Below are positions 1-64,000 of a stretch of DNA of 64,000 nt, piece by piece. The notes under the pieces were generated by a model that was not told where the DNA came from, did no database searches, and saw nothing but the letters and a program-made list of their open reading frames with translations. Where the stretch lies: positions 1,697-65,696 of IMG/VR virus record IMGVR_UViG_3300035670_000187; one strand, given 5' to 3'. The DNA comes from a virus. Lineage: Duplodnaviria; Caudoviricetes. Both the position numbers and the translations under genes were made by a program. How positions within the stretch are numbered: the first letter of the stretch is position 1; the number at the start of each line of letters is the position of its first letter.

Positions 1-1913
1 ATGGCTTTGTTTGCGTCAGTTGAATTGATGTCTATGGCTAGACCGCTTTCGTGACGACTTCTCCCTGGGGGTGCTGCTCTAGGCGCACCGTATTTGGCAA
101 ACAATGCTGCTTGTTCTTCAGGAGAACGATATCCCGAATTGATTTGAATTTTTTGACCTGTCTTATTGAAATATTCTTTAGCAAGACCAGCCAATCTTTC
201 TTTCATTTGTGAGTTCAATCCATCTAGATTGATGCTAGAATCTTTTAGTCGAACATATTTTTTCAAATCTTCTGCACTAGCACCCGTTTCTGCTGGTGGT
301 ATGGCTCCAGGCATACTTGAAGACACACGAATAGGTGCTACTGCTGGCGCAGTTGTTGGTGGAGCCATAGATGATGTTGTTCCAGCAGCATTTGGAAAAC
401 TGGTTGCTGCTGGGGCAGGTTCTATTGAGGTTGGTGAAGTTGTTGGAGCAGCCTGAACTTCAGCATCAGCTTTTTTCTCTATGTCATCGGCATATAATTC
501 TTGTTCAGCTTCTGACAATGCTGAAAATTCTTTCCATAATTTGTAAAGATCATAAGCGAGCCACAAACTACCAACAACTGTAACAGCTGCACTAATCCAA
601 CCAACAAATGGTATTACAGCTAATCCTCCAGCTGCAGCTAAACGCACACCAACTTGAGCAAATAATTTGGGCGCACGTTTCTTCAAAAATCCCATAAAGA
701 GATCCCAAGTTTTATTCTTGACTTTTTGAACAGTTTTGGTTTGGGCTATTTTTGTTACAGCTACAGCACCACCAACAGCACCAGCGATACCAGCACCAGT
801 CGCAGCAGCTTGTATTTTCACATCTGTTTTTTGAGCAGTAATTTGTTCTTGAATTTCTTGTTTTTCTTCTGGCGTTTCCGCCATTGATGCTTGCTCTTTT
901 AAGAACTCTGGATCTTCAGAAACAAGATCCGGATCTCTAAAAGAATCCACTGCCATATATGCCAAACCACCGACAGCAGCACCACCCAATAAAGATCCGA
1001 CGCCAAATCTACCTACACCACCACCTCTTCTGCCGACTGGACCTCTACGACGACGTTTTCTCTTGCCATCACCGCCGCCACCAATATCCAATAAGTCACT
1101 AAGTGCATCTGCACTAACAGCTTTCAGAATCAAATTTAGTTTATCATGAACATCAAATGGCTGCTTTTTCTCACCAACTGATTCAAGAATTTTCTTAATA
1201 TCTTCTTGTAAATTTTCTTCTTCAATAAGCTCATCTACAACTTTAGGCGTCTCAGATATGGCACTTAACACTGGAGCAAATGGATCTTTTTCTTGCTGTA
1301 AAACTTTACTCCCGAAATCTGTTCGAACAAATTCACCTGTGGCTGGATCTATTCTTCCACGTGGTTTTTTAGTTGCTGTTTGTTGCTGAGTTTGTTGAGC
1401 GTCACCCCGCGCAGCTTTAGTCTTTGTTTTTTTCTCTTTCTTCACTTTAAATTTTTCAGCAAGTTCTTTTCTTTCTTCTTTGCTTACTCTTTTACCAAAA
1501 ACTAAATCAGCGACTTGCGCTAATTCTTCACTACCCCCGAAAGCTGTTACAATCTTGCCAAAACGAGAACGCATTCCTGTTGTTGCAGCCTCATAATCCT
1601 CTTTGAGTTTATCTGCAGCTTTTAAACTTTGAAAAATACTTTTACCTTGTTCGCGAGCTTGATCAAAGGCTTCCTGTTGCAGTTCGTCTAGATCTCGTAA
1701 ACCTCTAGTAGTTTTCTTTGTAACTTTTATAATTTGTAATAGTTGTTTTTTTTGTTCTTCGCTAAGATTTTGTTGCTCTAGAAGTGCTTTGAGGACGCTT
1801 TCCATGTCCTCCTTTTCATCTGAAATTAAATCTTTAAGAGAAATGCTGCCATCACCTTTAATAAAGGCTTTAGCAAATCTGTCAGCTATAGATTGTTTTT
1901 TGGTTATTTTCAT
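1..1913 (-). CDS. Tape-measure/baseplate-hub (gp29-like) protein with C-terminal M15-family peptidase motif; 3' end outside the window
   Basis: Manual translation: ATG at 1913 (ATGA overlap with the gp51 stop), open to the window edge: MKITKKQSIADRFAKAF..., helical K/E-rich part, hydrophobic GGLAVIPFVGWISAAVTVVGSLWLAY segment, P/T/A linker, then INSGYRSPEEQAALFAKYGAPRAAPPGRSRHESGLAIDIN (SGYRS and SxHxxGxAxD Zn-peptidase motifs). Located downstream of gp26-gp51. Confidence 0.8.
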   Translation of the reverse strand, partial: MKITKKQSIADRFAKAFIKGDGSISLKDLISDEKEDMESVLKALLEQQNLSEEQKKQLLQIIKVTKKTTRGLRDLDELQQEAFDQAREQGKSIFQSLKAADKLKEDYEAATTGMRSRFGKIVTAFGGSEELAQVADLVFGKRVSKEERKELAEKFKVKKEKKTKTKAARGDAQQTQQQTATKKPRGRIDPATGEFVRTDFGSKVLQQEKDPFAPVLSAISETPKVVDELIEEENLQEDIKKILESVGEKKQPFDVHDKLNLILKAVSADALSDLLDIGGGGDGKRKRRRRGPVGRRGGGVGRFGVGSLLGGAAVGGLAYMAVDSFRDPDLVSEDPEFLKEQASMAETPEEKQEIQEQITAQKTDVKIQAAATGAGIAGAVGGAVAVTKIAQTKTVQKVKNKTWDLFMGFLKKRAPKLFAQVGVRLAAAGGLAVIPFVGWISAAVTVVGSLWLAYDLYKLWKEFSALSEAEQELYADDIEKKADAEVQAAPTTSPTSIEPAPAATSFPNAAGTTSSMAPPTTAPAVAPIRVSSSMPGAIPPAETGASAEDLKKYVRLKDSSINLDGLNSQMKERLAGLAKEYFNKTGQKIQINSGYRSPEEQAALFAKYGAPRAAPPGRSRHESGLAIDINSTDANKA

Positions 1914-2125
1914 CTTCTATTTTTTGACCTAACTGTCGATCTATTTTGCATTCTCGTTAATTCAATTCTTTCTTTCTCTTCCTTCAACCAATTCATGAGC
2001 ATAGCCACATATGTTTGCCTCTCCCAAGGCAACATATTTTCAAGCTCACTCAAAGAGTACTTATGGTGCTGAATCAAACCAAAGTTGCAGTTAAAATAAT
2101 TCTTCAAATTGTCATAACCAAACAT
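1910..2125 (-). CDS. gp51: Baseplate hub assembly catalyst, gp51-like
   Basis: NF.LIQHHKYSLSELENMLPWER motif typical of T4-like gp51; directly follows gp26. Confidence 0.85.
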   Translation of the reverse strand: MFGYDNLKNYFNCNFGLIQHHKYSLSELENMLPWERQTYVAMLMNWLKEEKERIELTRMQNRSTVRSKNRR

Positions 2126-2847
2126 TAACCGAAAAAATCGTCGATTCCTTGCACTCTAATAGTATGTAGATATCCACATTTATTACAAGTTACTTCTTTT
2201 TTCGATTCTATGTATGGTAGTGTGTTGAAGAATTCTTTAAAAGCACCAACTTGATCTAAACTCAAGGAGCCTACGAATTCTTCTAGTTCTTCTCGAGTTA
2301 TAGAATCAGCATCATACTTTGAATTCTCATCAAAAATATAATCTAAGTGCTCTACAATCAATTCCATTATATCTTCTAAATTCGTTTCGTTTATAGCAAT
2401 AGAAGTCGATGTGCTTAATGAAGGATACTTCAAACATACTCCAACTTTATCAGTCACCATAATTTTATTTGTATGACCTTTCGGTTCAATAAACTGAACT
2501 TCATTTAGATCCACTTCAAACGCCATGTTTGCATCACATGGTTCATTTTCTACAACATTATTGCACTTGTAAATGAGTTCTAGATTTTCCCCCACCGACT
2601 TCAAGCGAAGATGAACAAAAATCATTTCTATGTCGAAGATAGGTAAATTGGCTACATCAAGTTCTTCTAGGCAACAATTATTGACGATTTGTTTTACTGT
2701 ATCAAAAACTGTTGGTAGGTCGCTTGCTTCTTTAGCCATTAATAACAGCTTTTCTTCTTTTACCAGAAAAGGTCTAAACTTCACTTTCCTATTCAACGAC
2801 TTCAAGTGTACATCGAATATAGGATATTCAATTTTAGGTAATGCCAT
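2125..2847 (-). CDS. gp26: Baseplate hub subunit gp26
   Basis: MALPKI...KFRPFLVKEEKLLLMA, LRLKSVGE, two Cys pairs, C-terminal G.DDFF. Confidence 0.9.
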   Translation of the reverse strand: MALPKIEYPIFDVHLKSLNRKVKFRPFLVKEEKLLLMAKEASDLPTVFDTVKQIVNNCCLEELDVANLPIFDIEMIFVHLRLKSVGENLELIYKCNNVVENEPCDANMAFEVDLNEVQFIEPKGHTNKIMVTDKVGVCLKYPSLSTSTSIAINETNLEDIMELIVEHLDYIFDENSKYDADSITREELEEFVGSLSLDQVGAFKEFFNTLPYIESKKEVTCNKCGYLHTIRVQGIDDFFG

Positions 2848-2859
2848 ATTTTCGCTCCA

Positions 2860-3714
2860 TTATGAGAATAATCTCTTCAATAAATCATTTCCTCTACGAT
2901 TAATTTCTTTATTAATTGCAGTTTTAAACGGATTTCTTTCAGCTTCATCAGCGTTAGGTTTAACACTATTTTGTAAATCGTTTACATTGAGCCATTTATC
3001 AAATCTAAATCCAACTTGTAATCTGTGGATTTCATCAGAAGCCCAGCTAAGTTGTAGAGGATTTACTGTTGTTGGGAATGCATTTAAAAGCTGTACGCCA
3101 TAAATTTTTGTTCCATCAAGATCTGTTATGGAAAATGGTGTTTGTTCGCCAAACAATGCGTCTATTCCCTTACCTGCTAATCCTTTGAGTAAGTCTCCTT
3201 TGAGACCATTTCCGAATTTACGACTTATAACACTGTCTGCTTTATATCGTGCAGCTTCACCTAAACCATCAACAATTGCATCCCCCAAAGTAGTTCTACC
3301 TCTAGAAACTCTTTGATCTAATGCAGCACCTTCGCTGTATTGAAAAATTGTAATGTTAGTTTGATAGTTTTGCTTGTACTGGACCAAGTATGAATTTTTA
3401 GGAATGATGTAATCAATCCAGCTGTCAAATAGTTTCTTTTCCCAAAAATCTCCAGAACAAATGAAAGTCATTTGAATTTCGCTGAATGATGGAGTTGCTG
3501 CCACATAAGTTGGCGCACCATAGATTTTAGATTCAGATGTGTTTACTGCATATCCTGGAAGTTCAGCAGCTTCGCATTGTAACGCCAATTCTTCAGTACT
3601 ACCTAATCCAGTAACTGCTGGTGGTAGGGCGATTCGAACCTCGAACTTTGAAGACTTAGCGTATCCGCCATGCTTGTCGAAATTCGTTATAAATTTGTTT
3701 ACATTAAATGCCAT
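2860..3714 (-). CDS. Tail tube-like / baseplate tail-tube initiator (gp54/gp19 fold)
   Basis: CEAAELPG, F..W.D.I, LLNAFPTTVNPLQLSW...L.V.F.F tube-fold motifs; position between gp2 and gp26. Confidence 0.75.
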   Translation of the reverse strand: MAFNVNKFITNFDKHGGYAKSSKFEVRIALPPAVTGLGSTEELALQCEAAELPGYAVNTSESKIYGAPTYVAATPSFSEIQMTFICSGDFWEKKLFDSWIDYIIPKNSYLVQYKQNYQTNITIFQYSEGAALDQRVSRGRTTLGDAIVDGLGEAARYKADSVISRKFGNGLKGDLLKGLAGKGIDALFGEQTPFSITDLDGTKIYGVQLLNAFPTTVNPLQLSWASDEIHRLQVGFRFDKWLNVNDLQNSVKPNADEAERNPFKTAINKEINRRGNDLLKRLFS

Positions 3715-4262
3715 TAGGTTTTATATACCATCTTTTGTACTGGAAGAAACACTGCTGTCTCCCAGTTATCAGGCTCGATGTAAATCAAAGAAGACATTAT
3801 ATGTTGAAAAAGATAGCGTTTGATGCATGGTTCAATTATGCTATATCTTCGAGAAGCTGATAACAGAGAATATGATAATTTAAATCTAGTTGTATCATCA
3901 TATTTATCGTTGTTTATGAAATCGTGGAGTCGATCTAGCAATACTAAACGACTCCCTGGGTCTAAATAATGTAAATTTAAACCTAAAAAACCATCAGAAT
4001 AAGTTTCCATAGGGATTACTAGTGGAAATTTATCCCATACTGGGAGAACGTCTTTAAATTTCGCGTCATAAGCAAAAAAATACATTTTACCGATAAATGC
4101 TTTGGAAGTAACTCTTCTTGCATCATTAAGAATGTTACCGCGATTGCTGGGAATACGAATTCGAGAAATTTTATCCCCCAACCATGCTCTTGCAGCTGAA
4201 GTGCGCGGATTAATTCCTGCGGCATTCATTTCTCGGCTAAGTTTATCGAATAGTGACGCCAT
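3714..4262 (-). CDS. gp2: DNA end protector protein gp2
   Basis: GKMYFFAYDAKFKDVLPVWDKFPLV, GFLGLNLHYL, PCIKRYL. Confidence 0.92.
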   Translation of the reverse strand: MASLFDKLSREMNAAGINPRTSAARAWLGDKISRIRIPSNRGNILNDARRVTSKAFIGKMYFFAYDAKFKDVLPVWDKFPLVIPMETYSDGFLGLNLHYLDPGSRLVLLDRLHDFINNDKYDDTTRFKLSYSLLSASRRYSIIEPCIKRYLFQHIMSSLIYIEPDNWETAVFLPVQKMVYKT

Positions 4263-4696
4263 TAGATTCCTAATTCTTTTTCAGTTACAACTATAAATTT
4301 CCAATTGCGATCTTTACAATATTCGTCAGCTGCTTTCCATTTAGCCTGATTTACTCCGTAAGTCATAACTTCAGTGATATATCTTTGTGTTACTCGTTTT
4401 TGTGTTTTCGGAGCAGTTGCTTGACTACTTGGCTTTACTTCTATAATAATTGTTTCTATTAATCCTTGTTTATTTCTAGATTTCACCAGAAAATCGGGAA
4501 AATACCGATGCCAACGATTATCAACAGGTGATAAATAAGGTATAATAATTTCTTCACTAGACCAGCCAACAACATTTGGATTATCGTCCAGATGAGTCAT
4601 AACTCGACGCTCCCAGAGCGAACGCCAAAAGATATTCGTTGGATCGCCTAAATATTTATTAGGGTTTTTGGGATTAAATTTACCACTGTAAGCCAT
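4262..4696 (-). CDS. gp4: Head completion nuclease gp4 (TnsA-like PD-(D/E)xK)
   Basis: MAYSGKFNPKNPNKYLGDPTNIFWRSLWER, WSSEE, HRYFPDF, IEVKP, NQAKW. True start is the ATG at 4696; the track's extension to 4906 overlaps gp48. Confidence 0.92.
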   Translation of the reverse strand: MAYSGKFNPKNPNKYLGDPTNIFWRSLWERRVMTHLDDNPNVVGWSSEEIIIPYLSPVDNRWHRYFPDFLVKSRNKQGLIETIIIEVKPSSQATAPKTQKRVTQRYITEVMTYGVNQAKWKAADEYCKDRNWKFIVVTEKELGI

Positions 4697-4700
4697 CAAG

Positions 4701-4708
4701 TATTTATA
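4701..4708 (-). promoter_or_regulatory. T4-type late promoter TATAAATA
   Basis: tatttata on + strand = TATAAATA on -, 4 nt upstream of the gp4 ATG. Confidence 0.75.
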
Positions 4709-4718
4709 GGAACTGTAA

Positions 4719-6017
4719 ATGAGTATAACAGGCGGATTGGGCATAGAAGCAGCAAACGAAGTTAGAAGACAGCAAGGTCGTAGAGATCTTGGTAAATCTG
4801 TAACTGTTGCTTCTGTAGCCAAAGAAACTAATTCTAAAGAAGCTAAAGGTCCGCAAAAGAAACTTGAAGAAAATGAATATGCATCTAAGGATCTTCGATA
4901 TCCCATAGATCTTGGAACTAATAGTTTCGAACGACTTCACCATATCACATTTTACATTAATGTTCAAAACAAATCAGGGTATACTGTAACAGAAGAAACA
5001 AATGCAGTAAATATGACTGAAGATGAGCTGCGCCTCTTTTTACAGGGCGGTGGTGGCGAAACAGGTCAAGCCAATGCTAATCGATTTAGCGATAAAGGTG
5101 GGCAAGAGCAACTTTCCAGCGGAACTAGTGTGAATGGCACAACGATAGCAGTTGGTGGCATTTTTGGTGGTTTAGGTGGAGCCAGTATAGGCGCTAGAAT
5201 TGGTGCAGCTGCAGGTGGAATTACAGGAGCATTAGCTGGAATCGGTTTGGGTGCAACTGTAGGAGCAGGAGTAGGCACTGCTATAGTTTCTGCCATTAAT
5301 TTGTCCAGAAAAACTAAAAGAATAAAATCTTCTATTTCCCTCTATATGCCAGACACTGTTAATCAGCAAATTATTCATGAATTTGGTGAAATTAGTATGA
5401 CTGAAGCATTGGGCATGGTAGGTTTGGCTGGTCAAGGTTTAGGCGCAGTTGGTAGTTCCATAGGTGAAGCATTTAACAGAATATCGCAAGGGCAATCATT
5501 GAAGGGAGCAGGCACTCCTGGCGGTGCTGCACTTTCTGAAGCTGCTGGTCTTGCGGCGGAAGCATCAGGTGTTTTTGGCGCAGGGATTAAAGATGCGCTT
5601 CTATTTTCTGCTGGCGTTGCACTAAATCCACAAATTGAAGTGCTTTATCAAAAAACTGGACATCGAGAATTTCTTTTCGACTTCAAGATGGTTCCTCGTA
5701 ATGAAGCTGAAGCAGCAGCTATTCGAGACATTATTAAAGAATTTAAATTTTATTCCGCTCCTGAATTATTATCAAATAGTTCTGGTCGTTACTTTGTGCC
5801 CCCTGCCGAGTTTGATATCAAGTTTTTTTATAATGGTCAAGAAAATAGAAATATCCACAGAATTTCAACTTGCGCGTTAGTGGGTATTGATATAGACTAT
5901 GCTGGAGCAGGGCAATGGACTACGTTTATAGATGGTATGCCAGTTGAAATTAAAATGCAATTAAGATTTAAAGAGCTTGAAATTATGCACAAAGGGCGTA
6001 TTGAAGAGGGTTACTAA
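4719..6017 (+). CDS. gp48: Baseplate tail-tube cap gp48
   Basis: LRYP, ISLYMP, NPQIEVLY...REFLFDFKMVPRNEAEA, P.EFDIKF, MPVEIKMQLRFKELE. Confidence 0.88.
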   Translation: MSITGGLGIEAANEVRRQQGRRDLGKSVTVASVAKETNSKEAKGPQKKLEENEYASKDLRYPIDLGTNSFERLHHITFYINVQNKSGYTVTEETNAVNMTEDELRLFLQGGGGETGQANANRFSDKGGQEQLSSGTSVNGTTIAVGGIFGGLGGASIGARIGAAAGGITGALAGIGLGATVGAGVGTAIVSAINLSRKTKRIKSSISLYMPDTVNQQIIHEFGEISMTEALGMVGLAGQGLGAVGSSIGEAFNRISQGQSLKGAGTPGGAALSEAAGLAAEASGVFGAGIKDALLFSAGVALNPQIEVLYQKTGHREFLFDFKMVPRNEAEAAAIRDIIKEFKFYSAPELLSNSSGRYFVPPAEFDIKFFYNGQENRNIHRISTCALVGIDIDYAGAGQWTTFIDGMPVEIKMQLRFKELEIMHKGRIEEGY

Positions 6018-6697
6018 TGGCAGGCTATTTCAAGTTTTTCCCAAAAAGATTATATACATTTGATAAAAACACTGTCAATCAACAACGTGTTACTGATATT
6101 CTTGCGCGCTCAACTTTCTTAAAAGAAGTTTCTGAAAACTCGTCAATATATTTTAAGTACAGCGTAAAAGAAAGCGACACACCAGAAATTATAGCTCATA
6201 AAATTTACGGAGATCCATTTAGAGCATGGATAGTGTTATTGTTTAATAACATTATTGATCCAAAATACGACTTCCCCATGAAAGAAGAAGTGTTAAATGC
6301 ATATATTGAAGCCAAGTATTCACAAACTGTAACTCAAGCTAAAAATACGATTCACCATTACGATCTAAATGTAAAGAAACAAGTTATTTCAAATAACACT
6401 GTTTTTTCTGAAGTTGAAGAAAATTATTCTGTTACCGCAAAAGATTATAATTTTGCAACAGGCGTTTTACAAAGTAGAGTCGTTCCAACAACAGCAGATA
6501 CTTCAACAACACCGGAAGTTGAAAATGTTGCGCTTACTAATGGAAGAACATTAGTAATTACGAGTAAAGTGACAGCTGTTTCTAACTATACTTATGAATT
6601 TGAAGAAAATGAAAAGAAGAGAGAAATTCGTTTACTTGATCCAAATTATATTCCTAACGTTGAAACTGAATTTAAAAAATTGATGCAAAATGTCTGA
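6017..6697 (+). CDS. gp53: Baseplate wedge subunit gp53
   Basis: YFKFFP, YSVKESDTPEIIAHKIYGD...WIVLLFNNIIDP, YEFEENEKKREIRLL. Confidence 0.9.
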   Translation: MAGYFKFFPKRLYTFDKNTVNQQRVTDILARSTFLKEVSENSSIYFKYSVKESDTPEIIAHKIYGDPFRAWIVLLFNNIIDPKYDFPMKEEVLNAYIEAKYSQTVTQAKNTIHHYDLNVKKQVISNNTVFSEVEENYSVTAKDYNFATGVLQSRVVPTTADTSTTPEVENVALTNGRTLVITSKVTAVSNYTYEFEENEKKREIRLLDPNYIPNVETEFKKLMQNV

Positions 6698-7994
6698 TTT
6701 AGGTGTTGTTAATTCCAAAGATTATGATATTAAGGTACTTGACCTAATCAATTCGGGAGGTCAAACTGTAGATTTGCGCAAAATTTTTATAGAAATGCAA
6801 GTGTATCAAGACATATACGCATCAGTTATGAGTGGGAATATCATGATTAACGATGGTCATGATGTATTCAGCAATTTTTACTTATGCGGTAATGAGTATC
6901 TACAAATTACTATTGATAAACCGACTCTCGATAAACCTTTAGAAAAAATCTTTAGAATTTATAAAACAACTAGTAGAGCTCCTTCCTCCGACAGCGGACA
7001 AGTTTTTATACTTCATTTTTGTTCAGAAGAAATGATTCATTCTGCATCTAAATTAGTCAGCAAAGGATATAAATCTCAAAAAACATCTGATATTATTCAG
7101 GATATAATTTTTAAAGAATTGAATGTTGATAACAGTAAAATCGGAATAATTGAGCCGACGTCTGGTGTTTATGATTTAATTGTTCCAGGATACCGACCCA
7201 TAGAAGCTATTCAATGGATTAGTTCAAGATCTTATGATGCAAGTAACAAATATTGTTACTTTTTCTATGAAAATCGCGATGGATATAACTTTAGATCATA
7301 TAACTCTTTAATCAAACAAGCTCCATATAAAACGTTAAAATATGAGATTAAAACAGTTGATCAAGATCCAGCTGTTAATAAAGATTCAATCGATAAATTT
7401 ACAATTTTAAACGACTTTGATATTATTAATTCGTTAACGAATGGCTCTTTTGCTTCTCGATTACTTACCATCGATTTATTCGATCAATCGTTTGAAACTA
7501 GAAATTTTTCACTTTTAGAAATAGAAGGAGCTAAAAATCTTTTAAACGATTACAAACCAATAAACGATTTAAAAAACTCAGACAATCGTTCTTTAATTCA
7601 GTCATATGATTCTTACTTTTTAACATACGTCAAACAAACAGATAATTCATCTAATCGAGAAAACGAATTGACCAAGTGGTTGATGCAAAGAACGCTTCAA
7701 ATGGCATTAATGCACAATTTTAAAATTAAAATTACAATCCCAGGAGACATATTTTTAAAAGCTGGAGATGTTGTAGAATACGAATTTCCAAAATTTGAAG
7801 CAGGGTCTAAAGAAGGAAAAACATTAGATGATTACAGAACAGGAAAATATCTAGTGAGTTCTATTAATCATAAATTTACAAACGGCGATCAATCTAACTT
7901 TGAAAGTGTGGTAGAACTTGTATCCGACTCAGTTTCTAAACAAATCCCTGGTGCAAAACAGGGATTGAATAAAGTTGTGAAGAAGGTGCAATAA
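6690..7994 (+). CDS. Baseplate hub / tail protein (gp27/VgrG N-terminal-like)
   Basis: YQDIY...MSGNIMIND, YFFYENRDGYNFRS, IPGD..LKAGDVV, TGKYLVSSINHKF; between gp53 and gp5. Confidence 0.7.
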   Translation: MSDLGVVNSKDYDIKVLDLINSGGQTVDLRKIFIEMQVYQDIYASVMSGNIMINDGHDVFSNFYLCGNEYLQITIDKPTLDKPLEKIFRIYKTTSRAPSSDSGQVFILHFCSEEMIHSASKLVSKGYKSQKTSDIIQDIIFKELNVDNSKIGIIEPTSGVYDLIVPGYRPIEAIQWISSRSYDASNKYCYFFYENRDGYNFRSYNSLIKQAPYKTLKYEIKTVDQDPAVNKDSIDKFTILNDFDIINSLTNGSFASRLLTIDLFDQSFETRNFSLLEIEGAKNLLNDYKPINDLKNSDNRSLIQSYDSYFLTYVKQTDNSSNRENELTKWLMQRTLQMALMHNFKIKITIPGDIFLKAGDVVEYEFPKFEAGSKEGKTLDDYRTGKYLVSSINHKFTNGDQSNFESVVELVSDSVSKQIPGAKQGLNKVVKKVQ

Positions 7995-9718
7995 TGCCAG
8001 GTGCACAAAAGAATTTTATTGGCAGAGAAGGTTTTGTTTGGTGGATTGGCGTTGTTGAAGATCGCCAAGATCCAGAACAGCTTGGTCGTGTTCGAGTTCG
8101 TTGTTTTGGTTGGCACACAGAAAATAAAGAATTGATTCCTACTAATTTATTGCCTTGGGCGCACACAGTGCTTCCTGTAAATCATCCTGGCGCCTATACA
8201 CCAAAAGAAGGTGATATGGTGATGGGATTTTTTATGGACGGTATGTCTGGGCAAAATCCTGTGGTGATGGGCGTTATTCCTGGAAAACCTAGCAAGAAAC
8301 CAAAATATGATCAAGGTTTTTCTGACCCTAGAACCTCTTTTGATAACGCGCCGAAAAAACCTAGTGACTCTGCTGAAGCCTATCCTAAATCAAAATATGT
8401 CAAAGAATCTACACTTAATAGACTAGCAAGAGGAAAATCTCAGTCTACAGTTATAGAAACAAGAAAGAAAAATAGAAAATCTTCTATAAAATCAGCAGGT
8501 GGTGTTACTTGGGCAGAACCAAATTCTTCATTCGCTCCAATATATCCCTATAATAATGCAATTGAAACGGAGTCAGGGCATGCGTTTGAACTTGACGATA
8601 CACCCAACAATGAACGCATTCAATTAGCTCATAGAAATGGTTCATACATCGAAATTGACAAAGATGGTAATCGTTTAGAAAGAATTCAGAAAGACCATTA
8701 CTCTGTCACGATGGGTTCTGATCATGTTTATATTAGCGGAAAATGTTCAGTAACTATTGATGGCGATTACAATATTCGCGTTGGCGGAAATATGAATGTT
8801 GAAGTAGCAGGGCAAATTAACATGTCCGCTGCTAAAGATATTCGTATCAAAGGTAAAGACAATTACGTTGAATCAACAGGCAAAACAAATATTAAATCCA
8901 CTGGAGAAGCTAATTTTGCCTCTGGTGGGAAACTTAGTTTACGCGGTGCTACTGCTGCACTCCAAGGTTCAACAGTAGACATTCCTGCCGCTCAAATTAA
9001 CATGCAATCAGGTTCAGCTACAATGGCTGCTGGAACAGGATTAACGGGTGGAAGTAGTGCTACAGTCGCAAGTGAAGCTGCAGCTGCTGCTAATGCTGCT
9101 GCCAACACAGCTTCCACTGGCGGAACAGGTGTTGCAGGTGCAATAGATGGCGTTCTCTCGGGAGTTACTTCTGCAGTCACCGCTGTCACTGGAGCAGTCA
9201 CTGGAGCAGTCAGTGCAGTAACTGGTGCTGTAGCAGGTGCTGTTGGTGCAGTTACAGATGCCGTCGGTAAGACTATTGATGGTATAACTGCAAGCGTGTC
9301 GGGTGCTACACAACAATTAAAGGGTGAACTAGATGGAGCTATTAAATCACTAGATTCTAATTCTCCATTAGGTCAAATACAAGCTAAAGTTACTGAACTT
9401 GAAACATCTATCAATAACAAGCGTGGCGACATTTTAGGTTTGGCTGGAACAGAAAAACAAAATGTCCTTGGTAAGATTGATCAAGTTATTGAAAAATCTG
9501 CAGCTAAGAATATTACCTTTGACATTGATCAAGACATCAAAACTGAAATTGACAAATCTAAAAACAAACTACAAGAAGTGACAGTAACAGGTAAGAGAGT
9601 TTATCCTAAGACCGAAACTGTCACCAAAACTACCACTAGTGAATTGATTACTGCTGATCAAACCAATGCACTGTTAGCGATCGCTGCAGCAAATCGACGA
9701 TCATCTAATACTGGTTAA
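7994..9718 (+). CDS. gp5: Baseplate central spike gp5 (OB fold + beta-helix, no lysozyme domain, A/G/T/V-rich C-terminal extension)
   Basis: WWIGVVEDRQDPEQLGRVRVRCFGWH, LPWA, V.GFF.DG...Q.P, YPYN...TESGH.FE.DDTP..ERI. Confidence 0.92.
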   Translation: MPGAQKNFIGREGFVWWIGVVEDRQDPEQLGRVRVRCFGWHTENKELIPTNLLPWAHTVLPVNHPGAYTPKEGDMVMGFFMDGMSGQNPVVMGVIPGKPSKKPKYDQGFSDPRTSFDNAPKKPSDSAEAYPKSKYVKESTLNRLARGKSQSTVIETRKKNRKSSIKSAGGVTWAEPNSSFAPIYPYNNAIETESGHAFELDDTPNNERIQLAHRNGSYIEIDKDGNRLERIQKDHYSVTMGSDHVYISGKCSVTIDGDYNIRVGGNMNVEVAGQINMSAAKDIRIKGKDNYVESTGKTNIKSTGEANFASGGKLSLRGATAALQGSTVDIPAAQINMQSGSATMAAGTGLTGGSSATVASEAAAAANAAANTASTGGTGVAGAIDGVLSGVTSAVTAVTGAVTGAVSAVTGAVAGAVGAVTDAVGKTIDGITASVSGATQQLKGELDGAIKSLDSNSPLGQIQAKVTELETSINNKRGDILGLAGTEKQNVLGKIDQVIEKSAAKNITFDIDQDIKTEIDKSKNKLQEVTVTGKRVYPKTETVTKTTTSELITADQTNALLAIAAANRRSSNTG

Positions 9719-9720
9719 AA

Positions 9721-10881
9721 ATGACTGCTATTTCTATTCCATGTCCAGCAACGTTGTTGCCCACAAAAGCAGACTTGGTGAATATCTTCACCGAACTTGC
9801 TTCTGTACCTTCAAAAATAGAAGCTGAACTGGCAGCTGCTGAGGAAAGATTAGCATTTGATCCTAACATTTCAGATAGCGTAAGAGCTGAATTAGAGCAG
9901 CAAATACTTAATTTTCGTCAAACTGCTGATGATATTCGCAAACGTATAGATCAGATTAAAGATGCATTGGGTAATTTCCCAATATCGGTAACTGACCCAG
10001 TCTATGTTGGAGTTAGCATTCCAGATTTAGAATGGGAGCGTAGAATGACAGCTCTAACACAAGAGTACCATTTATATCTTCAATCTAAAATGATGGAGAT
10101 TATTAATGCAGTTTTACCCATTAGTTTTAGTATTCCTGTGCTTGGATTGAGCATCGATGTCGTTAAAATATTTTCTGATGCAGGATATCGCGCGGGACTG
10201 AAAGCGCAAATTCAACAAAACGTCGATTCATTTCATAACCTTATACCTGAGCCTTATAAAAGTTATGCAGGAGAAAATGGAATCGACTCCGATGCTATAA
10301 AGGCTGAGATTACATGGTCATATATCATGGGTCAACTCAAAAAAGGCGGTTTAAAGATTCTTTTTGATGCGTTTGGAGGATTGATTAGTAAATTTAAAAC
10401 CATTTGGGACGCATTAGGTTTGCCAGCTCTACCCGCGTTGACAGATTTAAATGTGAAGGGTTTGATTGAAGCTAAAATTGCCTCGTTAAGAGCACAATTG
10501 AAGACCGCGCCCGATGATATTAAAAATGAGATTCGCCAAGCCATATTAGACGCAATCGATTCAATTTCAGTAGCAGGATTCGGTATCGATCAAATTACAG
10601 GTGGCGATATAGAAACCTATGTCACAAGTTTGGAGCAGAAGATAGAGCGTAAATTGGAAGCATTGCGAGATTTCGGCGAAGATTGGCCAGAGTATCTTAT
10701 TAGACAATGGATGCAAAAGGTCACCGCATTCTTTAATGCCATCGGATTAAGTGCTTTGACACAATGGATCACGTTTAACTTTTGTCAATTTTTAAAATTA
10801 ATCGGTGTTCCAACTTCTATAGACATAGGATATGGTGTTTCTGTAGGATTGAATGAAAGTGCTGCTCTTGACGCAGCTTAA
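9721..10881 (+). CDS. Hypothetical helical protein between gp5 and gp25
   Basis: 386-aa ORF starting 2 nt after the gp5 stop; amphipathic helices; no recognised motif. Confidence 0.75.
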   Translation: MTAISIPCPATLLPTKADLVNIFTELASVPSKIEAELAAAEERLAFDPNISDSVRAELEQQILNFRQTADDIRKRIDQIKDALGNFPISVTDPVYVGVSIPDLEWERRMTALTQEYHLYLQSKMMEIINAVLPISFSIPVLGLSIDVVKIFSDAGYRAGLKAQIQQNVDSFHNLIPEPYKSYAGENGIDSDAIKAEITWSYIMGQLKKGGLKILFDAFGGLISKFKTIWDALGLPALPALTDLNVKGLIEAKIASLRAQLKTAPDDIKNEIRQAILDAIDSISVAGFGIDQITGGDIETYVTSLEQKIERKLEALRDFGEDWPEYLIRQWMQKVTAFFNAIGLSALTQWITFNFCQFLKLIGVPTSIDIGYGVSVGLNESAALDAA

Positions 10882-10889
10882 TATAAATA
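10882..10889 (+). promoter_or_regulatory. T4-type late promoter TATAAATA
   Basis: Exact consensus in the intergenic gap upstream of gp25. Confidence 0.8.
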
Positions 10890-10916
10890 AATTGCAAACA
10901 TTTTAAGAGATTTTAA

Positions 10917-11315
10917 ATGGCTATAGCTCTAAATACCAGAACATATAAAGACATCGATTTGGATTTTTTAGCCAATCCAATCACAAAAGATGTTTTGAAA
11001 AAAACAAACGAAGAAGCTATAGCAGCCTCTATTTCTAACTTGTTGCAAACTTCAAATTATGAGAGACTTTTTAACCCAGATCTGGGATGTAATTTAAAAA
11101 GATATTTGTTTGAGCCTGTAGACGACATTACAACGAATAACATTCGGGAAGAAATAGTCAGAACAATAGTTAATTTTGAACCTCGAGTAGATCTATTAGA
11201 TGTACAGGTAGAACCATTCCCCGATGAAAATTTATACAACGTTGCGATCAAATTTTTCATAAAGAATGACCCAGACCCAATCACCATTACCCTATTCCTA
11301 GAACGAGTAAGATAA
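10917..11315 (+). CDS. gp25: Baseplate wedge subunit gp25
   Basis: YKDIDLDF..NP.T.D, ERLFNPDLGC...LFEP, FEPRV, C-terminal LERVR. Confidence 0.93.
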   Translation: MAIALNTRTYKDIDLDFLANPITKDVLKKTNEEAIAASISNLLQTSNYERLFNPDLGCNLKRYLFEPVDDITTNNIREEIVRTIVNFEPRVDLLDVQVEPFPDENLYNVAIKFFIKNDPDPITITLFLERVR

Positions 11316-11316
11316 C

Positions 11317-13383
11317 ATGGCAAATATTGATGCAAAACTTAAAGTTGCCGAGTTGGATTTTGATACTATCAAAACCAATCTGAAGAACTACCTCAAGTCT
11401 CAGTCGGAGTTTAGCGACTACAACTTTGAGGGTTCAGGCATGTCTGTTTTGTTAGACGTTCTAGCTTATAACACACACTACATGGGATACTATTTGAATA
11501 TGGTGTCCAACGAAATGTTCATTGATACTGCTCTAACTCGTGGTTCAGTTGTTTCTCATGCCAAACTGCTAGGTTATACACCAAGATCTCGTGTGGCTTC
11601 TCGCGCAGCATTGAATTTAACTATTACGCCTGTCGCAGGTGATGCTAATTCTTCTATTGTTATTCCAAGATTTACTCGATTCGTATCAGAAACTAAAGAA
11701 GGCGTAAACTACATCTTCACCAATCCTAGCTCTAGAATAGTCACTAAAAATGTGACCACTGGGTTGTTTGTCGCTGAAAATTTAGAAATTAAAGAAGGTC
11801 AGCCTGTTACTTTCACTTTTACCTACAATTCTCAAACTAATCCACGCCAAGTTTTTGAACTTCCAGATGTCGGGATTGATACTTCTACGCTTGAAGTGGT
11901 AGTGCAAAATTCAGAACAAAATGCCAATCAGGAAACACATATTTTAGCTCAAGATGCTACTGATGTTGATCCAAATGCTTTAGTTTATTATCTTGAAGAA
12001 AATAAAAATGGTCGGTATCAAATTTATTTTGGTGACGATGTAATAGGTAAAAAAATTGCAGAAGGAAATATTGTTATCGTTTCTTACTTAATTACAACAG
12101 GTGAAAATGCTAATAATCTTAAAGACTTTAAGTTACTTGACAATATTTTAACAGGTTCTACAACTACCATTACTTTAGCTTCTGAGTCTTCATCAGGTGC
12201 ACCAGAAGAAACTATAGATCAAATTAGATTTACAGCACCGAAAGCATTTATTGCTCAAAATCGCGCAGTTACTAAGAATGATTATATTGCATTGATTAAT
12301 CGCGACTATCCATACTTCGAAGCTGTAAATGTTTGGGGCGGTGAAGAAAACGATCCGCCTGTTTATGGTAAAATATTTTTTACAGCAAAACCGTTAGGTG
12401 GATATGAAATTACTGCAACAGAAATAGAATTTGTTAAAAATACTGTTCTTAAACCATTTAGCGTATTGACAGTAACACCTGAATATGTTGCAGCAGACTA
12501 TAACTATTTAAATTTAGCAGTAGAAGTAAACTATAATCCAACAAGAACTAATAAAACAGGCGACGAGATTCGTGCTAGTGTGCTATCAGCAATTAGAAAC
12601 TTTGCTGACATCAATTTAGACACCTTCAATAATAGCTTTAGAATTTCTAAATTGTCCAGAGCCATAGATGATGCTGATAATTCAATCACAAATAATGATG
12701 TTAAAGTTGTGTTGGAGAAGCGTTTCTCAGTAGATATTACTCGGTCATCAGATTACATACTTAACTTCGATACACCATTAAAACAAGGAACAACTACAGA
12801 AAGAATTATTTCAACACCATCATTCGGTTATGTTGATAACAATGGAGTGGTGCGCGATTGTTTCATTGAAGAAGTTCTTCAATCATTTACAGGCGTTGAA
12901 GAAATTGAGGTGTTAGCTGGAGGTTCGGGTTATGTGTCAACTCCAACTGTGATAATTGAAGGTGATGGTCAAGGCGCACTAGCAACAGCAACTATTGTAA
13001 ATGGTTCTATTAGAAATATAAATGTAGCTCAAACAGGTTCAGGTTATACGTCAGCAACTGCTAGAATTTCGGGTGGTGGTGGATCAGGAACTTCGCTGCG
13101 AGTAAATTTGCAAGGCAGAACTGGTAAATTACGTATCTATTATTTTGATACTAACAACATTAAAAAGACTATTACTAATGATGCTGGATCTGTTGATTAT
13201 GCTACAGGTAAAATAGTTTTAGAAAACTTTACGCCTGTTTCAGTTTCTGATCCTTTCGAAACACTTGTTGTTAAAGCTGTACCTGTTTCTAAAGTGTTTA
13301 GCTCTGAAAAAAATAGAATTTTGACTTTAGACCAATCTGATCCAACTTCCATTTCTCTAACAGTTAATGCTGTTCTTGAATAG
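11317..13383 (+). CDS. gp6: Baseplate wedge subunit gp6
   Basis: ELDFDTIKTNLK, DYNFEGSGMSVLLDVLAYNTHY, SVVSHAKLLGYTPRS, QNRAVT..DY, VWGGEENDPPVYGK. Confidence 0.95.
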   Translation: MANIDAKLKVAELDFDTIKTNLKNYLKSQSEFSDYNFEGSGMSVLLDVLAYNTHYMGYYLNMVSNEMFIDTALTRGSVVSHAKLLGYTPRSRVASRAALNLTITPVAGDANSSIVIPRFTRFVSETKEGVNYIFTNPSSRIVTKNVTTGLFVAENLEIKEGQPVTFTFTYNSQTNPRQVFELPDVGIDTSTLEVVVQNSEQNANQETHILAQDATDVDPNALVYYLEENKNGRYQIYFGDDVIGKKIAEGNIVIVSYLITTGENANNLKDFKLLDNILTGSTTTITLASESSSGAPEETIDQIRFTAPKAFIAQNRAVTKNDYIALINRDYPYFEAVNVWGGEENDPPVYGKIFFTAKPLGGYEITATEIEFVKNTVLKPFSVLTVTPEYVAADYNYLNLAVEVNYNPTRTNKTGDEIRASVLSAIRNFADINLDTFNNSFRISKLSRAIDDADNSITNNDVKVVLEKRFSVDITRSSDYILNFDTPLKQGTTTERIISTPSFGYVDNNGVVRDCFIEEVLQSFTGVEEIEVLAGGSGYVSTPTVIIEGDGQGALATATIVNGSIRNINVAQTGSGYTSATARISGGGGSGTSLRVNLQGRTGKLRIYYFDTNNIKKTITNDAGSVDYATGKIVLENFTPVSVSDPFETLVVKAVPVSKVFSSEKNRILTLDQSDPTSISLTVNAVLE

Positions 13384-13393
13384 ATAACCTGAT

Positions 13394-16300
13394 ATGTCTG
13401 CAACAGAAAAAACTATTTCATCTCTAATTAGCTCGCAGCTACCTGATTTTGTTAAGGCTAATCACCCACAATTTCAGCGATTTATAGAGCTGTACTATCA
13501 GTGGCTAGAACAAAACAGCCCATCAGGAGTTTCCAACACTGCTGGAAATACTGTTTATCAGGCAGGCGAGATTGCAAATTATCGTGATATTGATCAAACA
13601 CCTGACGATTTTGTTCGTTATTTTAAACAAGAATTACTTCCTTATTTCCCAGAAAATACTTCTTTAGATATTAAAAAGATTTTAAAAAGCGCTCGCGAAT
13701 TTTATTCTAAGAAAGGTAGCGAAGAATCTATTAAATGGCTCTTTAAAGCATTGTTCAATGAAGATATAGAAATTAACTATCCTAAAGAGCAAATTTTAAA
13801 AACTTCTGATGGTAAATGGAAACTGCCCAGAGCATTTCGTATTACTGTCGGCGAAACTAATAAAGCTCTAGATGTAAACCTTTTAGAAAAACGACTTGTA
13901 ACAGGAAATGTTTCTGGTGCTACTTGCGTTATTGAAACTGCAAATAGAACTATTGATCCTACTAATGGTATTGAAGTTATTGAGATCTACATCTCGAATA
14001 TTAAAAAATTCTTTGAAAATGGAGAATTTATTACAGTCAATTATACTGATGAAAATGGTGTAGAACAAACATTTTCCGAAAAAATTATTGGCACAATTTC
14101 AAATATTCGTATTGACTCAAACATTAGAACAGATCCATCCCAACGTAGAAGAGGATTGTTATATAACGTTGGTGATCCTGTAGTTATCACTGGCGGTTTA
14201 GCATTAACAGCTGAAGCAAATGACGCTGTTGCTATAGTCGGTAATGTAAGCGTGGGTTCTATCGAATCTGTTGCAACAACATTTCCTGGCTATGGATATC
14301 AAATATATTCTAATACAGAAACAATAGTTCTCCGTTCTACTTCTGATGATCCTAATGCTAACGCAAATACAGATCTTCGTGTTATAGCAATTAATGTGTC
14401 AGCATGTACAACAAATAGTCAACAAAATTTCGTAGAGTCTATCACTTACGATAAAACAATTATTGATTATTTGGGCGATACAGTTATAGGATTAGCTAAT
14501 TTGGCGGCATTTACTGTAAACAATCGTAATGCAATTATAAATGTTACAGAAAATGATGAAGATGATCCATATAATAATTATGAGGAAATATGGGCGAATG
14601 GTAATAATTTTACTGATGCACTCTTTACTGCAAAAATTGCAACACCAAATAATGCTATTTTTGGTGTTGGCGGTATAAGTGCTAACACAGGCGATTTACT
14701 AATTTATGATATAAAGGGATCAAATACTGCATTAATTTCTGATACTGATTTACCAATTATTTTAAATGGTGCGCAAATTAACACCAAAAATACAGCTAAA
14801 TCTTTTGTATATAATTCAGTTACATCATATTATGTTCCTGCTAATGCTAATTCGTTGATCGTTCAATGCGTTGATTTTGAAACTGTAAATACTGGCGGTA
14901 TTGCACTTATCGCTGTTGAAGATGGTGGATTTGGATTTAGATCAGGACCAGCTCTACAAATAACTTCTCATTATGACACTCATCTTTCAGAGCAATACGA
15001 TTATACTGCTGGTGGTTCGGAAAGAATTAATAAACGTGCAACTTGGCAAACATTTAAAGATCTCGGGCAAATTGCGCACGTTTGGATCAACAATGGTGGC
15101 ACAGGGTATGCTAATGGCGAGATTATAGTGTTTGAAGGTCGCGGATATGGTGGTAATGCCTTTGTAAATGTTAATGCTACAGGAACAATCACTACTGTAA
15201 CACTTACTGATCGGGGTGAAGGGCATCTGGTACGTCCAACCGCTAACATTCAAACTTCTGGGGGCACGGGTGCAGTTCTTACATCATATCTTTTCGGAGA
15301 CGGTGTAGAAAATACAGTAGGAACGAATGCTATCGGAAGAATACGAAATCTACGATTAGTTTACAGAGGATTTGATTATGTTGCTACACCTAATGTCAAT
15401 TTGAAAATTGTAGATACTATTATTAATCCTATTCCTGAAGCGCAAAACTTCACTGAAGGCGAATACATTTATCAAGGACCAAGTCTTGCAACTTCCACAT
15501 TTAAAGCTAATGTGAAGCAATATATTCGCTCTACAGGGCTACTTAGACTTTACAACTTCTCGGGTATCATAGATACAACTGTGGATTTATTAACACAAAA
15601 CAGTGTTTATGCAAATGTGAACACTTCTGCTAATGTTCCAGCACCATTACAATATCCACCAGCAGTTGTAGCAACAGGTCTTCCAAATCCTATGTATTAT
15701 GGCGATGGTCGCGCTCGTGCTAATGCACTATTCGCTAATGGTTTGATTGAATTTGATGGATTCTATCTAAACACAGATGGATTCCCAAGTTCAGATAAGA
15801 GATTACAAGACGCCAAATTGTATCACAACTTCTCATATATTGTACAATCAGATAGAAGTTTAGTTGAATTTGAAACACCACTGAAGAATATCGTTCATCC
15901 AGCTGGTATGTCTGTAATTTCCAAAACCATTTTGAAATCTAATTTAGATACAGAATCTACTGTTACTTCAAATGTTCATTACATTAAATCGCCAACAATA
16001 GGCACGAATACGCCATTAGTAACTATCGCTAATTCGTATTCTAATGTTGTAACTGGTAGCCAAACTAATTTTGAAGCTCCAGCCTCTAAAGTAAATGTTG
16101 GAGATTTGTTTATTATCAGCGATACAAGTAATCCGTTACGTTCTATTTCTAAGGTTGTTTCTGCTGTAAACAGCAATACAGAGCTAGAAATTTACGGAGA
16201 TTTCATTTATACTGGACAAGGAAAAATAACGATTCAAAACGGAAATACCTCCGCTTTAGTTACGGGTAATGTAAATGCTGTTTCTGATTTTATGCAAGTT

Positions 16301-16708
16301 GGAGATCAAATACGAGTAAATGTTCCAAATGTAACAATTACAGGCACTGTAAATGTGACTGGAACAACCGTAGCAGGAAACAGTACAGGGTCTAATGCAA
16401 CCTATTTCTTGGGCAATGTTGTTGTTGGAAGCGAAATTACAATAAATGGCGAAACAAGACTTGTTACTGTTGTTACAGATGCCAATACACTTACTGTTAA
16501 TTCGGCATTCGACAATGCTGCAGAAGATAAATATCTAATCGCTAATAGCATTTTTGTGAAAGATGTCGATGGAATTTCCGGAAACGTTTTGACGATGAAT
16601 ACTGCAATATTTAATGCTAATTTGACGAATGTCGTTTACTTAATAGTCCCAGACTATTCAACTACAAGCTATCCGTTTAACATAATTACACTTAATTCTT
16701 CTTATTGA
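13394..16708 (+). CDS. gp7: Baseplate wedge initiator gp7-like
   Basis: QLPDFV...F..FIELYYQWLE, FYSKKGSEESIKWLFKALFNE, LKTSDGKW, LQD...YHNFSY, VHPAGM. Confidence 0.85.
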   Translation: MSATEKTISSLISSQLPDFVKANHPQFQRFIELYYQWLEQNSPSGVSNTAGNTVYQAGEIANYRDIDQTPDDFVRYFKQELLPYFPENTSLDIKKILKSAREFYSKKGSEESIKWLFKALFNEDIEINYPKEQILKTSDGKWKLPRAFRITVGETNKALDVNLLEKRLVTGNVSGATCVIETANRTIDPTNGIEVIEIYISNIKKFFENGEFITVNYTDENGVEQTFSEKIIGTISNIRIDSNIRTDPSQRRRGLLYNVGDPVVITGGLALTAEANDAVAIVGNVSVGSIESVATTFPGYGYQIYSNTETIVLRSTSDDPNANANTDLRVIAINVSACTTNSQQNFVESITYDKTIIDYLGDTVIGLANLAAFTVNNRNAIINVTENDEDDPYNNYEEIWANGNNFTDALFTAKIATPNNAIFGVGGISANTGDLLIYDIKGSNTALISDTDLPIILNGAQINTKNTAKSFVYNSVTSYYVPANANSLIVQCVDFETVNTGGIALIAVEDGGFGFRSGPALQITSHYDTHLSEQYDYTAGGSERINKRATWQTFKDLGQIAHVWINNGGTGYANGEIIVFEGRGYGGNAFVNVNATGTITTVTLTDRGEGHLVRPTANIQTSGGTGAVLTSYLFGDGVENTVGTNAIGRIRNLRLVYRGFDYVATPNVNLKIVDTIINPIPEAQNFTEGEYIYQGPSLATSTFKANVKQYIRSTGLLRLYNFSGIIDTTVDLLTQNSVYANVNTSANVPAPLQYPPAVVATGLPNPMYYGDGRARANALFANGLIEFDGFYLNTDGFPSSDKRLQDAKLYHNFSYIVQSDRSLVEFETPLKNIVHPAGMSVISKTILKSNLDTESTVTSNVHYIKSPTIGTNTPLVTIANSYSNVVTGSQTNFEAPASKVNVGDLFIISDTSNPLRSISKVVSAVNSNTELEIYGDFIYTGQGKITIQNGNTSALVTGNVNAVSDFMQVGDQIRVNVPNVTITGTVNVTGTTVAGNSTGSNATYFLGNVVVGSEITINGETRLVTVVTDANTLTVNSAFDNAAEDKYLIANSIFVKDVDGISGNVLTMNTAIFNANLTNVVYLIVPDYSTTSYPFNIITLNSSY

Positions 16709-16715
16709 GAATAAA

Positions 16716-18725
16716 ATGATATCTAAACTTACACCACTTTTTTCTAAATTTACTGCAGATGACATAAAAGATCATTTTTCTAGTGACGCTAATGTCTATT
16801 TGGGTATCGGTAGATCGTTAGAATTCGGTTCTTCATCATCCAATGTTGGCGAAATATTATTTACAACCAATAAAATTAACGAATTATATAGAAATTTGGT
16901 AGCGTTAAAGAAAATTTCAGCTGCGGATATGCAAGTTGTTTCTGCTCGCCGCGATTGGGCTGCTAATGCAGTTTATGATACCTATGAAGATGATGTAGAC
17001 TTGTATAGCTTTGAAAAATTTGTTAATATTGGCACTGCAAATGCAAATGTGGATACAGTTTTATCTGGAACAGTAAATGTTACCTCATTCGGGCAACCTT
17101 TAGTTACTGGTACAGGCACACAATTTACCGACTACATTTTTGTTGGCGATCAAATTAAAGTCAACTCTGAAGTTAGAACAGTTTTGCAAATTAATAATAA
17201 TACATCGCTAATAGTAAACAGTAATTTTTTAAATGCTGCTACAGGTGCTGTTCCAACTTTAGTTGGTAATGGAACGATTATTGTTGCAAACAGCGCTAAT
17301 TTTATTGGAAATGTATTTGCTGGTAATGTTATAGTTGCAAACACTGTTGCGCGCGAAGTTGTAGCGGTCAGAAGCAATGAAGTAATTTCAGTTAATGCAA
17401 ATTTAAATATTAGTGTGTCTAACACAACTATTTTGCGAAAAGACAACACCTATCCATTATATGCAAATAACTTTTATGTTAGAAATACTCGAGATCAGGT
17501 TTTTAAATGCCTCTTTAACAATGAAAGAGCTAACTCTACAGTAGAACCTACTATTGATATTGATGGTCAATTGCCTGAAAATCCATTTATAAGAACTTCT
17601 GATGGATACAAATGGAAATATCTATACACTATTGCTCCTGGATTAAAACAAAAGTTTTTTACAAATGCTTGGATGCCTGTAGCCAATGATAATGCTGTAA
17701 TTGCAACAACAACAGAAGGTAGAGTAGATATTATCAACGTTTTATGGGGCGGTTCAGGGCACATTGGCGGCGGAAATTCTAACACAGCTAGAATCATTTC
17801 AATCACTAACACTGATGGCGCTAATGCCAATCTTTCATGTAGAGTTGTAGGTGGTGTCATCACCGAAGTTACAATTTTAAACGGCGGCAATAACTATACA
17901 AGCGGCATAGTTACTGTTACAGACACTGACAAATTAGGAAACACAACTTTACAGGGAACTGTAAACGTTTCTGGAACATCAGTAAGTGGAAATTTATCCA
18001 ACACAACCTATTTTTTAGGTAATGTGTTTATCAACGATTTAATTACTATCAATAATGAAACTAAAAATGTGGTTAGTGTTATTAATAATACATCTTTAGC
18101 AGTGAATACTGCATTTACATACTCAACAAATACAGCAATAGTAACTATTCAACGATCTAATGCAGTTTTTGACATCGAATTTTCGCCTCAAGGTGGTCAT
18201 GGATTTTTCCCTGCGCGTGAACTTGGTGCTAGAAGTTTGATGATTTCTACTGAATTGGATGGTAACGAAAATGCTACTTTGCCAGTGTCTGATAATTTAA
18301 ATCAATTCGACTTTAATCAAATAAGTATAATTGATGACCCTGTCATCGCGAATGGAGCATTTTTAGCGAATGGTAACAACTATAGAGTTGCAACTCGCGT
18401 TTTAGTTAGCGATCCTGGTATATCTAACTATATTAATGATGAAACAATATTTGTTGGTTCTTCTTTATCAACAGCTACATTCGTTGCTAACGTTGCTCAT
18501 TGGAGCGCAGCCGACAATTATTTGTATATAAATAATTTAACAGGAACATTTTCGCCTTCTCAGCTTATCAGAGGTGTAACCTCTGGCACAGTCGCCACGG
18601 TACTAGAGATAGCTAACTCTGAGGTTCGACTTTACAGCGGCGAAGTATTGTATGTGGAGCACAGAAAAGACGTTGTTCGCGATGAAGATCAAATTGAACA
18701 AGTTAAAATAGTTTTAACATTTTAG
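16716..18725 (+). CDS. gp8: Baseplate wedge subunit gp8 with inserted beta modules
   Basis: YLGIGR, RRDW, FYVRN...VFKCLFN, TSDGYKWKYLYTI, P.GGHG, SGEVLYVEHR...R..DQ.E.VKIVLTF. Confidence 0.9.
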   Translation: MISKLTPLFSKFTADDIKDHFSSDANVYLGIGRSLEFGSSSSNVGEILFTTNKINELYRNLVALKKISAADMQVVSARRDWAANAVYDTYEDDVDLYSFEKFVNIGTANANVDTVLSGTVNVTSFGQPLVTGTGTQFTDYIFVGDQIKVNSEVRTVLQINNNTSLIVNSNFLNAATGAVPTLVGNGTIIVANSANFIGNVFAGNVIVANTVAREVVAVRSNEVISVNANLNISVSNTTILRKDNTYPLYANNFYVRNTRDQVFKCLFNNERANSTVEPTIDIDGQLPENPFIRTSDGYKWKYLYTIAPGLKQKFFTNAWMPVANDNAVIATTTEGRVDIINVLWGGSGHIGGGNSNTARIISITNTDGANANLSCRVVGGVITEVTILNGGNNYTSGIVTVTDTDKLGNTTLQGTVNVSGTSVSGNLSNTTYFLGNVFINDLITINNETKNVVSVINNTSLAVNTAFTYSTNTAIVTIQRSNAVFDIEFSPQGGHGFFPARELGARSLMISTELDGNENATLPVSDNLNQFDFNQISIIDDPVIANGAFLANGNNYRVATRVLVSDPGISNYINDETIFVGSSLSTATFVANVAHWSAADNYLYINNLTGTFSPSQLIRGVTSGTVATVLEIANSEVRLYSGEVLYVEHRKDVVRDEDQIEQVKIVLTF

Positions 18726-18735
18726 GTAGAAGAAT

Positions 18736-21700
18736 ATGCAATTTAACGTTGACCCATATTACGACGATTTTGAGCAAAATGCATTAGATAATAACTATAT
18801 GCGTCTTTTGTTCAAGCCTGGTTTTGCAGTTCAGGCTCGCGAATTAACGCAAATTCAGTCTATCCTTCAAAACCAAATTAAACAATTCGGCGATCATGTG
18901 TTTCAAGACGGATCACCTGTAATTGGCGGAAATCTTACCTTAGATAACAAAGTTCAATTTTTAAGATTAGAAGAAACTTTTAACAATGAAGACGTCGACG
19001 TTGAACTCTTTAATGGAAAAGTAGTTCGTAGTCTAGATGGTACTGTACAAGCTAAAGTGTTAACGACCTTTTTCCCAACAGATGGTGTGCCAACGCTACT
19101 TGTAAAGTACATTACTGGTAATGAATTTACTGATGCATCAAACGTTCGCGTGGCTGGAACTACCACTGAAGCTAAAATGGTTTCAGCTAATTCAACAGGA
19201 GCTGGTTTAGTTTGCTCTATTAATGAAGGCGTGTTTTATGTTGATGGATTTTTCGTAAAAGTCAATGATCAAACAACTGCAGTTAATCCATATGGCGTGA
19301 CTGCAAACGTAAAAATTGGTTTAGAAATTTCTGATGACATTGTTGACAGCGTCGTAGACACAACGCTATTAGATCCTGCACAAGGATCATTTAATTACCA
19401 AGCTCCTGGTGCTGATCGCTATCAATACAATCTAACGCTCACAACACGTCCACTTGATACTGCTGTTGATGAATCGCAGTTTTTTGAATTGATGCGTGTT
19501 GAAAATGGTGTTATCACCAAGCAAGTTAAGTATCCAGTTTATGCAGAACTAGAAAAAACACTCGCTCGAAGAACCTTTGATGAATCTGGTGACTATGTCG
19601 TTCGACCATTTCGTGCAACTATTAATGATGGTGCGAATGCTAACAATTATGTTCTTTCAGTAGAACCTGGTAAAGCCTATGTAAAAGGTTTTGAATTCGA
19701 AACCATAGGAACGCTCAAAGTAACAGCACCAAAACCTAGAAGTGCTGCTGATATTAAATCTTTTGTTGATATCGATGTTGATACATCATATGGTAATTTT
19801 ATCTACGTTACTTCTTTACGCGGTTCTTCTAACGGTTTTATCAATATCGCTGCGTTAGAAAAAGTAGACGTTCACTTAGGCAAAAGTAGTTGTATTTTTA
19901 CTAACGGTGCAGGTAATGGAACGGCAAATGCATTTGTTTATGCTAATACTAAAATTGGTACAGCGCGTATTAAAAACATTGTAAGACAAAATCCGGATTT
20001 ATTTAATACTACCACAGACTCAAATGGCGTCTATAAACTTTATTTGACTGATGTTAATATTCAACCTAAAGTATTGAAGGTTAAAGAAATCAGCCCTAAT
20101 GCTCAAACTATTGTTTTAACAACTGACTTTTGCGCAAACGTTAACAATTTTATTAATGTTTCTGTGACTATTTTGCCAGTTCGTTTAGATCCAGTTGCCA
20201 ACGTCAATGTAGCAAATGTCTTCATTAATTCATATCGTCTAAATGCTAACTCAGCTGTAGCAAACGTGTTTAATTCCAACGTTGCTCCTGGTAGCGTTAT
20301 TCGTGTAGCTGATATGGTGCGTGAAGTTGTTTCAGTAAATACTTCAGGTGACTTCTTAACAGTAAATAGAGCATGGGATAAAACGATTGTCGCAACTAGC
20401 TCTACAACAAATCCTCTTTCTGTTTTTGTCCAGTCCGCTTATACACAAAACGTTTCAGGTCAAAGTCGCGTAATTACTGCTGCAGCAAATAATGGTGGAG
20501 CTAATTTACATTTTTATACTGATCGACCATTTGACAATGAAGGCGTCCCAGACGCAAACACTGTAGTGCAATTTAACTTTGGTGTTAAAGATGCTAAAAG
20601 TTTTTGCTCTGGTCCAGTAGTTTCTAACGGATTAGCATTGTTTGCCAATGCTACTATGAATGTTGCGTTGCAATCTACATTAATTACCAACGAATCATTT
20701 ATAGATGATCCAAAACGAAATCAGTTAATTTTTAAATTGCCTGCAACATTTGTAAGAAGAACTTCGCTTAACAACACTGACTATGTTCATAGTAAGTATA
20801 TTGCAGATCGTTCTAATACAGGAAATCCTGGCGAATTTACAGTAGCGCAAGGTTCTGGTTTAGAAAACTTTGAAACTATTGCGTGGGCAGATTCAACCAG
20901 TGCAATTCAAGATAATTTAATTTTTGTTGTGCGCGATGGCAGAGGGAATGTAAGTTATCCTAATGGATCAGTAGTTCAATTAACTGCAGCTAATGTAACG
21001 CTATCAGGCTCTCCAGTAAATACAATTACAATAGATACTGGTGTACCTGATATTATTAAAGCAGATATTATTTTAAACGTTAAAGAAAATGATGCTGAGG
21101 ATAAAATTCGTAGAAAAGTGTTCATGCAAAACACTCAACCTACAGTAGATCCATTCACATATCCTACATCTAATTCTTCAACATCAAATACTGAAGTTTC
21201 ATTACCAAACTTGGATCATGTTGCTTCTATTGATGTTGCAAATGGATTTATTTGGTTAACAAATCCAACATATAATGCTGTAAATCCAGGCGATTCTATT
21301 TCGCTATTTGTACCTGATGTTGTGCGTGTTCGTAGAGTCATAGCTGGTAACACAACTAATGTTCCAGATGCAGACAATGCAACAGATATTACAAATCGTT
21401 TCTTTATAGATTATGGGCAACGAGATGATAAGTACGAACACACTAAACTTGTACTAAGATCTGGATTTGATAGTCCGAATGCTAAACTTTTAGTTCATGT
21501 TGATTTTTATCAACACATTTATGCTACTGGCGCTAATGTTTCATTCTTTTCAGCCGAATCATATGACCAAACACTCTATGATAATGGCTCTATTCCAATC
21601 TACACTTCTCAAGATGGTACAATTTATTATCTTCGCGATTGTTTAGATTTTAGACCAACGCAGCCTATTGGCGATACAGCCGCATCATTTACAGTTCCAA

Positions 21701-23007
21701 ATATTCCAGCTCCAGATGATACAACAGAATTGTCTGTTGACTATTATTTACCTAGAATTGACAAACTTGTATTAAGTAAAGATAAAGAGTTTAGAGTCAT
21801 CACTGGTAAATCAGCACCAAGACCTCTTCCACCAGAAGATCTTGATGACGCCATGACTCTCTACCAAATTAACGTTCCTGCATTTGGCGCAGATGTTCGT
21901 GAATTTAATTTAAAATATGTAGACAATCGCCGCCTCACTATGCGTGATCTAGCTAACCTTCAAAAGAGAGTTGAAAGTCTTGAATTTTACACTTCGTTTA
22001 ATAATGTTGAATTGTTAGCATTAAGCGACAAAACAGCCTATGAAGATGGAACTGAAAAAGAAAAATTTGGTATAGTGGGTGAAAATTTCAGTAACTTTAA
22101 TATTGCTGATTATAAGAGCCCAGAGTTTGGTGTTGCACTAGATAGTGGATTCATGATGCCATCTGCATTAACTGAAATTTATGGGTTTAGAAATATTGCT
22201 ACATCCTTCACCAAGAAAAATAAAAAGACTATCACGTTAAACTATACAGAAACGCCAGCAATTACACAAGGTGTGGCTTCTAATAATGCTGTTTCAGTGC
22301 AGCCATTCCTATTTGGCTCGTTTAATGGCACACTAGAACTTGCACCTGAAACTGACTATTGGGTCAATGAGTCTTTGAAACCTGAAATTATTTCTGTTCC
22401 TGAAAGAATTATTGAACATCATCATGTGATTCGTGAAATCATCATTGAGCCCACACCACCTCCAACAATTATTAACAAGTATTACACAACGAACGTGGTG
22501 AATCAAATTATTACAGCACCAGGAAATGATCCTGTTGATCCACCACCTAGTGACAGACCACCACCTGATCCGCCACCATCGCCTCCTGTTGTTCCACCAA
22601 CACCTGAACCACCAGTTCAGCCACCTCCGCCTCCGCCTCCGCCTCCGCCAGAGGAAGACCCTATCTACACGATACTTCCAGTTATAGAGCCTATTAAATT
22701 TGAATTTGATCCATGTTTCTCATTCGGCGTCAATTTCACATTTGGTGTCACTGGTGCTGGAAGTAGACCTAATTGCGCTCACGGAGGAATGTGGGGTAAA
22801 GGTGGCTTAACTGATTTTTGGTTCCCACCAATTGATATAGATAAGAATATTGAACCAACTCCACCAGTGCTAGAAGCACCAAATCCAACCAAAACTACAC
22901 CAATTAATATCGTTGGTAGAGGCGGTGGCGGTGGCGATGTGCGCGGTGGTATTGGAGTTGGAAGAGCAGGTGATGATGCTTTAAATCGCGATTTTGGTTT
23001 TAAATAA
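18736..23007 (+). CDS. VrlC-like large structural protein, N-terminal part, with Pro-rich C-terminus
   Basis: FNVDPYYDDF, LFKPGFAVQARELTQIQSILQNQI, APGADR, LARRTFDESGDY, PGKAYVKGFE, DFRP, YYLPRIDKL. Confidence 0.85.
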   Translation: MQFNVDPYYDDFEQNALDNNYMRLLFKPGFAVQARELTQIQSILQNQIKQFGDHVFQDGSPVIGGNLTLDNKVQFLRLEETFNNEDVDVELFNGKVVRSLDGTVQAKVLTTFFPTDGVPTLLVKYITGNEFTDASNVRVAGTTTEAKMVSANSTGAGLVCSINEGVFYVDGFFVKVNDQTTAVNPYGVTANVKIGLEISDDIVDSVVDTTLLDPAQGSFNYQAPGADRYQYNLTLTTRPLDTAVDESQFFELMRVENGVITKQVKYPVYAELEKTLARRTFDESGDYVVRPFRATINDGANANNYVLSVEPGKAYVKGFEFETIGTLKVTAPKPRSAADIKSFVDIDVDTSYGNFIYVTSLRGSSNGFINIAALEKVDVHLGKSSCIFTNGAGNGTANAFVYANTKIGTARIKNIVRQNPDLFNTTTDSNGVYKLYLTDVNIQPKVLKVKEISPNAQTIVLTTDFCANVNNFINVSVTILPVRLDPVANVNVANVFINSYRLNANSAVANVFNSNVAPGSVIRVADMVREVVSVNTSGDFLTVNRAWDKTIVATSSTTNPLSVFVQSAYTQNVSGQSRVITAAANNGGANLHFYTDRPFDNEGVPDANTVVQFNFGVKDAKSFCSGPVVSNGLALFANATMNVALQSTLITNESFIDDPKRNQLIFKLPATFVRRTSLNNTDYVHSKYIADRSNTGNPGEFTVAQGSGLENFETIAWADSTSAIQDNLIFVVRDGRGNVSYPNGSVVQLTAANVTLSGSPVNTITIDTGVPDIIKADIILNVKENDAEDKIRRKVFMQNTQPTVDPFTYPTSNSSTSNTEVSLPNLDHVASIDVANGFIWLTNPTYNAVNPGDSISLFVPDVVRVRRVIAGNTTNVPDADNATDITNRFFIDYGQRDDKYEHTKLVLRSGFDSPNAKLLVHVDFYQHIYATGANVSFFSAESYDQTLYDNGSIPIYTSQDGTIYYLRDCLDFRPTQPIGDTAASFTVPNIPAPDDTTELSVDYYLPRIDKLVLSKDKEFRVITGKSAPRPLPPEDLDDAMTLYQINVPAFGADVREFNLKYVDNRRLTMRDLANLQKRVESLEFYTSFNNVELLALSDKTAYEDGTEKEKFGIVGENFSNFNIADYKSPEFGVALDSGFMMPSALTEIYGFRNIATSFTKKNKKTITLNYTETPAITQGVASNNAVSVQPFLFGSFNGTLELAPETDYWVNESLKPEIISVPERIIEHHHVIREIIIEPTPPPTIINKYYTTNVVNQIITAPGNDPVDPPPSDRPPPDPPPSPPVVPPTPEPPVQPPPPPPPPPPEEDPIYTILPVIEPIKFEFDPCFSFGVNFTFGVTGAGSRPNCAHGGMWGKGGLTDFWFPPIDIDKNIEPTPPVLEAPNPTKTTPINIVGRGGGGGDVRGGIGVGRAGDDALNRDFGFK
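22450..22660 (+). repeat. Proline-rich low-complexity coding tract including a (CCTCCG)n run
   Basis: PTPPP...DPPPSDRPPPDPPPSPPVVPPTPEPPVQ followed by a poly-Pro run at 22621-22650. Confidence 0.85.
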
Positions 23008-23037
23008 AGTATTAGCAACAATTAGGTAACATGAGTT

Positions 23038-26000
23038 ATGCCAAATAATCTAACAACAAATTTCGGAAAAGTTGTCGTAGACACAAGTCTAGTTCCATAC
23101 ATCAGAAGTCGTGATGTGGAATTTACTGCACGAAATTTAAAGCCATATAAATTGTCAAAGATTTTCTTTGATGATATTGCTGTAAATGCATTTTGTCAGG
23201 TCGGCAACAAAATTGTTTTAGATTCTAAAAAAATTGTAACCGTTTCAAGAAATAACTCAACAACTATTGCTACAAGCGATATAGCTTATCAAGGCACTTC
23301 AAATACTGTTAACACTTTTAATGCTGTTGTTGATGCATGGTATACAAGTAATTCTACTATTGTTCTTCGTTCATTATCTGGCAATTTCGATGAAGAAGCT
23401 CAATTGTTTATTGAAGCTGCAACATCTCACGATGGACTAACTATTGGCGATACTTTTGCTAACTGTAATGTCAGCACAGTAATTAATTTCAACACTTCCG
23501 ACACATTTCCGCCAGGAGAAGGTATTCGTTGCCCACAAGGCGGCAACGTTTATGCCAAAGTATTGGCGACATCAGGCGAAAACGTTCTTTACTTGAATCA
23601 AAATTTTGTTACATTAAACGTAACAGCTAATGGTAGTGATGTTCTTTCTTCATTAACGCAAGATTATAAGTTTGGTGACGTTGTATATCAAACTGCTGAT
23701 GGTAGCCAAAATTACTATGCAGCTACATTTAGAGGCACTGTTGAATACTATAACGTTGAAAGCCCAGGAACCTTAGCAATTAAACCAATCGCTGGATCAT
23801 TGCGCAGTAATGCAACCAGTACTAGCGCAAACGCTAATGTTCGTATTTGGAATTCCTCTAACTCTGCTTCTAAACCACTTTGTGCGCAATCGTTTAATGC
23901 TAATAAATTTGAAAGTGGTAATGTTGTAAGCGTTTTAAATTCTGCCAATACCATCAAAATTACTTCTTATATTCACAGATCAGGTGTCTTAGCTAATACG
24001 CTAAATCCTAACACTTCTTCTGTAATTTTATCAGTAAACGATGCATCTAATCATCCTACACTAAATGCTAACTTGATTTATTTTACATCAGGAACAGGTG
24101 TAGGCGAAGTAAAACGTATTATTAGTATCAGCGGTAGAGAGGCAACTCTTAACTCCGCTTTAACCTCTGGCTATGATTCCGCTACACATTATTCTGTTGG
24201 CAATTTTATAGTTGACGAATATGGTACTGAAACGGGTATTTTTCATATTCCATCATTCCCAGGATATAAGTTTAAAACAGGAAATCGTTTATTAACGATT
24301 ACTGACACAAATACTTACAATGATCCAGACTATGGGATGAGAGCTGCAGCTACTTATGCTGCTTCTGGTTTGTTGAAGACAACACAAAATATTCAAACAA
24401 CGCCAACTCTTCCACCATTTCCAGAAGTTGATGCCGACAATCTTGTTGCTCCAATTAATCCTGCTGATAGATCATACAGCTCAAGTGGTTCTAAGAGTCC
24501 AATTACAGGTTCAACAGCCTCCACTACACCGAGAATTCCATTGGGCGATGGTTTGTCTCAAACATTCTTCTCGCCTAAACCACTCAGCAACAAACAAGAT
24601 TATGGTATTTTCGTGACATCGGTGGATCTCTTCTTTAGAAGTAAACCTAGTGTTGCACTAGGCAGTATGCAGTTACCTGTAACCGTAAAAATCGCTGAAG
24701 TTTCTAACGGTTATCCAACTAAGAAATATTTGGCAGCAAAGACAATTCAAGCCAAAGATGTAAAAATCTCAAGTATTCCTAGCGTGACAGACGCATCAAC
24801 TCTTACTAAGTTTACATTTGACGATCCTGTTTATTTGGAACCTAATAGAGAATATGCGCTTATTATTGGATCAGATTCTCCAGATTATGAATTATTCATT
24901 GCTGAATTAGGACAAGAAGTGTTGGGTGCTGCGCAGCCAAGAAGAATTTCAGAACAACCTTACGCTGGTTCACTATTCCGTTCGCAAAATAGTTCTACTT
25001 GGACAGCGTATCAAAATCAAGATTTGATGTTTAGAATCAATAAAGCTGTTTTTGCGACTTCAGGTACAGCAACGTTTAACTTGGAAGAAGCACCAGTAAC
25101 AACGACTGCAGTTGATAAATTTGTTCTATCATCCGCTGATCTTCGTTTCCCTGTTGGCGCAGTAGATTATCGTGTTCGTGGCGTTTATACCGCAGACTCT
25201 ACCAATGATTCTGGAGTTTTGTCTGTTCCATATTCAGTTATAGAATATGGAGTATTGCAAGATAAATCTAGTGCTGTAAGCACCAACAGAAGAAAAATGA
25301 TCGGGGGCAATTCTAACAGTGTTGTTACAACTGTCGAAATGTCTTCTTCAGATCCAGATGTTTCTCCTGTAGTTAATTTAGAACGTTTAGCTCTTACTAC
25401 GTTCCTTTATAACATTAATAATGCTGGATTATCGAATAATGTAATAGCGATAACCAACAAAGGTTCAGGTTATTCTAACACTGGTCCAGCAAATACTTCT
25501 AAAGTTAATATGAGTGGAAACTCTTTTAATGTGGTAATTGGAAGTTCTAACACAACATTGAATAACTTCGCGCAAATTTATCGTGAAACTTATTACCCAT
25601 ACCCTACCTACAATGTCGGTTTCTATAACTTAGAAATAACAAATTCAGGAAACGACAGTGGCTCGGGAGCAACAGGTTTTGCTGTCGCTAATACTGACGG
25701 ATTGAACACTGTCAATCATATTGTAATGATGACCCCTGGAAGTGGTTATCTAGAAACACCTACAGCAACAGTTGCTGGTGGCGCTAATACTGTATCGAAT
25801 ACTCAAGCCTTTGTTACATGTTCTGGTGAAACAAGTAAATCTGGTGGTAATATCCGTGCTAAGTATATCACACGCGAAATTGTTTTGGAAGATGGATTTG
25901 AATCAGGTGACATTCGCGTGTATATGGATGCCATTCGTCCAGCGCCTGTCGATATTCAAGTTTACTATAAAGTTTTATCTGGCGATGATGTTGATCGTAT

Positions 26001-26250
26001 TTCAGATAAATCATGGCGTCGTATGGAAAAATTAAAAGATATCTATTCGCGTAATGCTAGAACTTTAATTGGATTAGAATTTAGACCATCCATAACTGAG
26101 AATAGAATTTCATACACTGAAAATGGCGTTTCATATCCTATCGGCGGTAAATTTAAACAATTCCAAATTAAAGTTTGCTTACTCAGCCCAGACCCAGCTT
26201 TGGTTCCTAAAATTCGTAATCTTCGTATTATAGCAACGCCTGAGGGATAA
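23038..26250 (+). CDS. VrlC-like large structural protein, C-terminal part
   Basis: PYIRSRDVEF.ARNLKP, F.TG.R, LSQTF, GIFVTSVDLFF, FTFDDPVYL, QPYAGSLFRSQNSSTWT..QNQDLMF, KYITR, FKQFQIK, LRIIA. Confidence 0.85.
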   Translation: MPNNLTTNFGKVVVDTSLVPYIRSRDVEFTARNLKPYKLSKIFFDDIAVNAFCQVGNKIVLDSKKIVTVSRNNSTTIATSDIAYQGTSNTVNTFNAVVDAWYTSNSTIVLRSLSGNFDEEAQLFIEAATSHDGLTIGDTFANCNVSTVINFNTSDTFPPGEGIRCPQGGNVYAKVLATSGENVLYLNQNFVTLNVTANGSDVLSSLTQDYKFGDVVYQTADGSQNYYAATFRGTVEYYNVESPGTLAIKPIAGSLRSNATSTSANANVRIWNSSNSASKPLCAQSFNANKFESGNVVSVLNSANTIKITSYIHRSGVLANTLNPNTSSVILSVNDASNHPTLNANLIYFTSGTGVGEVKRIISISGREATLNSALTSGYDSATHYSVGNFIVDEYGTETGIFHIPSFPGYKFKTGNRLLTITDTNTYNDPDYGMRAAATYAASGLLKTTQNIQTTPTLPPFPEVDADNLVAPINPADRSYSSSGSKSPITGSTASTTPRIPLGDGLSQTFFSPKPLSNKQDYGIFVTSVDLFFRSKPSVALGSMQLPVTVKIAEVSNGYPTKKYLAAKTIQAKDVKISSIPSVTDASTLTKFTFDDPVYLEPNREYALIIGSDSPDYELFIAELGQEVLGAAQPRRISEQPYAGSLFRSQNSSTWTAYQNQDLMFRINKAVFATSGTATFNLEEAPVTTTAVDKFVLSSADLRFPVGAVDYRVRGVYTADSTNDSGVLSVPYSVIEYGVLQDKSSAVSTNRRKMIGGNSNSVVTTVEMSSSDPDVSPVVNLERLALTTFLYNINNAGLSNNVIAITNKGSGYSNTGPANTSKVNMSGNSFNVVIGSSNTTLNNFAQIYRETYYPYPTYNVGFYNLEITNSGNDSGSGATGFAVANTDGLNTVNHIVMMTPGSGYLETPTATVAGGANTVSNTQAFVTCSGETSKSGGNIRAKYITREIVLEDGFESGDIRVYMDAIRPAPVDIQVYYKVLSGDDVDRISDKSWRRMEKLKDIYSRNARTLIGLEFRPSITENRISYTENGVSYPIGGKFKQFQIKVCLLSPDPALVPKIRNLRIIATPEG

Positions 26251-26251
26251 T

Positions 26252-26479
26252 ATGTCTGATCGTGCTAGAATTATAGATCATCCTAATTATATAAAGGATA
26301 TGAGCAATTTCGCTATTTTGAATACGAACAAGTCAGCCGTAGCAAAACATGAACAAAAAATGGCTGAATTGAAAAGAGTAAAGCAAACAGAAGAAGAGAT
26401 AAATAATCTTAAATCTGAGGTTTCTGAAATAAAAACAATGCTTTCCAAAATTTTACGTGCCGTTGAAGGCGAGAAATAG
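26252..26479 (+). CDS. Small coiled-coil virion-associated protein
   Basis: KD.SN.AILNTN...EINNLKSEVSEIKTML; type usually found after VrlC-like genes in T4-like phages. Confidence 0.75.
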   Translation: MSDRARIIDHPNYIKDMSNFAILNTNKSAVAKHEQKMAELKRVKQTEEEINNLKSEVSEIKTMLSKILRAVEGEK

Positions 26480-26481
26480 AA

Positions 26482-28914
26482 ATGGCAAATACAACAAACG
26501 TTGGAATTATAGATACAGCTAATACGTTCAATCATTGGCGTATTCGCGATAACCTCATTGCAAATGATGTAAATGAGATTGTTCGTGGCGATTTTACCAA
26601 ACCTAGCGGAAACATTATCATAGAAGGTAGTGGCACTGGTCAAGGTCGTTTAGTAATCAATAATTCAACTGGCGGTATTACATTTCAGGTTAAAGATGAT
26701 GCGCGTATTGACAATTTGTTGTCAGTAGATACTATTGAATCAGATGACGACGGTCATGTTTATTTGGCTGCTGGCGATATTACCATGGGCAATCGTGCAG
26801 CTGGCGGTCTATTTCAAGCAAATATTAACACCAATTTTAATTCAGCTTATGTCGCATTTTCGAACGATACGGTTGGCTTAATTAATGTTAACACACGCAC
26901 TTTAATTGTTAATACTGCTAACGCACTATTTCAAAATAACAATCCTGGTGCAACATTAAATGTAAACGTTTACTCTACAACATTTTATGGAACTAATGTC
27001 GCAGTTGATAACACATCATCAGGAACACTTATTGTTACCAACAGACTAACGCACGTCAATTCTGGAAACATCTACTTTGGTAACACAGATGTAGAAGCAA
27101 CTTTTAACGTTCTCACACAAAATACGAATTTTTTGGGTCCTAATGTAAACTTTGATAATACTTCTGTTGGCACAATTAACGTTGACAATAGAATTGTTCA
27201 AATCAATACACCAAATGTAATCTTAACTAATACAAGTGCTACTGCTACGTTTAATGTATTCCCAAATACATTTTTCCACGGTGGCTCAGTAAATGTTGCA
27301 AATACAACTGAACAAGCTATAGTTCACATCACACCAAACACTACATTCTTCACTAATGTAACAGTTCAAGGCACAGAAGATGTAATCAGTGATTTTAGAG
27401 TTAACACCAATAAATTTACAGTAACAGCATCCAGTGGTGATACTGTTGTAGCTGGAGATTTAACTGTACAGGGTGGAGATATTATTTCTTCTACTGCTGA
27501 AATGAACTTGGTTAACTCGACAGCTACAACTGTTAATTTCGCTAACGCTGCAACAACACTCAGAATGGGCGCAGCAGCAGGAACAATATTTGTTGGCGGC
27601 GATTTACAGGTTGAAGGTAATGATATTAAATCTTCAACTGGAGCAGCTGCGCTATCACTATCCGCAACAGACGTAACAGTTGCAGGCGACTTGACTGTTT
27701 CTGGTGGAGATATTATCTCTACAGCTACAGCAAATTTGGTGAATACTAGCGTCACAGCAGTAAATCTTGGTGGTGCTGCTGCAACAGTTCGTATCGGTTC
27801 AACTACTGGAAATACTGTTGCAAGAAATGATCTAATCATTGATGGCAACACAAGTATTGGCACAGATCTATCAGTCAGCGGTAAATTGGGTCTTGGAACT
27901 GCAACACCTAACTCTACGCTTACTGTACTGGGTAATGTTTGGATCACCAATGGTGGTAATGTTACTGGAACTCTAAACGTTACTTCAGCAAATATTATTA
28001 GCGCAGCAATAGAATCTTTAACACTTGTAAATCCTATCCAAGGACAAACTGAACTAGGAACCAATTCATTCCGACTTCGCGTTGGTCAAACAACGAGAGA
28101 AACAGGTCAAATTGGTGTATTTTTAGGAAGTGCGGCTAATGGTAATGCATGGATAGCCTTTGATACTGCACCTACAGGTGGCGCTAATGTATGGCGTGTA
28201 ACTGCTAATAGCACAGAAGGAACATACTATACATTGATTACGATGCAAAACGTCGTAGCGACAACTTCTAACACCAGTACCATTTATGTTGCTGCAGCTA
28301 ATACTGTAAATACATTGAATACTTTAATGGGAACAACGTTTACAACGTTGAACACCTCAGCTGCAACTCAAAATACATGGATCAATAATCTTAATACGGC
28401 AACAAGCACTATTAATAGTCACTTAGGAACTATTAACACAACTTTTAGCACTGTTAACACGACCTTCGGTACTGTTAACACAACTTTTGGTACTGTCAAT
28501 ACAACTTTTGGCACTTTAAATACTAACATTACCAATATTACAACTGGTGCTACACCAACAACTCTCAGAGGATACAATGAGGGTGTAAATACAGCAACAG
28601 TTACAGGTGGTACGTTCGTTTGTAATTTAACAGGTAACAATGTGTTTGATTTAACGTTACAATCATCAACCACAACTATTACCTTTACAAATGCTGCAAC
28701 AAGTGGGTTTTCTAAACCAGCCACGTTGATTTTACGACAACCATCATCTTCAGCTAATACAGTAACTTTTGCTAATACAATTAACTGGAGCGATAATGAA
28801 GTTCCAGTATTGTCTAGCGGAATAGCTAAAAAACTTGATATCATCACTGTTATGTCTCTCAATGGCGCAATATTCTTTGGCTCACACGTAATGGCTAACG
28901 TATCATATCCATAA
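26482..28914 (+). CDS. Tail fibre protein
   Basis: N-terminal ANTFNHWR..DN, GDLTV.GGDI repeats, heptad stalk, C-terminal NVFDLTL...LILRQ...W..PVLS..DII domain. Confidence 0.8.
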   Translation: MANTTNVGIIDTANTFNHWRIRDNLIANDVNEIVRGDFTKPSGNIIIEGSGTGQGRLVINNSTGGITFQVKDDARIDNLLSVDTIESDDDGHVYLAAGDITMGNRAAGGLFQANINTNFNSAYVAFSNDTVGLINVNTRTLIVNTANALFQNNNPGATLNVNVYSTTFYGTNVAVDNTSSGTLIVTNRLTHVNSGNIYFGNTDVEATFNVLTQNTNFLGPNVNFDNTSVGTINVDNRIVQINTPNVILTNTSATATFNVFPNTFFHGGSVNVANTTEQAIVHITPNTTFFTNVTVQGTEDVISDFRVNTNKFTVTASSGDTVVAGDLTVQGGDIISSTAEMNLVNSTATTVNFANAATTLRMGAAAGTIFVGGDLQVEGNDIKSSTGAAALSLSATDVTVAGDLTVSGGDIISTATANLVNTSVTAVNLGGAAATVRIGSTTGNTVARNDLIIDGNTSIGTDLSVSGKLGLGTATPNSTLTVLGNVWITNGGNVTGTLNVTSANIISAAIESLTLVNPIQGQTELGTNSFRLRVGQTTRETGQIGVFLGSAANGNAWIAFDTAPTGGANVWRVTANSTEGTYYTLITMQNVVATTSNTSTIYVAAANTVNTLNTLMGTTFTTLNTSAATQNTWINNLNTATSTINSHLGTINTTFSTVNTTFGTVNTTFGTVNTTFGTLNTNITNITTGATPTTLRGYNEGVNTATVTGGTFVCNLTGNNVFDLTLQSSTTTITFTNAATSGFSKPATLILRQPSSSANTVTFANTINWSDNEVPVLSSGIAKKLDIITVMSLNGAIFFGSHVMANVSYP
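28423..28524 (+). repeat. 21-bp heptad tandem repeat (TFGTVNT)
   Basis: LGTINT TFSTVNT TFGTVNT TFGTVNT TFGTLNT. Confidence 0.85.
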
Positions 28915-28929
28915 TTTAAGAGGTGAAAA

Positions 28930-29337
28930 ATGGAAGGTTCTAATGTAGTTTCAATTCACAAAAATCGCGTTGACACATTTGAAGGTGTGTTAAAAGCGTA
29001 TCGAGAAAAAATTACCAAAATTAATGCTGTAGACAATATTCAGGTGTTAGATTTAAAAGCATCAAATATTTTTCATATCACACTAAGAAAAAATATTATA
29101 AATATTGCTTTTGATAATTTACCTGAGGCTGATCACAGCTATTCTTGCACAATTATTTTAAAACAAGATAACATGGGCAACAGAAAAGTGGTATTTCCAG
29201 AAAACGTATTTTGGTCTTTCGGAGAAGTAGCAATTCTTTCGAATAAACCAGATTACGCAGATGTAATTACATTAATGACATTTGATGGCGGCGAGACGTA
29301 TTATGCATCTCATGCGTTAGCCAATTTAGGACGTTAA
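28930..29337 (+). CDS. Stand-alone paralog of the upstream fibre's C-terminal domain
   Basis: NIFHITL, TIILKQD, VFW...ILS..DVITL, ASHALAN align by eye with NVFDLTL, TLILRQ, INW...VLS..DIITV, GSHVMAN; SD GAGGTG. Confidence 0.75.
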   Translation: MEGSNVVSIHKNRVDTFEGVLKAYREKITKINAVDNIQVLDLKASNIFHITLRKNIINIAFDNLPEADHSYSCTIILKQDNMGNRKVVFPENVFWSFGEVAILSNKPDYADVITLMTFDGGETYYASHALANLGR

Positions 29338-29352
29338 GGAGGTTATTTAAAA

Positions 29353-29700
29353 ATGGCTAATCTAGTTAAAATTAAAAAAGTTCACATCTATACTGCTATG
29401 ACCGAAGATGCTGCAGAATGTTGGAGTGCAGTAAAACTACTCAAAGATAACAATGTTCCAGTAAACCATTTAAACTGGGGCGACGATGCAACACTTTCAG
29501 GGTTGTATGAGTCTCTAGGAACATGGAATTATTATGACGGTGAAAAGTTGTACCACAAATCATTTTCAAAACTTCCTATTATTCATTGGGAATGCGTTTA
29601 TGAGGATGATCTGGTTGTCACAAACGCTGCAGAAGGACTTGAAGAGTTACAAAAATCTGAATTAATGGCTAATCTAGACAAAATTGTTAAACCTGTTTAA
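29353..29700 (+). CDS. Possible glutaredoxin/thioredoxin-fold protein lacking CxxC
   Basis: VHIYT....AECWSAVKLLKDNNVP..HLN and KLPII resemble the Grx beta1-alpha1-beta2 and cis-Pro motifs; strong SD AAGGAGG. Confidence 0.5.
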   Translation: MANLVKIKKVHIYTAMTEDAAECWSAVKLLKDNNVPVNHLNWGDDATLSGLYESLGTWNYYDGEKLYHKSFSKLPIIHWECVYEDDLVVTNAAEGLEELQKSELMANLDKIVKPV

Positions 29701-29722
29701 TAGCAATAAGGTTGCATTTTAA

Positions 29723-32593
29723 ATGCCTCTAGCAGCCACAACTCTTCGAAAAACTCGCGTAAAAGCTGGTTCTGTTACTTTTAACAGTAGCGGTGTATGG
29801 GTCATTCCATTCGGCGTTCGAAAAATCAATATTACTGGAACAGGTGGTAATGGTAACGCAGGTAATCCTGGAAATCCAGGAGTAAATGGAACTGGCGGAA
29901 CAGGAGGTGTTGGTGGTAATGGCGGAACTGCTGGTAGTGCTGGCAATCCTGGAGCGCAAGGTAATACAGGTCAACCTGGGAATCCTGGAATAAATGGATC
30001 AGGTGGTGCTGGTGGCGCAGGTGGTAATGCTGGCAACCCAGGAGCTCAAGGTAATTCGGGTCAACCAGGAACCAATGGTGCTGGCGGTGCTGGTGGCGCA
30101 GGTGGTAATGCTGGCAACCCAGGAGCACAAGGAAATGCTGGAAACCCTGGTATAAATGGATCAGGTGGCGCTGGAGGTGCTGGTGGTAATGCTGGCAACC
30201 CAGGAGCACAAGGAAATGCTGGTAATCCTGGGGTAAATGGTAACGGAGGAGCTGGAGGTGCTGGTGGAGCAAGAGGTAATGCTGGTAACCCAGGAGCTCA
30301 AGGACAACCAGGAAATGCTGGAAATCCAGGCATAAATGGCGCAAGAGGCAATGGTGGTTTTGGTGCTAATGGTGGTAATGCAGGAGGCGGAGGTCAAGGT
30401 GGTTTAAACACAGGTTATAACACCAATCAAGGTCAACCTGTTCCTGCTGCAGCAAACGGTAACACAGGCGTTAATGGTAATCCTTTTGGAAATATAGGGT
30501 TCCCTAGTTTTGGTACTGGTGGAACATTTGGTGCAGGTAATACTAACAATGCTGGTGGTTTTTGTGCACCTAGCGGTAACGCTGGCGGCGGTGGTAATGC
30601 TGGATCAGGTGGATCAGGAAACCCTGGCAACTCTGGAAATGCTGGAGCAGCAGGTAATGTTGGCAGCGCAGGTAGTCCTGGCGCTAACGGGAGTGGAGCC
30701 AACCCAGGACAACCAGGAGCAGGTGGTCAACCTGGCAATGCAGGTGCCAACGGAAATCCAGGAAATACAGGTGCTTCAGGTAGTGGCGCTAACTCGGGTG
30801 CTGCTGGTCAACCAGGATCTGCTGGCGCCAACGGAAATCCAGGAAACACAGGCGCCAGTGGAAGTGGAGCAAATCCTGGTGCTGCAGGTCAACCAGGATC
30901 TGCTGGTGCTAATGGCGCACCAGGAAACACAGGCGCCAGTGGAAGTGGAGCAAATCCAGGTGCTGCTGGTCAACCAGGATCTGCTGGGGCGAATGGCAAT
31001 GCTGGAGCTGCTGGTAATACAGGAGCTGCAGGAAATGCTGGAACAGGGGCAACTAATGGTAATGCAGGACAACCAGGAAACCCTGGCAATGCAGGAGCAA
31101 CAGGCAATGCTGGTTCTGCAGGAAACGCAGGTAATGCTACAACATTAGTAGCTGGATCATCTGTTACATTTTCATCTATATCTTTGCCAGGTGGCGCAGG
31201 AGGTAATGCTGGAGCTGCTGGCGCAGGAGGTAATGCTGGTCAACCAGGAAATGCTGGAGCTGCAGGAAATCCTGGAATAAACGGATCAGGCGGTAATGGT
31301 GGTGCTGGAGGCGCTGGTGGTGCTCGAGGTAATGCTGGCAATCCAGGTACTGCTGGAAATGCTGGTCAACCAGGAACCAATGGCGTCGGAGGTGCTGGGG
31401 GTGCTGGTGGTAATGCTGGTAACCCAGGAGCTCAAGGTAATTCGGGTCAACCAGGAACCAATGGCGTTGGTGGTGCTGGGGGAGCAAGAGGTAATGCTGG
31501 TAACCCAGGAGCTCAAGGCAACTCTGGTCAACCAGGAACCAATGGATCAGGTGGTGCTGGTGGTGCTCGCGGCAATGCTGGAAATCCTGGAAATCAAGGA
31601 CAACCAGGAGGCGGCGGCAATCCAGGCGCTAATGGTAACGGAGGAGCTGGTGGTGCAGCGGGAAATGCTGGGGGCGCAGGAAATCCAGGGCAACCAGGAA
31701 ATGCTGGCACTCCAGGTGGCGGCGGCGGTGGCGGCGGTGGCGGCGGCGGTGGCTCTTCAACTTACTATGCCTTCAATTTCTTTACTTACAATTTTGACTT
31801 TATCTGGTGTCCAGGACAAGCAGGTGGTGCTGGTGGTGCTGGTGGAAATCCAGGCAGCGGTGGTGGCGGATCAGGGGGTGTGGCTACCAGTTCTCAAGAT
31901 GGTACACTAAGAGGACAACCAGGAAATGCTGGACAACCAGGAACAGCTGGTCCTGAAGGTAATCCTGGTGTTGATGGAAGTGGAGCATCATCAGGTGGTG
32001 CAGGTGGAACAGGACAACCAGGAAATGCTGGCGCTAATGGTAATGCCGGAAGCCCAGGAGGAGCAGGAAATTCAGGCTTCGGAGCAAATTCAGGTTCCGC
32101 AGGTCAACCAGGAAGTTCTGGTTCTAATGGTGCTGGAGGCAATCTGGGCGCAAGTGGTAATGGAGCAAATTCAGGTTCCGCAGGTCAACCAGGATCTGCT
32201 GGTTCCAATGGTGCTGGAGGCAATTTAGGTGCTAGTGGCTCCGGAGCAAATTCAGGTTCCGCAGGTCAACCAGGATCTGCTGGTTCCAATGGTGCTGGAG
32301 GCAATCTGGGCGCAAGTGGTAATGGTGCTAACCCAGGACAACCAGGATCCGCAGGTCAACCAGGAAACGCTGGAACTTCAGGATCTGCAGGAAATCCTGG
32401 AGCAGCAGGAAATCCAGGTGCAAATGGCAGCGGAGCAACACCAGGAACAGCAGGTGGCTCTGGTGGCATAGCAAGTGTAGTTAATACTTCTACTGTAATG
32501 CAAAAAACAGTTTCAAGGGGAGCAACTACAACAATTACAGTTGGTACTGGTTCCTCAACAGGTTCTATTACTATTAATTGGCCAAACCAATAA
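29723..32593 (+). CDS. Giant Gly-X-X repeat protein (polyglycine-II/collagen-like; probable fibre-tip adhesin)
   Basis: N-terminal VTFNSSGVWVIPFGVRKINITGTGG and C-terminal TITVGTG..GSITINW typical of phage glycine-rich domains, interrupted by four Gly-X-X arms. Confidence 0.85.
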   Translation: MPLAATTLRKTRVKAGSVTFNSSGVWVIPFGVRKINITGTGGNGNAGNPGNPGVNGTGGTGGVGGNGGTAGSAGNPGAQGNTGQPGNPGINGSGGAGGAGGNAGNPGAQGNSGQPGTNGAGGAGGAGGNAGNPGAQGNAGNPGINGSGGAGGAGGNAGNPGAQGNAGNPGVNGNGGAGGAGGARGNAGNPGAQGQPGNAGNPGINGARGNGGFGANGGNAGGGGQGGLNTGYNTNQGQPVPAAANGNTGVNGNPFGNIGFPSFGTGGTFGAGNTNNAGGFCAPSGNAGGGGNAGSGGSGNPGNSGNAGAAGNVGSAGSPGANGSGANPGQPGAGGQPGNAGANGNPGNTGASGSGANSGAAGQPGSAGANGNPGNTGASGSGANPGAAGQPGSAGANGAPGNTGASGSGANPGAAGQPGSAGANGNAGAAGNTGAAGNAGTGATNGNAGQPGNPGNAGATGNAGSAGNAGNATTLVAGSSVTFSSISLPGGAGGNAGAAGAGGNAGQPGNAGAAGNPGINGSGGNGGAGGAGGARGNAGNPGTAGNAGQPGTNGVGGAGGAGGNAGNPGAQGNSGQPGTNGVGGAGGARGNAGNPGAQGNSGQPGTNGSGGAGGARGNAGNPGNQGQPGGGGNPGANGNGGAGGAAGNAGGAGNPGQPGNAGTPGGGGGGGGGGGGGSSTYYAFNFFTYNFDFIWCPGQAGGAGGAGGNPGSGGGGSGGVATSSQDGTLRGQPGNAGQPGTAGPEGNPGVDGSGASSGGAGGTGQPGNAGANGNAGSPGGAGNSGFGANSGSAGQPGSSGSNGAGGNLGASGNGANSGSAGQPGSAGSNGAGGNLGASGSGANSGSAGQPGSAGSNGAGGNLGASGNGANPGQPGSAGQPGNAGTSGSAGNPGAAGNPGANGSGATPGTAGGSGGIASVVNTSTVMQKTVSRGATTTITVGTGSSTGSITINWPNQ
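29990..32326 (+). repeat. Four blocks of three 81-bp (27-aa) tandem repeats
   Basis: Blocks at 29990-30232, 30725-30967, 31316-31558 and 32084-32326. Confidence 0.85.
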
Positions 32594-32604
32594 AAACAAT
32601 AAGT

Positions 32605-32633
32605 TTGCTATGTTATAGATTATAGCCTATAAT
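32605..32633 (+). promoter_or_regulatory. sigma70-type promoter
   Basis: TTGCTA-17 nt-TATAAT in the intergenic gap, followed by GGAG and ATG at 32655. Confidence 0.7.
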
Positions 32634-32654
32634 TATGGTTTCAATGGAGTGACT

Positions 32655-33383
32655 ATGCTTTTCGAAAATCTAAAATCTGTAATAAAAACTCCGACCATAG
32701 AATTTTTGTGCGAAGAAGATTTGTTTGGGATGATGCCTGAACCTTATCCTGCACGCAAATTCATGCCAGAATGGTTCAAGGAGTTACCGCCTAAATTGAA
32801 TCGAGAAAACAAAATTGAGAACAGCACAATAAAGCGATGTGCTCCTGTTCTAGATGCAATGTCTGTGGGTTGGATCATACCTCTTTGCGGCGATGTTGAA
32901 TTTATTTCAAATAATAATGCCAGTGGAGTCAATTACAAGTGGACTTTCATGAGAACATTGGTTGAAAATCATAATGTTGACCAAATTTCTACACAAAAAG
33001 CTCCGCATCCCCAAACGCCCAAACCACCTATGAAATTTTTGAACTATTGGGCTATCAAAGTTCCTAAAGGATATTCAGTATTATTCGTCCCACCTCTAAA
33101 CAGACAAGACCCAAGATTTACATGCATGTCTGGATTTGTAGATTGCGATGGATATTTTGAATACATCAACTTCCCGTTTTTCTTCAATATCCCAAGTTAT
33201 ACTGGCATTGTGGAAGCAGGGGTTCCATTGGTTCAGGCTATCCCAATCAAAAGAGACGGGATCATTCAAAGGTCTAATGTTCGAAAGTTTAACAAACAAG
33301 ATCATGAGGATTTAGACACTACTCGAAAGAGAAGAAAGTCGCATGAAAGCATTTATCGTGATTTTATATGGAATAGAAAATAA
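32655..33383 (+). CDS. Conserved-type phage hypothetical protein (TIKRCxPxLDA type) often found beside 2OG-Fe(II) oxygenases
   Basis: PEPYPA..MPEWFK, TIKRCAPVLDAM..GWIIPL, KFLNYW.IK.PKGYSVLF.PPLN, SGFVDCD, G.PLVQ.IPIKR; ATG 5 nt after GGAG is preferred to the GTG at 32649. Confidence 0.7.
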   Translation: MLFENLKSVIKTPTIEFLCEEDLFGMMPEPYPARKFMPEWFKELPPKLNRENKIENSTIKRCAPVLDAMSVGWIIPLCGDVEFISNNNASGVNYKWTFMRTLVENHNVDQISTQKAPHPQTPKPPMKFLNYWAIKVPKGYSVLFVPPLNRQDPRFTCMSGFVDCDGYFEYINFPFFFNIPSYTGIVEAGVPLVQAIPIKRDGIIQRSNVRKFNKQDHEDLDTTRKRRKSHESIYRDFIWNRK

Positions 33384-33982
33384 TGAGTGTATATAATTTT
33401 GCACCATCGCCAGATCTTGCAACAAAAGAGGAATCATTTGCTACCTGGGAAAATGGCTTCTCAGAAGAACAAATTTCTGAGATAATTCGTATAGGCGACA
33501 GCTTGAATCCAACACTAGCTACAGTTGGAGGAATGAAATCTGGGCAAGATATTAGCGATGTTCGAGAGTCCTTGACCTCATGGATTAAACTTAACGATCA
33601 AACTGCATGGTTGTACGATTCTATGGCGTATATAGCCAGACAAATTAATGGTCAGTTTTTTGAGTTTGATTTGGCAGGTTTCTGCGAAGATTTTCAGTAT
33701 ACAGTATATCATTCAAATAATAGTCATTATAATTGGCATCTAGATCGCGGTCCTAATACTGTAGCGCCTCGAAAACTTTCTATGGTACTACAATTATCTG
33801 ATCCCAGCGAGTATGATGGTGGGGATTTAGAATTGTTTATAGCCCCAAATCCGACGGTTGCTACTCGTAAAAAGGGATTAATATACATTTTTCCTTCCTG
33901 GGTTCTTCATCGAGTGACGCCAGTGACTCGTGGAATAAGAAAATCTCTTGTAATTTGGATAACTGGTCCTAAATTTAAATAA
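33383..33982 (+). CDS. 2OG-Fe(II) oxygenase, prolyl-4-hydroxylase-like
   Basis: HxD in YNWHLD, RKLSMVLQLS..EYDGGDL, FPSWVLHRVTPVTRGIRKSLVIW (distal His and 2OG-binding Arg). Confidence 0.92.
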   Translation: MSVYNFAPSPDLATKEESFATWENGFSEEQISEIIRIGDSLNPTLATVGGMKSGQDISDVRESLTSWIKLNDQTAWLYDSMAYIARQINGQFFEFDLAGFCEDFQYTVYHSNNSHYNWHLDRGPNTVAPRKLSMVLQLSDPSEYDGGDLELFIAPNPTVATRKKGLIYIFPSWVLHRVTPVTRGIRKSLVIWITGPKFK

Positions 33983-33989
33983 ATATCAA

Positions 33990-34175
33990 ATGGACACAAA
34001 TAACACAAACGAAACTAGAACCTACCCAGTAGACCCTAATGCATTACGCCGATTTGAAATATGTCAGGCGTGTAAATATTACATTGCAGAAAAAACTCAA
34101 TGCGATCTGTGCGGATGTAATATCAAAGCAACCTTAAATGAAGAGAAGGGCAACTGCCCAATAGGTAAGTGGTGA
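33990..34175 (+). CDS. Small Cys-rich putative metal-binding protein
   Basis: RRFEICQAC...CDLCGC...CPIGKW. Confidence 0.75.
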   Translation: MDTNNTNETRTYPVDPNALRRFEICQACKYYIAEKTQCDLCGCNIKATLNEEKGNCPIGKW

Positions 34176-34176
34176 A

Positions 34177-34932
34177 ATGATTTATTGCAAAGAAAGAAAA
34201 CTAGGAATATTTATGAACCCAAAAACGGGTTCGCACACTATTAGTAAAACATTTAAAAACATTTCCGTCACAAAAAACACTAGAGATCATTCCAATTATG
34301 TAATGGCTTTAGATTACGCAGAATTACCAGATTTTAACACATTTAAATTTTATTGTTTTTATCGTGATCCAATAGATCGTTTTAACAGTGGCTTTAAATT
34401 TTATAAACGCTACGCATATGCGCATTGTTTAAGAACGTTTTTCTCAAGCGAGCTTATGACAGAATCTATGAAGCAAATTTCAAAGGCTAAGTACGATAAA
34501 TTGCTTCATATGAATAAGAAGTATGACGAAGAATATCTTTGGCTATCACAAGATTTAAAGGACAAAATTGAATCTATTACTGTTTCTCAACTTTTAAATC
34601 ATTTTACATATGAAAAAATAAACGGTAATCCTACACCAGAAGAAGTCTATAAAGGCGCTTTTCAAGAGACGCCTAGTCCATTTATCAATCAGCGTTTTTG
34701 GTTAGATCATGATATCGATTTAACACTATTAAACTTTGCTTCTTTCGAAGAAGAACTAAAAACATTAGTAAGTCTATTCGGAGTTACTCTTGAAACCGTA
34801 AGTCAAGAAAATCGTAATTTGGTTGTTGAGAATGAATATGTTTTAACGCAAGAAGATATAAGTTTAATAAAACAATTTTACAAACCTGATTATGATTTTT
34901 TTGCATCTAAAGGTATCACTTTCGACATTTAA
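34177..34932 (+). CDS. Sulfotransferase-family protein (Sulfotransfer_2-like)
   Basis: 5'-PSB-like PKTGSHT, 3'-PB-like RDPIDRFNS, C-terminal FYKPDYDFF. Confidence 0.8.
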   Translation: MIYCKERKLGIFMNPKTGSHTISKTFKNISVTKNTRDHSNYVMALDYAELPDFNTFKFYCFYRDPIDRFNSGFKFYKRYAYAHCLRTFFSSELMTESMKQISKAKYDKLLHMNKKYDEEYLWLSQDLKDKIESITVSQLLNHFTYEKINGNPTPEEVYKGAFQETPSPFINQRFWLDHDIDLTLLNFASFEEELKTLVSLFGVTLETVSQENRNLVVENEYVLTQEDISLIKQFYKPDYDFFASKGITFDI

Positions 34933-34938
34933 TAAATA
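34931..34938 (+). promoter_or_regulatory. Late-promoter variant AATAAATA
   Basis: One mismatch to TATAAATA, at the start of the fibre array. Confidence 0.5.
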
Positions 34939-34976
34939 CAATTTGGTTCCACTCACTTTTATAGAAGAATTCTTTC

Positions 34977-35309
34977 ATGCCATACGCAGAACTCACCATA
35001 GACCAAGGCACAACCTTCGAATCTTTCTTAGATTTAGTCGCTGATGATGGAACTGCAATTAATGTGGCAGGTTATGTTTTTTCAGGTGAAATTCGTAAAT
35101 CCTATTATTCCTCCAACTCTACTGCAAACTTAATTATCACCATCAGTAATGCCGCCAATGGTAATGTTTTAATAACTCTGGATGCTGCTAACACCGCTAA
35201 TATCACTCCAGGAAGATATCTCTATGACGTGAAAATGATTGACACTGCCAACACTGTGACTCGAATAGTAGAGGGGATTATTACTGTAACTCCGCAAGTC
35301 ACGAGATAA
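34977..35309 (+). CDS. Small virion adaptor protein (IDQGTTF type)
   Basis: LTIDQGTTF, IRKSYYS, GRYLYDV, RIVEGIITVTPQVTR. Confidence 0.75.
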   Translation: MPYAELTIDQGTTFESFLDLVADDGTAINVAGYVFSGEIRKSYYSSNSTANLIITISNAANGNVLITLDAANTANITPGRYLYDVKMIDTANTVTRIVEGIITVTPQVTR

Positions 35310-35312
35310 TAA

Positions 35313-35513
35313 ATGAAAGTAACAGTTTCCAATAAAAATAATATAGGGCGAGTTACTTTCGGTAAAATTGCTAAAGTTGGTTCTATACAGTTATCAGAGA
35401 TCTCAGACGTCGATCTTACTATAAAGCAAGATGGCGATGTGTTGGTGTATCAAGCCAATACAAATACTTATGTGGTCAAAACTCTACCTAAAATCGATGG
35501 TGGAGAATTTTAA
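35313..35513 (+). CDS. Small fibre-associated protein
   Basis: LSEISDVD...DGDVLVY repeat unit and C-terminal IDGGEF; stop overlaps the next start. Confidence 0.7.
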   Translation: MKVTVSNKNNIGRVTFGKIAKVGSIQLSEISDVDLTIKQDGDVLVYQANTNTYVVKTLPKIDGGEF

Positions 35514-36559
35514 TGACTGATACTATTATTCAAATACGTCGTTCTGATGCTAATATTGCTCCTGCTAATCTTGCAGAAGGCGAACTTGCGTATTCCTATT
35601 TAAGCAACACACTTTTTATAGGAAATAGCACCAATGCAGTCATTAACATTGGTGGCAGTTATTATACTGATGACCTAGATTTAGCTACTGCTGCTAACAG
35701 CGCATCAACTATAGTCAAAAGATTCGCTAATGGAACATCGCAATTTCATCAGTTAGATATTTCAGTTGTTCCTACTGCTAACACTCATGTCGCGACCAAA
35801 TTTTACGTCGACAATGCAATTTTAAACGACATTTCTCTGGATACTTTAACTGATGTTATAGTTGTTGGCGGTATTCCATCAGATCAAAATAATAGAATTT
35901 TAATTGGAACAGCAAACGGTAATTATATTACTCGAGATGTGAGTGGTAATGTAAGAATTTCCAACACTGGCGTCGTTACAATTGGAGTCGGGCAAGTTAC
36001 AGGTCCTATGCTCGCCAATGTATTGGTTGGCAGCAAAACGTTTACTAACAACATTAGCGTCAATGAAGATTTAACTGTTTCTGGAAATCTAACTGTTCTA
36101 GGAAACACAACGACTATTAACGTAGAAACGTTGGTCGTCGAAGATTCGCTAATTCGTTTAGCCTCTAACAATTTAAATGATAATATCGATATCGGTTTTT
36201 ATGGTATTTTTAATGGGAATACCAAAACTGGATTGTTTAGAGATTCTTCGGACGGCACTTTCAAACTATTTACAGACTACAGTGGCGACCTATCTTCCAA
36301 TGTAGTCAGCGGTATAATTAACTTAGCCACAATTCAAGCTAATGTTATAGCACCTCTTGCAAATATTACAACTGCTAATGTCGGAACATTGTCAGTTAAT
36401 TCTTCTGATTTTGGTGAAATTAATGTATCAGGAAATGTGCAAATTTCTCAAGATTTAAAGGTGAATGGTAATATTGCATTTATCAATGCAACCAACGTTG
36501 TGGTTGCTTATACATACTATAATGATGCAACAGAAAGCATCGATACTGTTTTTGTGTGA
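35513..36559 (+). CDS. Tail fibre protein with IQIRR...LAEGELAY N-terminal domain
   Basis: Mtd_N/hyaluronidase-N-like start, ATKFYVD, GNTTTINVETLVVEDSLI.LA module. Confidence 0.75.
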   Translation: MTDTIIQIRRSDANIAPANLAEGELAYSYLSNTLFIGNSTNAVINIGGSYYTDDLDLATAANSASTIVKRFANGTSQFHQLDISVVPTANTHVATKFYVDNAILNDISLDTLTDVIVVGGIPSDQNNRILIGTANGNYITRDVSGNVRISNTGVVTIGVGQVTGPMLANVLVGSKTFTNNISVNEDLTVSGNLTVLGNTTTINVETLVVEDSLIRLASNNLNDNIDIGFYGIFNGNTKTGLFRDSSDGTFKLFTDYSGDLSSNVVSGIINLATIQANVIAPLANITTANVGTLSVNSSDFGEINVSGNVQISQDLKVNGNIAFINATNVVVAYTYYNDATESIDTVFV

Positions 36560-36561
36560 TT

Positions 36562-36780
36562 ATGACAACCGCAACTAGACTTACATCAAACGGAACATTA
36601 CTCATTACAGGTTACTTCGACGAAGTGACGCAAAACACCATATCAGCCAATGCTGCTGTTGTGACAAGTAGTGAGTTTGACGAAGTGACACTCGCTTCAG
36701 ATGGCATTAATATTGCAAGAAGATATACCAAAGACGGTAAGACATTAGTTTACACTGAACTGGATGAAGTTTCACTCTAA
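36562..36780 (+). CDS. Small protein with three (F/L)DEV motifs
   Basis: RLTSNGTL...YFDEVT...EFDEVT...ELDEVS; ATG at 36562 preferred to GTG at 36556. Confidence 0.65.
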   Translation: MTTATRLTSNGTLLITGYFDEVTQNTISANAAVVTSSEFDEVTLASDGINIARRYTKDGKTLVYTELDEVSL

Positions 36781-36794
36781 GGGTTTAGAATTTT

Positions 36795-37202
36795 ATGGCA
36801 AAACTTAAAGATGGTACACGAGTTTATGGAGAATTAACCGTTGATACAGAGGTCAATGCTGTAACGGTGAATTTTGGTCCTTATGACCTTACCAGCAATA
36901 CATTTTCTTCTTCATCAAATACGACCTTTGAAGTTGATAGTTTTGCCTCTGCCGATTATTCTACTGTAAAATACATCGTTCAGGTAAAAACTGGGTCATC
37001 ATTGCACTCAACTGAACTATTTTGCATTCAAGATGGCGTTACAACCTATATGACAGAGTATGCAACGCTCATTACAGGATATCCACTTGGAAATTTCACT
37101 ATTGATTTGTCTGGAGGGAGAATGAGACTCCTTTTTACTCCCGATAATCCTCTTGGAAATCTCTTAAATTTTAAAGTTATTCGATATACCGTGACTTCTT
37201 AA
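36795..37202 (+). CDS. Small fibre tip/adaptor domain protein
   Basis: DSF...YSTVKYIVQV...STE...QDG.T.YMTEY; paralogous to the C-terminus of 37280-38827. Confidence 0.75.
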   Translation: MAKLKDGTRVYGELTVDTEVNAVTVNFGPYDLTSNTFSSSSNTTFEVDSFASADYSTVKYIVQVKTGSSLHSTELFCIQDGVTTYMTEYATLITGYPLGNFTIDLSGGRMRLLFTPDNPLGNLLNFKVIRYTVTS

Positions 37203-37228
37203 TGTTTAAATTTGAAACTTTGCAAATA

Positions 37229-37236
37229 CCTAAATA
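37229..37236 (+). promoter_or_regulatory. Late-promoter variant CCTAAATA
   Basis: TAAATA core in the intergenic gap. Confidence 0.45.
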
Positions 37237-37279
37237 ATAGAAGTAAAATTTTCGTTTCCCACATTAGGAATTCTAAAAG

Positions 37280-38827
37280 ATGGCAACACTAAACAGAACA
37301 TTTAGCGTTCGAAATGGTATCGACGTTGCAAATACAATTATCGTCGATGCTAACCGAAATATCTCGAATATCCCGAACGCCAATATCACTACAGCAAATA
37401 TCGCGACGCTAAATGTAAATGCAGCTGGCGCGTTAGCTGTTGTCGCAAATGCTACAATTAACAATACAGCGATTACTAATGCTCAGATTACATTCCTAAA
37501 TGTAACCACTCAAGCTAACTCGCTCGCTTCTAACATTGTAACAGCTAACATTGCGACGTTAAACGTTAATGCTCCTGGTGCAACGGCTAACATTGCCACT
37601 GCAAATATTATTAATCTGTATTCTAGCACTGCTAACGTTCATACGATTAATGCTAACACAATTATCACAACAGAAGGCTTGAATCTTATTGACCAAGCCA
37701 ATGCTGCAGCTAACTTGGTGGCTGTGTATGCCAATGACTCGCTCGTTATTGCTAATGCTAATGTAAACTTCAATAACTCTGAAAGCATTAATGTTTCTGC
37801 TACTATACACAATACAGCCAAGGCTGCTAATATTGATTTCAGTTTAAATACTGCTTCAATTGTTTCCGTAGGTCGCCCAACTGCTCCATTGACTTTGGCT
37901 TCAAATGTCACAGTCGACAAGGATATGACGGTCACAGGAAACCTCTTTATTCTTGGTAACACGACTACTGTCAACACTGAAACACTTGTTGTTGAAGACT
38001 CGCTCATCAAGCTCGCTTCAAACAATACTTCTGATGCTGTTGATATTGGTTTCTATGGTGTGTATAACACTTCTGATAAAGCTGGTTTGTTCCGCGATTC
38101 TACGGATGGCAAATTCAAGCTCTTCAGAGATTATCAAGGCGATTTAACAGCCAACGTAATTGTTGGTAGCACAAATACTGCAACGCTCGTTGCTAATCTT
38201 GAAGCTGCACTTATCAATGTAACCACTGCAAACATTTCAGGTCTTGAAGTTACAACTAGTGCTGAACTTGAAAAAATTAATGTCGCAACAACTGCTAACG
38301 TTGGAACAACATTGGAAGTCGGCGGTAACGTTAATCTGTATGCAAATCTAAACGTTACCAATAATGTGGTAATGTCGCAAAATGCGAATGTTACTGGAAC
38401 ATTAAACGTCGGCTCAGTTTCTGACTTCGGTGCTAAAGTTACGATTACTACTGCAGGTGAAGGTTTAGAAGTTGCGAATGCAAATGTAACAAATTACTTG
38501 ACCGTTGGAACATTAAATGTTACAACCAACACCGTAGTTACATCTTCTTCTGGACAAGTTGTTCTAGATACTTTTGCAACAACTGATCATGCATCAGCTA
38601 AGTATTTTGTTCAAGCAAATAGTGGATCTGACTTCACAACTACAGAAGTCATACTAGTACAAGATGGTACGAATGTTTGGTTAACAGAGTATGGTACACT
38701 ACAAACAGGACCATCTCTTGGAACATTCTCAGCAGACATTGATAGTGGCGATGTAAGACTACTATTTACAGCAAATAATAACGTAAATACAATCCGCTCA
38801 GTAAGATATGGTGTACTAGTTCCGTAA
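37280..38827 (+). CDS. Tail fibre protein
   Basis: RTFSVRNGIDV N-terminus, TANI repeats, VEDSLIKLA module, C-terminal SAKYFVQ...QDGTNVWLTEYG. Confidence 0.8.
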   Translation: MATLNRTFSVRNGIDVANTIIVDANRNISNIPNANITTANIATLNVNAAGALAVVANATINNTAITNAQITFLNVTTQANSLASNIVTANIATLNVNAPGATANIATANIINLYSSTANVHTINANTIITTEGLNLIDQANAAANLVAVYANDSLVIANANVNFNNSESINVSATIHNTAKAANIDFSLNTASIVSVGRPTAPLTLASNVTVDKDMTVTGNLFILGNTTTVNTETLVVEDSLIKLASNNTSDAVDIGFYGVYNTSDKAGLFRDSTDGKFKLFRDYQGDLTANVIVGSTNTATLVANLEAALINVTTANISGLEVTTSAELEKINVATTANVGTTLEVGGNVNLYANLNVTNNVVMSQNANVTGTLNVGSVSDFGAKVTITTAGEGLEVANANVTNYLTVGTLNVTTNTVVTSSSGQVVLDTFATTDHASAKYFVQANSGSDFTTTEVILVQDGTNVWLTEYGTLQTGPSLGTFSADIDSGDVRLLFTANNNVNTIRSVRYGVLVP

Positions 38828-38877
38828 ACGAAACACATGAAAATCTGATCGGCTATTAGAGGGAATTGTGAACTCGA

Positions 38878-41610
38878 ATGGCTATTAATAGAACATTTAG
38901 CGTCAGGCATGGTCTTGACGTTGCAAACACCATTGTATTAGATTCCGAGCGTAATCTAAGCAACGTGAACGTCGCCAACGTTCACACGATAAATGCTAAC
39001 ACATATCTCACCGTTGCTGGTCTTAATGTAGTAGACCATATCAACTCAGCATTTAGCACTGCTAATTCTAAAGTAGAATCAATTAATGTGTCTGGAAATG
39101 GTTTATCTGTTTCTAATTCTACCACATTAAATTTAAATCAATATACTCTAAGTGTTAATTCTGCGACTACAATCGAGCGCGGAACCACATTACTCATAGA
39201 CAGCATTTCTAGCTCAGATATTGCGAATGCTGCAACTGCAAACGCCGTTAAAACAGCATGGGATTATGCTAACACTAAATTGTCATTATCTGGCGGAACC
39301 ATTAATGGTTCGCTCAACGTTTCTGGCAATCTCACAATTACAGGTCAAACCAAATACATTAATGTCGAAACATATAGTGTAACTGATCCGTTAATTTATC
39401 TTGCAGCAAATAATGAAACTTCAGATCTTGTTGATATTGGCTTCATGGGTGGTCACAACACTTCTGGTGTTTATCAACATTCAGGTTTGGTGCGAGATGC
39501 TGGTGATGGGACCTGGTATTTGTTCACAGGTCTTTTAGACGAAGGACATGAAAATAACGTTGTTGATTTTGCAAATACAACATTAGCAACGTTGAGATCT
39601 AATATTGCTGCGAACAGCATTACATTAGTTGGTAATACTGTTGCTACTCAAGCTAATTTAACACTAGCACATGATCAAGCAAACACTGCCCATAATCAAG
39701 CCAATGCAGCCTATGCTCAAGCAAATCTAGCTTATGATGCTGCCAATAACGCCAAAGTTACAGTTTTTGCAAATAATGCATCAAATGTAACAACTCAAAA
39801 TTTAAACTTTGTTAACACAGCAACAGTAACTGTAGTTGTTTCGCCTGATGGTTCTAATGCCAACGTTGAGTTTATTGCTGCGCCACAAACTGTTGTAGAC
39901 GATACATTTACTGCTGCTGGGAACACGGCAGCTGCAGCCACAGCAAATATCGCAAATGGATTATATCAAATTTCCACCAGCGCTTTTGAGAAAGCCAATG
40001 CGCCTATCACTGTTCGTGAAATTTATGCAACCAATGCGAATATTGTAAACAGTTTTGCTAATATCAATACACTACAGTTTGATACTGAATCGGGTATGGC
40101 TGTTGTTGATGAAAGCAACAATACAGTCACTATTAAACTCAATAGCACCTTTAAGTATTGGAATATCAATGGTTCTCCTGGACTTGAGGCATTTGGTTTA
40201 GATACTGTAAACTTTATTCCACTCGGTGGATTAGAAATTACTGCAAATAATTCTAACACGCCTAAGAGCTTTGTTATCAGTACGGAAAACTTAGCAAATA
40301 ATACTGCGAATGCTGCAAATACAGTATCTTTATCTGTAAATGGCGCAGGAACTCTTTATAATAAAAAACTAAACTTCGTTAATACTGCAAATGTTTCTGT
40401 TACTGTTGTTGACAACGGGGATGGTAATGCAAACATTGCATTTGCGACCACATTTACTGGTGCAGCAGGTCTTTTGCTCTCAGACCGATTTACGGGTACG
40501 GGAGCTTGCACACAGTTCGGATTAACACAAACTTCAACTAATGATAGAACATTTGTATTCTTAAATGGTGTGTCGCAAAAACCAGGCGTAGACTTTACTG
40601 TCAATGATGCCTTGTTAACAATGAATGTTGCACCATCTAATGGAACTGTTCTTGAAGTTCGCACGTTTAGTTCTATTGATTTAACTGATGTTACTAAGAT
40701 ATATTCTGACACATTTAATGGTAATGGGACTAGCAATACATTTACTCTTACAGAATCTAGTGCTACAACTAAAACATTAGTTTATATTGATGGTGTTTGT
40801 CAGCGACCAACTACTGATTATACTGTTGCAGGTAAAACGCTAACATTTACTACACCGCCACTCAGCAATACTGTTATAGAAGCTAGATCATTCTCAACTG
40901 TAGCGATTGGTAATGTTTCTTCGATTCAATCTGATGTATTTACAGGAACTGGCGCATGTACTGCCTTTACACTTGGAACTAATTCAACTACACGTGGCTC
41001 TTTTGTCTTTGTTGATGGTGTTGTGCAAGTTCCAACAACAGATTACAGTGTAAGCAACAATATTGTTACATTTAATTCTCCCCCAGAAGCCAATGCTGTA
41101 ATCGAAATTCGTTCTATTTCTGATTTAAATTTAGTTGTTCCTAATGCCGGAATTGCTAATGGTTTACATAAATTAGAATTAACTACGAAGGGATCTTTCT
41201 TCACGAATGGCGGATTCGCAACAGAAACAGATTCAGTTTCTAGAAATTATATCTTAAGAGGAACTACAACAGGAAATACTGAGACTGAATTGTTTTATAA
41301 CACTAACATGCGAATTCCAGTAAATGCAAATACAACAGTATTTTATACTGCTGACATCGTCGCTCGTAGAACAGATGCGATAGATGAATCAGCAGGATTT
41401 AGTATTAAAGGCGTAGTTGATAATTTCAGTGATACTGTTGCTGACGTTGGTGATCTATACGAACTCATTGTAGCTGAGGATGATGCTGGATTACTTGTAG
41501 ACGCAAGAGCAGATGATACTAACAATTCTATAAATATCTACGTTACAGGATCTACAGGCAAAACAATTCGCTGGACTGCCTTTGTAAAGACTGTTGAGGT
41601 TGCTCAATAA
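38878..41610 (+). CDS. Tail fibre/structural protein with three FTG.G...F.L...V..DGV.Q.P..DY repeats
   Basis: N-terminus paralogous to the previous gene; heptads; three ~70-aa repeats; C-terminal VTG..GKTIRWTA. Confidence 0.8.
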   Translation: MAINRTFSVRHGLDVANTIVLDSERNLSNVNVANVHTINANTYLTVAGLNVVDHINSAFSTANSKVESINVSGNGLSVSNSTTLNLNQYTLSVNSATTIERGTTLLIDSISSSDIANAATANAVKTAWDYANTKLSLSGGTINGSLNVSGNLTITGQTKYINVETYSVTDPLIYLAANNETSDLVDIGFMGGHNTSGVYQHSGLVRDAGDGTWYLFTGLLDEGHENNVVDFANTTLATLRSNIAANSITLVGNTVATQANLTLAHDQANTAHNQANAAYAQANLAYDAANNAKVTVFANNASNVTTQNLNFVNTATVTVVVSPDGSNANVEFIAAPQTVVDDTFTAAGNTAAAATANIANGLYQISTSAFEKANAPITVREIYATNANIVNSFANINTLQFDTESGMAVVDESNNTVTIKLNSTFKYWNINGSPGLEAFGLDTVNFIPLGGLEITANNSNTPKSFVISTENLANNTANAANTVSLSVNGAGTLYNKKLNFVNTANVSVTVVDNGDGNANIAFATTFTGAAGLLLSDRFTGTGACTQFGLTQTSTNDRTFVFLNGVSQKPGVDFTVNDALLTMNVAPSNGTVLEVRTFSSIDLTDVTKIYSDTFNGNGTSNTFTLTESSATTKTLVYIDGVCQRPTTDYTVAGKTLTFTTPPLSNTVIEARSFSTVAIGNVSSIQSDVFTGTGACTAFTLGTNSTTRGSFVFVDGVVQVPTTDYSVSNNIVTFNSPPEANAVIEIRSISDLNLVVPNAGIANGLHKLELTTKGSFFTNGGFATETDSVSRNYILRGTTTGNTETELFYNTNMRIPVNANTTVFYTADIVARRTDAIDESAGFSIKGVVDNFSDTVADVGDLYELIVAEDDAGLLVDARADDTNNSINIYVTGSTGKTIRWTAFVKTVEVAQ

Positions 41611-44456
41611 TGACGATTCGTCAAAGATCAGCAAACATAGCTGGAACACTTATAGCTACTACACTCAATGTTGTCAATAACATTGCGGTGAGCAACATCA
41701 CAACCAGTGAAGGAATCAACGCTGCGTTTTTAACTATTGATAATCTTAAATTAGACAATAATGAAATTATTTCTACTGAAGCAAATGGCAATTTAGTCAT
41801 AGCTGCGAATGGAACTGGGGTAATTAAAGTTCATTCTGATGTTTATGTTGGTGTAAATGTTGCAGAGCATTTTGTAGAAAATGGTTATACCACAGAATCT
41901 ATTGCTCTTGCTGCATTGAAAGATGCCAATGGACCAGCAGAAATAATCGTCGTTAACGAAAACAGTGGTACACTAGCCTATTCAGAATTTTTAGCTTTGA
42001 ACGACACTGCCAATCAGGAACAAGGTTGGATCTCAATCGGTATTAATAGTTCTAACTATGATGACCCTGAGTATACGCTCACTGGTCCTGATGATGGATA
42101 TTTACTCTTCGAAGCACCACTCGGAACAAGCGCGAATGGTGATCTAATTATTGGTACTGGTTCTTATGGTCAAAATAATCATATCGTATTTGCTGCAGGT
42201 GGATTTGAGCCAGAAGATGCTCAGCTGAAAATTCTTCCACCAATTTTAAAGACTGCTGAAATCGTCAAGTCTAGTTTGAGCTCTAATATTGCAACACTTA
42301 CAACAGCGAATACACACACATTTGTAGCCAACGACATAGTTTTAATTGCGAGTGTTGGCGCGCCATATGATGGTCAGCGAAAAATTTTAGGTGTTACATC
42401 TAATACATTTACAGTACCGATTACAAGTACAAATTTGAGTGAGGCGAATGTCAGCCCAGCAGGGTCTGCTACACAAGTGTTGCCATTTAATCGTGGTAGC
42501 GTTGAACTCACTGCGCAGTTATTTGTTGGAGAAGGCGCTCGAGAAGAATTTGATTCTTTGAACATTAATCTAGATAATGGTGTTGCTGTTCCGCTTGGTA
42601 CACTTGTTGACAACGACGGTCCAGGTCAGACTGTTATGATCAATAAGAGCAACGGAACTCTTGCTTATACTGAATATATTTCTCATAACGACGTTGGTGA
42701 TGTTGATTTCGGTTGGATTTCTTTTGGTATCAATAGTTCTAACTATGATGATCCAGAATATCCAATTACCAAAGCTGATGATGGATATTTACTCTATGAA
42801 CCGCCAGCCAATACAACAGGTGATGGCGATCTGATCATTGGTACAGGCACAAGTGGGCAAAAGAATCGATTAATATTCGCCGCAAAAGGTTTTGATGAAC
42901 CCAATGCGCAAATGATCATCACACCAGATGAATCCGTGCGTATTTCAATTAATGCTGACGCAACCTCAGCCAATACTGGTGCGCTTCAAGTCGTCGGTGG
43001 TGTTGGTGTTCAGGGATCTGTATTTGTACAAGGCAATCAAACAATTCAAGGGGACTTGATTGTTAATGGTAGCCAAGTCATTCAAAGTATTGCGAGCGTT
43101 GCTGCAGCAGGTCCCATTTCGCTCGTCGGTGATGGTAACATCGCAAACACTTGGGACTTTGGTATTGTCGGAACTTACGCTAAATCTAGATCAGCCAATT
43201 CTGAAGGAATAGTAAACAAAGTATTGGCTAATAATTTAGCAACACTTACAACTGCTAATAATCATGAATATTTGGTTGAAGATTATGCTGTTGTAACTGA
43301 TGTTGATTCAACGTTTAATGGTACACATCGTATTACTGCTGTTACATCAAATACGTTCAGTTACTTTAAACTCGCGAATAATATTACTTCTACTGCAGCA
43401 ACGGGTAATGTTTCTGTAACTGCAAGAGCAACTTATACTGGTGCTGTAAAAGATACTGCAAATTCTACGTGGAAATTGGTTTCAAATATTGAAGCACGAC
43501 CAGATTTCAATGTGAATTTTGCTAATACTGTTTTAGATAATTTGCAACTAGCAGATGGACTATTTACTGGAACAGTTAATGCAAATAACTTCGTAACCTC
43601 TGCTGGATTAAATGTAACTGACCAAGCAAATAATGCATATGCTGCTGCAAATAATAGAGTGCTGAAAATTGGCGACACGATGACTGGAGAATTGAAACTC
43701 CAGGGATCAGGAATATCATTGAATGTTGCAAACATCTCATATTTTGCAAGTAATGTCGGTATTGGAACTACGAGTCCTGCTGCTAAACTGCACATATTCG
43801 CTGAATCAACAGGCGAAATAGATATTGCTCGATTTTTAACAGCCAATGGAGCAGATACTCAATTTTTAGATATTGGAGCAGACGCTACAAATAATTTTGT
43901 ATCTTTTGATGTTACAGGAACTTCTTCTGGTAATTATCTTTTCCGCAGTGGCGGTACGGAACGTGTTCGTTTTCAAAGTGATGGAAATGTTGGTATTGGA
44001 ACCACCAATGCATCATCTAAACTCGATGTAATAGGTGACATTACTGCTAATGGTATGTTGGGTCGTTCTTATTCGCAAACTTCTTATAGCTCTAATACAG
44101 CAATATTTGATACAATCGCAACATCAGGTGCTGGATTATATCAAGTTGTATTGGCAACAAATCCAAATTCTGGTAATTCAGCTTCTTACATAGATTGGAT
44201 TTATGGAAAAGTTTTAGTGGGAACGGGATGGAATGGAAGTGCAGCAACTGATTATATCTATTTTGTACAAGAAAACCCAGATCCTAGAACGTTATATGAT
44301 TCTGGTGGTGGAAACTTAGCTGGTGATGCTGTGTTTAATGTTGGGGGTTCAGAATTTAGTTCACTTTCTGCAGGAACTTCTTATACCATTAGATTTAAAG
44401 TTTCTGGATATACTGCAAATCCAAATTCAACAATTAGATTAACGAAGATTGGTTAA
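41610..44456 (+). CDS. Tail fibre protein, paralog A
   Basis: Duplicated NSSNYDDPEY module, KxGDTMTG, GNVGIGT repeats. Confidence 0.8.
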   Translation: MTIRQRSANIAGTLIATTLNVVNNIAVSNITTSEGINAAFLTIDNLKLDNNEIISTEANGNLVIAANGTGVIKVHSDVYVGVNVAEHFVENGYTTESIALAALKDANGPAEIIVVNENSGTLAYSEFLALNDTANQEQGWISIGINSSNYDDPEYTLTGPDDGYLLFEAPLGTSANGDLIIGTGSYGQNNHIVFAAGGFEPEDAQLKILPPILKTAEIVKSSLSSNIATLTTANTHTFVANDIVLIASVGAPYDGQRKILGVTSNTFTVPITSTNLSEANVSPAGSATQVLPFNRGSVELTAQLFVGEGAREEFDSLNINLDNGVAVPLGTLVDNDGPGQTVMINKSNGTLAYTEYISHNDVGDVDFGWISFGINSSNYDDPEYPITKADDGYLLYEPPANTTGDGDLIIGTGTSGQKNRLIFAAKGFDEPNAQMIITPDESVRISINADATSANTGALQVVGGVGVQGSVFVQGNQTIQGDLIVNGSQVIQSIASVAAAGPISLVGDGNIANTWDFGIVGTYAKSRSANSEGIVNKVLANNLATLTTANNHEYLVEDYAVVTDVDSTFNGTHRITAVTSNTFSYFKLANNITSTAATGNVSVTARATYTGAVKDTANSTWKLVSNIEARPDFNVNFANTVLDNLQLADGLFTGTVNANNFVTSAGLNVTDQANNAYAAANNRVLKIGDTMTGELKLQGSGISLNVANISYFASNVGIGTTSPAAKLHIFAESTGEIDIARFLTANGADTQFLDIGADATNNFVSFDVTGTSSGNYLFRSGGTERVRFQSDGNVGIGTTNASSKLDVIGDITANGMLGRSYSQTSYSSNTAIFDTIATSGAGLYQVVLATNPNSGNSASYIDWIYGKVLVGTGWNGSAATDYIYFVQENPDPRTLYDSGGGNLAGDAVFNVGGSEFSSLSAGTSYTIRFKVSGYTANPNSTIRLTKIG

Positions 44457-44458
44457 AA

Positions 44459-46936
44459 ATGGCTACAAATAAACTTATAATTGAAAATTCTAGTGGTAAT
44501 GTTGGCATTGGAACAACGAGTCCAGAAGCAGTATTGCATGTTGCAGCTGCAACAGATGGTGCAGACACAATTTATGCATCTTCAAATAATGCGAATGCAG
44601 TAATAATTTTACGTCCTGATGGAGCAAACGGAAGTGTAATTCGATACGGTGGAAACGGCGCAAATTCTAATATTTTGCGATTTGTAGGTGTTAGTGATGC
44701 TGAAGGCATGCGAATTAGTGGTGGTGAAGTTGGCATTGGAACAACTACTCCTTCAGCAAAACTACATGTTGAAGGAAACGTGTTAGCGAGCAATAGTTTT
44801 ATTTCAGCATTTAATACTGCGATAGATGGTAGTGCGCCTTATGATTGGATTTTTCTTGGTCCAGCTGGAAATAATGCTACTCGCGCAGCTGCAGTTAGAA
44901 TTGGTGATATTGATGGTGCCAATTATGCTATTCGCGGTGGTGGTTATGGTCTACATTTTCAAAAACATGTTGTTGATGGTGCATCTAGAAGTTGGTCGCC
45001 TGTTATGCAATTTGTAGCAACGGATGCTACGACTTCGAATGTAACTGTATTCATTTCAAATAATTTAGGTATTGGCACATCAAGTCCAACATCTAAAGTT
45101 ACTATTTCAAATATTACATTAAGTCAAAGTAATTCTGCTTTAGATATTAATGCCAGTGGTTCAGGAACATATCAGAGAGGCATTAGAGTTTTAAACAGTT
45201 CTATGGGCAGTGGTGATGGTATTGCAGTGCAAGTTGGTAAAGCTGATAGCACTCGTAATGCTGGACAAATGACGTTTAACCACATAAGTGATGCAAATAC
45301 AAGTAACTATTTAGAATTTGGTTTACATGGTGTTGATAAAGTTTTAAATATTGCTGGCACAGGTAATGTTGGTGTTGCTATAACATCTCCAGCAGCAAAA
45401 CTTCATGTATCGCAAGCCTCTCCTGGCGGCGTTGGTTCTGTGCCAGCTAATGTTACAGCTATACTTGATAACACTGCGAATAATTATTTATTGTTTAGAA
45501 CATCTGCAGATAACAACTCATATTCGGGGTTGATATTCCAAGATAATAATGTTGGTGCTTCGATCACATATAGAAATTATGCTGGCAGCGGAGAAAATGA
45601 TGGTACTAATGGCGATGCTATGTATTTTCACACATACACAGATTTTATTTTTCAAAATGGTACTGGTGCAGGTGTCAATTTAAACCCCGAAACGTTTAGA
45701 ATTAAACAAAATGGTAATATAGGAATAAACACTGTAACTCCATCAGCAAAATTGCATATCGTCGGTGGCGGCAGTCAACAATTGCGAGTAGTTGGATCAG
45801 AAGCTGATATTTGGCTGCAAAGCACAGGTGGTGGTGCGGGAATTTGGAGAATTTTAGGTTCAACTGGAGCCACTACAAAATTATTCAGAATTTATGATGA
45901 AGAAAATAGTGCTAATCGATTAGTAATCAACAGTAGCGGTGAAATCGGTATCGGAACAGGCAGTCCTGTCAATAGACTTCACGTGAATGGCGGCAAATTT
46001 GTTATTACAACTGACGATGGATCATATGGTAATATGCAAATTAATGCACCTGGTGGTGGTGAAGCATCGATTGTATTTGGTAGCACAGGTTCAAATCAAA
46101 ATTCTGGTGGATACACAAACGCTGGTGTGATTGGTATTGGTGCATATGGAAATAGTAGAGACAGACTTGTTTTAGGAACTGGGTATTCCGCAGGAACTTT
46201 ATTCTTAAGAAGCGGTAATGTAAGTATAGGAACAAGTACTCCATTAAAACGTCTTGACATTCGCGGAAATGTGGGTATTGGTCATCTTGTTGGTACTGAT
46301 GGAACATCATGGTATGGACAAGGTCAAGGTCCTTGGGGTAAATTTATTGAAATGGGTGAATCATTAGAATGGTTCGGGAACCCTGCTGTTTACAGTAATC
46401 GTTATGGTATAAACGTTGCTTGGGATTCAGATTACCATTTTATTGGATTGAAATATCTTTCAGGCGACGTTGTTGATGCATTATTTCAAATTGAACAAGA
46501 TAATGATAATTGGGTTTGGCAAGTAGCAGACACAATTAAGGCTAGACTAGTTTCTTCAAGTGGCGATTGGCAAATTACAGGTGTTGTAAGTGCATCATAC
46601 AGCTTCTCTGATAGAAGATTAAAAACTGACATCACAAATCTAGATAGTAAAACGTCGCTCGATAAGGTTTTACAACTTCAAGGTGTAAACTATAAGTGGA
46701 TTGATGGAAACAGAAAAGGTGTTCCTCAAATTGGATTTATTGCTCAAGATGTTGAAGAAGTAGTTCCAGAAGTTGTATTTGAAACAACTAGAATGTCAGA
46801 AGGTGATGGAGATCATCTGAATAAAACTCTTTATAAGAGAATCGATTATGAAAGAATGGTCGCTCTTTTGGCTGAAGCAATTAAAGAGCAACAAAAAGAA
46901 ATTGAGGCTCTTAAACAAAAATTGAATGTTTCATAG
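44459..46936 (+). CDS. Tail fibre with C-terminal intramolecular chaperone (Peptidase S74-like)
   Basis: Multiple GNVGIGT repeats; SDRRLKTDI, GFIAQDVEEVVPEVV, IDYERMVALLAEAIKEQQ. Confidence 0.88.
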   Translation: MATNKLIIENSSGNVGIGTTSPEAVLHVAAATDGADTIYASSNNANAVIILRPDGANGSVIRYGGNGANSNILRFVGVSDAEGMRISGGEVGIGTTTPSAKLHVEGNVLASNSFISAFNTAIDGSAPYDWIFLGPAGNNATRAAAVRIGDIDGANYAIRGGGYGLHFQKHVVDGASRSWSPVMQFVATDATTSNVTVFISNNLGIGTSSPTSKVTISNITLSQSNSALDINASGSGTYQRGIRVLNSSMGSGDGIAVQVGKADSTRNAGQMTFNHISDANTSNYLEFGLHGVDKVLNIAGTGNVGVAITSPAAKLHVSQASPGGVGSVPANVTAILDNTANNYLLFRTSADNNSYSGLIFQDNNVGASITYRNYAGSGENDGTNGDAMYFHTYTDFIFQNGTGAGVNLNPETFRIKQNGNIGINTVTPSAKLHIVGGGSQQLRVVGSEADIWLQSTGGGAGIWRILGSTGATTKLFRIYDEENSANRLVINSSGEIGIGTGSPVNRLHVNGGKFVITTDDGSYGNMQINAPGGGEASIVFGSTGSNQNSGGYTNAGVIGIGAYGNSRDRLVLGTGYSAGTLFLRSGNVSIGTSTPLKRLDIRGNVGIGHLVGTDGTSWYGQGQGPWGKFIEMGESLEWFGNPAVYSNRYGINVAWDSDYHFIGLKYLSGDVVDALFQIEQDNDNWVWQVADTIKARLVSSSGDWQITGVVSASYSFSDRRLKTDITNLDSKTSLDKVLQLQGVNYKWIDGNRKGVPQIGFIAQDVEEVVPEVVFETTRMSEGDGDHLNKTLYKRIDYERMVALLAEAIKEQQKEIEALKQKLNVS

Positions 46937-46939
46937 TAA

Positions 46940-46947
46940 AATAAATA
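46940..46947 (+). promoter_or_regulatory. Late-promoter variant AATAAATA
   Basis: Intergenic, upstream of fibre B. Confidence 0.55.
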
Positions 46948-46970
46948 CTGAAATAACCTTGGAAATTTAA

Positions 46971-49900
46971 ATGTCACAAACAGTAGTTACAGTTGATGTT
47001 GGTGGTACTGGCGCGAATAATGCGAATGCCGCACTCACCAATCTAGGTGCGCTGCCAACCTTTGGCGGTTCCATCACAGGAAATCTAAACGTTTCGAATA
47101 ATATCGTTGTAACAGGAAATGCGAATTTAAATAATTTCGTAATTTCTGGTAATTCTATTGTAACAACTGAAAATAATGGTGACGTTGTTTTAACTCCTAA
47201 TGGAGATGGAAAACTTCGTGTTAGATCCGATGTATTATTCGGTAATGGCGCCGAAGCGCACTTTGCTTCTGCTGGAATCGACGAATCTACAATTGCGATT
47301 GGTTCTGTTGCTGATTCGAATAGTGCTTCTGAAGTTTTAGCAGTGAATAAAAACAGCGGAACACTCGCTTATTCAGAATTTATTGCAATAAATGATGCTG
47401 GTGATCAAGATAGTGGCTGGATTTCAATTGGTGTAAATAGCTCTAACTATGATGATCCTGAGTATACGCTCACTGGTCCAGATGATGGCTATTTGTTATT
47501 TGAACCACCACAAGGAACTGCTGCGAATGGTGATTTGATTATCGGCACTGGTTCTTATGGTTTAAACAATAAGATCATTCTCGCAGCAGGTGGATTTACA
47601 CCTTCTGACGCGCAGTTAATCGTCGCTCCAGCAGATCTCAAAAGAGCTAACTTAGTTTCTTACTCGGTTTCTTCTAATGTTGTGACGTTCGTTACTGACA
47701 TTACACACACTTTTGTAGCTAACGACATTGTTTCTATTTCTGAAGTTGGTGCACCTTATGATGGCACTCGAACAATCACCGCAGTCACATCAAATACACT
47801 TAATGTCTCAGTTACTACTGGTGATATTGGTTCAGTCAATTTAAGTCCACCAGGATTTGCTTTACAATTCTTACCTTTTAATAAGGGAACAGTAGAATTA
47901 ACAGCTCAATTATTTGTTGGTGAAAATTCTAAATCAACTATTGAAACTGCGAATCTAACATTATCTGAAGGATTTGCTGTTCCATTGGGCGTCGTCGTGA
48001 ACAACGATGGTCCTGGACAAGTTTCAATGTTCAACAAGAGCAACGGTGCTCTGGCGTATACTGAGTTCATTGCTCAAAATGATGCTGCCGATGCGGATAT
48101 GGGTTGGGTTTCTTTCGGTATTAATAGCTCTGGTTATGATGATCCAGAATTCCCCATCACCAAAGCTGACGATGCTTATTTGTTGTACGAGCCACCAGCA
48201 AATACAACAGGTGATGGTGATCTAATTATAGGTACAGGAACAAACGGATCTAAGAATCGATTGATCTTTGCTGCTGAAGGTTTCGACGAAGCCAATGCTC
48301 AAATGATCATCACGCCAAATGAATCTGTTCGTATTGCGATTGCAACGGATGCTTCTAGCTCTAACACTGGTGCATTACAAGTTGTCGGTGGTGTTGGCGT
48401 TCAGGGTTCAATGTATGTCCAGGGCAATCAAACGATTCAGGGAGATTTGATCGTCAATGGATCTCAGGTCATTCAGAGCATCAATGAATTGACTGCTTCT
48501 GGTCCGATTTCATTATTGAGCGATGGTAACATTGCAAATACATGGGATCAAGGTCTCGTTGGAACTTATGCTGTTTCAAAGGCATCCGTCACAGAAGATA
48601 TTGCATTTAAAGAAATTGCGAATAACACTGCAACGCTGACAACTTCAAACAATCATAGTTTCTTGGTAGAAGATTATGTTGTTGTTGCTAACGTTGATGC
48701 AACTTTTGATGGAACGCATCGAATCACAGCAGTGTCTTCAAACACGTTTAGTTACTTCAAACTTGCGAATAATCTAACACAAACTGCGGCTACAGGTACA
48801 GGTACAGTTGATAAGTCTGCCAAATATACTGGCGTTGTAAAACGAGCATCTGATGGTGCTTGGAGAGTATTTTCAAATCTCGGAACAAGACCAGATTTCA
48901 ACACTGACTTTGCTGATGCAAATTTAGTCTATGATTCAATCATTGCTGGTGAAGGAACATTTAATGGTTCGTTGAAACTTGGAACGCCAAACACTGCAAC
49001 AATCACCTATACTGACGCGAACAATAGAACACTCAGTATACCAGCACTTACTGGCGATAGAACCTTTGCGTTTTTAAATGAACCACAAACATTCACCGCA
49101 GCACAAGCATTTAGCAGCACTGTTACTGGAACAAAGTTCATTCCAACAGCTGGTGATGCAACAGGAAATGGATTGTATCTAGCAGGAACAAACAAGCTCG
49201 CGCTTTCTGCTGATGGTGTTGAAAGAATCAGCATTTCTGCAAGTGAAACAGTGATCAATGACGGAGGCAACGACTATGACTTCCGCGTTGAATCTGATGG
49301 CAATGCAAACATGTTGCTTGTTGATGGTGGATTGAATCGTGTTGGCATTGGCACCGGTGCACCAGAGCAAACATTGCATGTTCAAGGAAATACTTATATC
49401 AATGGGAATGTGGGGATTGGAACAACAAGTCCAACACCACACAATGGATCTAATGCATTAGTCGTTAGAGGCGGTGGTGGCGGAAGAGGAATTATTGAAG
49501 TTTGGGATGGTGTTGCAGGTAAAGCAGTTTTCCAACAACTGGGTGGCAAAACTTACATTGGAAACTTAGATAAAGGATCCGTCGGTGGGACAAATGGAGA
49601 TTTGTCGTTTCTTGTGGGCGGCGATGGAACTAATGCCACAGAAGCTATTGTTATTAAAAGTGATGGGAATGTTGGGATTGGAACAACGAGTCCACAAGCC
49701 AAACTCCATATTTCCGATAGCTCAACACAAAACATAGAAATAACTGGAAATTATATTCAATCATTTAATCGTGGTGGTTCTCCTGGATATCAATCATTAA
49801 ATTTTTATGGTAGTTCTTATACTTTTCATGTCGGAAACGTTGGTATTGGAACAACAAATCCATCTACAATATTAACAATTAGTAAAACCATTGATTCTGC

Positions 49901-50819
49901 AGCATATGGTTCCGGAACCAGGGCAATAGATTTCAAAACATATTTTCCTGGATTTGATGTAGACGGAATTAAATCTTCGATATATTCTGGTGTATCAGAT
50001 AAACATACGCTGAATACGTTTGGCGGATTTATCGCATTTTATGTTAATCAAAGCGGATTTGCTGGCAGCTCTAGTGGAACGAATTTGATCGAGGCAGCGC
50101 GAATTGAGAAAGATGGTAAAGTTGGCATTGGAACGACGAATCCAGGAGCACATTTAGAAGTTTATCAAGCAGCAGGAGGATATACCTCGATCCGCATGAA
50201 TACTGCGTTTAGTGGAGGAAATTATGTGGATTTGAATCCTTCTGTTGCTGGTGTATCAAACGATGGATTTTCTATTTCTCTTAATGGATCTATACGGCAA
50301 ATTATAAATGCTTCAGGTAATGTTGGCATCAACACCACTAATCCATCATATAGACTTCATACAGTCGGACACACCTATTCAACACAAGGATATTCTTCCG
50401 GAGCTGTATTAACCTATACCGTTCCTGCAGGAACTTATAATGTTGGAACTTGGTACACGTTTACTGCTAGAGACACTATTGCAAATTTAGGATTAGGCGA
50501 TGGTATGTATATTTTTAGAATTTTTGAAGATACTTATGGTGCTGGTGGAGGAAATTATTTCATCAATTATCTAACTGAACCGTTTTGGTTTTATAATGTG
50601 CAAAGTAATGCAAATAATAGGCAAGAATTTAGAATTAGTCCTATTCGAATGGGTCATGCCGCAAACCAACCAGCAAATTATGTTAATATTGCAATGTTGG
50701 AAGAATTTGGTGGAGTACCGCATAAATTTCAATGGTCGCCAGTGGGAGCTAATCTCACATTAGATGGAACTGGTGGAAAAAATGTTGTAATTTATATGTA
50801 TAAATTTGGAGGAATTTGA
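46971..50819 (+). CDS. Tail fibre protein, paralog B
   Basis: GGTGA..A.TNLG start, duplicated NSSNYDDPE module, DFRVESD, GNVGIGT repeats. Confidence 0.82.
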   Translation: MSQTVVTVDVGGTGANNANAALTNLGALPTFGGSITGNLNVSNNIVVTGNANLNNFVISGNSIVTTENNGDVVLTPNGDGKLRVRSDVLFGNGAEAHFASAGIDESTIAIGSVADSNSASEVLAVNKNSGTLAYSEFIAINDAGDQDSGWISIGVNSSNYDDPEYTLTGPDDGYLLFEPPQGTAANGDLIIGTGSYGLNNKIILAAGGFTPSDAQLIVAPADLKRANLVSYSVSSNVVTFVTDITHTFVANDIVSISEVGAPYDGTRTITAVTSNTLNVSVTTGDIGSVNLSPPGFALQFLPFNKGTVELTAQLFVGENSKSTIETANLTLSEGFAVPLGVVVNNDGPGQVSMFNKSNGALAYTEFIAQNDAADADMGWVSFGINSSGYDDPEFPITKADDAYLLYEPPANTTGDGDLIIGTGTNGSKNRLIFAAEGFDEANAQMIITPNESVRIAIATDASSSNTGALQVVGGVGVQGSMYVQGNQTIQGDLIVNGSQVIQSINELTASGPISLLSDGNIANTWDQGLVGTYAVSKASVTEDIAFKEIANNTATLTTSNNHSFLVEDYVVVANVDATFDGTHRITAVSSNTFSYFKLANNLTQTAATGTGTVDKSAKYTGVVKRASDGAWRVFSNLGTRPDFNTDFADANLVYDSIIAGEGTFNGSLKLGTPNTATITYTDANNRTLSIPALTGDRTFAFLNEPQTFTAAQAFSSTVTGTKFIPTAGDATGNGLYLAGTNKLALSADGVERISISASETVINDGGNDYDFRVESDGNANMLLVDGGLNRVGIGTGAPEQTLHVQGNTYINGNVGIGTTSPTPHNGSNALVVRGGGGGRGIIEVWDGVAGKAVFQQLGGKTYIGNLDKGSVGGTNGDLSFLVGGDGTNATEAIVIKSDGNVGIGTTSPQAKLHISDSSTQNIEITGNYIQSFNRGGSPGYQSLNFYGSSYTFHVGNVGIGTTNPSTILTISKTIDSAAYGSGTRAIDFKTYFPGFDVDGIKSSIYSGVSDKHTLNTFGGFIAFYVNQSGFAGSSSGTNLIEAARIEKDGKVGIGTTNPGAHLEVYQAAGGYTSIRMNTAFSGGNYVDLNPSVAGVSNDGFSISLNGSIRQIINASGNVGINTTNPSYRLHTVGHTYSTQGYSSGAVLTYTVPAGTYNVGTWYTFTARDTIANLGLGDGMYIFRIFEDTYGAGGGNYFINYLTEPFWFYNVQSNANNRQEFRISPIRMGHAANQPANYVNIAMLEEFGGVPHKFQWSPVGANLTLDGTGGKNVVIYMYKFGGI

Positions 50820-51004
50820 TGAAGTATTATGTGTTGTATAACAGCGAAAATTTGAAATCTATCAGTTTCTTAGCAGAAGATATTGTTGATAGATATGTTC
50901 CTATAGAGGGACAATCCGTCAGCAAAAATGGTGTTGAGTTTGATGGAATTCCTTACTTTGATCAAATAACTATTCAAGCTGATGGTACAATTATTAAAAA
51001 TTAA
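50816..51004 (+). CDS. Small protein coupled to fibre B (possible assembly partner)
   Basis: Start overlaps or abuts the fibre stop; 61-62 aa. Confidence 0.6.
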   Translation: MMKYYVLYNSENLKSISFLAEDIVDRYVPIEGQSVSKNGVEFDGIPYFDQITIQADGTIIKN

Positions 51005-51021
51005 TTTTATCTTTGCTTAAA

Positions 51022-51029
51022 GATAAATA
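51022..51029 (+). promoter_or_regulatory. Late-promoter variant GATAAATA
   Basis: Intergenic, upstream of fibre C. Confidence 0.55.
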
Positions 51030-51051
51030 ATTCAAAACCTCGAGATTTTAA

Positions 51052-54000
51052 ATGACAACAATCGTATCGATACAACAAGGTGGAACTGGCGCGAATAACG
51101 TGGCAGATGCTATCAGTGCACTCGGTGTGCTCGCAAACACTGGTGGGGAATTCACTGGTGAGGTCAGTTTCACTGGATCTAATACAAGCATCAATGTATC
51201 GAATGATGCAATTATTTCTGGTAGTGTGACAATTGGTCAAAATACTAACATCTCTGGAAATGCGACGATCGATGGTCGCGGTTTATTCGGCGATGGAATC
51301 GAAGAACATTTTACTGAAAAAGATATTGATGAAAGTACAATAACCGTTGCTGGATTTGCGAATACGAATGCAGCTGTTGAAATCGCAGTGATTAATAAGG
51401 CTAATGGTACACTTTCTTATGCTGAGTTTATTGCTCTGAACGACAAAGCTAATCAAGAGCAAGGTTGGATTTCGATTGGTGTCAACAGTTCTGAATATAA
51501 TGACCCAGAGTATACACTCACTGGTCCTGATGATGGCTATTTGCTTTTCGAAGCACCATTAGGAACAAATGCGAATGGCGATTTGATTGTCGGAACAGGT
51601 TCCTATGGTCAAAATAATCGCATTGTTTTGGCTGCAGGTGGATTTGCTCCCACTGATGCACAGATGACCATTGCTCCTGCTGATCTCAAAACAGCAGTGA
51701 TCGTCAATTCTGAACTGACTTCAAACGTTGCATTACTCACAACTGATGAAACGCACACCTTCTTAGCAAATGACGAAGTTATCATTGCGAGTGTTGGTGC
51801 TCCGTATGACGGACAGTTCACAATCACAAATGTATCAAGTAATACAATCAGCTACAATGTAACATCTAATAATATTGGTTCAGCTGCAGCTACTGGAACA
51901 GCAACTCAGTATCTTCCATTTAACAAGGGCACAGTAGAACTCACAGCTCAATTATTTGTCGGTGAAAATGCTAAGTCAACTTTCACTACTGCTAATTTAA
52001 CACTCGATAATACTTTTGCTATTCCACTCGGCGTTGTTGTCGACAACGATGGTCCTGGTCAAGTGTCAATGTTCAATAAGAGCAATGGCGCTTTTGCATA
52101 TTCTGAATTCATTGCTCAAAATGATGCTGCTGACGCAGACATGGGCTGGGTTTCTTTTGGTATTAACAGCTCGAATTACGATGACCCTGAGTTCCCAATT
52201 ACGAAAGCTGATGACGCCTATATTCTTTACGAACCACCAGCGAATACAACGGGTGACGGCGACTTTATTATTGGTACAGGAACCAATGGTCAGAAAAATA
52301 GATTGATCTTCGCAGCACAAGGTTTTGATGAAGCGAATGCTCAGATGATCATTACGCCTGATGAGTCTGTACGAATTTCTATCAATACAGATGCAACTTC
52401 ATCAAATACTGGCGCACTTCAGGTTGCTGGTGGAGTTGGTATTGAGGGTTCATTGTTCGTTCAAGGCAATCAAACCATTCAAGGCGATCTAATTGTCAAC
52501 GGATCGCAAGTAACTCAAAGCATTCAAAGCGTTGCTGCTTCTGGACCAATTTCATTGGTTGGTGATGGTAATATTGCTAACACCTGGGATTTTGGTATTG
52601 TGGGCGTTTATGCTAATAATAGAACTCCGACACTAGAAGGTGTAACAAATAAATCTCTTGCAAATAATATTGCAACCTTAACAACAGCAAATAACCATAG
52701 TTTTGTAATTGAAGATTATGTTAATGTAAGTAGTGTAGATACTATCTTTAATGGCACATACCGATTAACTGGAGTTACGTCAAACACTATTAGCTATTTT
52801 AAACTAGCAAATAATGTTACATCTACAGCTGCAAGTGGTAACGTAACATCATCAGTTCGTGCAACTTACACTGGCGTTCTTAAAGATACAGCTAATGCAA
52901 CTTGGAAGTTGTTATCTAACATTGAACGACGTCCAGATTTTAATGCTAATTTAACCAATGCAGTTCTTGATAGTCTTCGTGTCTCAACAATTAATGCAGA
53001 TAGTTTTGTAACTAGCGCGGGATTGAATGTAACTGATCAAGCAAATACTGCCTATGCTCAAGCTAATGCTGCATATGGGCAAGCTAATACTGCATATGGA
53101 CAGGCTAATGACGCTTATTCGCAAGCAAATACTGCTTATGGGCAGGCTAATACTGCTTATGGTCAAGCGAATCTAGCTTATTCTCAGGCAAATACTGCTC
53201 GCAATCAAGCCAACACTGCTTATGGACAAGCCAACGCAGCATATGATCAAGCCAACTCAGCGTTTGCTGCTGCAAACAATCGAGTGTTGAAAGCTGGCGA
53301 TACCATGACTGGATTGTTGAACGTTGCGAATAATCTGGTGGTCACTGGGAATGTAGGGATTGGAACTGCATCGCCTAATTCTAGATTAGATGTTAGAGGG
53401 CAAGTTATTCTTGGCAATGCTGGTAATAGTGCCAATATTGCAAACTTAATTTCTGGAACACCTCCTCAACTTGTTGCTGGATGGACCATCCCTGCTATTA
53501 CTTGGAGTCCAGCTGCTACGATTGAGGCAGTGTTCGCGCGCGATGGTGATATGGGAATTGATATTCTTGCTGGCGATACAAGTAGTTCGCTCATTAACTT
53601 TTCCGATACAAACGATGAAGATGTTGGTCAAATAGAATACGATCACGCTACAGATTATATGCGTTTTCGTGTTAATGCTGGAGAGCGATTGCGAATTGAC
53701 TCCTCTGGCAACGTCGGCATCGGAACAACAAATCCATCCGTCAAACTTCATGTCGTTGGTTCAAGTATTCTTGCAAATAACACTTCTATAGATCCTGATT
53801 CATACGCAAATCAAATCGTTGCTGGTGCAATCGCTGATGGTAGCGGATCATTTGGATTAACTTCTGCTATTGGCGGTAATGCTGGAACTGGCGATTCCTG
53901 GGCTATTGGACATAATGGAAGTGGACTTTTTATTGGTATGGGCAATGGTTCTGCTGATAATTCAATGCAAACTTATATGCAGTTTGATCCAAATAGAAAC

Positions 54001-56136
54001 TTGTATCTAGTTCCTGATGGCGGAAATGTGGGGATTGGTTCTGCAATACCAACGACAAAGTTAGATATTAATTTTTCTAATGCTGGAACTTATGCATCTG
54101 GTGTTTCAAATAATGGAATAAGAATTTATAACACGTCAACAGCCACAAATCAATATGTTGGATTAATTTTTACAGGTGAACCAACAGATGGAAACGCTGG
54201 ATTAGCCACAATTTATGGTATTACTGTTGGCTCAGGTAGTATGGATATGGCGTTCAGCACTAGAAATAGTGCAACATTGGCAGAACGCATGCGCCTCACC
54301 TCTGCAGGTTTTGTTGGCATTGGAACGACTTCACCGTCAATAAATTTCCATATCGCTGGTAATAATGGCAATTCTGTAGGCTCATCGACTTTTTGGAATT
54401 TCAATTTTGTTGGACAAGAAATACAAAATGCAAGTAATACAACTGGAACTGTTGCAGGTTTGGCTCTTATTGGCGGATCATCAAGATCAGCTGTTGCAGC
54501 AATTGGTGGTATATTAGAAAGCACATCTTTGAGTGCACTCGGATTTTTCACAGGTGGTAGCGGAGTTTCTGGTGGAACAGTACCAGAGCGCATGAGAATC
54601 ACAAGCGCTGGCAATGTTGGAATTGGAACCACACCAACAGCAAGTAACGGCATTCTACAAATAGGTCAAGTTCCAGACGGCACTTCTTCAAGCATCGGAT
54701 TCCCTAATGGCGATAACGCTGTGATATCAGCAAGATACAGTTTAGTGTTCCAGATCAATCATGACAATAATCAATCTGGCAGAGTTTATAGTTGGAAAAC
54801 AGGCGGTAAAGGATATAGTGACGGCACAGATTTAATGACGTTGACTTCGGCTGGTAATCTTGGCGTTGGAACCAGCGGTCCTAACGCAAGACTGCATGTT
54901 AGAGAAAGCGGAATTACTGCAGCTGCAATTTCAACTGGTTGGCCAGCATTTAATGCTGAAAGTGCAGCGCAATCAAGATACGTGTTAGATTTAGATGCGG
55001 GTGGAAATGGTGATGTCGGCACAGGAGGAACTGGTGCATCAGCCACATTAATAATAGGAAATTATTTTGACGCTCGCGGAATTATTACTATGCGAGGTGC
55101 AGGTGGCGCGAGTCCATCTGATCAAGGACAGGGATATGGAAAAGATTTAATGGTCAAAGCTGGAAACAGCGATAATGGAAATGGATTAATTGGTGGTCGC
55201 CTATTCCTTGCTGGTGGTTCTGGATATTCTGGAAATGCATTTGGCACAAATTATGGTGCTGTGATACTGCAACCAAATAGCTCGAGAACAGGAAGAGTAG
55301 GTATTGGAACCACACAACCACCGCAAAAAGTATTAGATGTTTCTGGAACTACTGGCATTATTGCTTCTTTTGGCGGTCCATTCGGTCCTGGAGATTTTCT
55401 AGGATTTCATTTTGGATATTCAGAAACCGCATACGGTAATGATGCATATAAAAAATCTGCATTAGTATTTGAAAGAACCGACAATAATAATCAAGGCGGC
55501 AACGCCAGCGGAAAAATTCACTTTTTATTAGCAAATTATAGTAGTTCTAGTGCAACATCATTAAATGATTCTGTAATGACGATCGATAGTGATGCGAATG
55601 GAACTCAAGGTTCAGTACGTGTTGGTATCGGTACTCGTAGTCCAACAAGTACGTTGCAAATTAATGGATCTTTGGCTAAATCTTCTGGTTCATTTAAAAT
55701 CGATCATCCACTGCCTGAAAAATCTAATACTCATTACTTAGTACATTCATTTATTGAAGGACCACAAGCTGATCTAATATACCGAGGTAGAATTGAACTA
55801 GAAAATGGAACAGCTGTAGTCAATATCGATGTTGCATCTGGAATGTCAGAAGGTACTTTTGTTGCTCTTTGTAGAGATGTTCAATGTTTTACATCAAATG
55901 AAACAACATGGGATGCTGTTCGTGGTTTTGTAAACGGAAATATTTTAACTATTGAATCTCAAAATAGCACTTCTAATGCAACTATATCCTGGATGGTTAT
56001 TGGTGAACGTCAAGATAAACATATGTTAGACACTGAATGGACAGACGAAAATGGTAAAATTGTGGTTGAACCGTTGAAAGAAACACCTAATATAAATGTA
56101 AGTATAGATGTAAACGCGCAAGCGAATACAAAATAA
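51052..56136 (+). CDS. Tail fibre protein, paralog C
   Basis: GGTGA start, duplicated module, 11 QANxAY heptads, KAGDTMTG, GNVGIGT repeats, C-terminal KSSGSFKIDHPL...HSFIEGP...YRG domain. Confidence 0.85.
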   Translation: MTTIVSIQQGGTGANNVADAISALGVLANTGGEFTGEVSFTGSNTSINVSNDAIISGSVTIGQNTNISGNATIDGRGLFGDGIEEHFTEKDIDESTITVAGFANTNAAVEIAVINKANGTLSYAEFIALNDKANQEQGWISIGVNSSEYNDPEYTLTGPDDGYLLFEAPLGTNANGDLIVGTGSYGQNNRIVLAAGGFAPTDAQMTIAPADLKTAVIVNSELTSNVALLTTDETHTFLANDEVIIASVGAPYDGQFTITNVSSNTISYNVTSNNIGSAAATGTATQYLPFNKGTVELTAQLFVGENAKSTFTTANLTLDNTFAIPLGVVVDNDGPGQVSMFNKSNGAFAYSEFIAQNDAADADMGWVSFGINSSNYDDPEFPITKADDAYILYEPPANTTGDGDFIIGTGTNGQKNRLIFAAQGFDEANAQMIITPDESVRISINTDATSSNTGALQVAGGVGIEGSLFVQGNQTIQGDLIVNGSQVTQSIQSVAASGPISLVGDGNIANTWDFGIVGVYANNRTPTLEGVTNKSLANNIATLTTANNHSFVIEDYVNVSSVDTIFNGTYRLTGVTSNTISYFKLANNVTSTAASGNVTSSVRATYTGVLKDTANATWKLLSNIERRPDFNANLTNAVLDSLRVSTINADSFVTSAGLNVTDQANTAYAQANAAYGQANTAYGQANDAYSQANTAYGQANTAYGQANLAYSQANTARNQANTAYGQANAAYDQANSAFAAANNRVLKAGDTMTGLLNVANNLVVTGNVGIGTASPNSRLDVRGQVILGNAGNSANIANLISGTPPQLVAGWTIPAITWSPAATIEAVFARDGDMGIDILAGDTSSSLINFSDTNDEDVGQIEYDHATDYMRFRVNAGERLRIDSSGNVGIGTTNPSVKLHVVGSSILANNTSIDPDSYANQIVAGAIADGSGSFGLTSAIGGNAGTGDSWAIGHNGSGLFIGMGNGSADNSMQTYMQFDPNRNLYLVPDGGNVGIGSAIPTTKLDINFSNAGTYASGVSNNGIRIYNTSTATNQYVGLIFTGEPTDGNAGLATIYGITVGSGSMDMAFSTRNSATLAERMRLTSAGFVGIGTTSPSINFHIAGNNGNSVGSSTFWNFNFVGQEIQNASNTTGTVAGLALIGGSSRSAVAAIGGILESTSLSALGFFTGGSGVSGGTVPERMRITSAGNVGIGTTPTASNGILQIGQVPDGTSSSIGFPNGDNAVISARYSLVFQINHDNNQSGRVYSWKTGGKGYSDGTDLMTLTSAGNLGVGTSGPNARLHVRESGITAAAISTGWPAFNAESAAQSRYVLDLDAGGNGDVGTGGTGASATLIIGNYFDARGIITMRGAGGASPSDQGQGYGKDLMVKAGNSDNGNGLIGGRLFLAGGSGYSGNAFGTNYGAVILQPNSSRTGRVGIGTTQPPQKVLDVSGTTGIIASFGGPFGPGDFLGFHFGYSETAYGNDAYKKSALVFERTDNNNQGGNASGKIHFLLANYSSSSATSLNDSVMTIDSDANGTQGSVRVGIGTRSPTSTLQINGSLAKSSGSFKIDHPLPEKSNTHYLVHSFIEGPQADLIYRGRIELENGTAVVNIDVASGMSEGTFVALCRDVQCFTSNETTWDAVRGFVNGNILTIESQNSTSNATISWMVIGERQDKHMLDTEWTDENGKIVVEPLKETPNINVSIDVNAQANTK
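53038..53280 (+). repeat. 21-bp heptad tandem repeat (QANxAY[G/S/A/D]) x11
   Basis: QANTAYA QANAAYG QANTAYG QANDAYS ... QANSAFA. Confidence 0.9.
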
Positions 56137-56139
56137 ATA
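56132..56139 (+). promoter_or_regulatory. Late-promoter variant AATAAATA
   Basis: Overlaps the stop of fibre C, upstream of fibre D. Confidence 0.5.
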
Positions 56140-56158
56140 ATCCTAAAAGAGAATCTGA

Positions 56159-59100
56159 ATGACAACAAGAGTTTCCATAAGATACGGTGGCACTGGAGCA
56201 AATACTGCAGCAGATGCACGCGCTGCATTAGGCGTTTCCTCATCAGAAACGACCAATGCTGCTTATACACAAGCAAACTCTGCGTTTGACCAAGCAAATA
56301 GCGCATATAATGCTGCTAATTTAAAATTAGATTTAACTGGCGGAACAATCTCTGGCAATTTGACTGTTTCTGGTAATCTTGAAGTTCTTGGAAACAGCAC
56401 TACATTGAATGTTGAGACGTTGTTGGTTGAAGACAATGAGATTATTCTCAACTCAAATGTTGCTGGTTCTCCAACGCTCAATGCTTTTATTACTGTTAAT
56501 CGCGGATCTTCTCCAAACACTTTTGTTAAGTGGGATGAAGATGATAATAAATGGGGTTGGAGCGACGACGGATCAAATACTTTTTATTTTAACACTGCAC
56601 TAGATGCCTATGATGCAGCGAATACAGCCAATACGAATGCATTAGCAGCCTATGGTCAAGCCAACGATGCCTATGCCGCTGCGAACACAGCAAACACCAA
56701 CGCATTGGCAGCATATGATCAAGCAAACTCCGCTTTCGATCAAGCAAATCTAGCATACGATCAGGCTAATACAGCATACGGACAAGCAAATGACGCTTAT
56801 GCAGCTGCGAATACAGCAAATACCAATGCACTCGCAGCATACGGACAAGCTAATTCTGCTTATGATCAAGCAAACTCGGCTTATACTCAAGCAAATGATG
56901 CTTATACCGCAGCAAACTCAGCAGCCAATACAGTTCGAGTCTCTCAAAACAGTGGATCAACATTATCTGCTAAACAATTAAACTTTGTCAACACTGCTAA
57001 TGTAACTATTGCTGTCACGGATTCTGGTGACGGAAATGCGAATATTGAATTTGAAGTAGCAGCAGGTGGCTCAGGAATCGCAGACTTCCCAGTTTCTGCT
57101 AATAGTGGTTCGACGGTCACTGCAAATGCACTCAACTTTATCAATACATCTTCTGTCACTGTAAGCGTTCAAAGTGGTATTGATGGAAATGCAAATATTT
57201 CCTTCACCTCTGTTGGAGCTGCAGCGAACTTAGAAATTCTAGATGACGGATCTTCATTAACTGCTGCTGTCACGAGTATTGATTTTGTTGGATCGGGCGT
57301 CACTGCAACAGCCAATGGATCTGATGTCACGGTCACAATCACAGGTGGTGGTGGAACAGAAACCGTTGCCAAGTCTGATCTATTCACTGCAGCAAATGGT
57401 GATGCAAATCTCACCTATTCATTGACGTATGCAGTTCCTGGAACGGATTATGTCTTTGTAAACAAGAATGGCATTGCTCTTGTTCCTGGAACTGATTTCG
57501 TCATTGAGAGTTTCCAAACACTCCGAGTGATCGACACTGGTGAAACTGGTGACGTCATTGAAGCGCATTACTTTACTCCAGCTTCAACGATTCTAATTCC
57601 AAACACTGATATTATTATTGATACAAATACAGTCACTGCTCAGACGAATACATTCTATTTGTCTGCGAATATTACTTCAATTAATCTCTTGACCGTCACG
57701 AAGAATGGTCTCACACTTACACCAAATTCTCACTTCACGTTGTCAGATAATAATACCATCACATTGACAACAGTAGCAGAAGTAGATGACGAATTGGTCT
57801 TTAGATTCTTCCGTGATGTTACACTCGAAAGAGCCAATTCAAATAACTCAGTCAGCTCTACATTCACTGCGAATGGTTCAGCGAATGTGTTCTTCATGGA
57901 CTCTCATGCAACTTCGAACAACAATGTTCTTGTCACGATTGACGGTGTGGTTTTAATTCCTGTTGATGATTATACGGTCGATGGTCCAATATTGACCATT
58001 AATTACATGCCACCAAATGGCGCGAAGATTGAAGCTCGAACAATCACAGGCGGTGGTGATGGCGGTGGAGCGACACTCGGATTTGTTCGCGATTCTTTTG
58101 TCGGCGATGGAAACACAGTTAATTACACACTCACCGTTGCTCCGTATGATGAAGACAACTGCTTGGTCTATGTTGATCGAGTTTTGCAAAGAAACAATGA
58201 GTATAATGTCAGCACAACGACATTGACCTTTGATTCTGCACCTGACGCGAATGCAGTGATTGATGTCTTCACGACAACTTATAAAGCAACCAGCTTTGCA
58301 TTGATGAAAGCTGGGGATACAATGACAGGCAACTTGAACGTCTCAGCGACATTAATCACGCAAAATGTTGAGCCTGTTGCGAATGTGACTTATGATCTCG
58401 GAACGAGCACCAAGAGATTCAAAGATCTCTGGTTGAGTAATAGTACGATTTATTTGGGAGAAGCGACAATTTCTGCAAATGGCGGAAACATTGTTGTTCC
58501 TTCGATTCAAACTTCAAGTGGTGTAAATGTTGAAGCAGTTCTTGCTGATGCATACAATCAAGCGAATAGTGCATTTGATGCGGCGAACAATCGAGTGTTG
58601 AAAGCTGGCGATACAATGACTGGATTGCTAAACGTCGCGAATAATCTAGTAGTTACTGGGAATGTTGCAATCGGAGTTTCTTCAACATCCAACACTGTCC
58701 AAATTAATGCTGAATTTCCAACAATACGTTTAGAAGAAACGGGAAGTGGTGGATCAAAAAGATTAGAATTTAGTGTAGCCAATGATGGCGTTGCACTAAT
58801 TAGTGCAGGTCAGTCCTCTCAATCGCTTGCATTTGGTACTGTTGGTTCAGAGAGAATGAGAATTGGTTCTAACGGTGCAGTGTTAGTTGGAACAACCTCT
58901 GATCCTACTGGAGGCACAACGCAGCACTTTTTCTCGCATTCTGGTAATAATCCAACTGCATTTATTATTGGTGATGCAAATAATAGTGCCAACGCTACAG
59001 GATTGTATCTACGTTCAACTGATCCAAGATTAGTTCGACCAACTGGTATGCCAATTTATATTGCAGATACTGCAGGAACGAAACATGTTACTGTTTTAGG

Positions 59101-60475
59101 CGATGGGAAATTAGGAATTGGCACAACAAATCCAAGCGCGCAATTATTTGTTGCTTCATCAGAAACTGGATACACTGCAAACCTAGCAGAAACAGTAACT
59201 AAAGCAGCTGTTTTATTTAAAACACATAGTTCAGATTCTACTGTTACTTCATTTGGTGGAATTTCAGGTGGAAATGCGTACATTCAAAGAACTAATGGTG
59301 CAGGAACTACTTCATATTCTATTTGTCTGAATCCTTTTGGTGGAAATATTGGTATCGGCACAACAAGTCCATCTAGTGTATTCCACATGAAAGGCGCTGC
59401 AAGTGCGGATGCAACTCTGACAATTGAAACCAGTGCAAACAATGATTATGCAGGAATAATTAGTTTTGCTGACGCTGGTGGCTCTTCTGCTTCTATTTTT
59501 TATAGTCACTACAGCAGCGTAATGGTATTCAATGTTGCAGGTGGTGAACGTTTGCGCATTAATAGCGACGGCAATATTGGCATTAGCACAACAAGTCCTG
59601 CCAATAGATTAGATATCTGGTCACCAGATGGAGAAGGCGCTAGATTTAGAATTGTTACAAAAACTAGTGGTACAAGTTCATTTCAACAAATAGCCTTAAT
59701 GGGTCACACTGGTTCTACTGTGAATGATGGATTTTTTCAATTATTTGATAATGGAACTGCGAAAATAAGTATGGCTGCAAATGCATCTAGAGGTGGTGAT
59801 ACTTATTTTAATACTGGTGGATATTTATATGTGGGTAAAACGTCTGACTCGAACGATGTTGGTTTGTCGTTAGGTGGTGACGGATTTTTTAGAACTATTC
59901 GCAATGGTGCTGCAAACATAATTTGCGACCGACTTTCTAACGACGGAGATTTAATTATATTTAGACAGGATGGTAATAGTGAAGGTTCCATCTCCGTCAG
60001 CGGCAGCGCCGTCTCTTACAACGGTGGTCACTTAGCTCGTTGGTCACAAACGACCGATAACACCCGCATCGAATTACTTAAAGGCACAGTCATGTCAAAC
60101 CTTGACCAAATGGCAGAGTGGATCGATCCAGAAACAGGTGAGCCACAACAAAACGAACAGCTCAACTGCATGAAAGTGTCAGATGTTGAGGGCGATGTAA
60201 ACGTCGCTGGCGTGTTCGTGAATTGGGACAACGATGACGATGTGTTCGCCAATGATATGAACATCGCAATGACAGGCGACATGATTATCCGAATCGCTCA
60301 AGGTGTCACAGTGCAGCGCGGTGATTTGTTGATGTCTGCTGGCGACGGTACAGCGAAGCCACAAGGCGATGACATCATCCGAAGCAAAACGATTGCAAAA
60401 GTCACTTCAACGCATGTCACTTGCACTTATGAAGACGGTTCTTATTGCGTTCCATGTGTGTTGATGGCTTGCTAA
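56159..60475 (+). CDS. Tail fibre protein D with probable C-terminal autocleaving chaperone (peptidase G2/IMC-like)
   Basis: GGTGA start, heptads, four ~70-aa repeats, two KAGDTMTG, GNIGIG repeats, C-terminal GHLARWSQ...GDLLMSAGDGTAKPQ...VPCVLMAC. Confidence 0.82.
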   Translation: MTTRVSIRYGGTGANTAADARAALGVSSSETTNAAYTQANSAFDQANSAYNAANLKLDLTGGTISGNLTVSGNLEVLGNSTTLNVETLLVEDNEIILNSNVAGSPTLNAFITVNRGSSPNTFVKWDEDDNKWGWSDDGSNTFYFNTALDAYDAANTANTNALAAYGQANDAYAAANTANTNALAAYDQANSAFDQANLAYDQANTAYGQANDAYAAANTANTNALAAYGQANSAYDQANSAYTQANDAYTAANSAANTVRVSQNSGSTLSAKQLNFVNTANVTIAVTDSGDGNANIEFEVAAGGSGIADFPVSANSGSTVTANALNFINTSSVTVSVQSGIDGNANISFTSVGAAANLEILDDGSSLTAAVTSIDFVGSGVTATANGSDVTVTITGGGGTETVAKSDLFTAANGDANLTYSLTYAVPGTDYVFVNKNGIALVPGTDFVIESFQTLRVIDTGETGDVIEAHYFTPASTILIPNTDIIIDTNTVTAQTNTFYLSANITSINLLTVTKNGLTLTPNSHFTLSDNNTITLTTVAEVDDELVFRFFRDVTLERANSNNSVSSTFTANGSANVFFMDSHATSNNNVLVTIDGVVLIPVDDYTVDGPILTINYMPPNGAKIEARTITGGGDGGGATLGFVRDSFVGDGNTVNYTLTVAPYDEDNCLVYVDRVLQRNNEYNVSTTTLTFDSAPDANAVIDVFTTTYKATSFALMKAGDTMTGNLNVSATLITQNVEPVANVTYDLGTSTKRFKDLWLSNSTIYLGEATISANGGNIVVPSIQTSSGVNVEAVLADAYNQANSAFDAANNRVLKAGDTMTGLLNVANNLVVTGNVAIGVSSTSNTVQINAEFPTIRLEETGSGGSKRLEFSVANDGVALISAGQSSQSLAFGTVGSERMRIGSNGAVLVGTTSDPTGGTTQHFFSHSGNNPTAFIIGDANNSANATGLYLRSTDPRLVRPTGMPIYIADTAGTKHVTVLGDGKLGIGTTNPSAQLFVASSETGYTANLAETVTKAAVLFKTHSSDSTVTSFGGISGGNAYIQRTNGAGTTSYSICLNPFGGNIGIGTTSPSSVFHMKGAASADATLTIETSANNDYAGIISFADAGGSSASIFYSHYSSVMVFNVAGGERLRINSDGNIGISTTSPANRLDIWSPDGEGARFRIVTKTSGTSSFQQIALMGHTGSTVNDGFFQLFDNGTAKISMAANASRGGDTYFNTGGYLYVGKTSDSNDVGLSLGGDGFFRTIRNGAANIICDRLSNDGDLIIFRQDGNSEGSISVSGSAVSYNGGHLARWSQTTDNTRIELLKGTVMSNLDQMAEWIDPETGEPQQNEQLNCMKVSDVEGDVNVAGVFVNWDNDDDVFANDMNIAMTGDMIIRIAQGVTVQRGDLLMSAGDGTAKPQGDDIIRSKTIAKVTSTHVTCTYEDGSYCVPCVLMAC
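56600..56930 (+). repeat. Heptad-type coiled-coil repeat (AYxQAN / AANTANTNALA)
   Basis: Three AANTANTNALAAY units interspersed with QANxAY heptads. Confidence 0.85.
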
Positions 60476-60498
60476 TAGATTAGAAAATAGGAATTACA

Positions 60499-62325
60499 AT
60501 GTCAAAACAACAAGTTTCAATTTTCATGGGTGGCACTGGTGCGAACACGGCATCAGACGCACGCACAAATCTTGGTGTTGTTGCTGTGTCTGGCGACACC
60601 ATGACAGGAAATCTGAATGTTGCTGCCACATTGATCACTCAAAACGTCATTCCGAATGCTAACATCACCTATGATCTTGGAAGTAGTGAAGCAAGATTCA
60701 AAGATCTTTGGTTGAGCAACAGCACGATTTATTTGGGAGAAGCATCGATTTCCGCACAAGGTGGGAATGTGTCCTTTGGGAATGCGGAAATTCAATTGTC
60801 CAACGTGACGACGAAGTTGAATGTGACCAATGATCTGTTTGTGAGTGGGAATGTTGGGATTGGAACAGAGAGTCCTGCAGCCAAACTACACTTAGGAGGT
60901 TTGGCGCCATTAGATTCTATTATTCGCCAAGACTCTACAGCTTCGGGCACTAATTGGGAAATTGGGGAAAGAGAAGCAGGAAAGTGGCAAATCTGGGAAG
61001 ATGATTCAGACAATGTTGTAGCTACTTTTACATCAACAGGAAATACTGGTATTGGAACAACTAGTCCATTAACAAAACTTGACATTTTAGATTCTAATGC
61101 AACAAATCGAGTTGTAACAATAAAACGAGGTTTGCAGGGATCAGAGGCAAATTTGTCAACCTCTTTTGGCGCTCCATATTTGCAAGTAGGTGGTAATGAA
61201 TATAAATTAAATTCCCTTCAAAGTATTGGATTTGGCTATGTTACTGGTGGATCTAATCCCCCAGGGGAAATAGGATTTGTAACCAGAACAACTAGCGGTT
61301 TTACATATGGCGATTTCGTCATAGGAACTAGAACTGTTACTACTGATACTGCGGTAAGTGAATGTATGAGAATTACGGCAGAAGGTAACGTCAGTATTGG
61401 AACAACATCACCTATTGCTAATGGAACACTAACAATCCATACTAGTAAACCTATAATTACATTATCTTCAACAAATTATGCCAGTCAATATATGACAACG
61501 CTTGGCACTTATTCTGGAGCAGAAGCATTTTTGATTTTCGGCAATAATGGCAGAAATGAAATTAGAGCAGGCAGAACTAATCCTGGTGGCTATCTAGACT
61601 TTTTTGCAAACAATACAGTTGATCAAGAAGCAAGTTCTGACGGCAATTTTATTGCTAGAATGCATGCAAACGGAACAACAAGTTTTGGAACAACAAATGT
61701 GTTTGGAGCAAGTCGTCCAACAGTTTCAATTTATAGTGAGAGCAGACCATTAGTGTTAAAATCGAATACTGCAGATTATACTATGCTTTCGATTTCTTCA
61801 GTAAATAAGGAATATGGATTTTATCATGACGCAGGTAATACCTTTATTTTGAGAGAAGTTGCTGTTATTAATGCTATAGAAGTAAACCCTGGTGGACGTA
61901 TTAATTATCCAGGACAACCAGCATTTTCTATGTTTGGGACAAGTTATACACAAGACTCGCAGGCATCAGGCATTCGAACAGTAATTATACCAGCGAGCAC
62001 AGAATTTAACATTGGCAATCATTATAATACATCTACTGGTGTATTTACTGCACCAGTGGCTGGTAGATATTACTTTGCATTTTGGGGACTAGCCTATCCT
62101 CTTCAAGAAAACGATCGTGTAAGCATTGCATATAGAAAAAATGGTAGCGTGGTTTTTATAGTAGAACATAATGGTAATTCTGGAAGTCATACTGAAACTT
62201 CAGGATGTATATTTTTAAGCCTTGCAGCTAATGATACGGTCGATCTAACATTCAGACGTGATGCAGGCGATTTAGCTTCTGCATACAGCACACAATGGAC
62301 TATGGTAGGATATATGGTTTCTTGA
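60499..62325 (+). CDS. Tail fibre protein E with C-terminal C1q-like domain
   Basis: GGTGA..ARTNLG start; QPAFS...FNIGNHYNTSTGVFTAPVAGRYYF...LSLAANDTV. Confidence 0.82.
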   Translation: MSKQQVSIFMGGTGANTASDARTNLGVVAVSGDTMTGNLNVAATLITQNVIPNANITYDLGSSEARFKDLWLSNSTIYLGEASISAQGGNVSFGNAEIQLSNVTTKLNVTNDLFVSGNVGIGTESPAAKLHLGGLAPLDSIIRQDSTASGTNWEIGEREAGKWQIWEDDSDNVVATFTSTGNTGIGTTSPLTKLDILDSNATNRVVTIKRGLQGSEANLSTSFGAPYLQVGGNEYKLNSLQSIGFGYVTGGSNPPGEIGFVTRTTSGFTYGDFVIGTRTVTTDTAVSECMRITAEGNVSIGTTSPIANGTLTIHTSKPIITLSSTNYASQYMTTLGTYSGAEAFLIFGNNGRNEIRAGRTNPGGYLDFFANNTVDQEASSDGNFIARMHANGTTSFGTTNVFGASRPTVSIYSESRPLVLKSNTADYTMLSISSVNKEYGFYHDAGNTFILREVAVINAIEVNPGGRINYPGQPAFSMFGTSYTQDSQASGIRTVIIPASTEFNIGNHYNTSTGVFTAPVAGRYYFAFWGLAYPLQENDRVSIAYRKNGSVVFIVEHNGNSGSHTETSGCIFLSLAANDTVDLTFRRDAGDLASAYSTQWTMVGYMVS

Positions 62326-62333
62326 TCTATCAA

Positions 62334-62341
62334 GATAAATA
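62334..62341 (+). promoter_or_regulatory. Late-promoter variant GATAAATA
   Basis: Intergenic, upstream of 62373. Confidence 0.5.
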
Positions 62342-62372
62342 TCAATATTAATTTCAACAGGAAAAATTTATA

Positions 62373-62642
62373 ATGTCAGTACAATACACAATAACTCTAT
62401 CAGCAGCTGAAGACAAGGCACTTGCTTACGTTGCTGCTTCTCAGCAAGACTGGATCGACAATGCAGTTCATGAGCGTTGCCGTATTGCAATTGACGAGAT
62501 TGTCAATGCAGAAGTTCAGCGCAAACTCGCAGCTGGCGAATCCATCACTGGAACAAAGGACGACATCGTTCTTGCTGCTCCAATCAAGTCTGCTGCAGAA
62601 CGCAATGCTGAAGCTGCTGCAATGACTGCAAACACTGCTTAA
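62373..62642 (+). CDS. Small fibre-partner protein
   Basis: YTITLSAAEDKAL...QDWIDNAVHERCRIAIDEI; follows the C1q-like fibre. Confidence 0.7.
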   Translation: MSVQYTITLSAAEDKALAYVAASQQDWIDNAVHERCRIAIDEIVNAEVQRKLAAGESITGTKDDIVLAAPIKSAAERNAEAAAMTANTA

Positions 62643-62653
62643 AGAGAATCTAA

Positions 62654-63586
62654 ATGGCTGGAAAACTCTCAGGATCCGCAATTCAAACTGGAACGATCAC
62701 TTCCACTCAGCTTTCTACTGAGCTGGGTCCAGTGTCAAGTGAACTGCAGCTAGTGGGTTCTGGAGTTTCTTTGAATGTTTCAAACAATGCAGTGTTCAGT
62801 GGGAATGTTGGGATTGGGACGGCGAGTCCAACAGCGAAACTGTCGGTTGATGGTTCTGTTGTGTTTAATGAATCAGGTGCTGACGTCGACTTTCGTGTGG
62901 AAGGCGACACTGACGCAAATCTTTTGTTTGTGGATGCGTCGACGGACAGGATTGGTATTGGAAAAAATAATCCTGCTTATAAATTAGATATCAGCGGTGG
63001 TGTTTCAATTAATGGTAAATCATTGATTGGTGCAAGTGGTTATTTTATATGCGGATCAGCTGGGTTTAGATGGAATAACAATACTGATGGTTTTAACAAC
63101 GTTGTTATGAATGACAACGGAACAACTGGATTTAGGAACGCTATCGGATTAGGACTGGCGGACCTTACAACCGTAACCACTTCTGGGGTTGGTGTTCAGT
63201 TTCCAGCCACACAATCCGCATCGTCTGACGCCAACACGCTGGACGATTATGAGGAAGGGACTTGGACGCCTAGTGTTGCGGCTGGATCAATCACAGGAAC
63301 AGGTATTACATATGATGGACAATATACAAAAATAGGGCGTGTAGTGCATTTATCTTTAAAGATAGCGACGACTGTTAATGATTTACAGATTGGAAGTTAT
63401 GTTCTATTTTCGGGATTACCTTATACGCTTTATGCAACATCTTCTGGAGTCGTGACAAGCGAAGACCCAGATATAACAAGTACAAACGGATTTTGCCACG
63501 CAGGTGGGACAACAATTCTTATTGGTGCTAGTGGCTCTCCTGCATCTACACAAACTTTGTTTTGCACCATAGTTGCATTTGTTTAA
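62654..63586 (+). CDS. Short tail fibre F (DANTLDDYEEGTWTP type)
   Basis: GNVGIGT, DFRVEGD, DANTLDDYEEGTWTP, YTKIGRVVH, GLPY. Confidence 0.82.
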   Translation: MAGKLSGSAIQTGTITSTQLSTELGPVSSELQLVGSGVSLNVSNNAVFSGNVGIGTASPTAKLSVDGSVVFNESGADVDFRVEGDTDANLLFVDASTDRIGIGKNNPAYKLDISGGVSINGKSLIGASGYFICGSAGFRWNNNTDGFNNVVMNDNGTTGFRNAIGLGLADLTTVTTSGVGVQFPATQSASSDANTLDDYEEGTWTPSVAAGSITGTGITYDGQYTKIGRVVHLSLKIATTVNDLQIGSYVLFSGLPYTLYATSSGVVTSEDPDITSTNGFCHAGGTTILIGASGSPASTQTLFCTIVAFV

Positions 63587-63639
63587 TTATCTGCATCGGA
63601 CGGTGCAGACGGACAGTCCTTTAACCATAGGAGATAAAA

Positions 63640-63909
63640 ATGGCAAATTTCGAAGAAAAAGTTTATATTAGTGAATTTAATATCCAACAAAATGGATCTA
63701 TTAATGTTCGCAAAACAACAGAAGTTTTAAAAGATGGAGTGTCAATCTCAAAGACCTACTGGCGATGTGTGTTGGCTCCATCAGAAACAATAGATACAGA
63801 AGTGCTCAATGAACCTTATTATGCCAATCTGGCTCAAGCAGCATGGACACCAGAAGTGATTGCAGCATATCAACAGGCACAACAAGAAGCATTAATGTCT
63901 AGACCATAA
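63640..63909 (+). CDS. Small fibre assembly chaperone-like protein
   Basis: INVRKTTEVLKDG..ISKTYWRCVLAP...AAWTPEVIAAY; SD AGGAG. Confidence 0.75.
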   Translation: MANFEEKVYISEFNIQQNGSINVRKTTEVLKDGVSISKTYWRCVLAPSETIDTEVLNEPYYANLAQAAWTPEVIAAYQQAQQEALMSRP

Positions 63910-63919
63910 GAGATCCTAA

Positions 63920-64000
63920 ATGTCATCACCAAAAATCTATCAAGTCGCAAATCTTCAAAGCTCATTGAGTGATCGTGTGCTCAAGGCTGGCGACACGATG
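63920..64000 (+). CDS. Start of a further fibre gene (truncated by the window end)
   Basis: MSSPKIYQVANLQSSLSDRVLKAGDTM; same RVLKAGDTM motif as fibres C and D. Confidence 0.7.
   Translation, partial: MSSPKIYQVANLQSSLSDRVLKAGDTM

Follow-up and report, generated by a model that had tools for sequence, protein, structure and literature searches.

Four length-matched Gly-X-X arms in a T4-like myovirus protein: a probable single-chain rod of the polyglycine-II type

How can a single polypeptide carry four glycine-rich arms of almost equal length, and what kind of structure would such arms build? This question is raised by a gene in the window (the whole stretch of DNA analysed, 64,000 nt comprising positions 1,697 to 65,696 of the virus record IMGVR_UViG_3300035670_000187). 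The gene is present in a single copy within the 65.7-kb virus record and sits between the baseplate genes and the tail-fibre-like genes of a T4-like myovirus. Its G+C content is 0.547, compared with approximately 0.37 in the flanks. The encoded protein is dominated by few amino acids (350 Gly, 153 Ala, 132 Asn, 74 Ser and 69 Pro among 956 residues) and only 18 residues are charged. The original prediction described a base split into N-terminal, middle and C-terminal pieces which are separated by arms of 189, 186, 188 and 185 aa. This anatomy was borne out (Table 1). When the arms were delimited by a glycine at every third residue their lengths were 187, 181, 187 and 184 aa, in agreement with the predicted values within 1-5 residues.

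Table 1. Coordinates of the Gly-X-X gene, its parts and its neighbours (window positions; arrays according to Tandem Repeats Finder)
Feature	Position	Strand	Extent	Remarks
Whole gene	29723..32593	+	956 aa + stop	ORF list; base, two long Gly-X-X hairpins, two tips
N-terminal base piece	29723..29842	+	aa 1-40	predicted beta strands
Arm 1	29843..30403	+	aa 41-227, 63 triplets	outgoing; 27-aa period, GGxGGxGG patches
Arm 1 81-nt array	29976-30267		3.6 copies	
Tip 1	30404..30589	+	aa 228-289	variable non-Gly-X-X loop, aromatic residues present
Arm 2	30590..31132	+	aa 290-470, 61 triplets	returning; 27-aa period, motif G-x-G-A-x-x-G
Arm 2 81-nt array	30713-30987		3.4 copies	
Middle base piece	31133..31192	+	aa 471-490	beta-strand-like, hydrophobic
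Arm 3	31193..31753	+	aa 491-677, 63 triplets, uninterrupted	outgoing; 13-Gly run at end
Arm 3 81-nt array	31307-31600		3.6 copies	
Tip 2	31754..31912	+	aa 678-730	aromatic loop 678-697, conserved short Gly-X-X 698-719, linker 720-730
Arm 4	31913..32464	+	aa 731-914, 62 triplets	returning; 27-aa period, motif G-x-G-A-x-x-G
Arm 4 81-nt array	32081-32325		3.0 copies	
C-terminal base piece	32465..32590	+	aa 915-956	predicted beta strands; final residues ...ITINWPNQ
Upstream genes	26482..29700	+	810, 135 and 115 aa	tail-fibre-like protein, paralogue of its C-terminal domain, protein without family; PHROG tail-fibre families
Downstream genes	32649..33982	+		DUF6065-like (phrog_7084); 2OG-Fe(II) oxygenase (Pfam PF13640, E 1e-13)

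Each arm contains one array of 81-nt units, corresponding to 27 aa, with matches of 81-87%. With 3.0 to 3.6 copies per arm, the arrays accommodate the three full copies that had been claimed, and both the 27-aa rows and the consensus units agree with the assignment of one unit type to arms 1 and 3 and another to arms 2 and 4. Arms 1 and 3 are identical at 136 of 169 positions and arms 2 and 4 at 111 of 166; pairs of different type share 51-59%, which is the Gly-X-X background. Arm 1 has a single non-Gly interruption in its 63 triplets and arm 3 none. Arms 2 and 4 each possess six in-register positions at which glycine is replaced by alanine, giving the motif G-x-G-A-x-x-G once per repeat. In all arms together (739 residues) glycine accounts for 41.5% and proline for 7.8%, and seven residues are charged; outside the GGxGG patches just one third of the arm residues are glycine. 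The X and Y positions are clearly distinct: 57 of the 58 arm prolines occupy Y, in the context X-Pro-Gly, and one occupies X, while asparagine is found 87 times at X and 24 times at Y.

The two strand types were present in all 17 proteins compared (17/17), with 1-10 occurrences of G.GA..G per arm in arms 2 and 4 versus 0-2 in arms 1 and 3, and with GG.GG patches mostly in arms 1 and 3. Within a subfamily the repeat period is usually equal in both arm types (27 aa, 33 aa or 21 aa in all four arms). Some subfamilies carry an 8-residue knob in each repeat of arms 2 and 4, and here the periods differ between the arm types (33/36 and 27/30 for arms 1 and 3/arms 2 and 4), so that it is the repeat number which is matched. 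In the subfamily of the window the GGxGG patches and the in-register alanines are located at equal height above the base, within 3-6 residues. The corresponding offsets in other subfamilies (+3 to +12) vary with the placement of the arm ends, and the height match is therefore claimed for the window subfamily only. The repeat counts in the window are those of the assembly: in Logan contigs from the four best public runs no piece spanned an arm, the breaks falling inside the repeats and the poly-Gly codon run, and the joints listed in these data (20-26 letters on each side) probably reflect cross-matching of one repeat with another.

Do the four arms change in length independently or together? 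Arm length in 21 measured homologues ranges from 67 to 370 aa between proteins (more than 5-fold), and all four arms co-vary, the opposite of the independent variation that would have spoken against the original proposal. The median difference between the longest and the shortest arm of a protein is 15 aa, a value reached by none of 10,000 column shuffles. Correlation coefficients between arms were 0.945-0.995 when all rows were used and 0.981-0.998 for the 16 non-redundant rows; the spans of hairpin 1 and hairpin 2 were correlated with r 0.979. About one third of the tabulated arm boundaries were placed by eye, and three homologues (L081, L100 and L101) have irregular arms whose limits could not be set. 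The matching of insertions and deletions is seen in pairwise alignments without any boundary calls. An alignment of the window protein with a 1170-aa homologue contained four 54-aa indels, one per arm, and alignments with L079 and L083 showed 27 gaps per arm in all four arms.

A further pair is L093 and L094, which share 668 of 675 aa and differ by exactly four 21-aa indels, one in each arm. At the DNA level they are 98.5% identical (30 mismatches in 2025 nt) besides four 63-nt tandem duplications. Each inserted unit copies the adjoining unit (identity 1.00, 0.70, 0.98 and 0.95), and the four inserted units are mutually unrelated (identity 0.11-0.49). Thus the original proposal that the length of the protein changes by matched duplications at four separate loci corresponds to what is seen here as four local events. 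There are exceptions in which a single arm is out of step. Compared with the L113 form, which is present in 38 loci, L116 has gained 27 aa in arm 4 only and L120 has lost 27 aa in arm 3 only, both being otherwise 100% identical to it; L107 lacks 90 aa in arm 4 relative to L105, and the partial L048 has 72/72/62 triplets. These mismatches may be assembly collapses or real variants.

Conservation is unevenly distributed along the protein. Identity to close homologues is 62-80% in the base, 64-79% in the arms and 7-42% in the tips. Within the base, the N-terminal piece is 72-80% and the middle piece 65-80% identical to close homologues; phmmer matches to the middle piece were found in homologues, and matches to the C-terminal piece in every complete homologue. 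Tip 1 retains 29-42% identity. In tip 2 the aromatic loop retains 7-25%, its short Gly-X-X segment 68-82%. In one homologue (L027) the two tip types occur in reversed order.

An indication of the fold of the base came from a family of short-armed relatives. A profile of this family matched residues 12-70 of the window protein, including the N-terminal base, with 55.4 bits (i-E 5.4e-13 at Z=1e6), and the middle piece weakly but colinearly (18.1 bits). Judged by these profile matches, the N-terminal base is homologous to the short-armed family and the middle piece more weakly so. For the short-armed L071 (275 aa) AlphaFold2 with 82 relatives as alignment gave a model with a pLDDT of 75.8, in which 127 residues with pLDDT >=90 extend over the base strands as well as the arm stubs. 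Eight strands contributed by the N-terminal, middle and C-terminal pieces are predicted with pLDDT >95, and DSSP classified the confident arm stubs as neither helix nor strand. The best solved match of this model was the Pam3 fibre 7ypx_A (Z 7.2 where the bar of the tool is 8, rmsd 2.4 A over 82 residues, 26% identity), spanning both its TNF-like and its glycine-rich domains. ALK (7nx3_A) scored Z 5.8 against the same bar, and many jelly-rolls score 5-6.6. The Pam3 match of this modelled relative is suggestive only. Together with the N-base profile match, it lends indirect support to the link with polyglycine-II (PGII) adhesins that had been proposed. The whole 956-aa protein modelled without an alignment gave no confident fold (pLDDT 25), and Foldseek against the PDB returned nothing at E <= 0.001.

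Searches with the whole protein were dominated by generic collagen-like proteins. A word search yielded 5 matches, all to PF01391, and an exhaustive search gave 7505 matches at E <= 0.001. Neither the N-terminal nor the C-terminal base had a significant match among 155 proteins (the best 150 of the 7505 and the 5 from the word search; best E 0.16), and a word search limited to residues 1-44 found no match. In 50,697 isolate phage records tblastn or megablast searches were negative with the whole protein, the 10-kb region, the N-terminal base and the mini homologue L071, although the low-complexity filter may mask some matches. The sole match in a scan of genome contigs was one of 12 residues, in one MAG, and the short-armed family profile hit only linkers, with no true chain match, among PDB sequences. 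There were some weak leads: BFVD matches (E 3e-4 to 0.1, TM about 0.2) are mostly named 'Glycine-rich domain-containing protein', and such proteins of the PF21722 type also make up most of the weak fold-search and language-model neighbours of the family (ESM Atlas scores 0.80-0.84). PF21722 (Gly_rich_2) shares with the window protein the N-terminal motif TF.SSGT..VP.GV...I.G.GG followed by glycine-rich segments, and L072, which adjoins a tail-fibre gene, matches it with E 6.8e-24. The window protein had no match to PF21722 at E <= 0.01, L047 and L071 had none at E <= 1, and hhalign of A3 with a true PF21722 member covered 25 columns only (probability 10.5%).

The explanation we favour is that the protein is a double-hairpin, single-chain rod of the PGII type with hypervariable distal tips, probably a host-recognition fibre and not a classical collagen trimer. 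The N-terminal, middle and C-terminal beta-strand pieces would assemble into one small jelly-roll or TNF-like base. From there the chain would run out along arm 1, turn at tip 1 and come back along arm 2, then cross the base, run out along arm 3, turn at tip 2 and return along arm 4. The four arms would lie side by side and antiparallel as extended left-handed polyproline-II/polyglycine-II type strands, packed in the same way as the glycine-rich domains of Pam3 gp24, S16 gp38 and ALK, although each strand would have 187 residues where those domains have some ten. With a rise of 0.31 nm per residue, the literature value, the arms would give a rod length of about 57 nm. The outgoing arms with their GGxGG patches and the returning arms with G-x-G-A-x-x-G would be complementary strand types of equal repeat period. 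Because of this complementarity and common period, any change in repeat number would have to be made in all four arms. Both tips would come together at the far end, where binding to the host surface is their most likely role, and the length of the rod would set the reach.

Several known systems show parts of this design. Pam3 gp24 (PDB 7YPX, 7YFW) has a small beta-sandwich base, as is proposed for the window protein, whose strands run on into glycine-rich out-and-back loops; according to its published description the loops form a lattice about 5 A apart and have variable distal tips, as is reported for known glycine-rich-domain adhesins in general (PMC9608196). Like these adhesins with a TNF-like and a PGII part, the window protein combines out-and-back pairs, two here, with matched lengths and periods and variable distal loops. 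In Pam3 gp24 there are six loops, each strand spans roughly ten residues, and a helical domain at the N-terminus serves trimerisation and docking; the window protein differs in having two loops, strands of about 185 residues built of 27-aa repeats, and nothing before the base. S16 gp38 (PDB 6F45), a distal tail-fibre adhesin, is described as PGII helices of glycine-rich motifs joined by hypervariable receptor-binding loops (PMC9608196, PMC13243192), and its gene adjoins the long fibre gene, as in the window. However, its ten short motifs are arranged in three layers on another kind of middle domain. None of our searches recovered it, and the likeness is one of kind which does not imply homology. 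Snow-flea and springtail antifreeze proteins (PDB 2PNE, 7JJV) are low-Pro Gly-X-X proteins forming single-chain antiparallel untwisted PPII bundles (bioRxiv 10.1101/2023.11.25.568672 and PMC11869133); they differ in that their helices, six to thirteen in number and about ten residues long, make up a compact two-layer slab without a base domain or long repeats, and in their unrelated function.

Equal arms would also be expected in a collagen-like trimeric fibre, in which every arm would join the corresponding arms of two further subunits in a parallel homotrimeric triple helix and the chain must come back to a common base. We consider this improbable, although several observations speak for it. 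Pfam Collagen (PF01391) matches six stretches with 93.2 bits (cut-off 27.2, E 8.3e-27). Since this model responds to any Gly-X-Y repeat, the match says little about the fold. Still, this match, the one-third glycine outside the patches and the near confinement of proline to Y are what is expected of a collagen-like sequence. There are weak PHROG matches to 'collagen like minor tail' and tail-fibre families, arms 1 and 3 have 0-1 interruption per 63 triplets, and the X-Pro-Gly sites are a prolyl 4-hydroxylase context next to a conserved 2OG-Fe(II) oxygenase gene. Phage fibres are usually trimers, Pam3 gp24 included by its published description, and the cyanomyovirus Gly-X-Y ORFs were interpreted as collagen trimers (PMC1079782). 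Against a trimer, four side-by-side triple helices of the same three chains cannot share a three-fold axis with a base made of single-chain strands. Nor do independent triple helices explain why two arm types share their period or repeat number, or why hairpin 1 equals hairpin 2. The conserved in-register Gly-to-Ala exchange in each repeat of arms 2 and 4, and the knob in each repeat of some subfamilies, also argue against it. Stable bacterial collagens have a high content of Pro/Hyp or many charged pairs, and by this standard 7.8% imino acids and 0.9% charged residues are low; hydroxylation by the product of the neighbouring gene could change this shortfall. Finally, the short-armed relatives were modelled as monomers with all four stubs confidently placed. 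Phage collagen-like tail-fibre proteins (PF01391; e.g. P-SSM2 orf028) are described as having long Gly-X-Y runs within myovirus tail-fibre blocks (PMC1079782); compared with that description, the window protein is distinguished by four length-matched arms of two complementary types, a single-chain base, periodic in-register alanines or knobs, and its very low imino-acid and charged content. In favour of a PGII-type rod, collagen-like Gly-X-Y peptides are reported to be capable of the untwisted PPII packing seen in the snow-flea antifreeze protein (PMC11869133).

Two separate two-stranded hairpins without mutual packing, equal in length because both tips must reach equally far, are an equally doubtful possibility. 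The height match between patches and alanines shows pairing only inside each hairpin (arms 1/2 and arms 3/4), and the reversed tips of L027 make the hairpins look modular. However, the spans of the hairpins track each other, and all four arms were shifted jointly in four independent comparisons. A lone pair of extended 187-residue strands would have very little buried surface, and the known glycine-rich domains are multi-strand lattices according to PMC9608196 and bioRxiv 10.1101/2023.11.25.568672. Flexible, largely disordered glycine-rich spacers, kept equal by gene conversion between duplicated halves, would suit the internal duplication (arms 1/3 80%, arms 2/4 67% identical) and the failure of the full-length model, but are very unlikely, as conversion could level arms of one type (1 with 3, 2 with 4) and not the two types against one another, identity between the arms is just 71-74% at the DNA level, the four L094 inserts are unrelated copies of their own neighbours, and the X/Y asymmetry of proline and asparagine is strong.

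The genomic context agrees with a role of the putative rod in the tail. A Gly-rich ORF was present at 74 of 80 anchor loci. The upstream gene block is syntenic in L002, L047, L066 and L017, and its 810-, 135- and 115-aa products are possible candidates for attachment or assembly partners. The downstream gene order is kept in L002, L027, L047 and L066, and an oxygenase gene also adjoins the mini homologue L071; the enzyme encoded in the window is a candidate modifier that may hydroxylate the Y-position prolines at the X-Pro-Gly sites. The DUF6065 identity of the phrog_7084 neighbour is a lead. Homologues of this gene in haloarchaeal viruses lie beside DNA polymerase and thymidylate synthase genes and not beside a Gly-rich gene, so the DUF6065-like gene is not tied to the Gly-rich protein everywhere.

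To our knowledge, PGII bundles have so far been described just from antifreeze proteins, phage adhesin tips and ALK, where they form small domains whose strands measure about ten residues. It is an evenly balanced question whether the proteins described here represent a new class of fibre, a single-chain four-stranded PGII nanorod with a thickness of about 1 nm and a length, differing from phage to phage, of 20-110 nm, which evolves in one-repeat quanta by four compensating tandem duplications and bears two hypervariable receptor-binding loops at its distal end. Stiffening through prolyl hydroxylation by the co-encoded 2OG-Fe(II) oxygenase is possibly a part of this picture. If it is correct, strands of 70-370 residues would show that PGII packing can make long single-chain fibres, by far the longest PGII assembly known and a naturally occurring substitute, made from one chain, for trimeric beta-fibres and collagen. 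Protein designers would gain a thin rod whose length is set via the repeat number. For evolution, the family offers an unusually clean case of compensatory change, in which four separate tandem duplications were fixed jointly while the two genes are otherwise only 1.5% apart. Under the rod reading, many proteins of uncultured myoviruses annotated as "collagen-like tail-fibre" would be something else, and the distance over which a phage reaches its receptor could simply be read from the repeat number.

The IMG/VR virus record that carries the Gly-rich gene is 65.7 kb long and 38% complete according to CheckV; the window makes up most of it. T4-type genes for the tail tube, a baseplate hub with lysozyme and wedge subunits lie 5' of the Gly-rich gene, and a row of very large tail-fibre-like genes lies 3' of it. 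Since the gene is flanked in this way, the source is, judged by its gene content, an uncultured T4-like myovirus, and the Gly-rich gene is part of its baseplate and fibre block. The gene is present in a single copy in the 65.7-kb record and has a G+C content of 0.547 (about 0.37 in the surrounding DNA). Its product contains 36.6% Gly, followed by Ala, Asn, Ser and Pro, and a total of 18 charged residues. Overlapping ORFs of 75-232 aa are numerous in the alternative frames and on the opposite strand (window 29719-32471); they are by-products of the GGN-rich repeats and show no gene-like signs.

The original prediction described four Gly-X-X arms set on a base that is split into three pieces. 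This layout proved correct to within a few residues, as judged from the Gly-X-X runs and from an array of 81-nt units in each of the four arms (3.0-3.6 copies in the window as assembled). Arms 1 and 3 are identical at 136 of 169 positions and arms 2 and 4 at 111 of 166, while cross-type pairs reach 51-59% identity, the background level of Gly-X-X sequences. Because arms 1/3 and arms 2/4 form two sequence types, outgoing and returning, the protein is on this comparison a tandem duplication of a two-arm module, hairpin 1 (arms 1 and 2) being followed by hairpin 2 (arms 3 and 4).

Features of the Gly-rich gene and its product
Feature	Position	Strand	Description
Gly-rich ORF	29723-32593 (window)	+	956 aa (ORF list)
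N-terminal base piece	aa 1-40		non-repetitive
Arm 1	aa 41-227		Gly every third position, 63 triplets
Tip 1	aa 228-289		non-repetitive loop
Arm 2	aa 290-470		Gly every third position, 61 triplets
Middle base piece	aa 471-490		non-repetitive
Arm 3	aa 491-677		Gly every third position, 63 triplets
Tip 2	aa 678-730		non-repetitive loop
Arm 4	aa 731-914		Gly every third position, 62 triplets
C-terminal base piece	aa 915-956		non-repetitive

Whole-protein searches gave only generic collagen-like proteins, and among 155 of these (the top 150 of an exhaustive search and five from a word search) none had the base pieces. True relatives were obtained from pattern scans that used the non-repetitive parts of the protein as seeds, and from a scan with the conserved gene 3' of the Gly-rich gene as its anchor. 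At the best 80 of 189 places confirmed by the latter scan, a Gly-rich ORF was found in 74 loci, and each of the 31 distinct ORFs lay directly upstream of the anchor gene on the same strand. Partial ORFs (L084, L089, L098, L099, L102, L110), near-duplicates (L074, L091, L096, L097) and ORFs with irregular arms (L081, L100, L101, L103) were left out of the arm table; with three complete proteins from other scans (L027, L047, L067), it comprised 21 proteins with four delimitable arms. Among the irregular ORFs, L103 has arms of roughly 99/99/97/112 aa, L100 has arms of about 35-40 aa, and L081 has clean runs of 151 aa in arm 1 and 199 aa in arm 3, with tips that could not be placed. The phages of the relatives had no match among 50,697 isolate phage records.

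Mean arm length ranged from 69 to 354 aa between the 21 proteins (single arms 67-370 aa; about 70 aa in L087), with a median within-protein spread of the four arms of 15 aa. Arm-to-arm correlations were 0.945-0.995 for the 21 rows and 0.981-0.998 for 16 non-redundant rows, and the spans of hairpins 1 and 2 correlated with an r of 0.979. None of 10,000 column shuffles came near the observed spread (shuffled median 144 aa, minimum 90). The rows share kinship, and about one in three arm boundaries was placed by eye, at points where the run called automatically went on into a tip or was interrupted by non-Gly-X-X knobs (described below); for these reasons the evidence from indels, which needs no boundaries, is stronger. 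The window protein and a 1170-aa homologue, present in ten contigs and with 2 residues different in one more, are 73% identical and differ by four 54-aa indels, one in each arm. Two further homologues (L079 and L083) have exactly 27 aa fewer than the window protein in each arm. The closest pair, L093 and L094, is identical at 668 of 675 residues, with 30 mismatches in 2025 nt of DNA, and shows exactly four 21-aa indels, again one in each arm. Three of the four extra 63-nt units of L094 are 95-100% identical to the adjacent unit and the fourth 70%; among themselves they share 11-49% identity, i.e. they are unrelated. Read from these alignments, each of the four arms underwent a local duplication (or deletion) of its own, and the four became fixed jointly over a very short evolutionary distance. 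The genes flanking this pair are only 85.5-89.6% identical between the two contigs. The co-variation of arm lengths that had been predicted was thus strongly borne out by the correlations, the shuffles and the matched indels in all four arms.

Four assemblies (L116, L120, L107 and the partial L048) showed a mismatch of one to three repeats in a single arm. Apart from this mismatch, L116, L120 and L107 are 100% identical to a balanced form; the L113 form occurs in at least 38 loci. One 27-aa repeat in a single arm distinguishes the members of the L113/L116/L120 set, and three 30-aa repeats distinguish L105 and L107. The simplest reading is that near-perfect repeats collapsed in short-read assembly; alternatively, these forms may be real transitional or standing slippage variants in natural populations.

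Within each protein the dominant period was equal in both arm types despite their different sequences: L093 and L094 have 21 aa, L082 has 33 aa, and the window group has 27 aa, as do three others. The returning arms of two groups carry an 8-residue knob outside the Gly-X-X pattern in each repeat (GAAPNSWP, or the Cys-flanked CTWPGKC), and the periods of arms 1-4 are 33/36/33/36 and 27/30/27/30 in these groups. Knob arms have more residues and about the same number of repeats; in L088, 340/33 and 370/36 both give 10.3. The knobs were seen in L069:5001-8495 (the same as L105), L088:77-4885 and L112, as AAPCTWPGKC where the repeat is 30 aa long or GAAPNSWP where it is 36 aa long, and the outgoing arms of these proteins are clean, with 27 or 33 aa per repeat. 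The two Cys of the AAPCTWPGKC knob could possibly form a disulfide loop.

The two strand types also differ in where glycine and alanine stand. The motif G-x-G-A-x-x-G, with Ala in the Gly register, occurs 1-10 times per arm in arms 2/4 and 0-2 times in arms 1/3 (17 of 17 proteins), and GG.GG patches are found predominantly in arms 1/3 of the 17 proteins. Counted in residues from the base, the patches of arm 1 in the window protein stand at 57, 84, 111 and 138 and the in-register Ala of arm 2 at 60, 87, 114 and 144; the 1170-aa homologue shows this agreement continuing along both hairpins. Because these heights agree, GG.GG would lie opposite Ala, and the extra methyl of one strand would face the extra glycine of its partner, a correspondence that is suggestive only because each hairpin has one free phase.

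A scan for the N-terminal motif located a mini homologue of 275 aa (L071) with the same order of parts, in which the arms are just 15-25 residues long. With L071 as query, a word search brought up 82 relatives; these are 162-479 aa in length and have no Pfam domain. The AlphaFold2 model of L071, with these relatives as alignment, had a pLDDT of 75.8; the 127 residues at or above 90 comprise eight base strands and four arm stubs, the latter neither helix nor strand, and the tips were poorly predicted. Run against the window protein, the profile of the short-armed family gave a match of 55.4 bits to aa 12-70 (i-E 5.4e-13 at Z=1e6, composition bias high) and a weaker, colinear one of 18.1 bits that spans the middle piece together with the adjoining ends of arms 2 and 3. 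Since the N-terminal and middle base pieces are matched in the same order, the window protein is, on profile evidence, a member of this family with arms stretched about ten-fold. A test for membership of Pfam PF21722 was negative. Foldseek found nothing significant for the L071 model in the PDB, the first three rows being the Bxb1 tail tip and the Pam3 fibre. A wide structure search returned jelly-rolls at Z 5-6.6, including TNF-family ligands and ALK (7nx3_A, Z 5.8, 20% identity); all are under the tool's bar of 8, so the likeness of the model to TNF-like or jelly-roll folds is a lead and not proof. In Pam3 gp24, TNF-like strands are described as running on into six glycine-rich out-and-back loops, stacked about 5 A apart, that have variable tips and resemble S16 gp38 and ALK (PMC9608196). 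PPII bundles listed in a 2026 paper include those of Pam3, Bxb1 gp33/gp29 and S16 gp38 (PMC13243192).

If the chain leaves and re-enters one small base twice, arm 1 must equal arm 2 and arm 3 must equal arm 4. The equality of the two hairpins, the shared period and repeat number and the joint change of all arms suggest in addition that the four arms would be packed side by side in a common register, and it is very probable that they are held in such a register within one molecule. Phage fibres are usually trimers, Pfam reads the arms as collagen, and equal arms would likewise be needed for the return to the base if the protein were a trimer whose arms each made a separate parallel collagen triple helix. 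Such a trimer is nevertheless improbable, as it leaves the matched periods and equal hairpins unexplained and is hard to square with a single-chain base. An intramolecular collagen helix requires parallel chains and does not fit neighbouring arms that are antiparallel. In the proposed single-chain rod adjacent arms would be antiparallel, consistent with PPII/PGII bundles, for which a trend to antiparallel packing is described (bioRxiv 10.1101/2023.11.25.568672). At the PGII rise of 3.1 A per residue given in the same source, the rod would be about 57 nm long in the window protein, about 34 nm in L047 (620 aa, arms of about 110 aa), about 74 nm in the 1170-aa form and 21-110 nm across the family, with a predicted width of about 1-1.5 nm. 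The mechanism as a whole, a double-hairpin rod of PGII type, is the reading we favour with moderate confidence.

Prolines of the arms are at the Y position in 57 of 58 cases, 60 of all 69 prolines directly precede Gly, and Asn is found in the arms 87 times at X vs 24 times at Y. A DUF6065-like gene and a 2OG-Fe(II) oxygenase gene (PF13640, E 1e-13) lie 3' of the Gly-rich gene in the window, L002 (1170-aa type), L027, L047 and L066; two such oxygenase genes lie 5' of the mini gene in L071. The window and L002 also have a sulfotransferase-like gene 3' of the Gly-rich gene. Neighbourhoods of oxygenases and sulfotransferases were predicted to modify co-encoded collagen-like proteins (Iyer et al. 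2010), and hydroxylation of X-Pro-Gly by the adjoining oxygenase is a reasonable guess. The oxygenase gene, a 61-aa Cys-rich DUF6171-like ORF and the sulfotransferase-like gene (weak phrog_3347 match) occupy window 33383-34932 (+), possibly as a modification cassette. Distant relatives also keep the oxygenase beside their Gly-rich gene; for the sulfotransferase-like gene, L002 was the only other source (45% identity).

The conserved gene directly 3' of the Gly-rich gene (window 32649-33383, +; phrog_7084) encodes 244 aa and resembles DUF6065 both in structure (TM 0.71-0.86) and in ESM Atlas features (0.97). Among isolate phages it is most closely related, at 38-45% identity, to genes of haloarchaeal myoviruses (HF1, HF2, HSTV-2, HRTV and others) that adjoin those for DNA polymerase and thymidylate synthase, and weakly to Syn9 gp43. 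Directly 5' of the Gly-rich gene, window 29353-29700 (+) encodes a 115-aa protein without a Pfam or PHROGs family, kept at 47-75% identity in L002, L066, L017 and L047 and a candidate assembly factor. An 810-aa tail-fibre-like protein (window 26482-29337, +) has 7-aa repeats (TVNTTFG) near aa 660-690, and its C-terminal ~114 aa are paralogous to the 135-aa product of the next gene (33% identity, phrog_9017); this gene pair also occurs in L002, L047 and L066. Two adjacent giant ORFs of 1423 and 1070 aa (window 18736-26250, +) separate the baseplate wedge genes from the fibre genes; both match phrog_358 and phrog_877, families with no known function.

Phage fibre tips are already known to carry this kind of domain, a glycine-rich hairpin lattice of PGII type set on a beta-sandwich base. 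In the literature on PGII/collagen-like phage tail fibres and PPII bundles we found neither its extreme elongation to a repeat-built four-strand rod nor four-fold compensatory length evolution. The tips vary most: close homologues share 29-42% identity with tip 1, 7-25% with the loop of tip 2 and 62-80% with the base. In the 1111-aa protein of L027:235-3567 the tip order is reversed, with a poly-Gly and aromatic tip in hairpin 1 and a GNIGYP-type tip in hairpin 2, while its arms are still matched (77/76/76/76 triplets); the two hairpins thus act like interchangeable modules. The variability of the tips and the position of the gene among fibre genes suggest that the tips may bind the host, as in known adhesins with glycine-rich domains.
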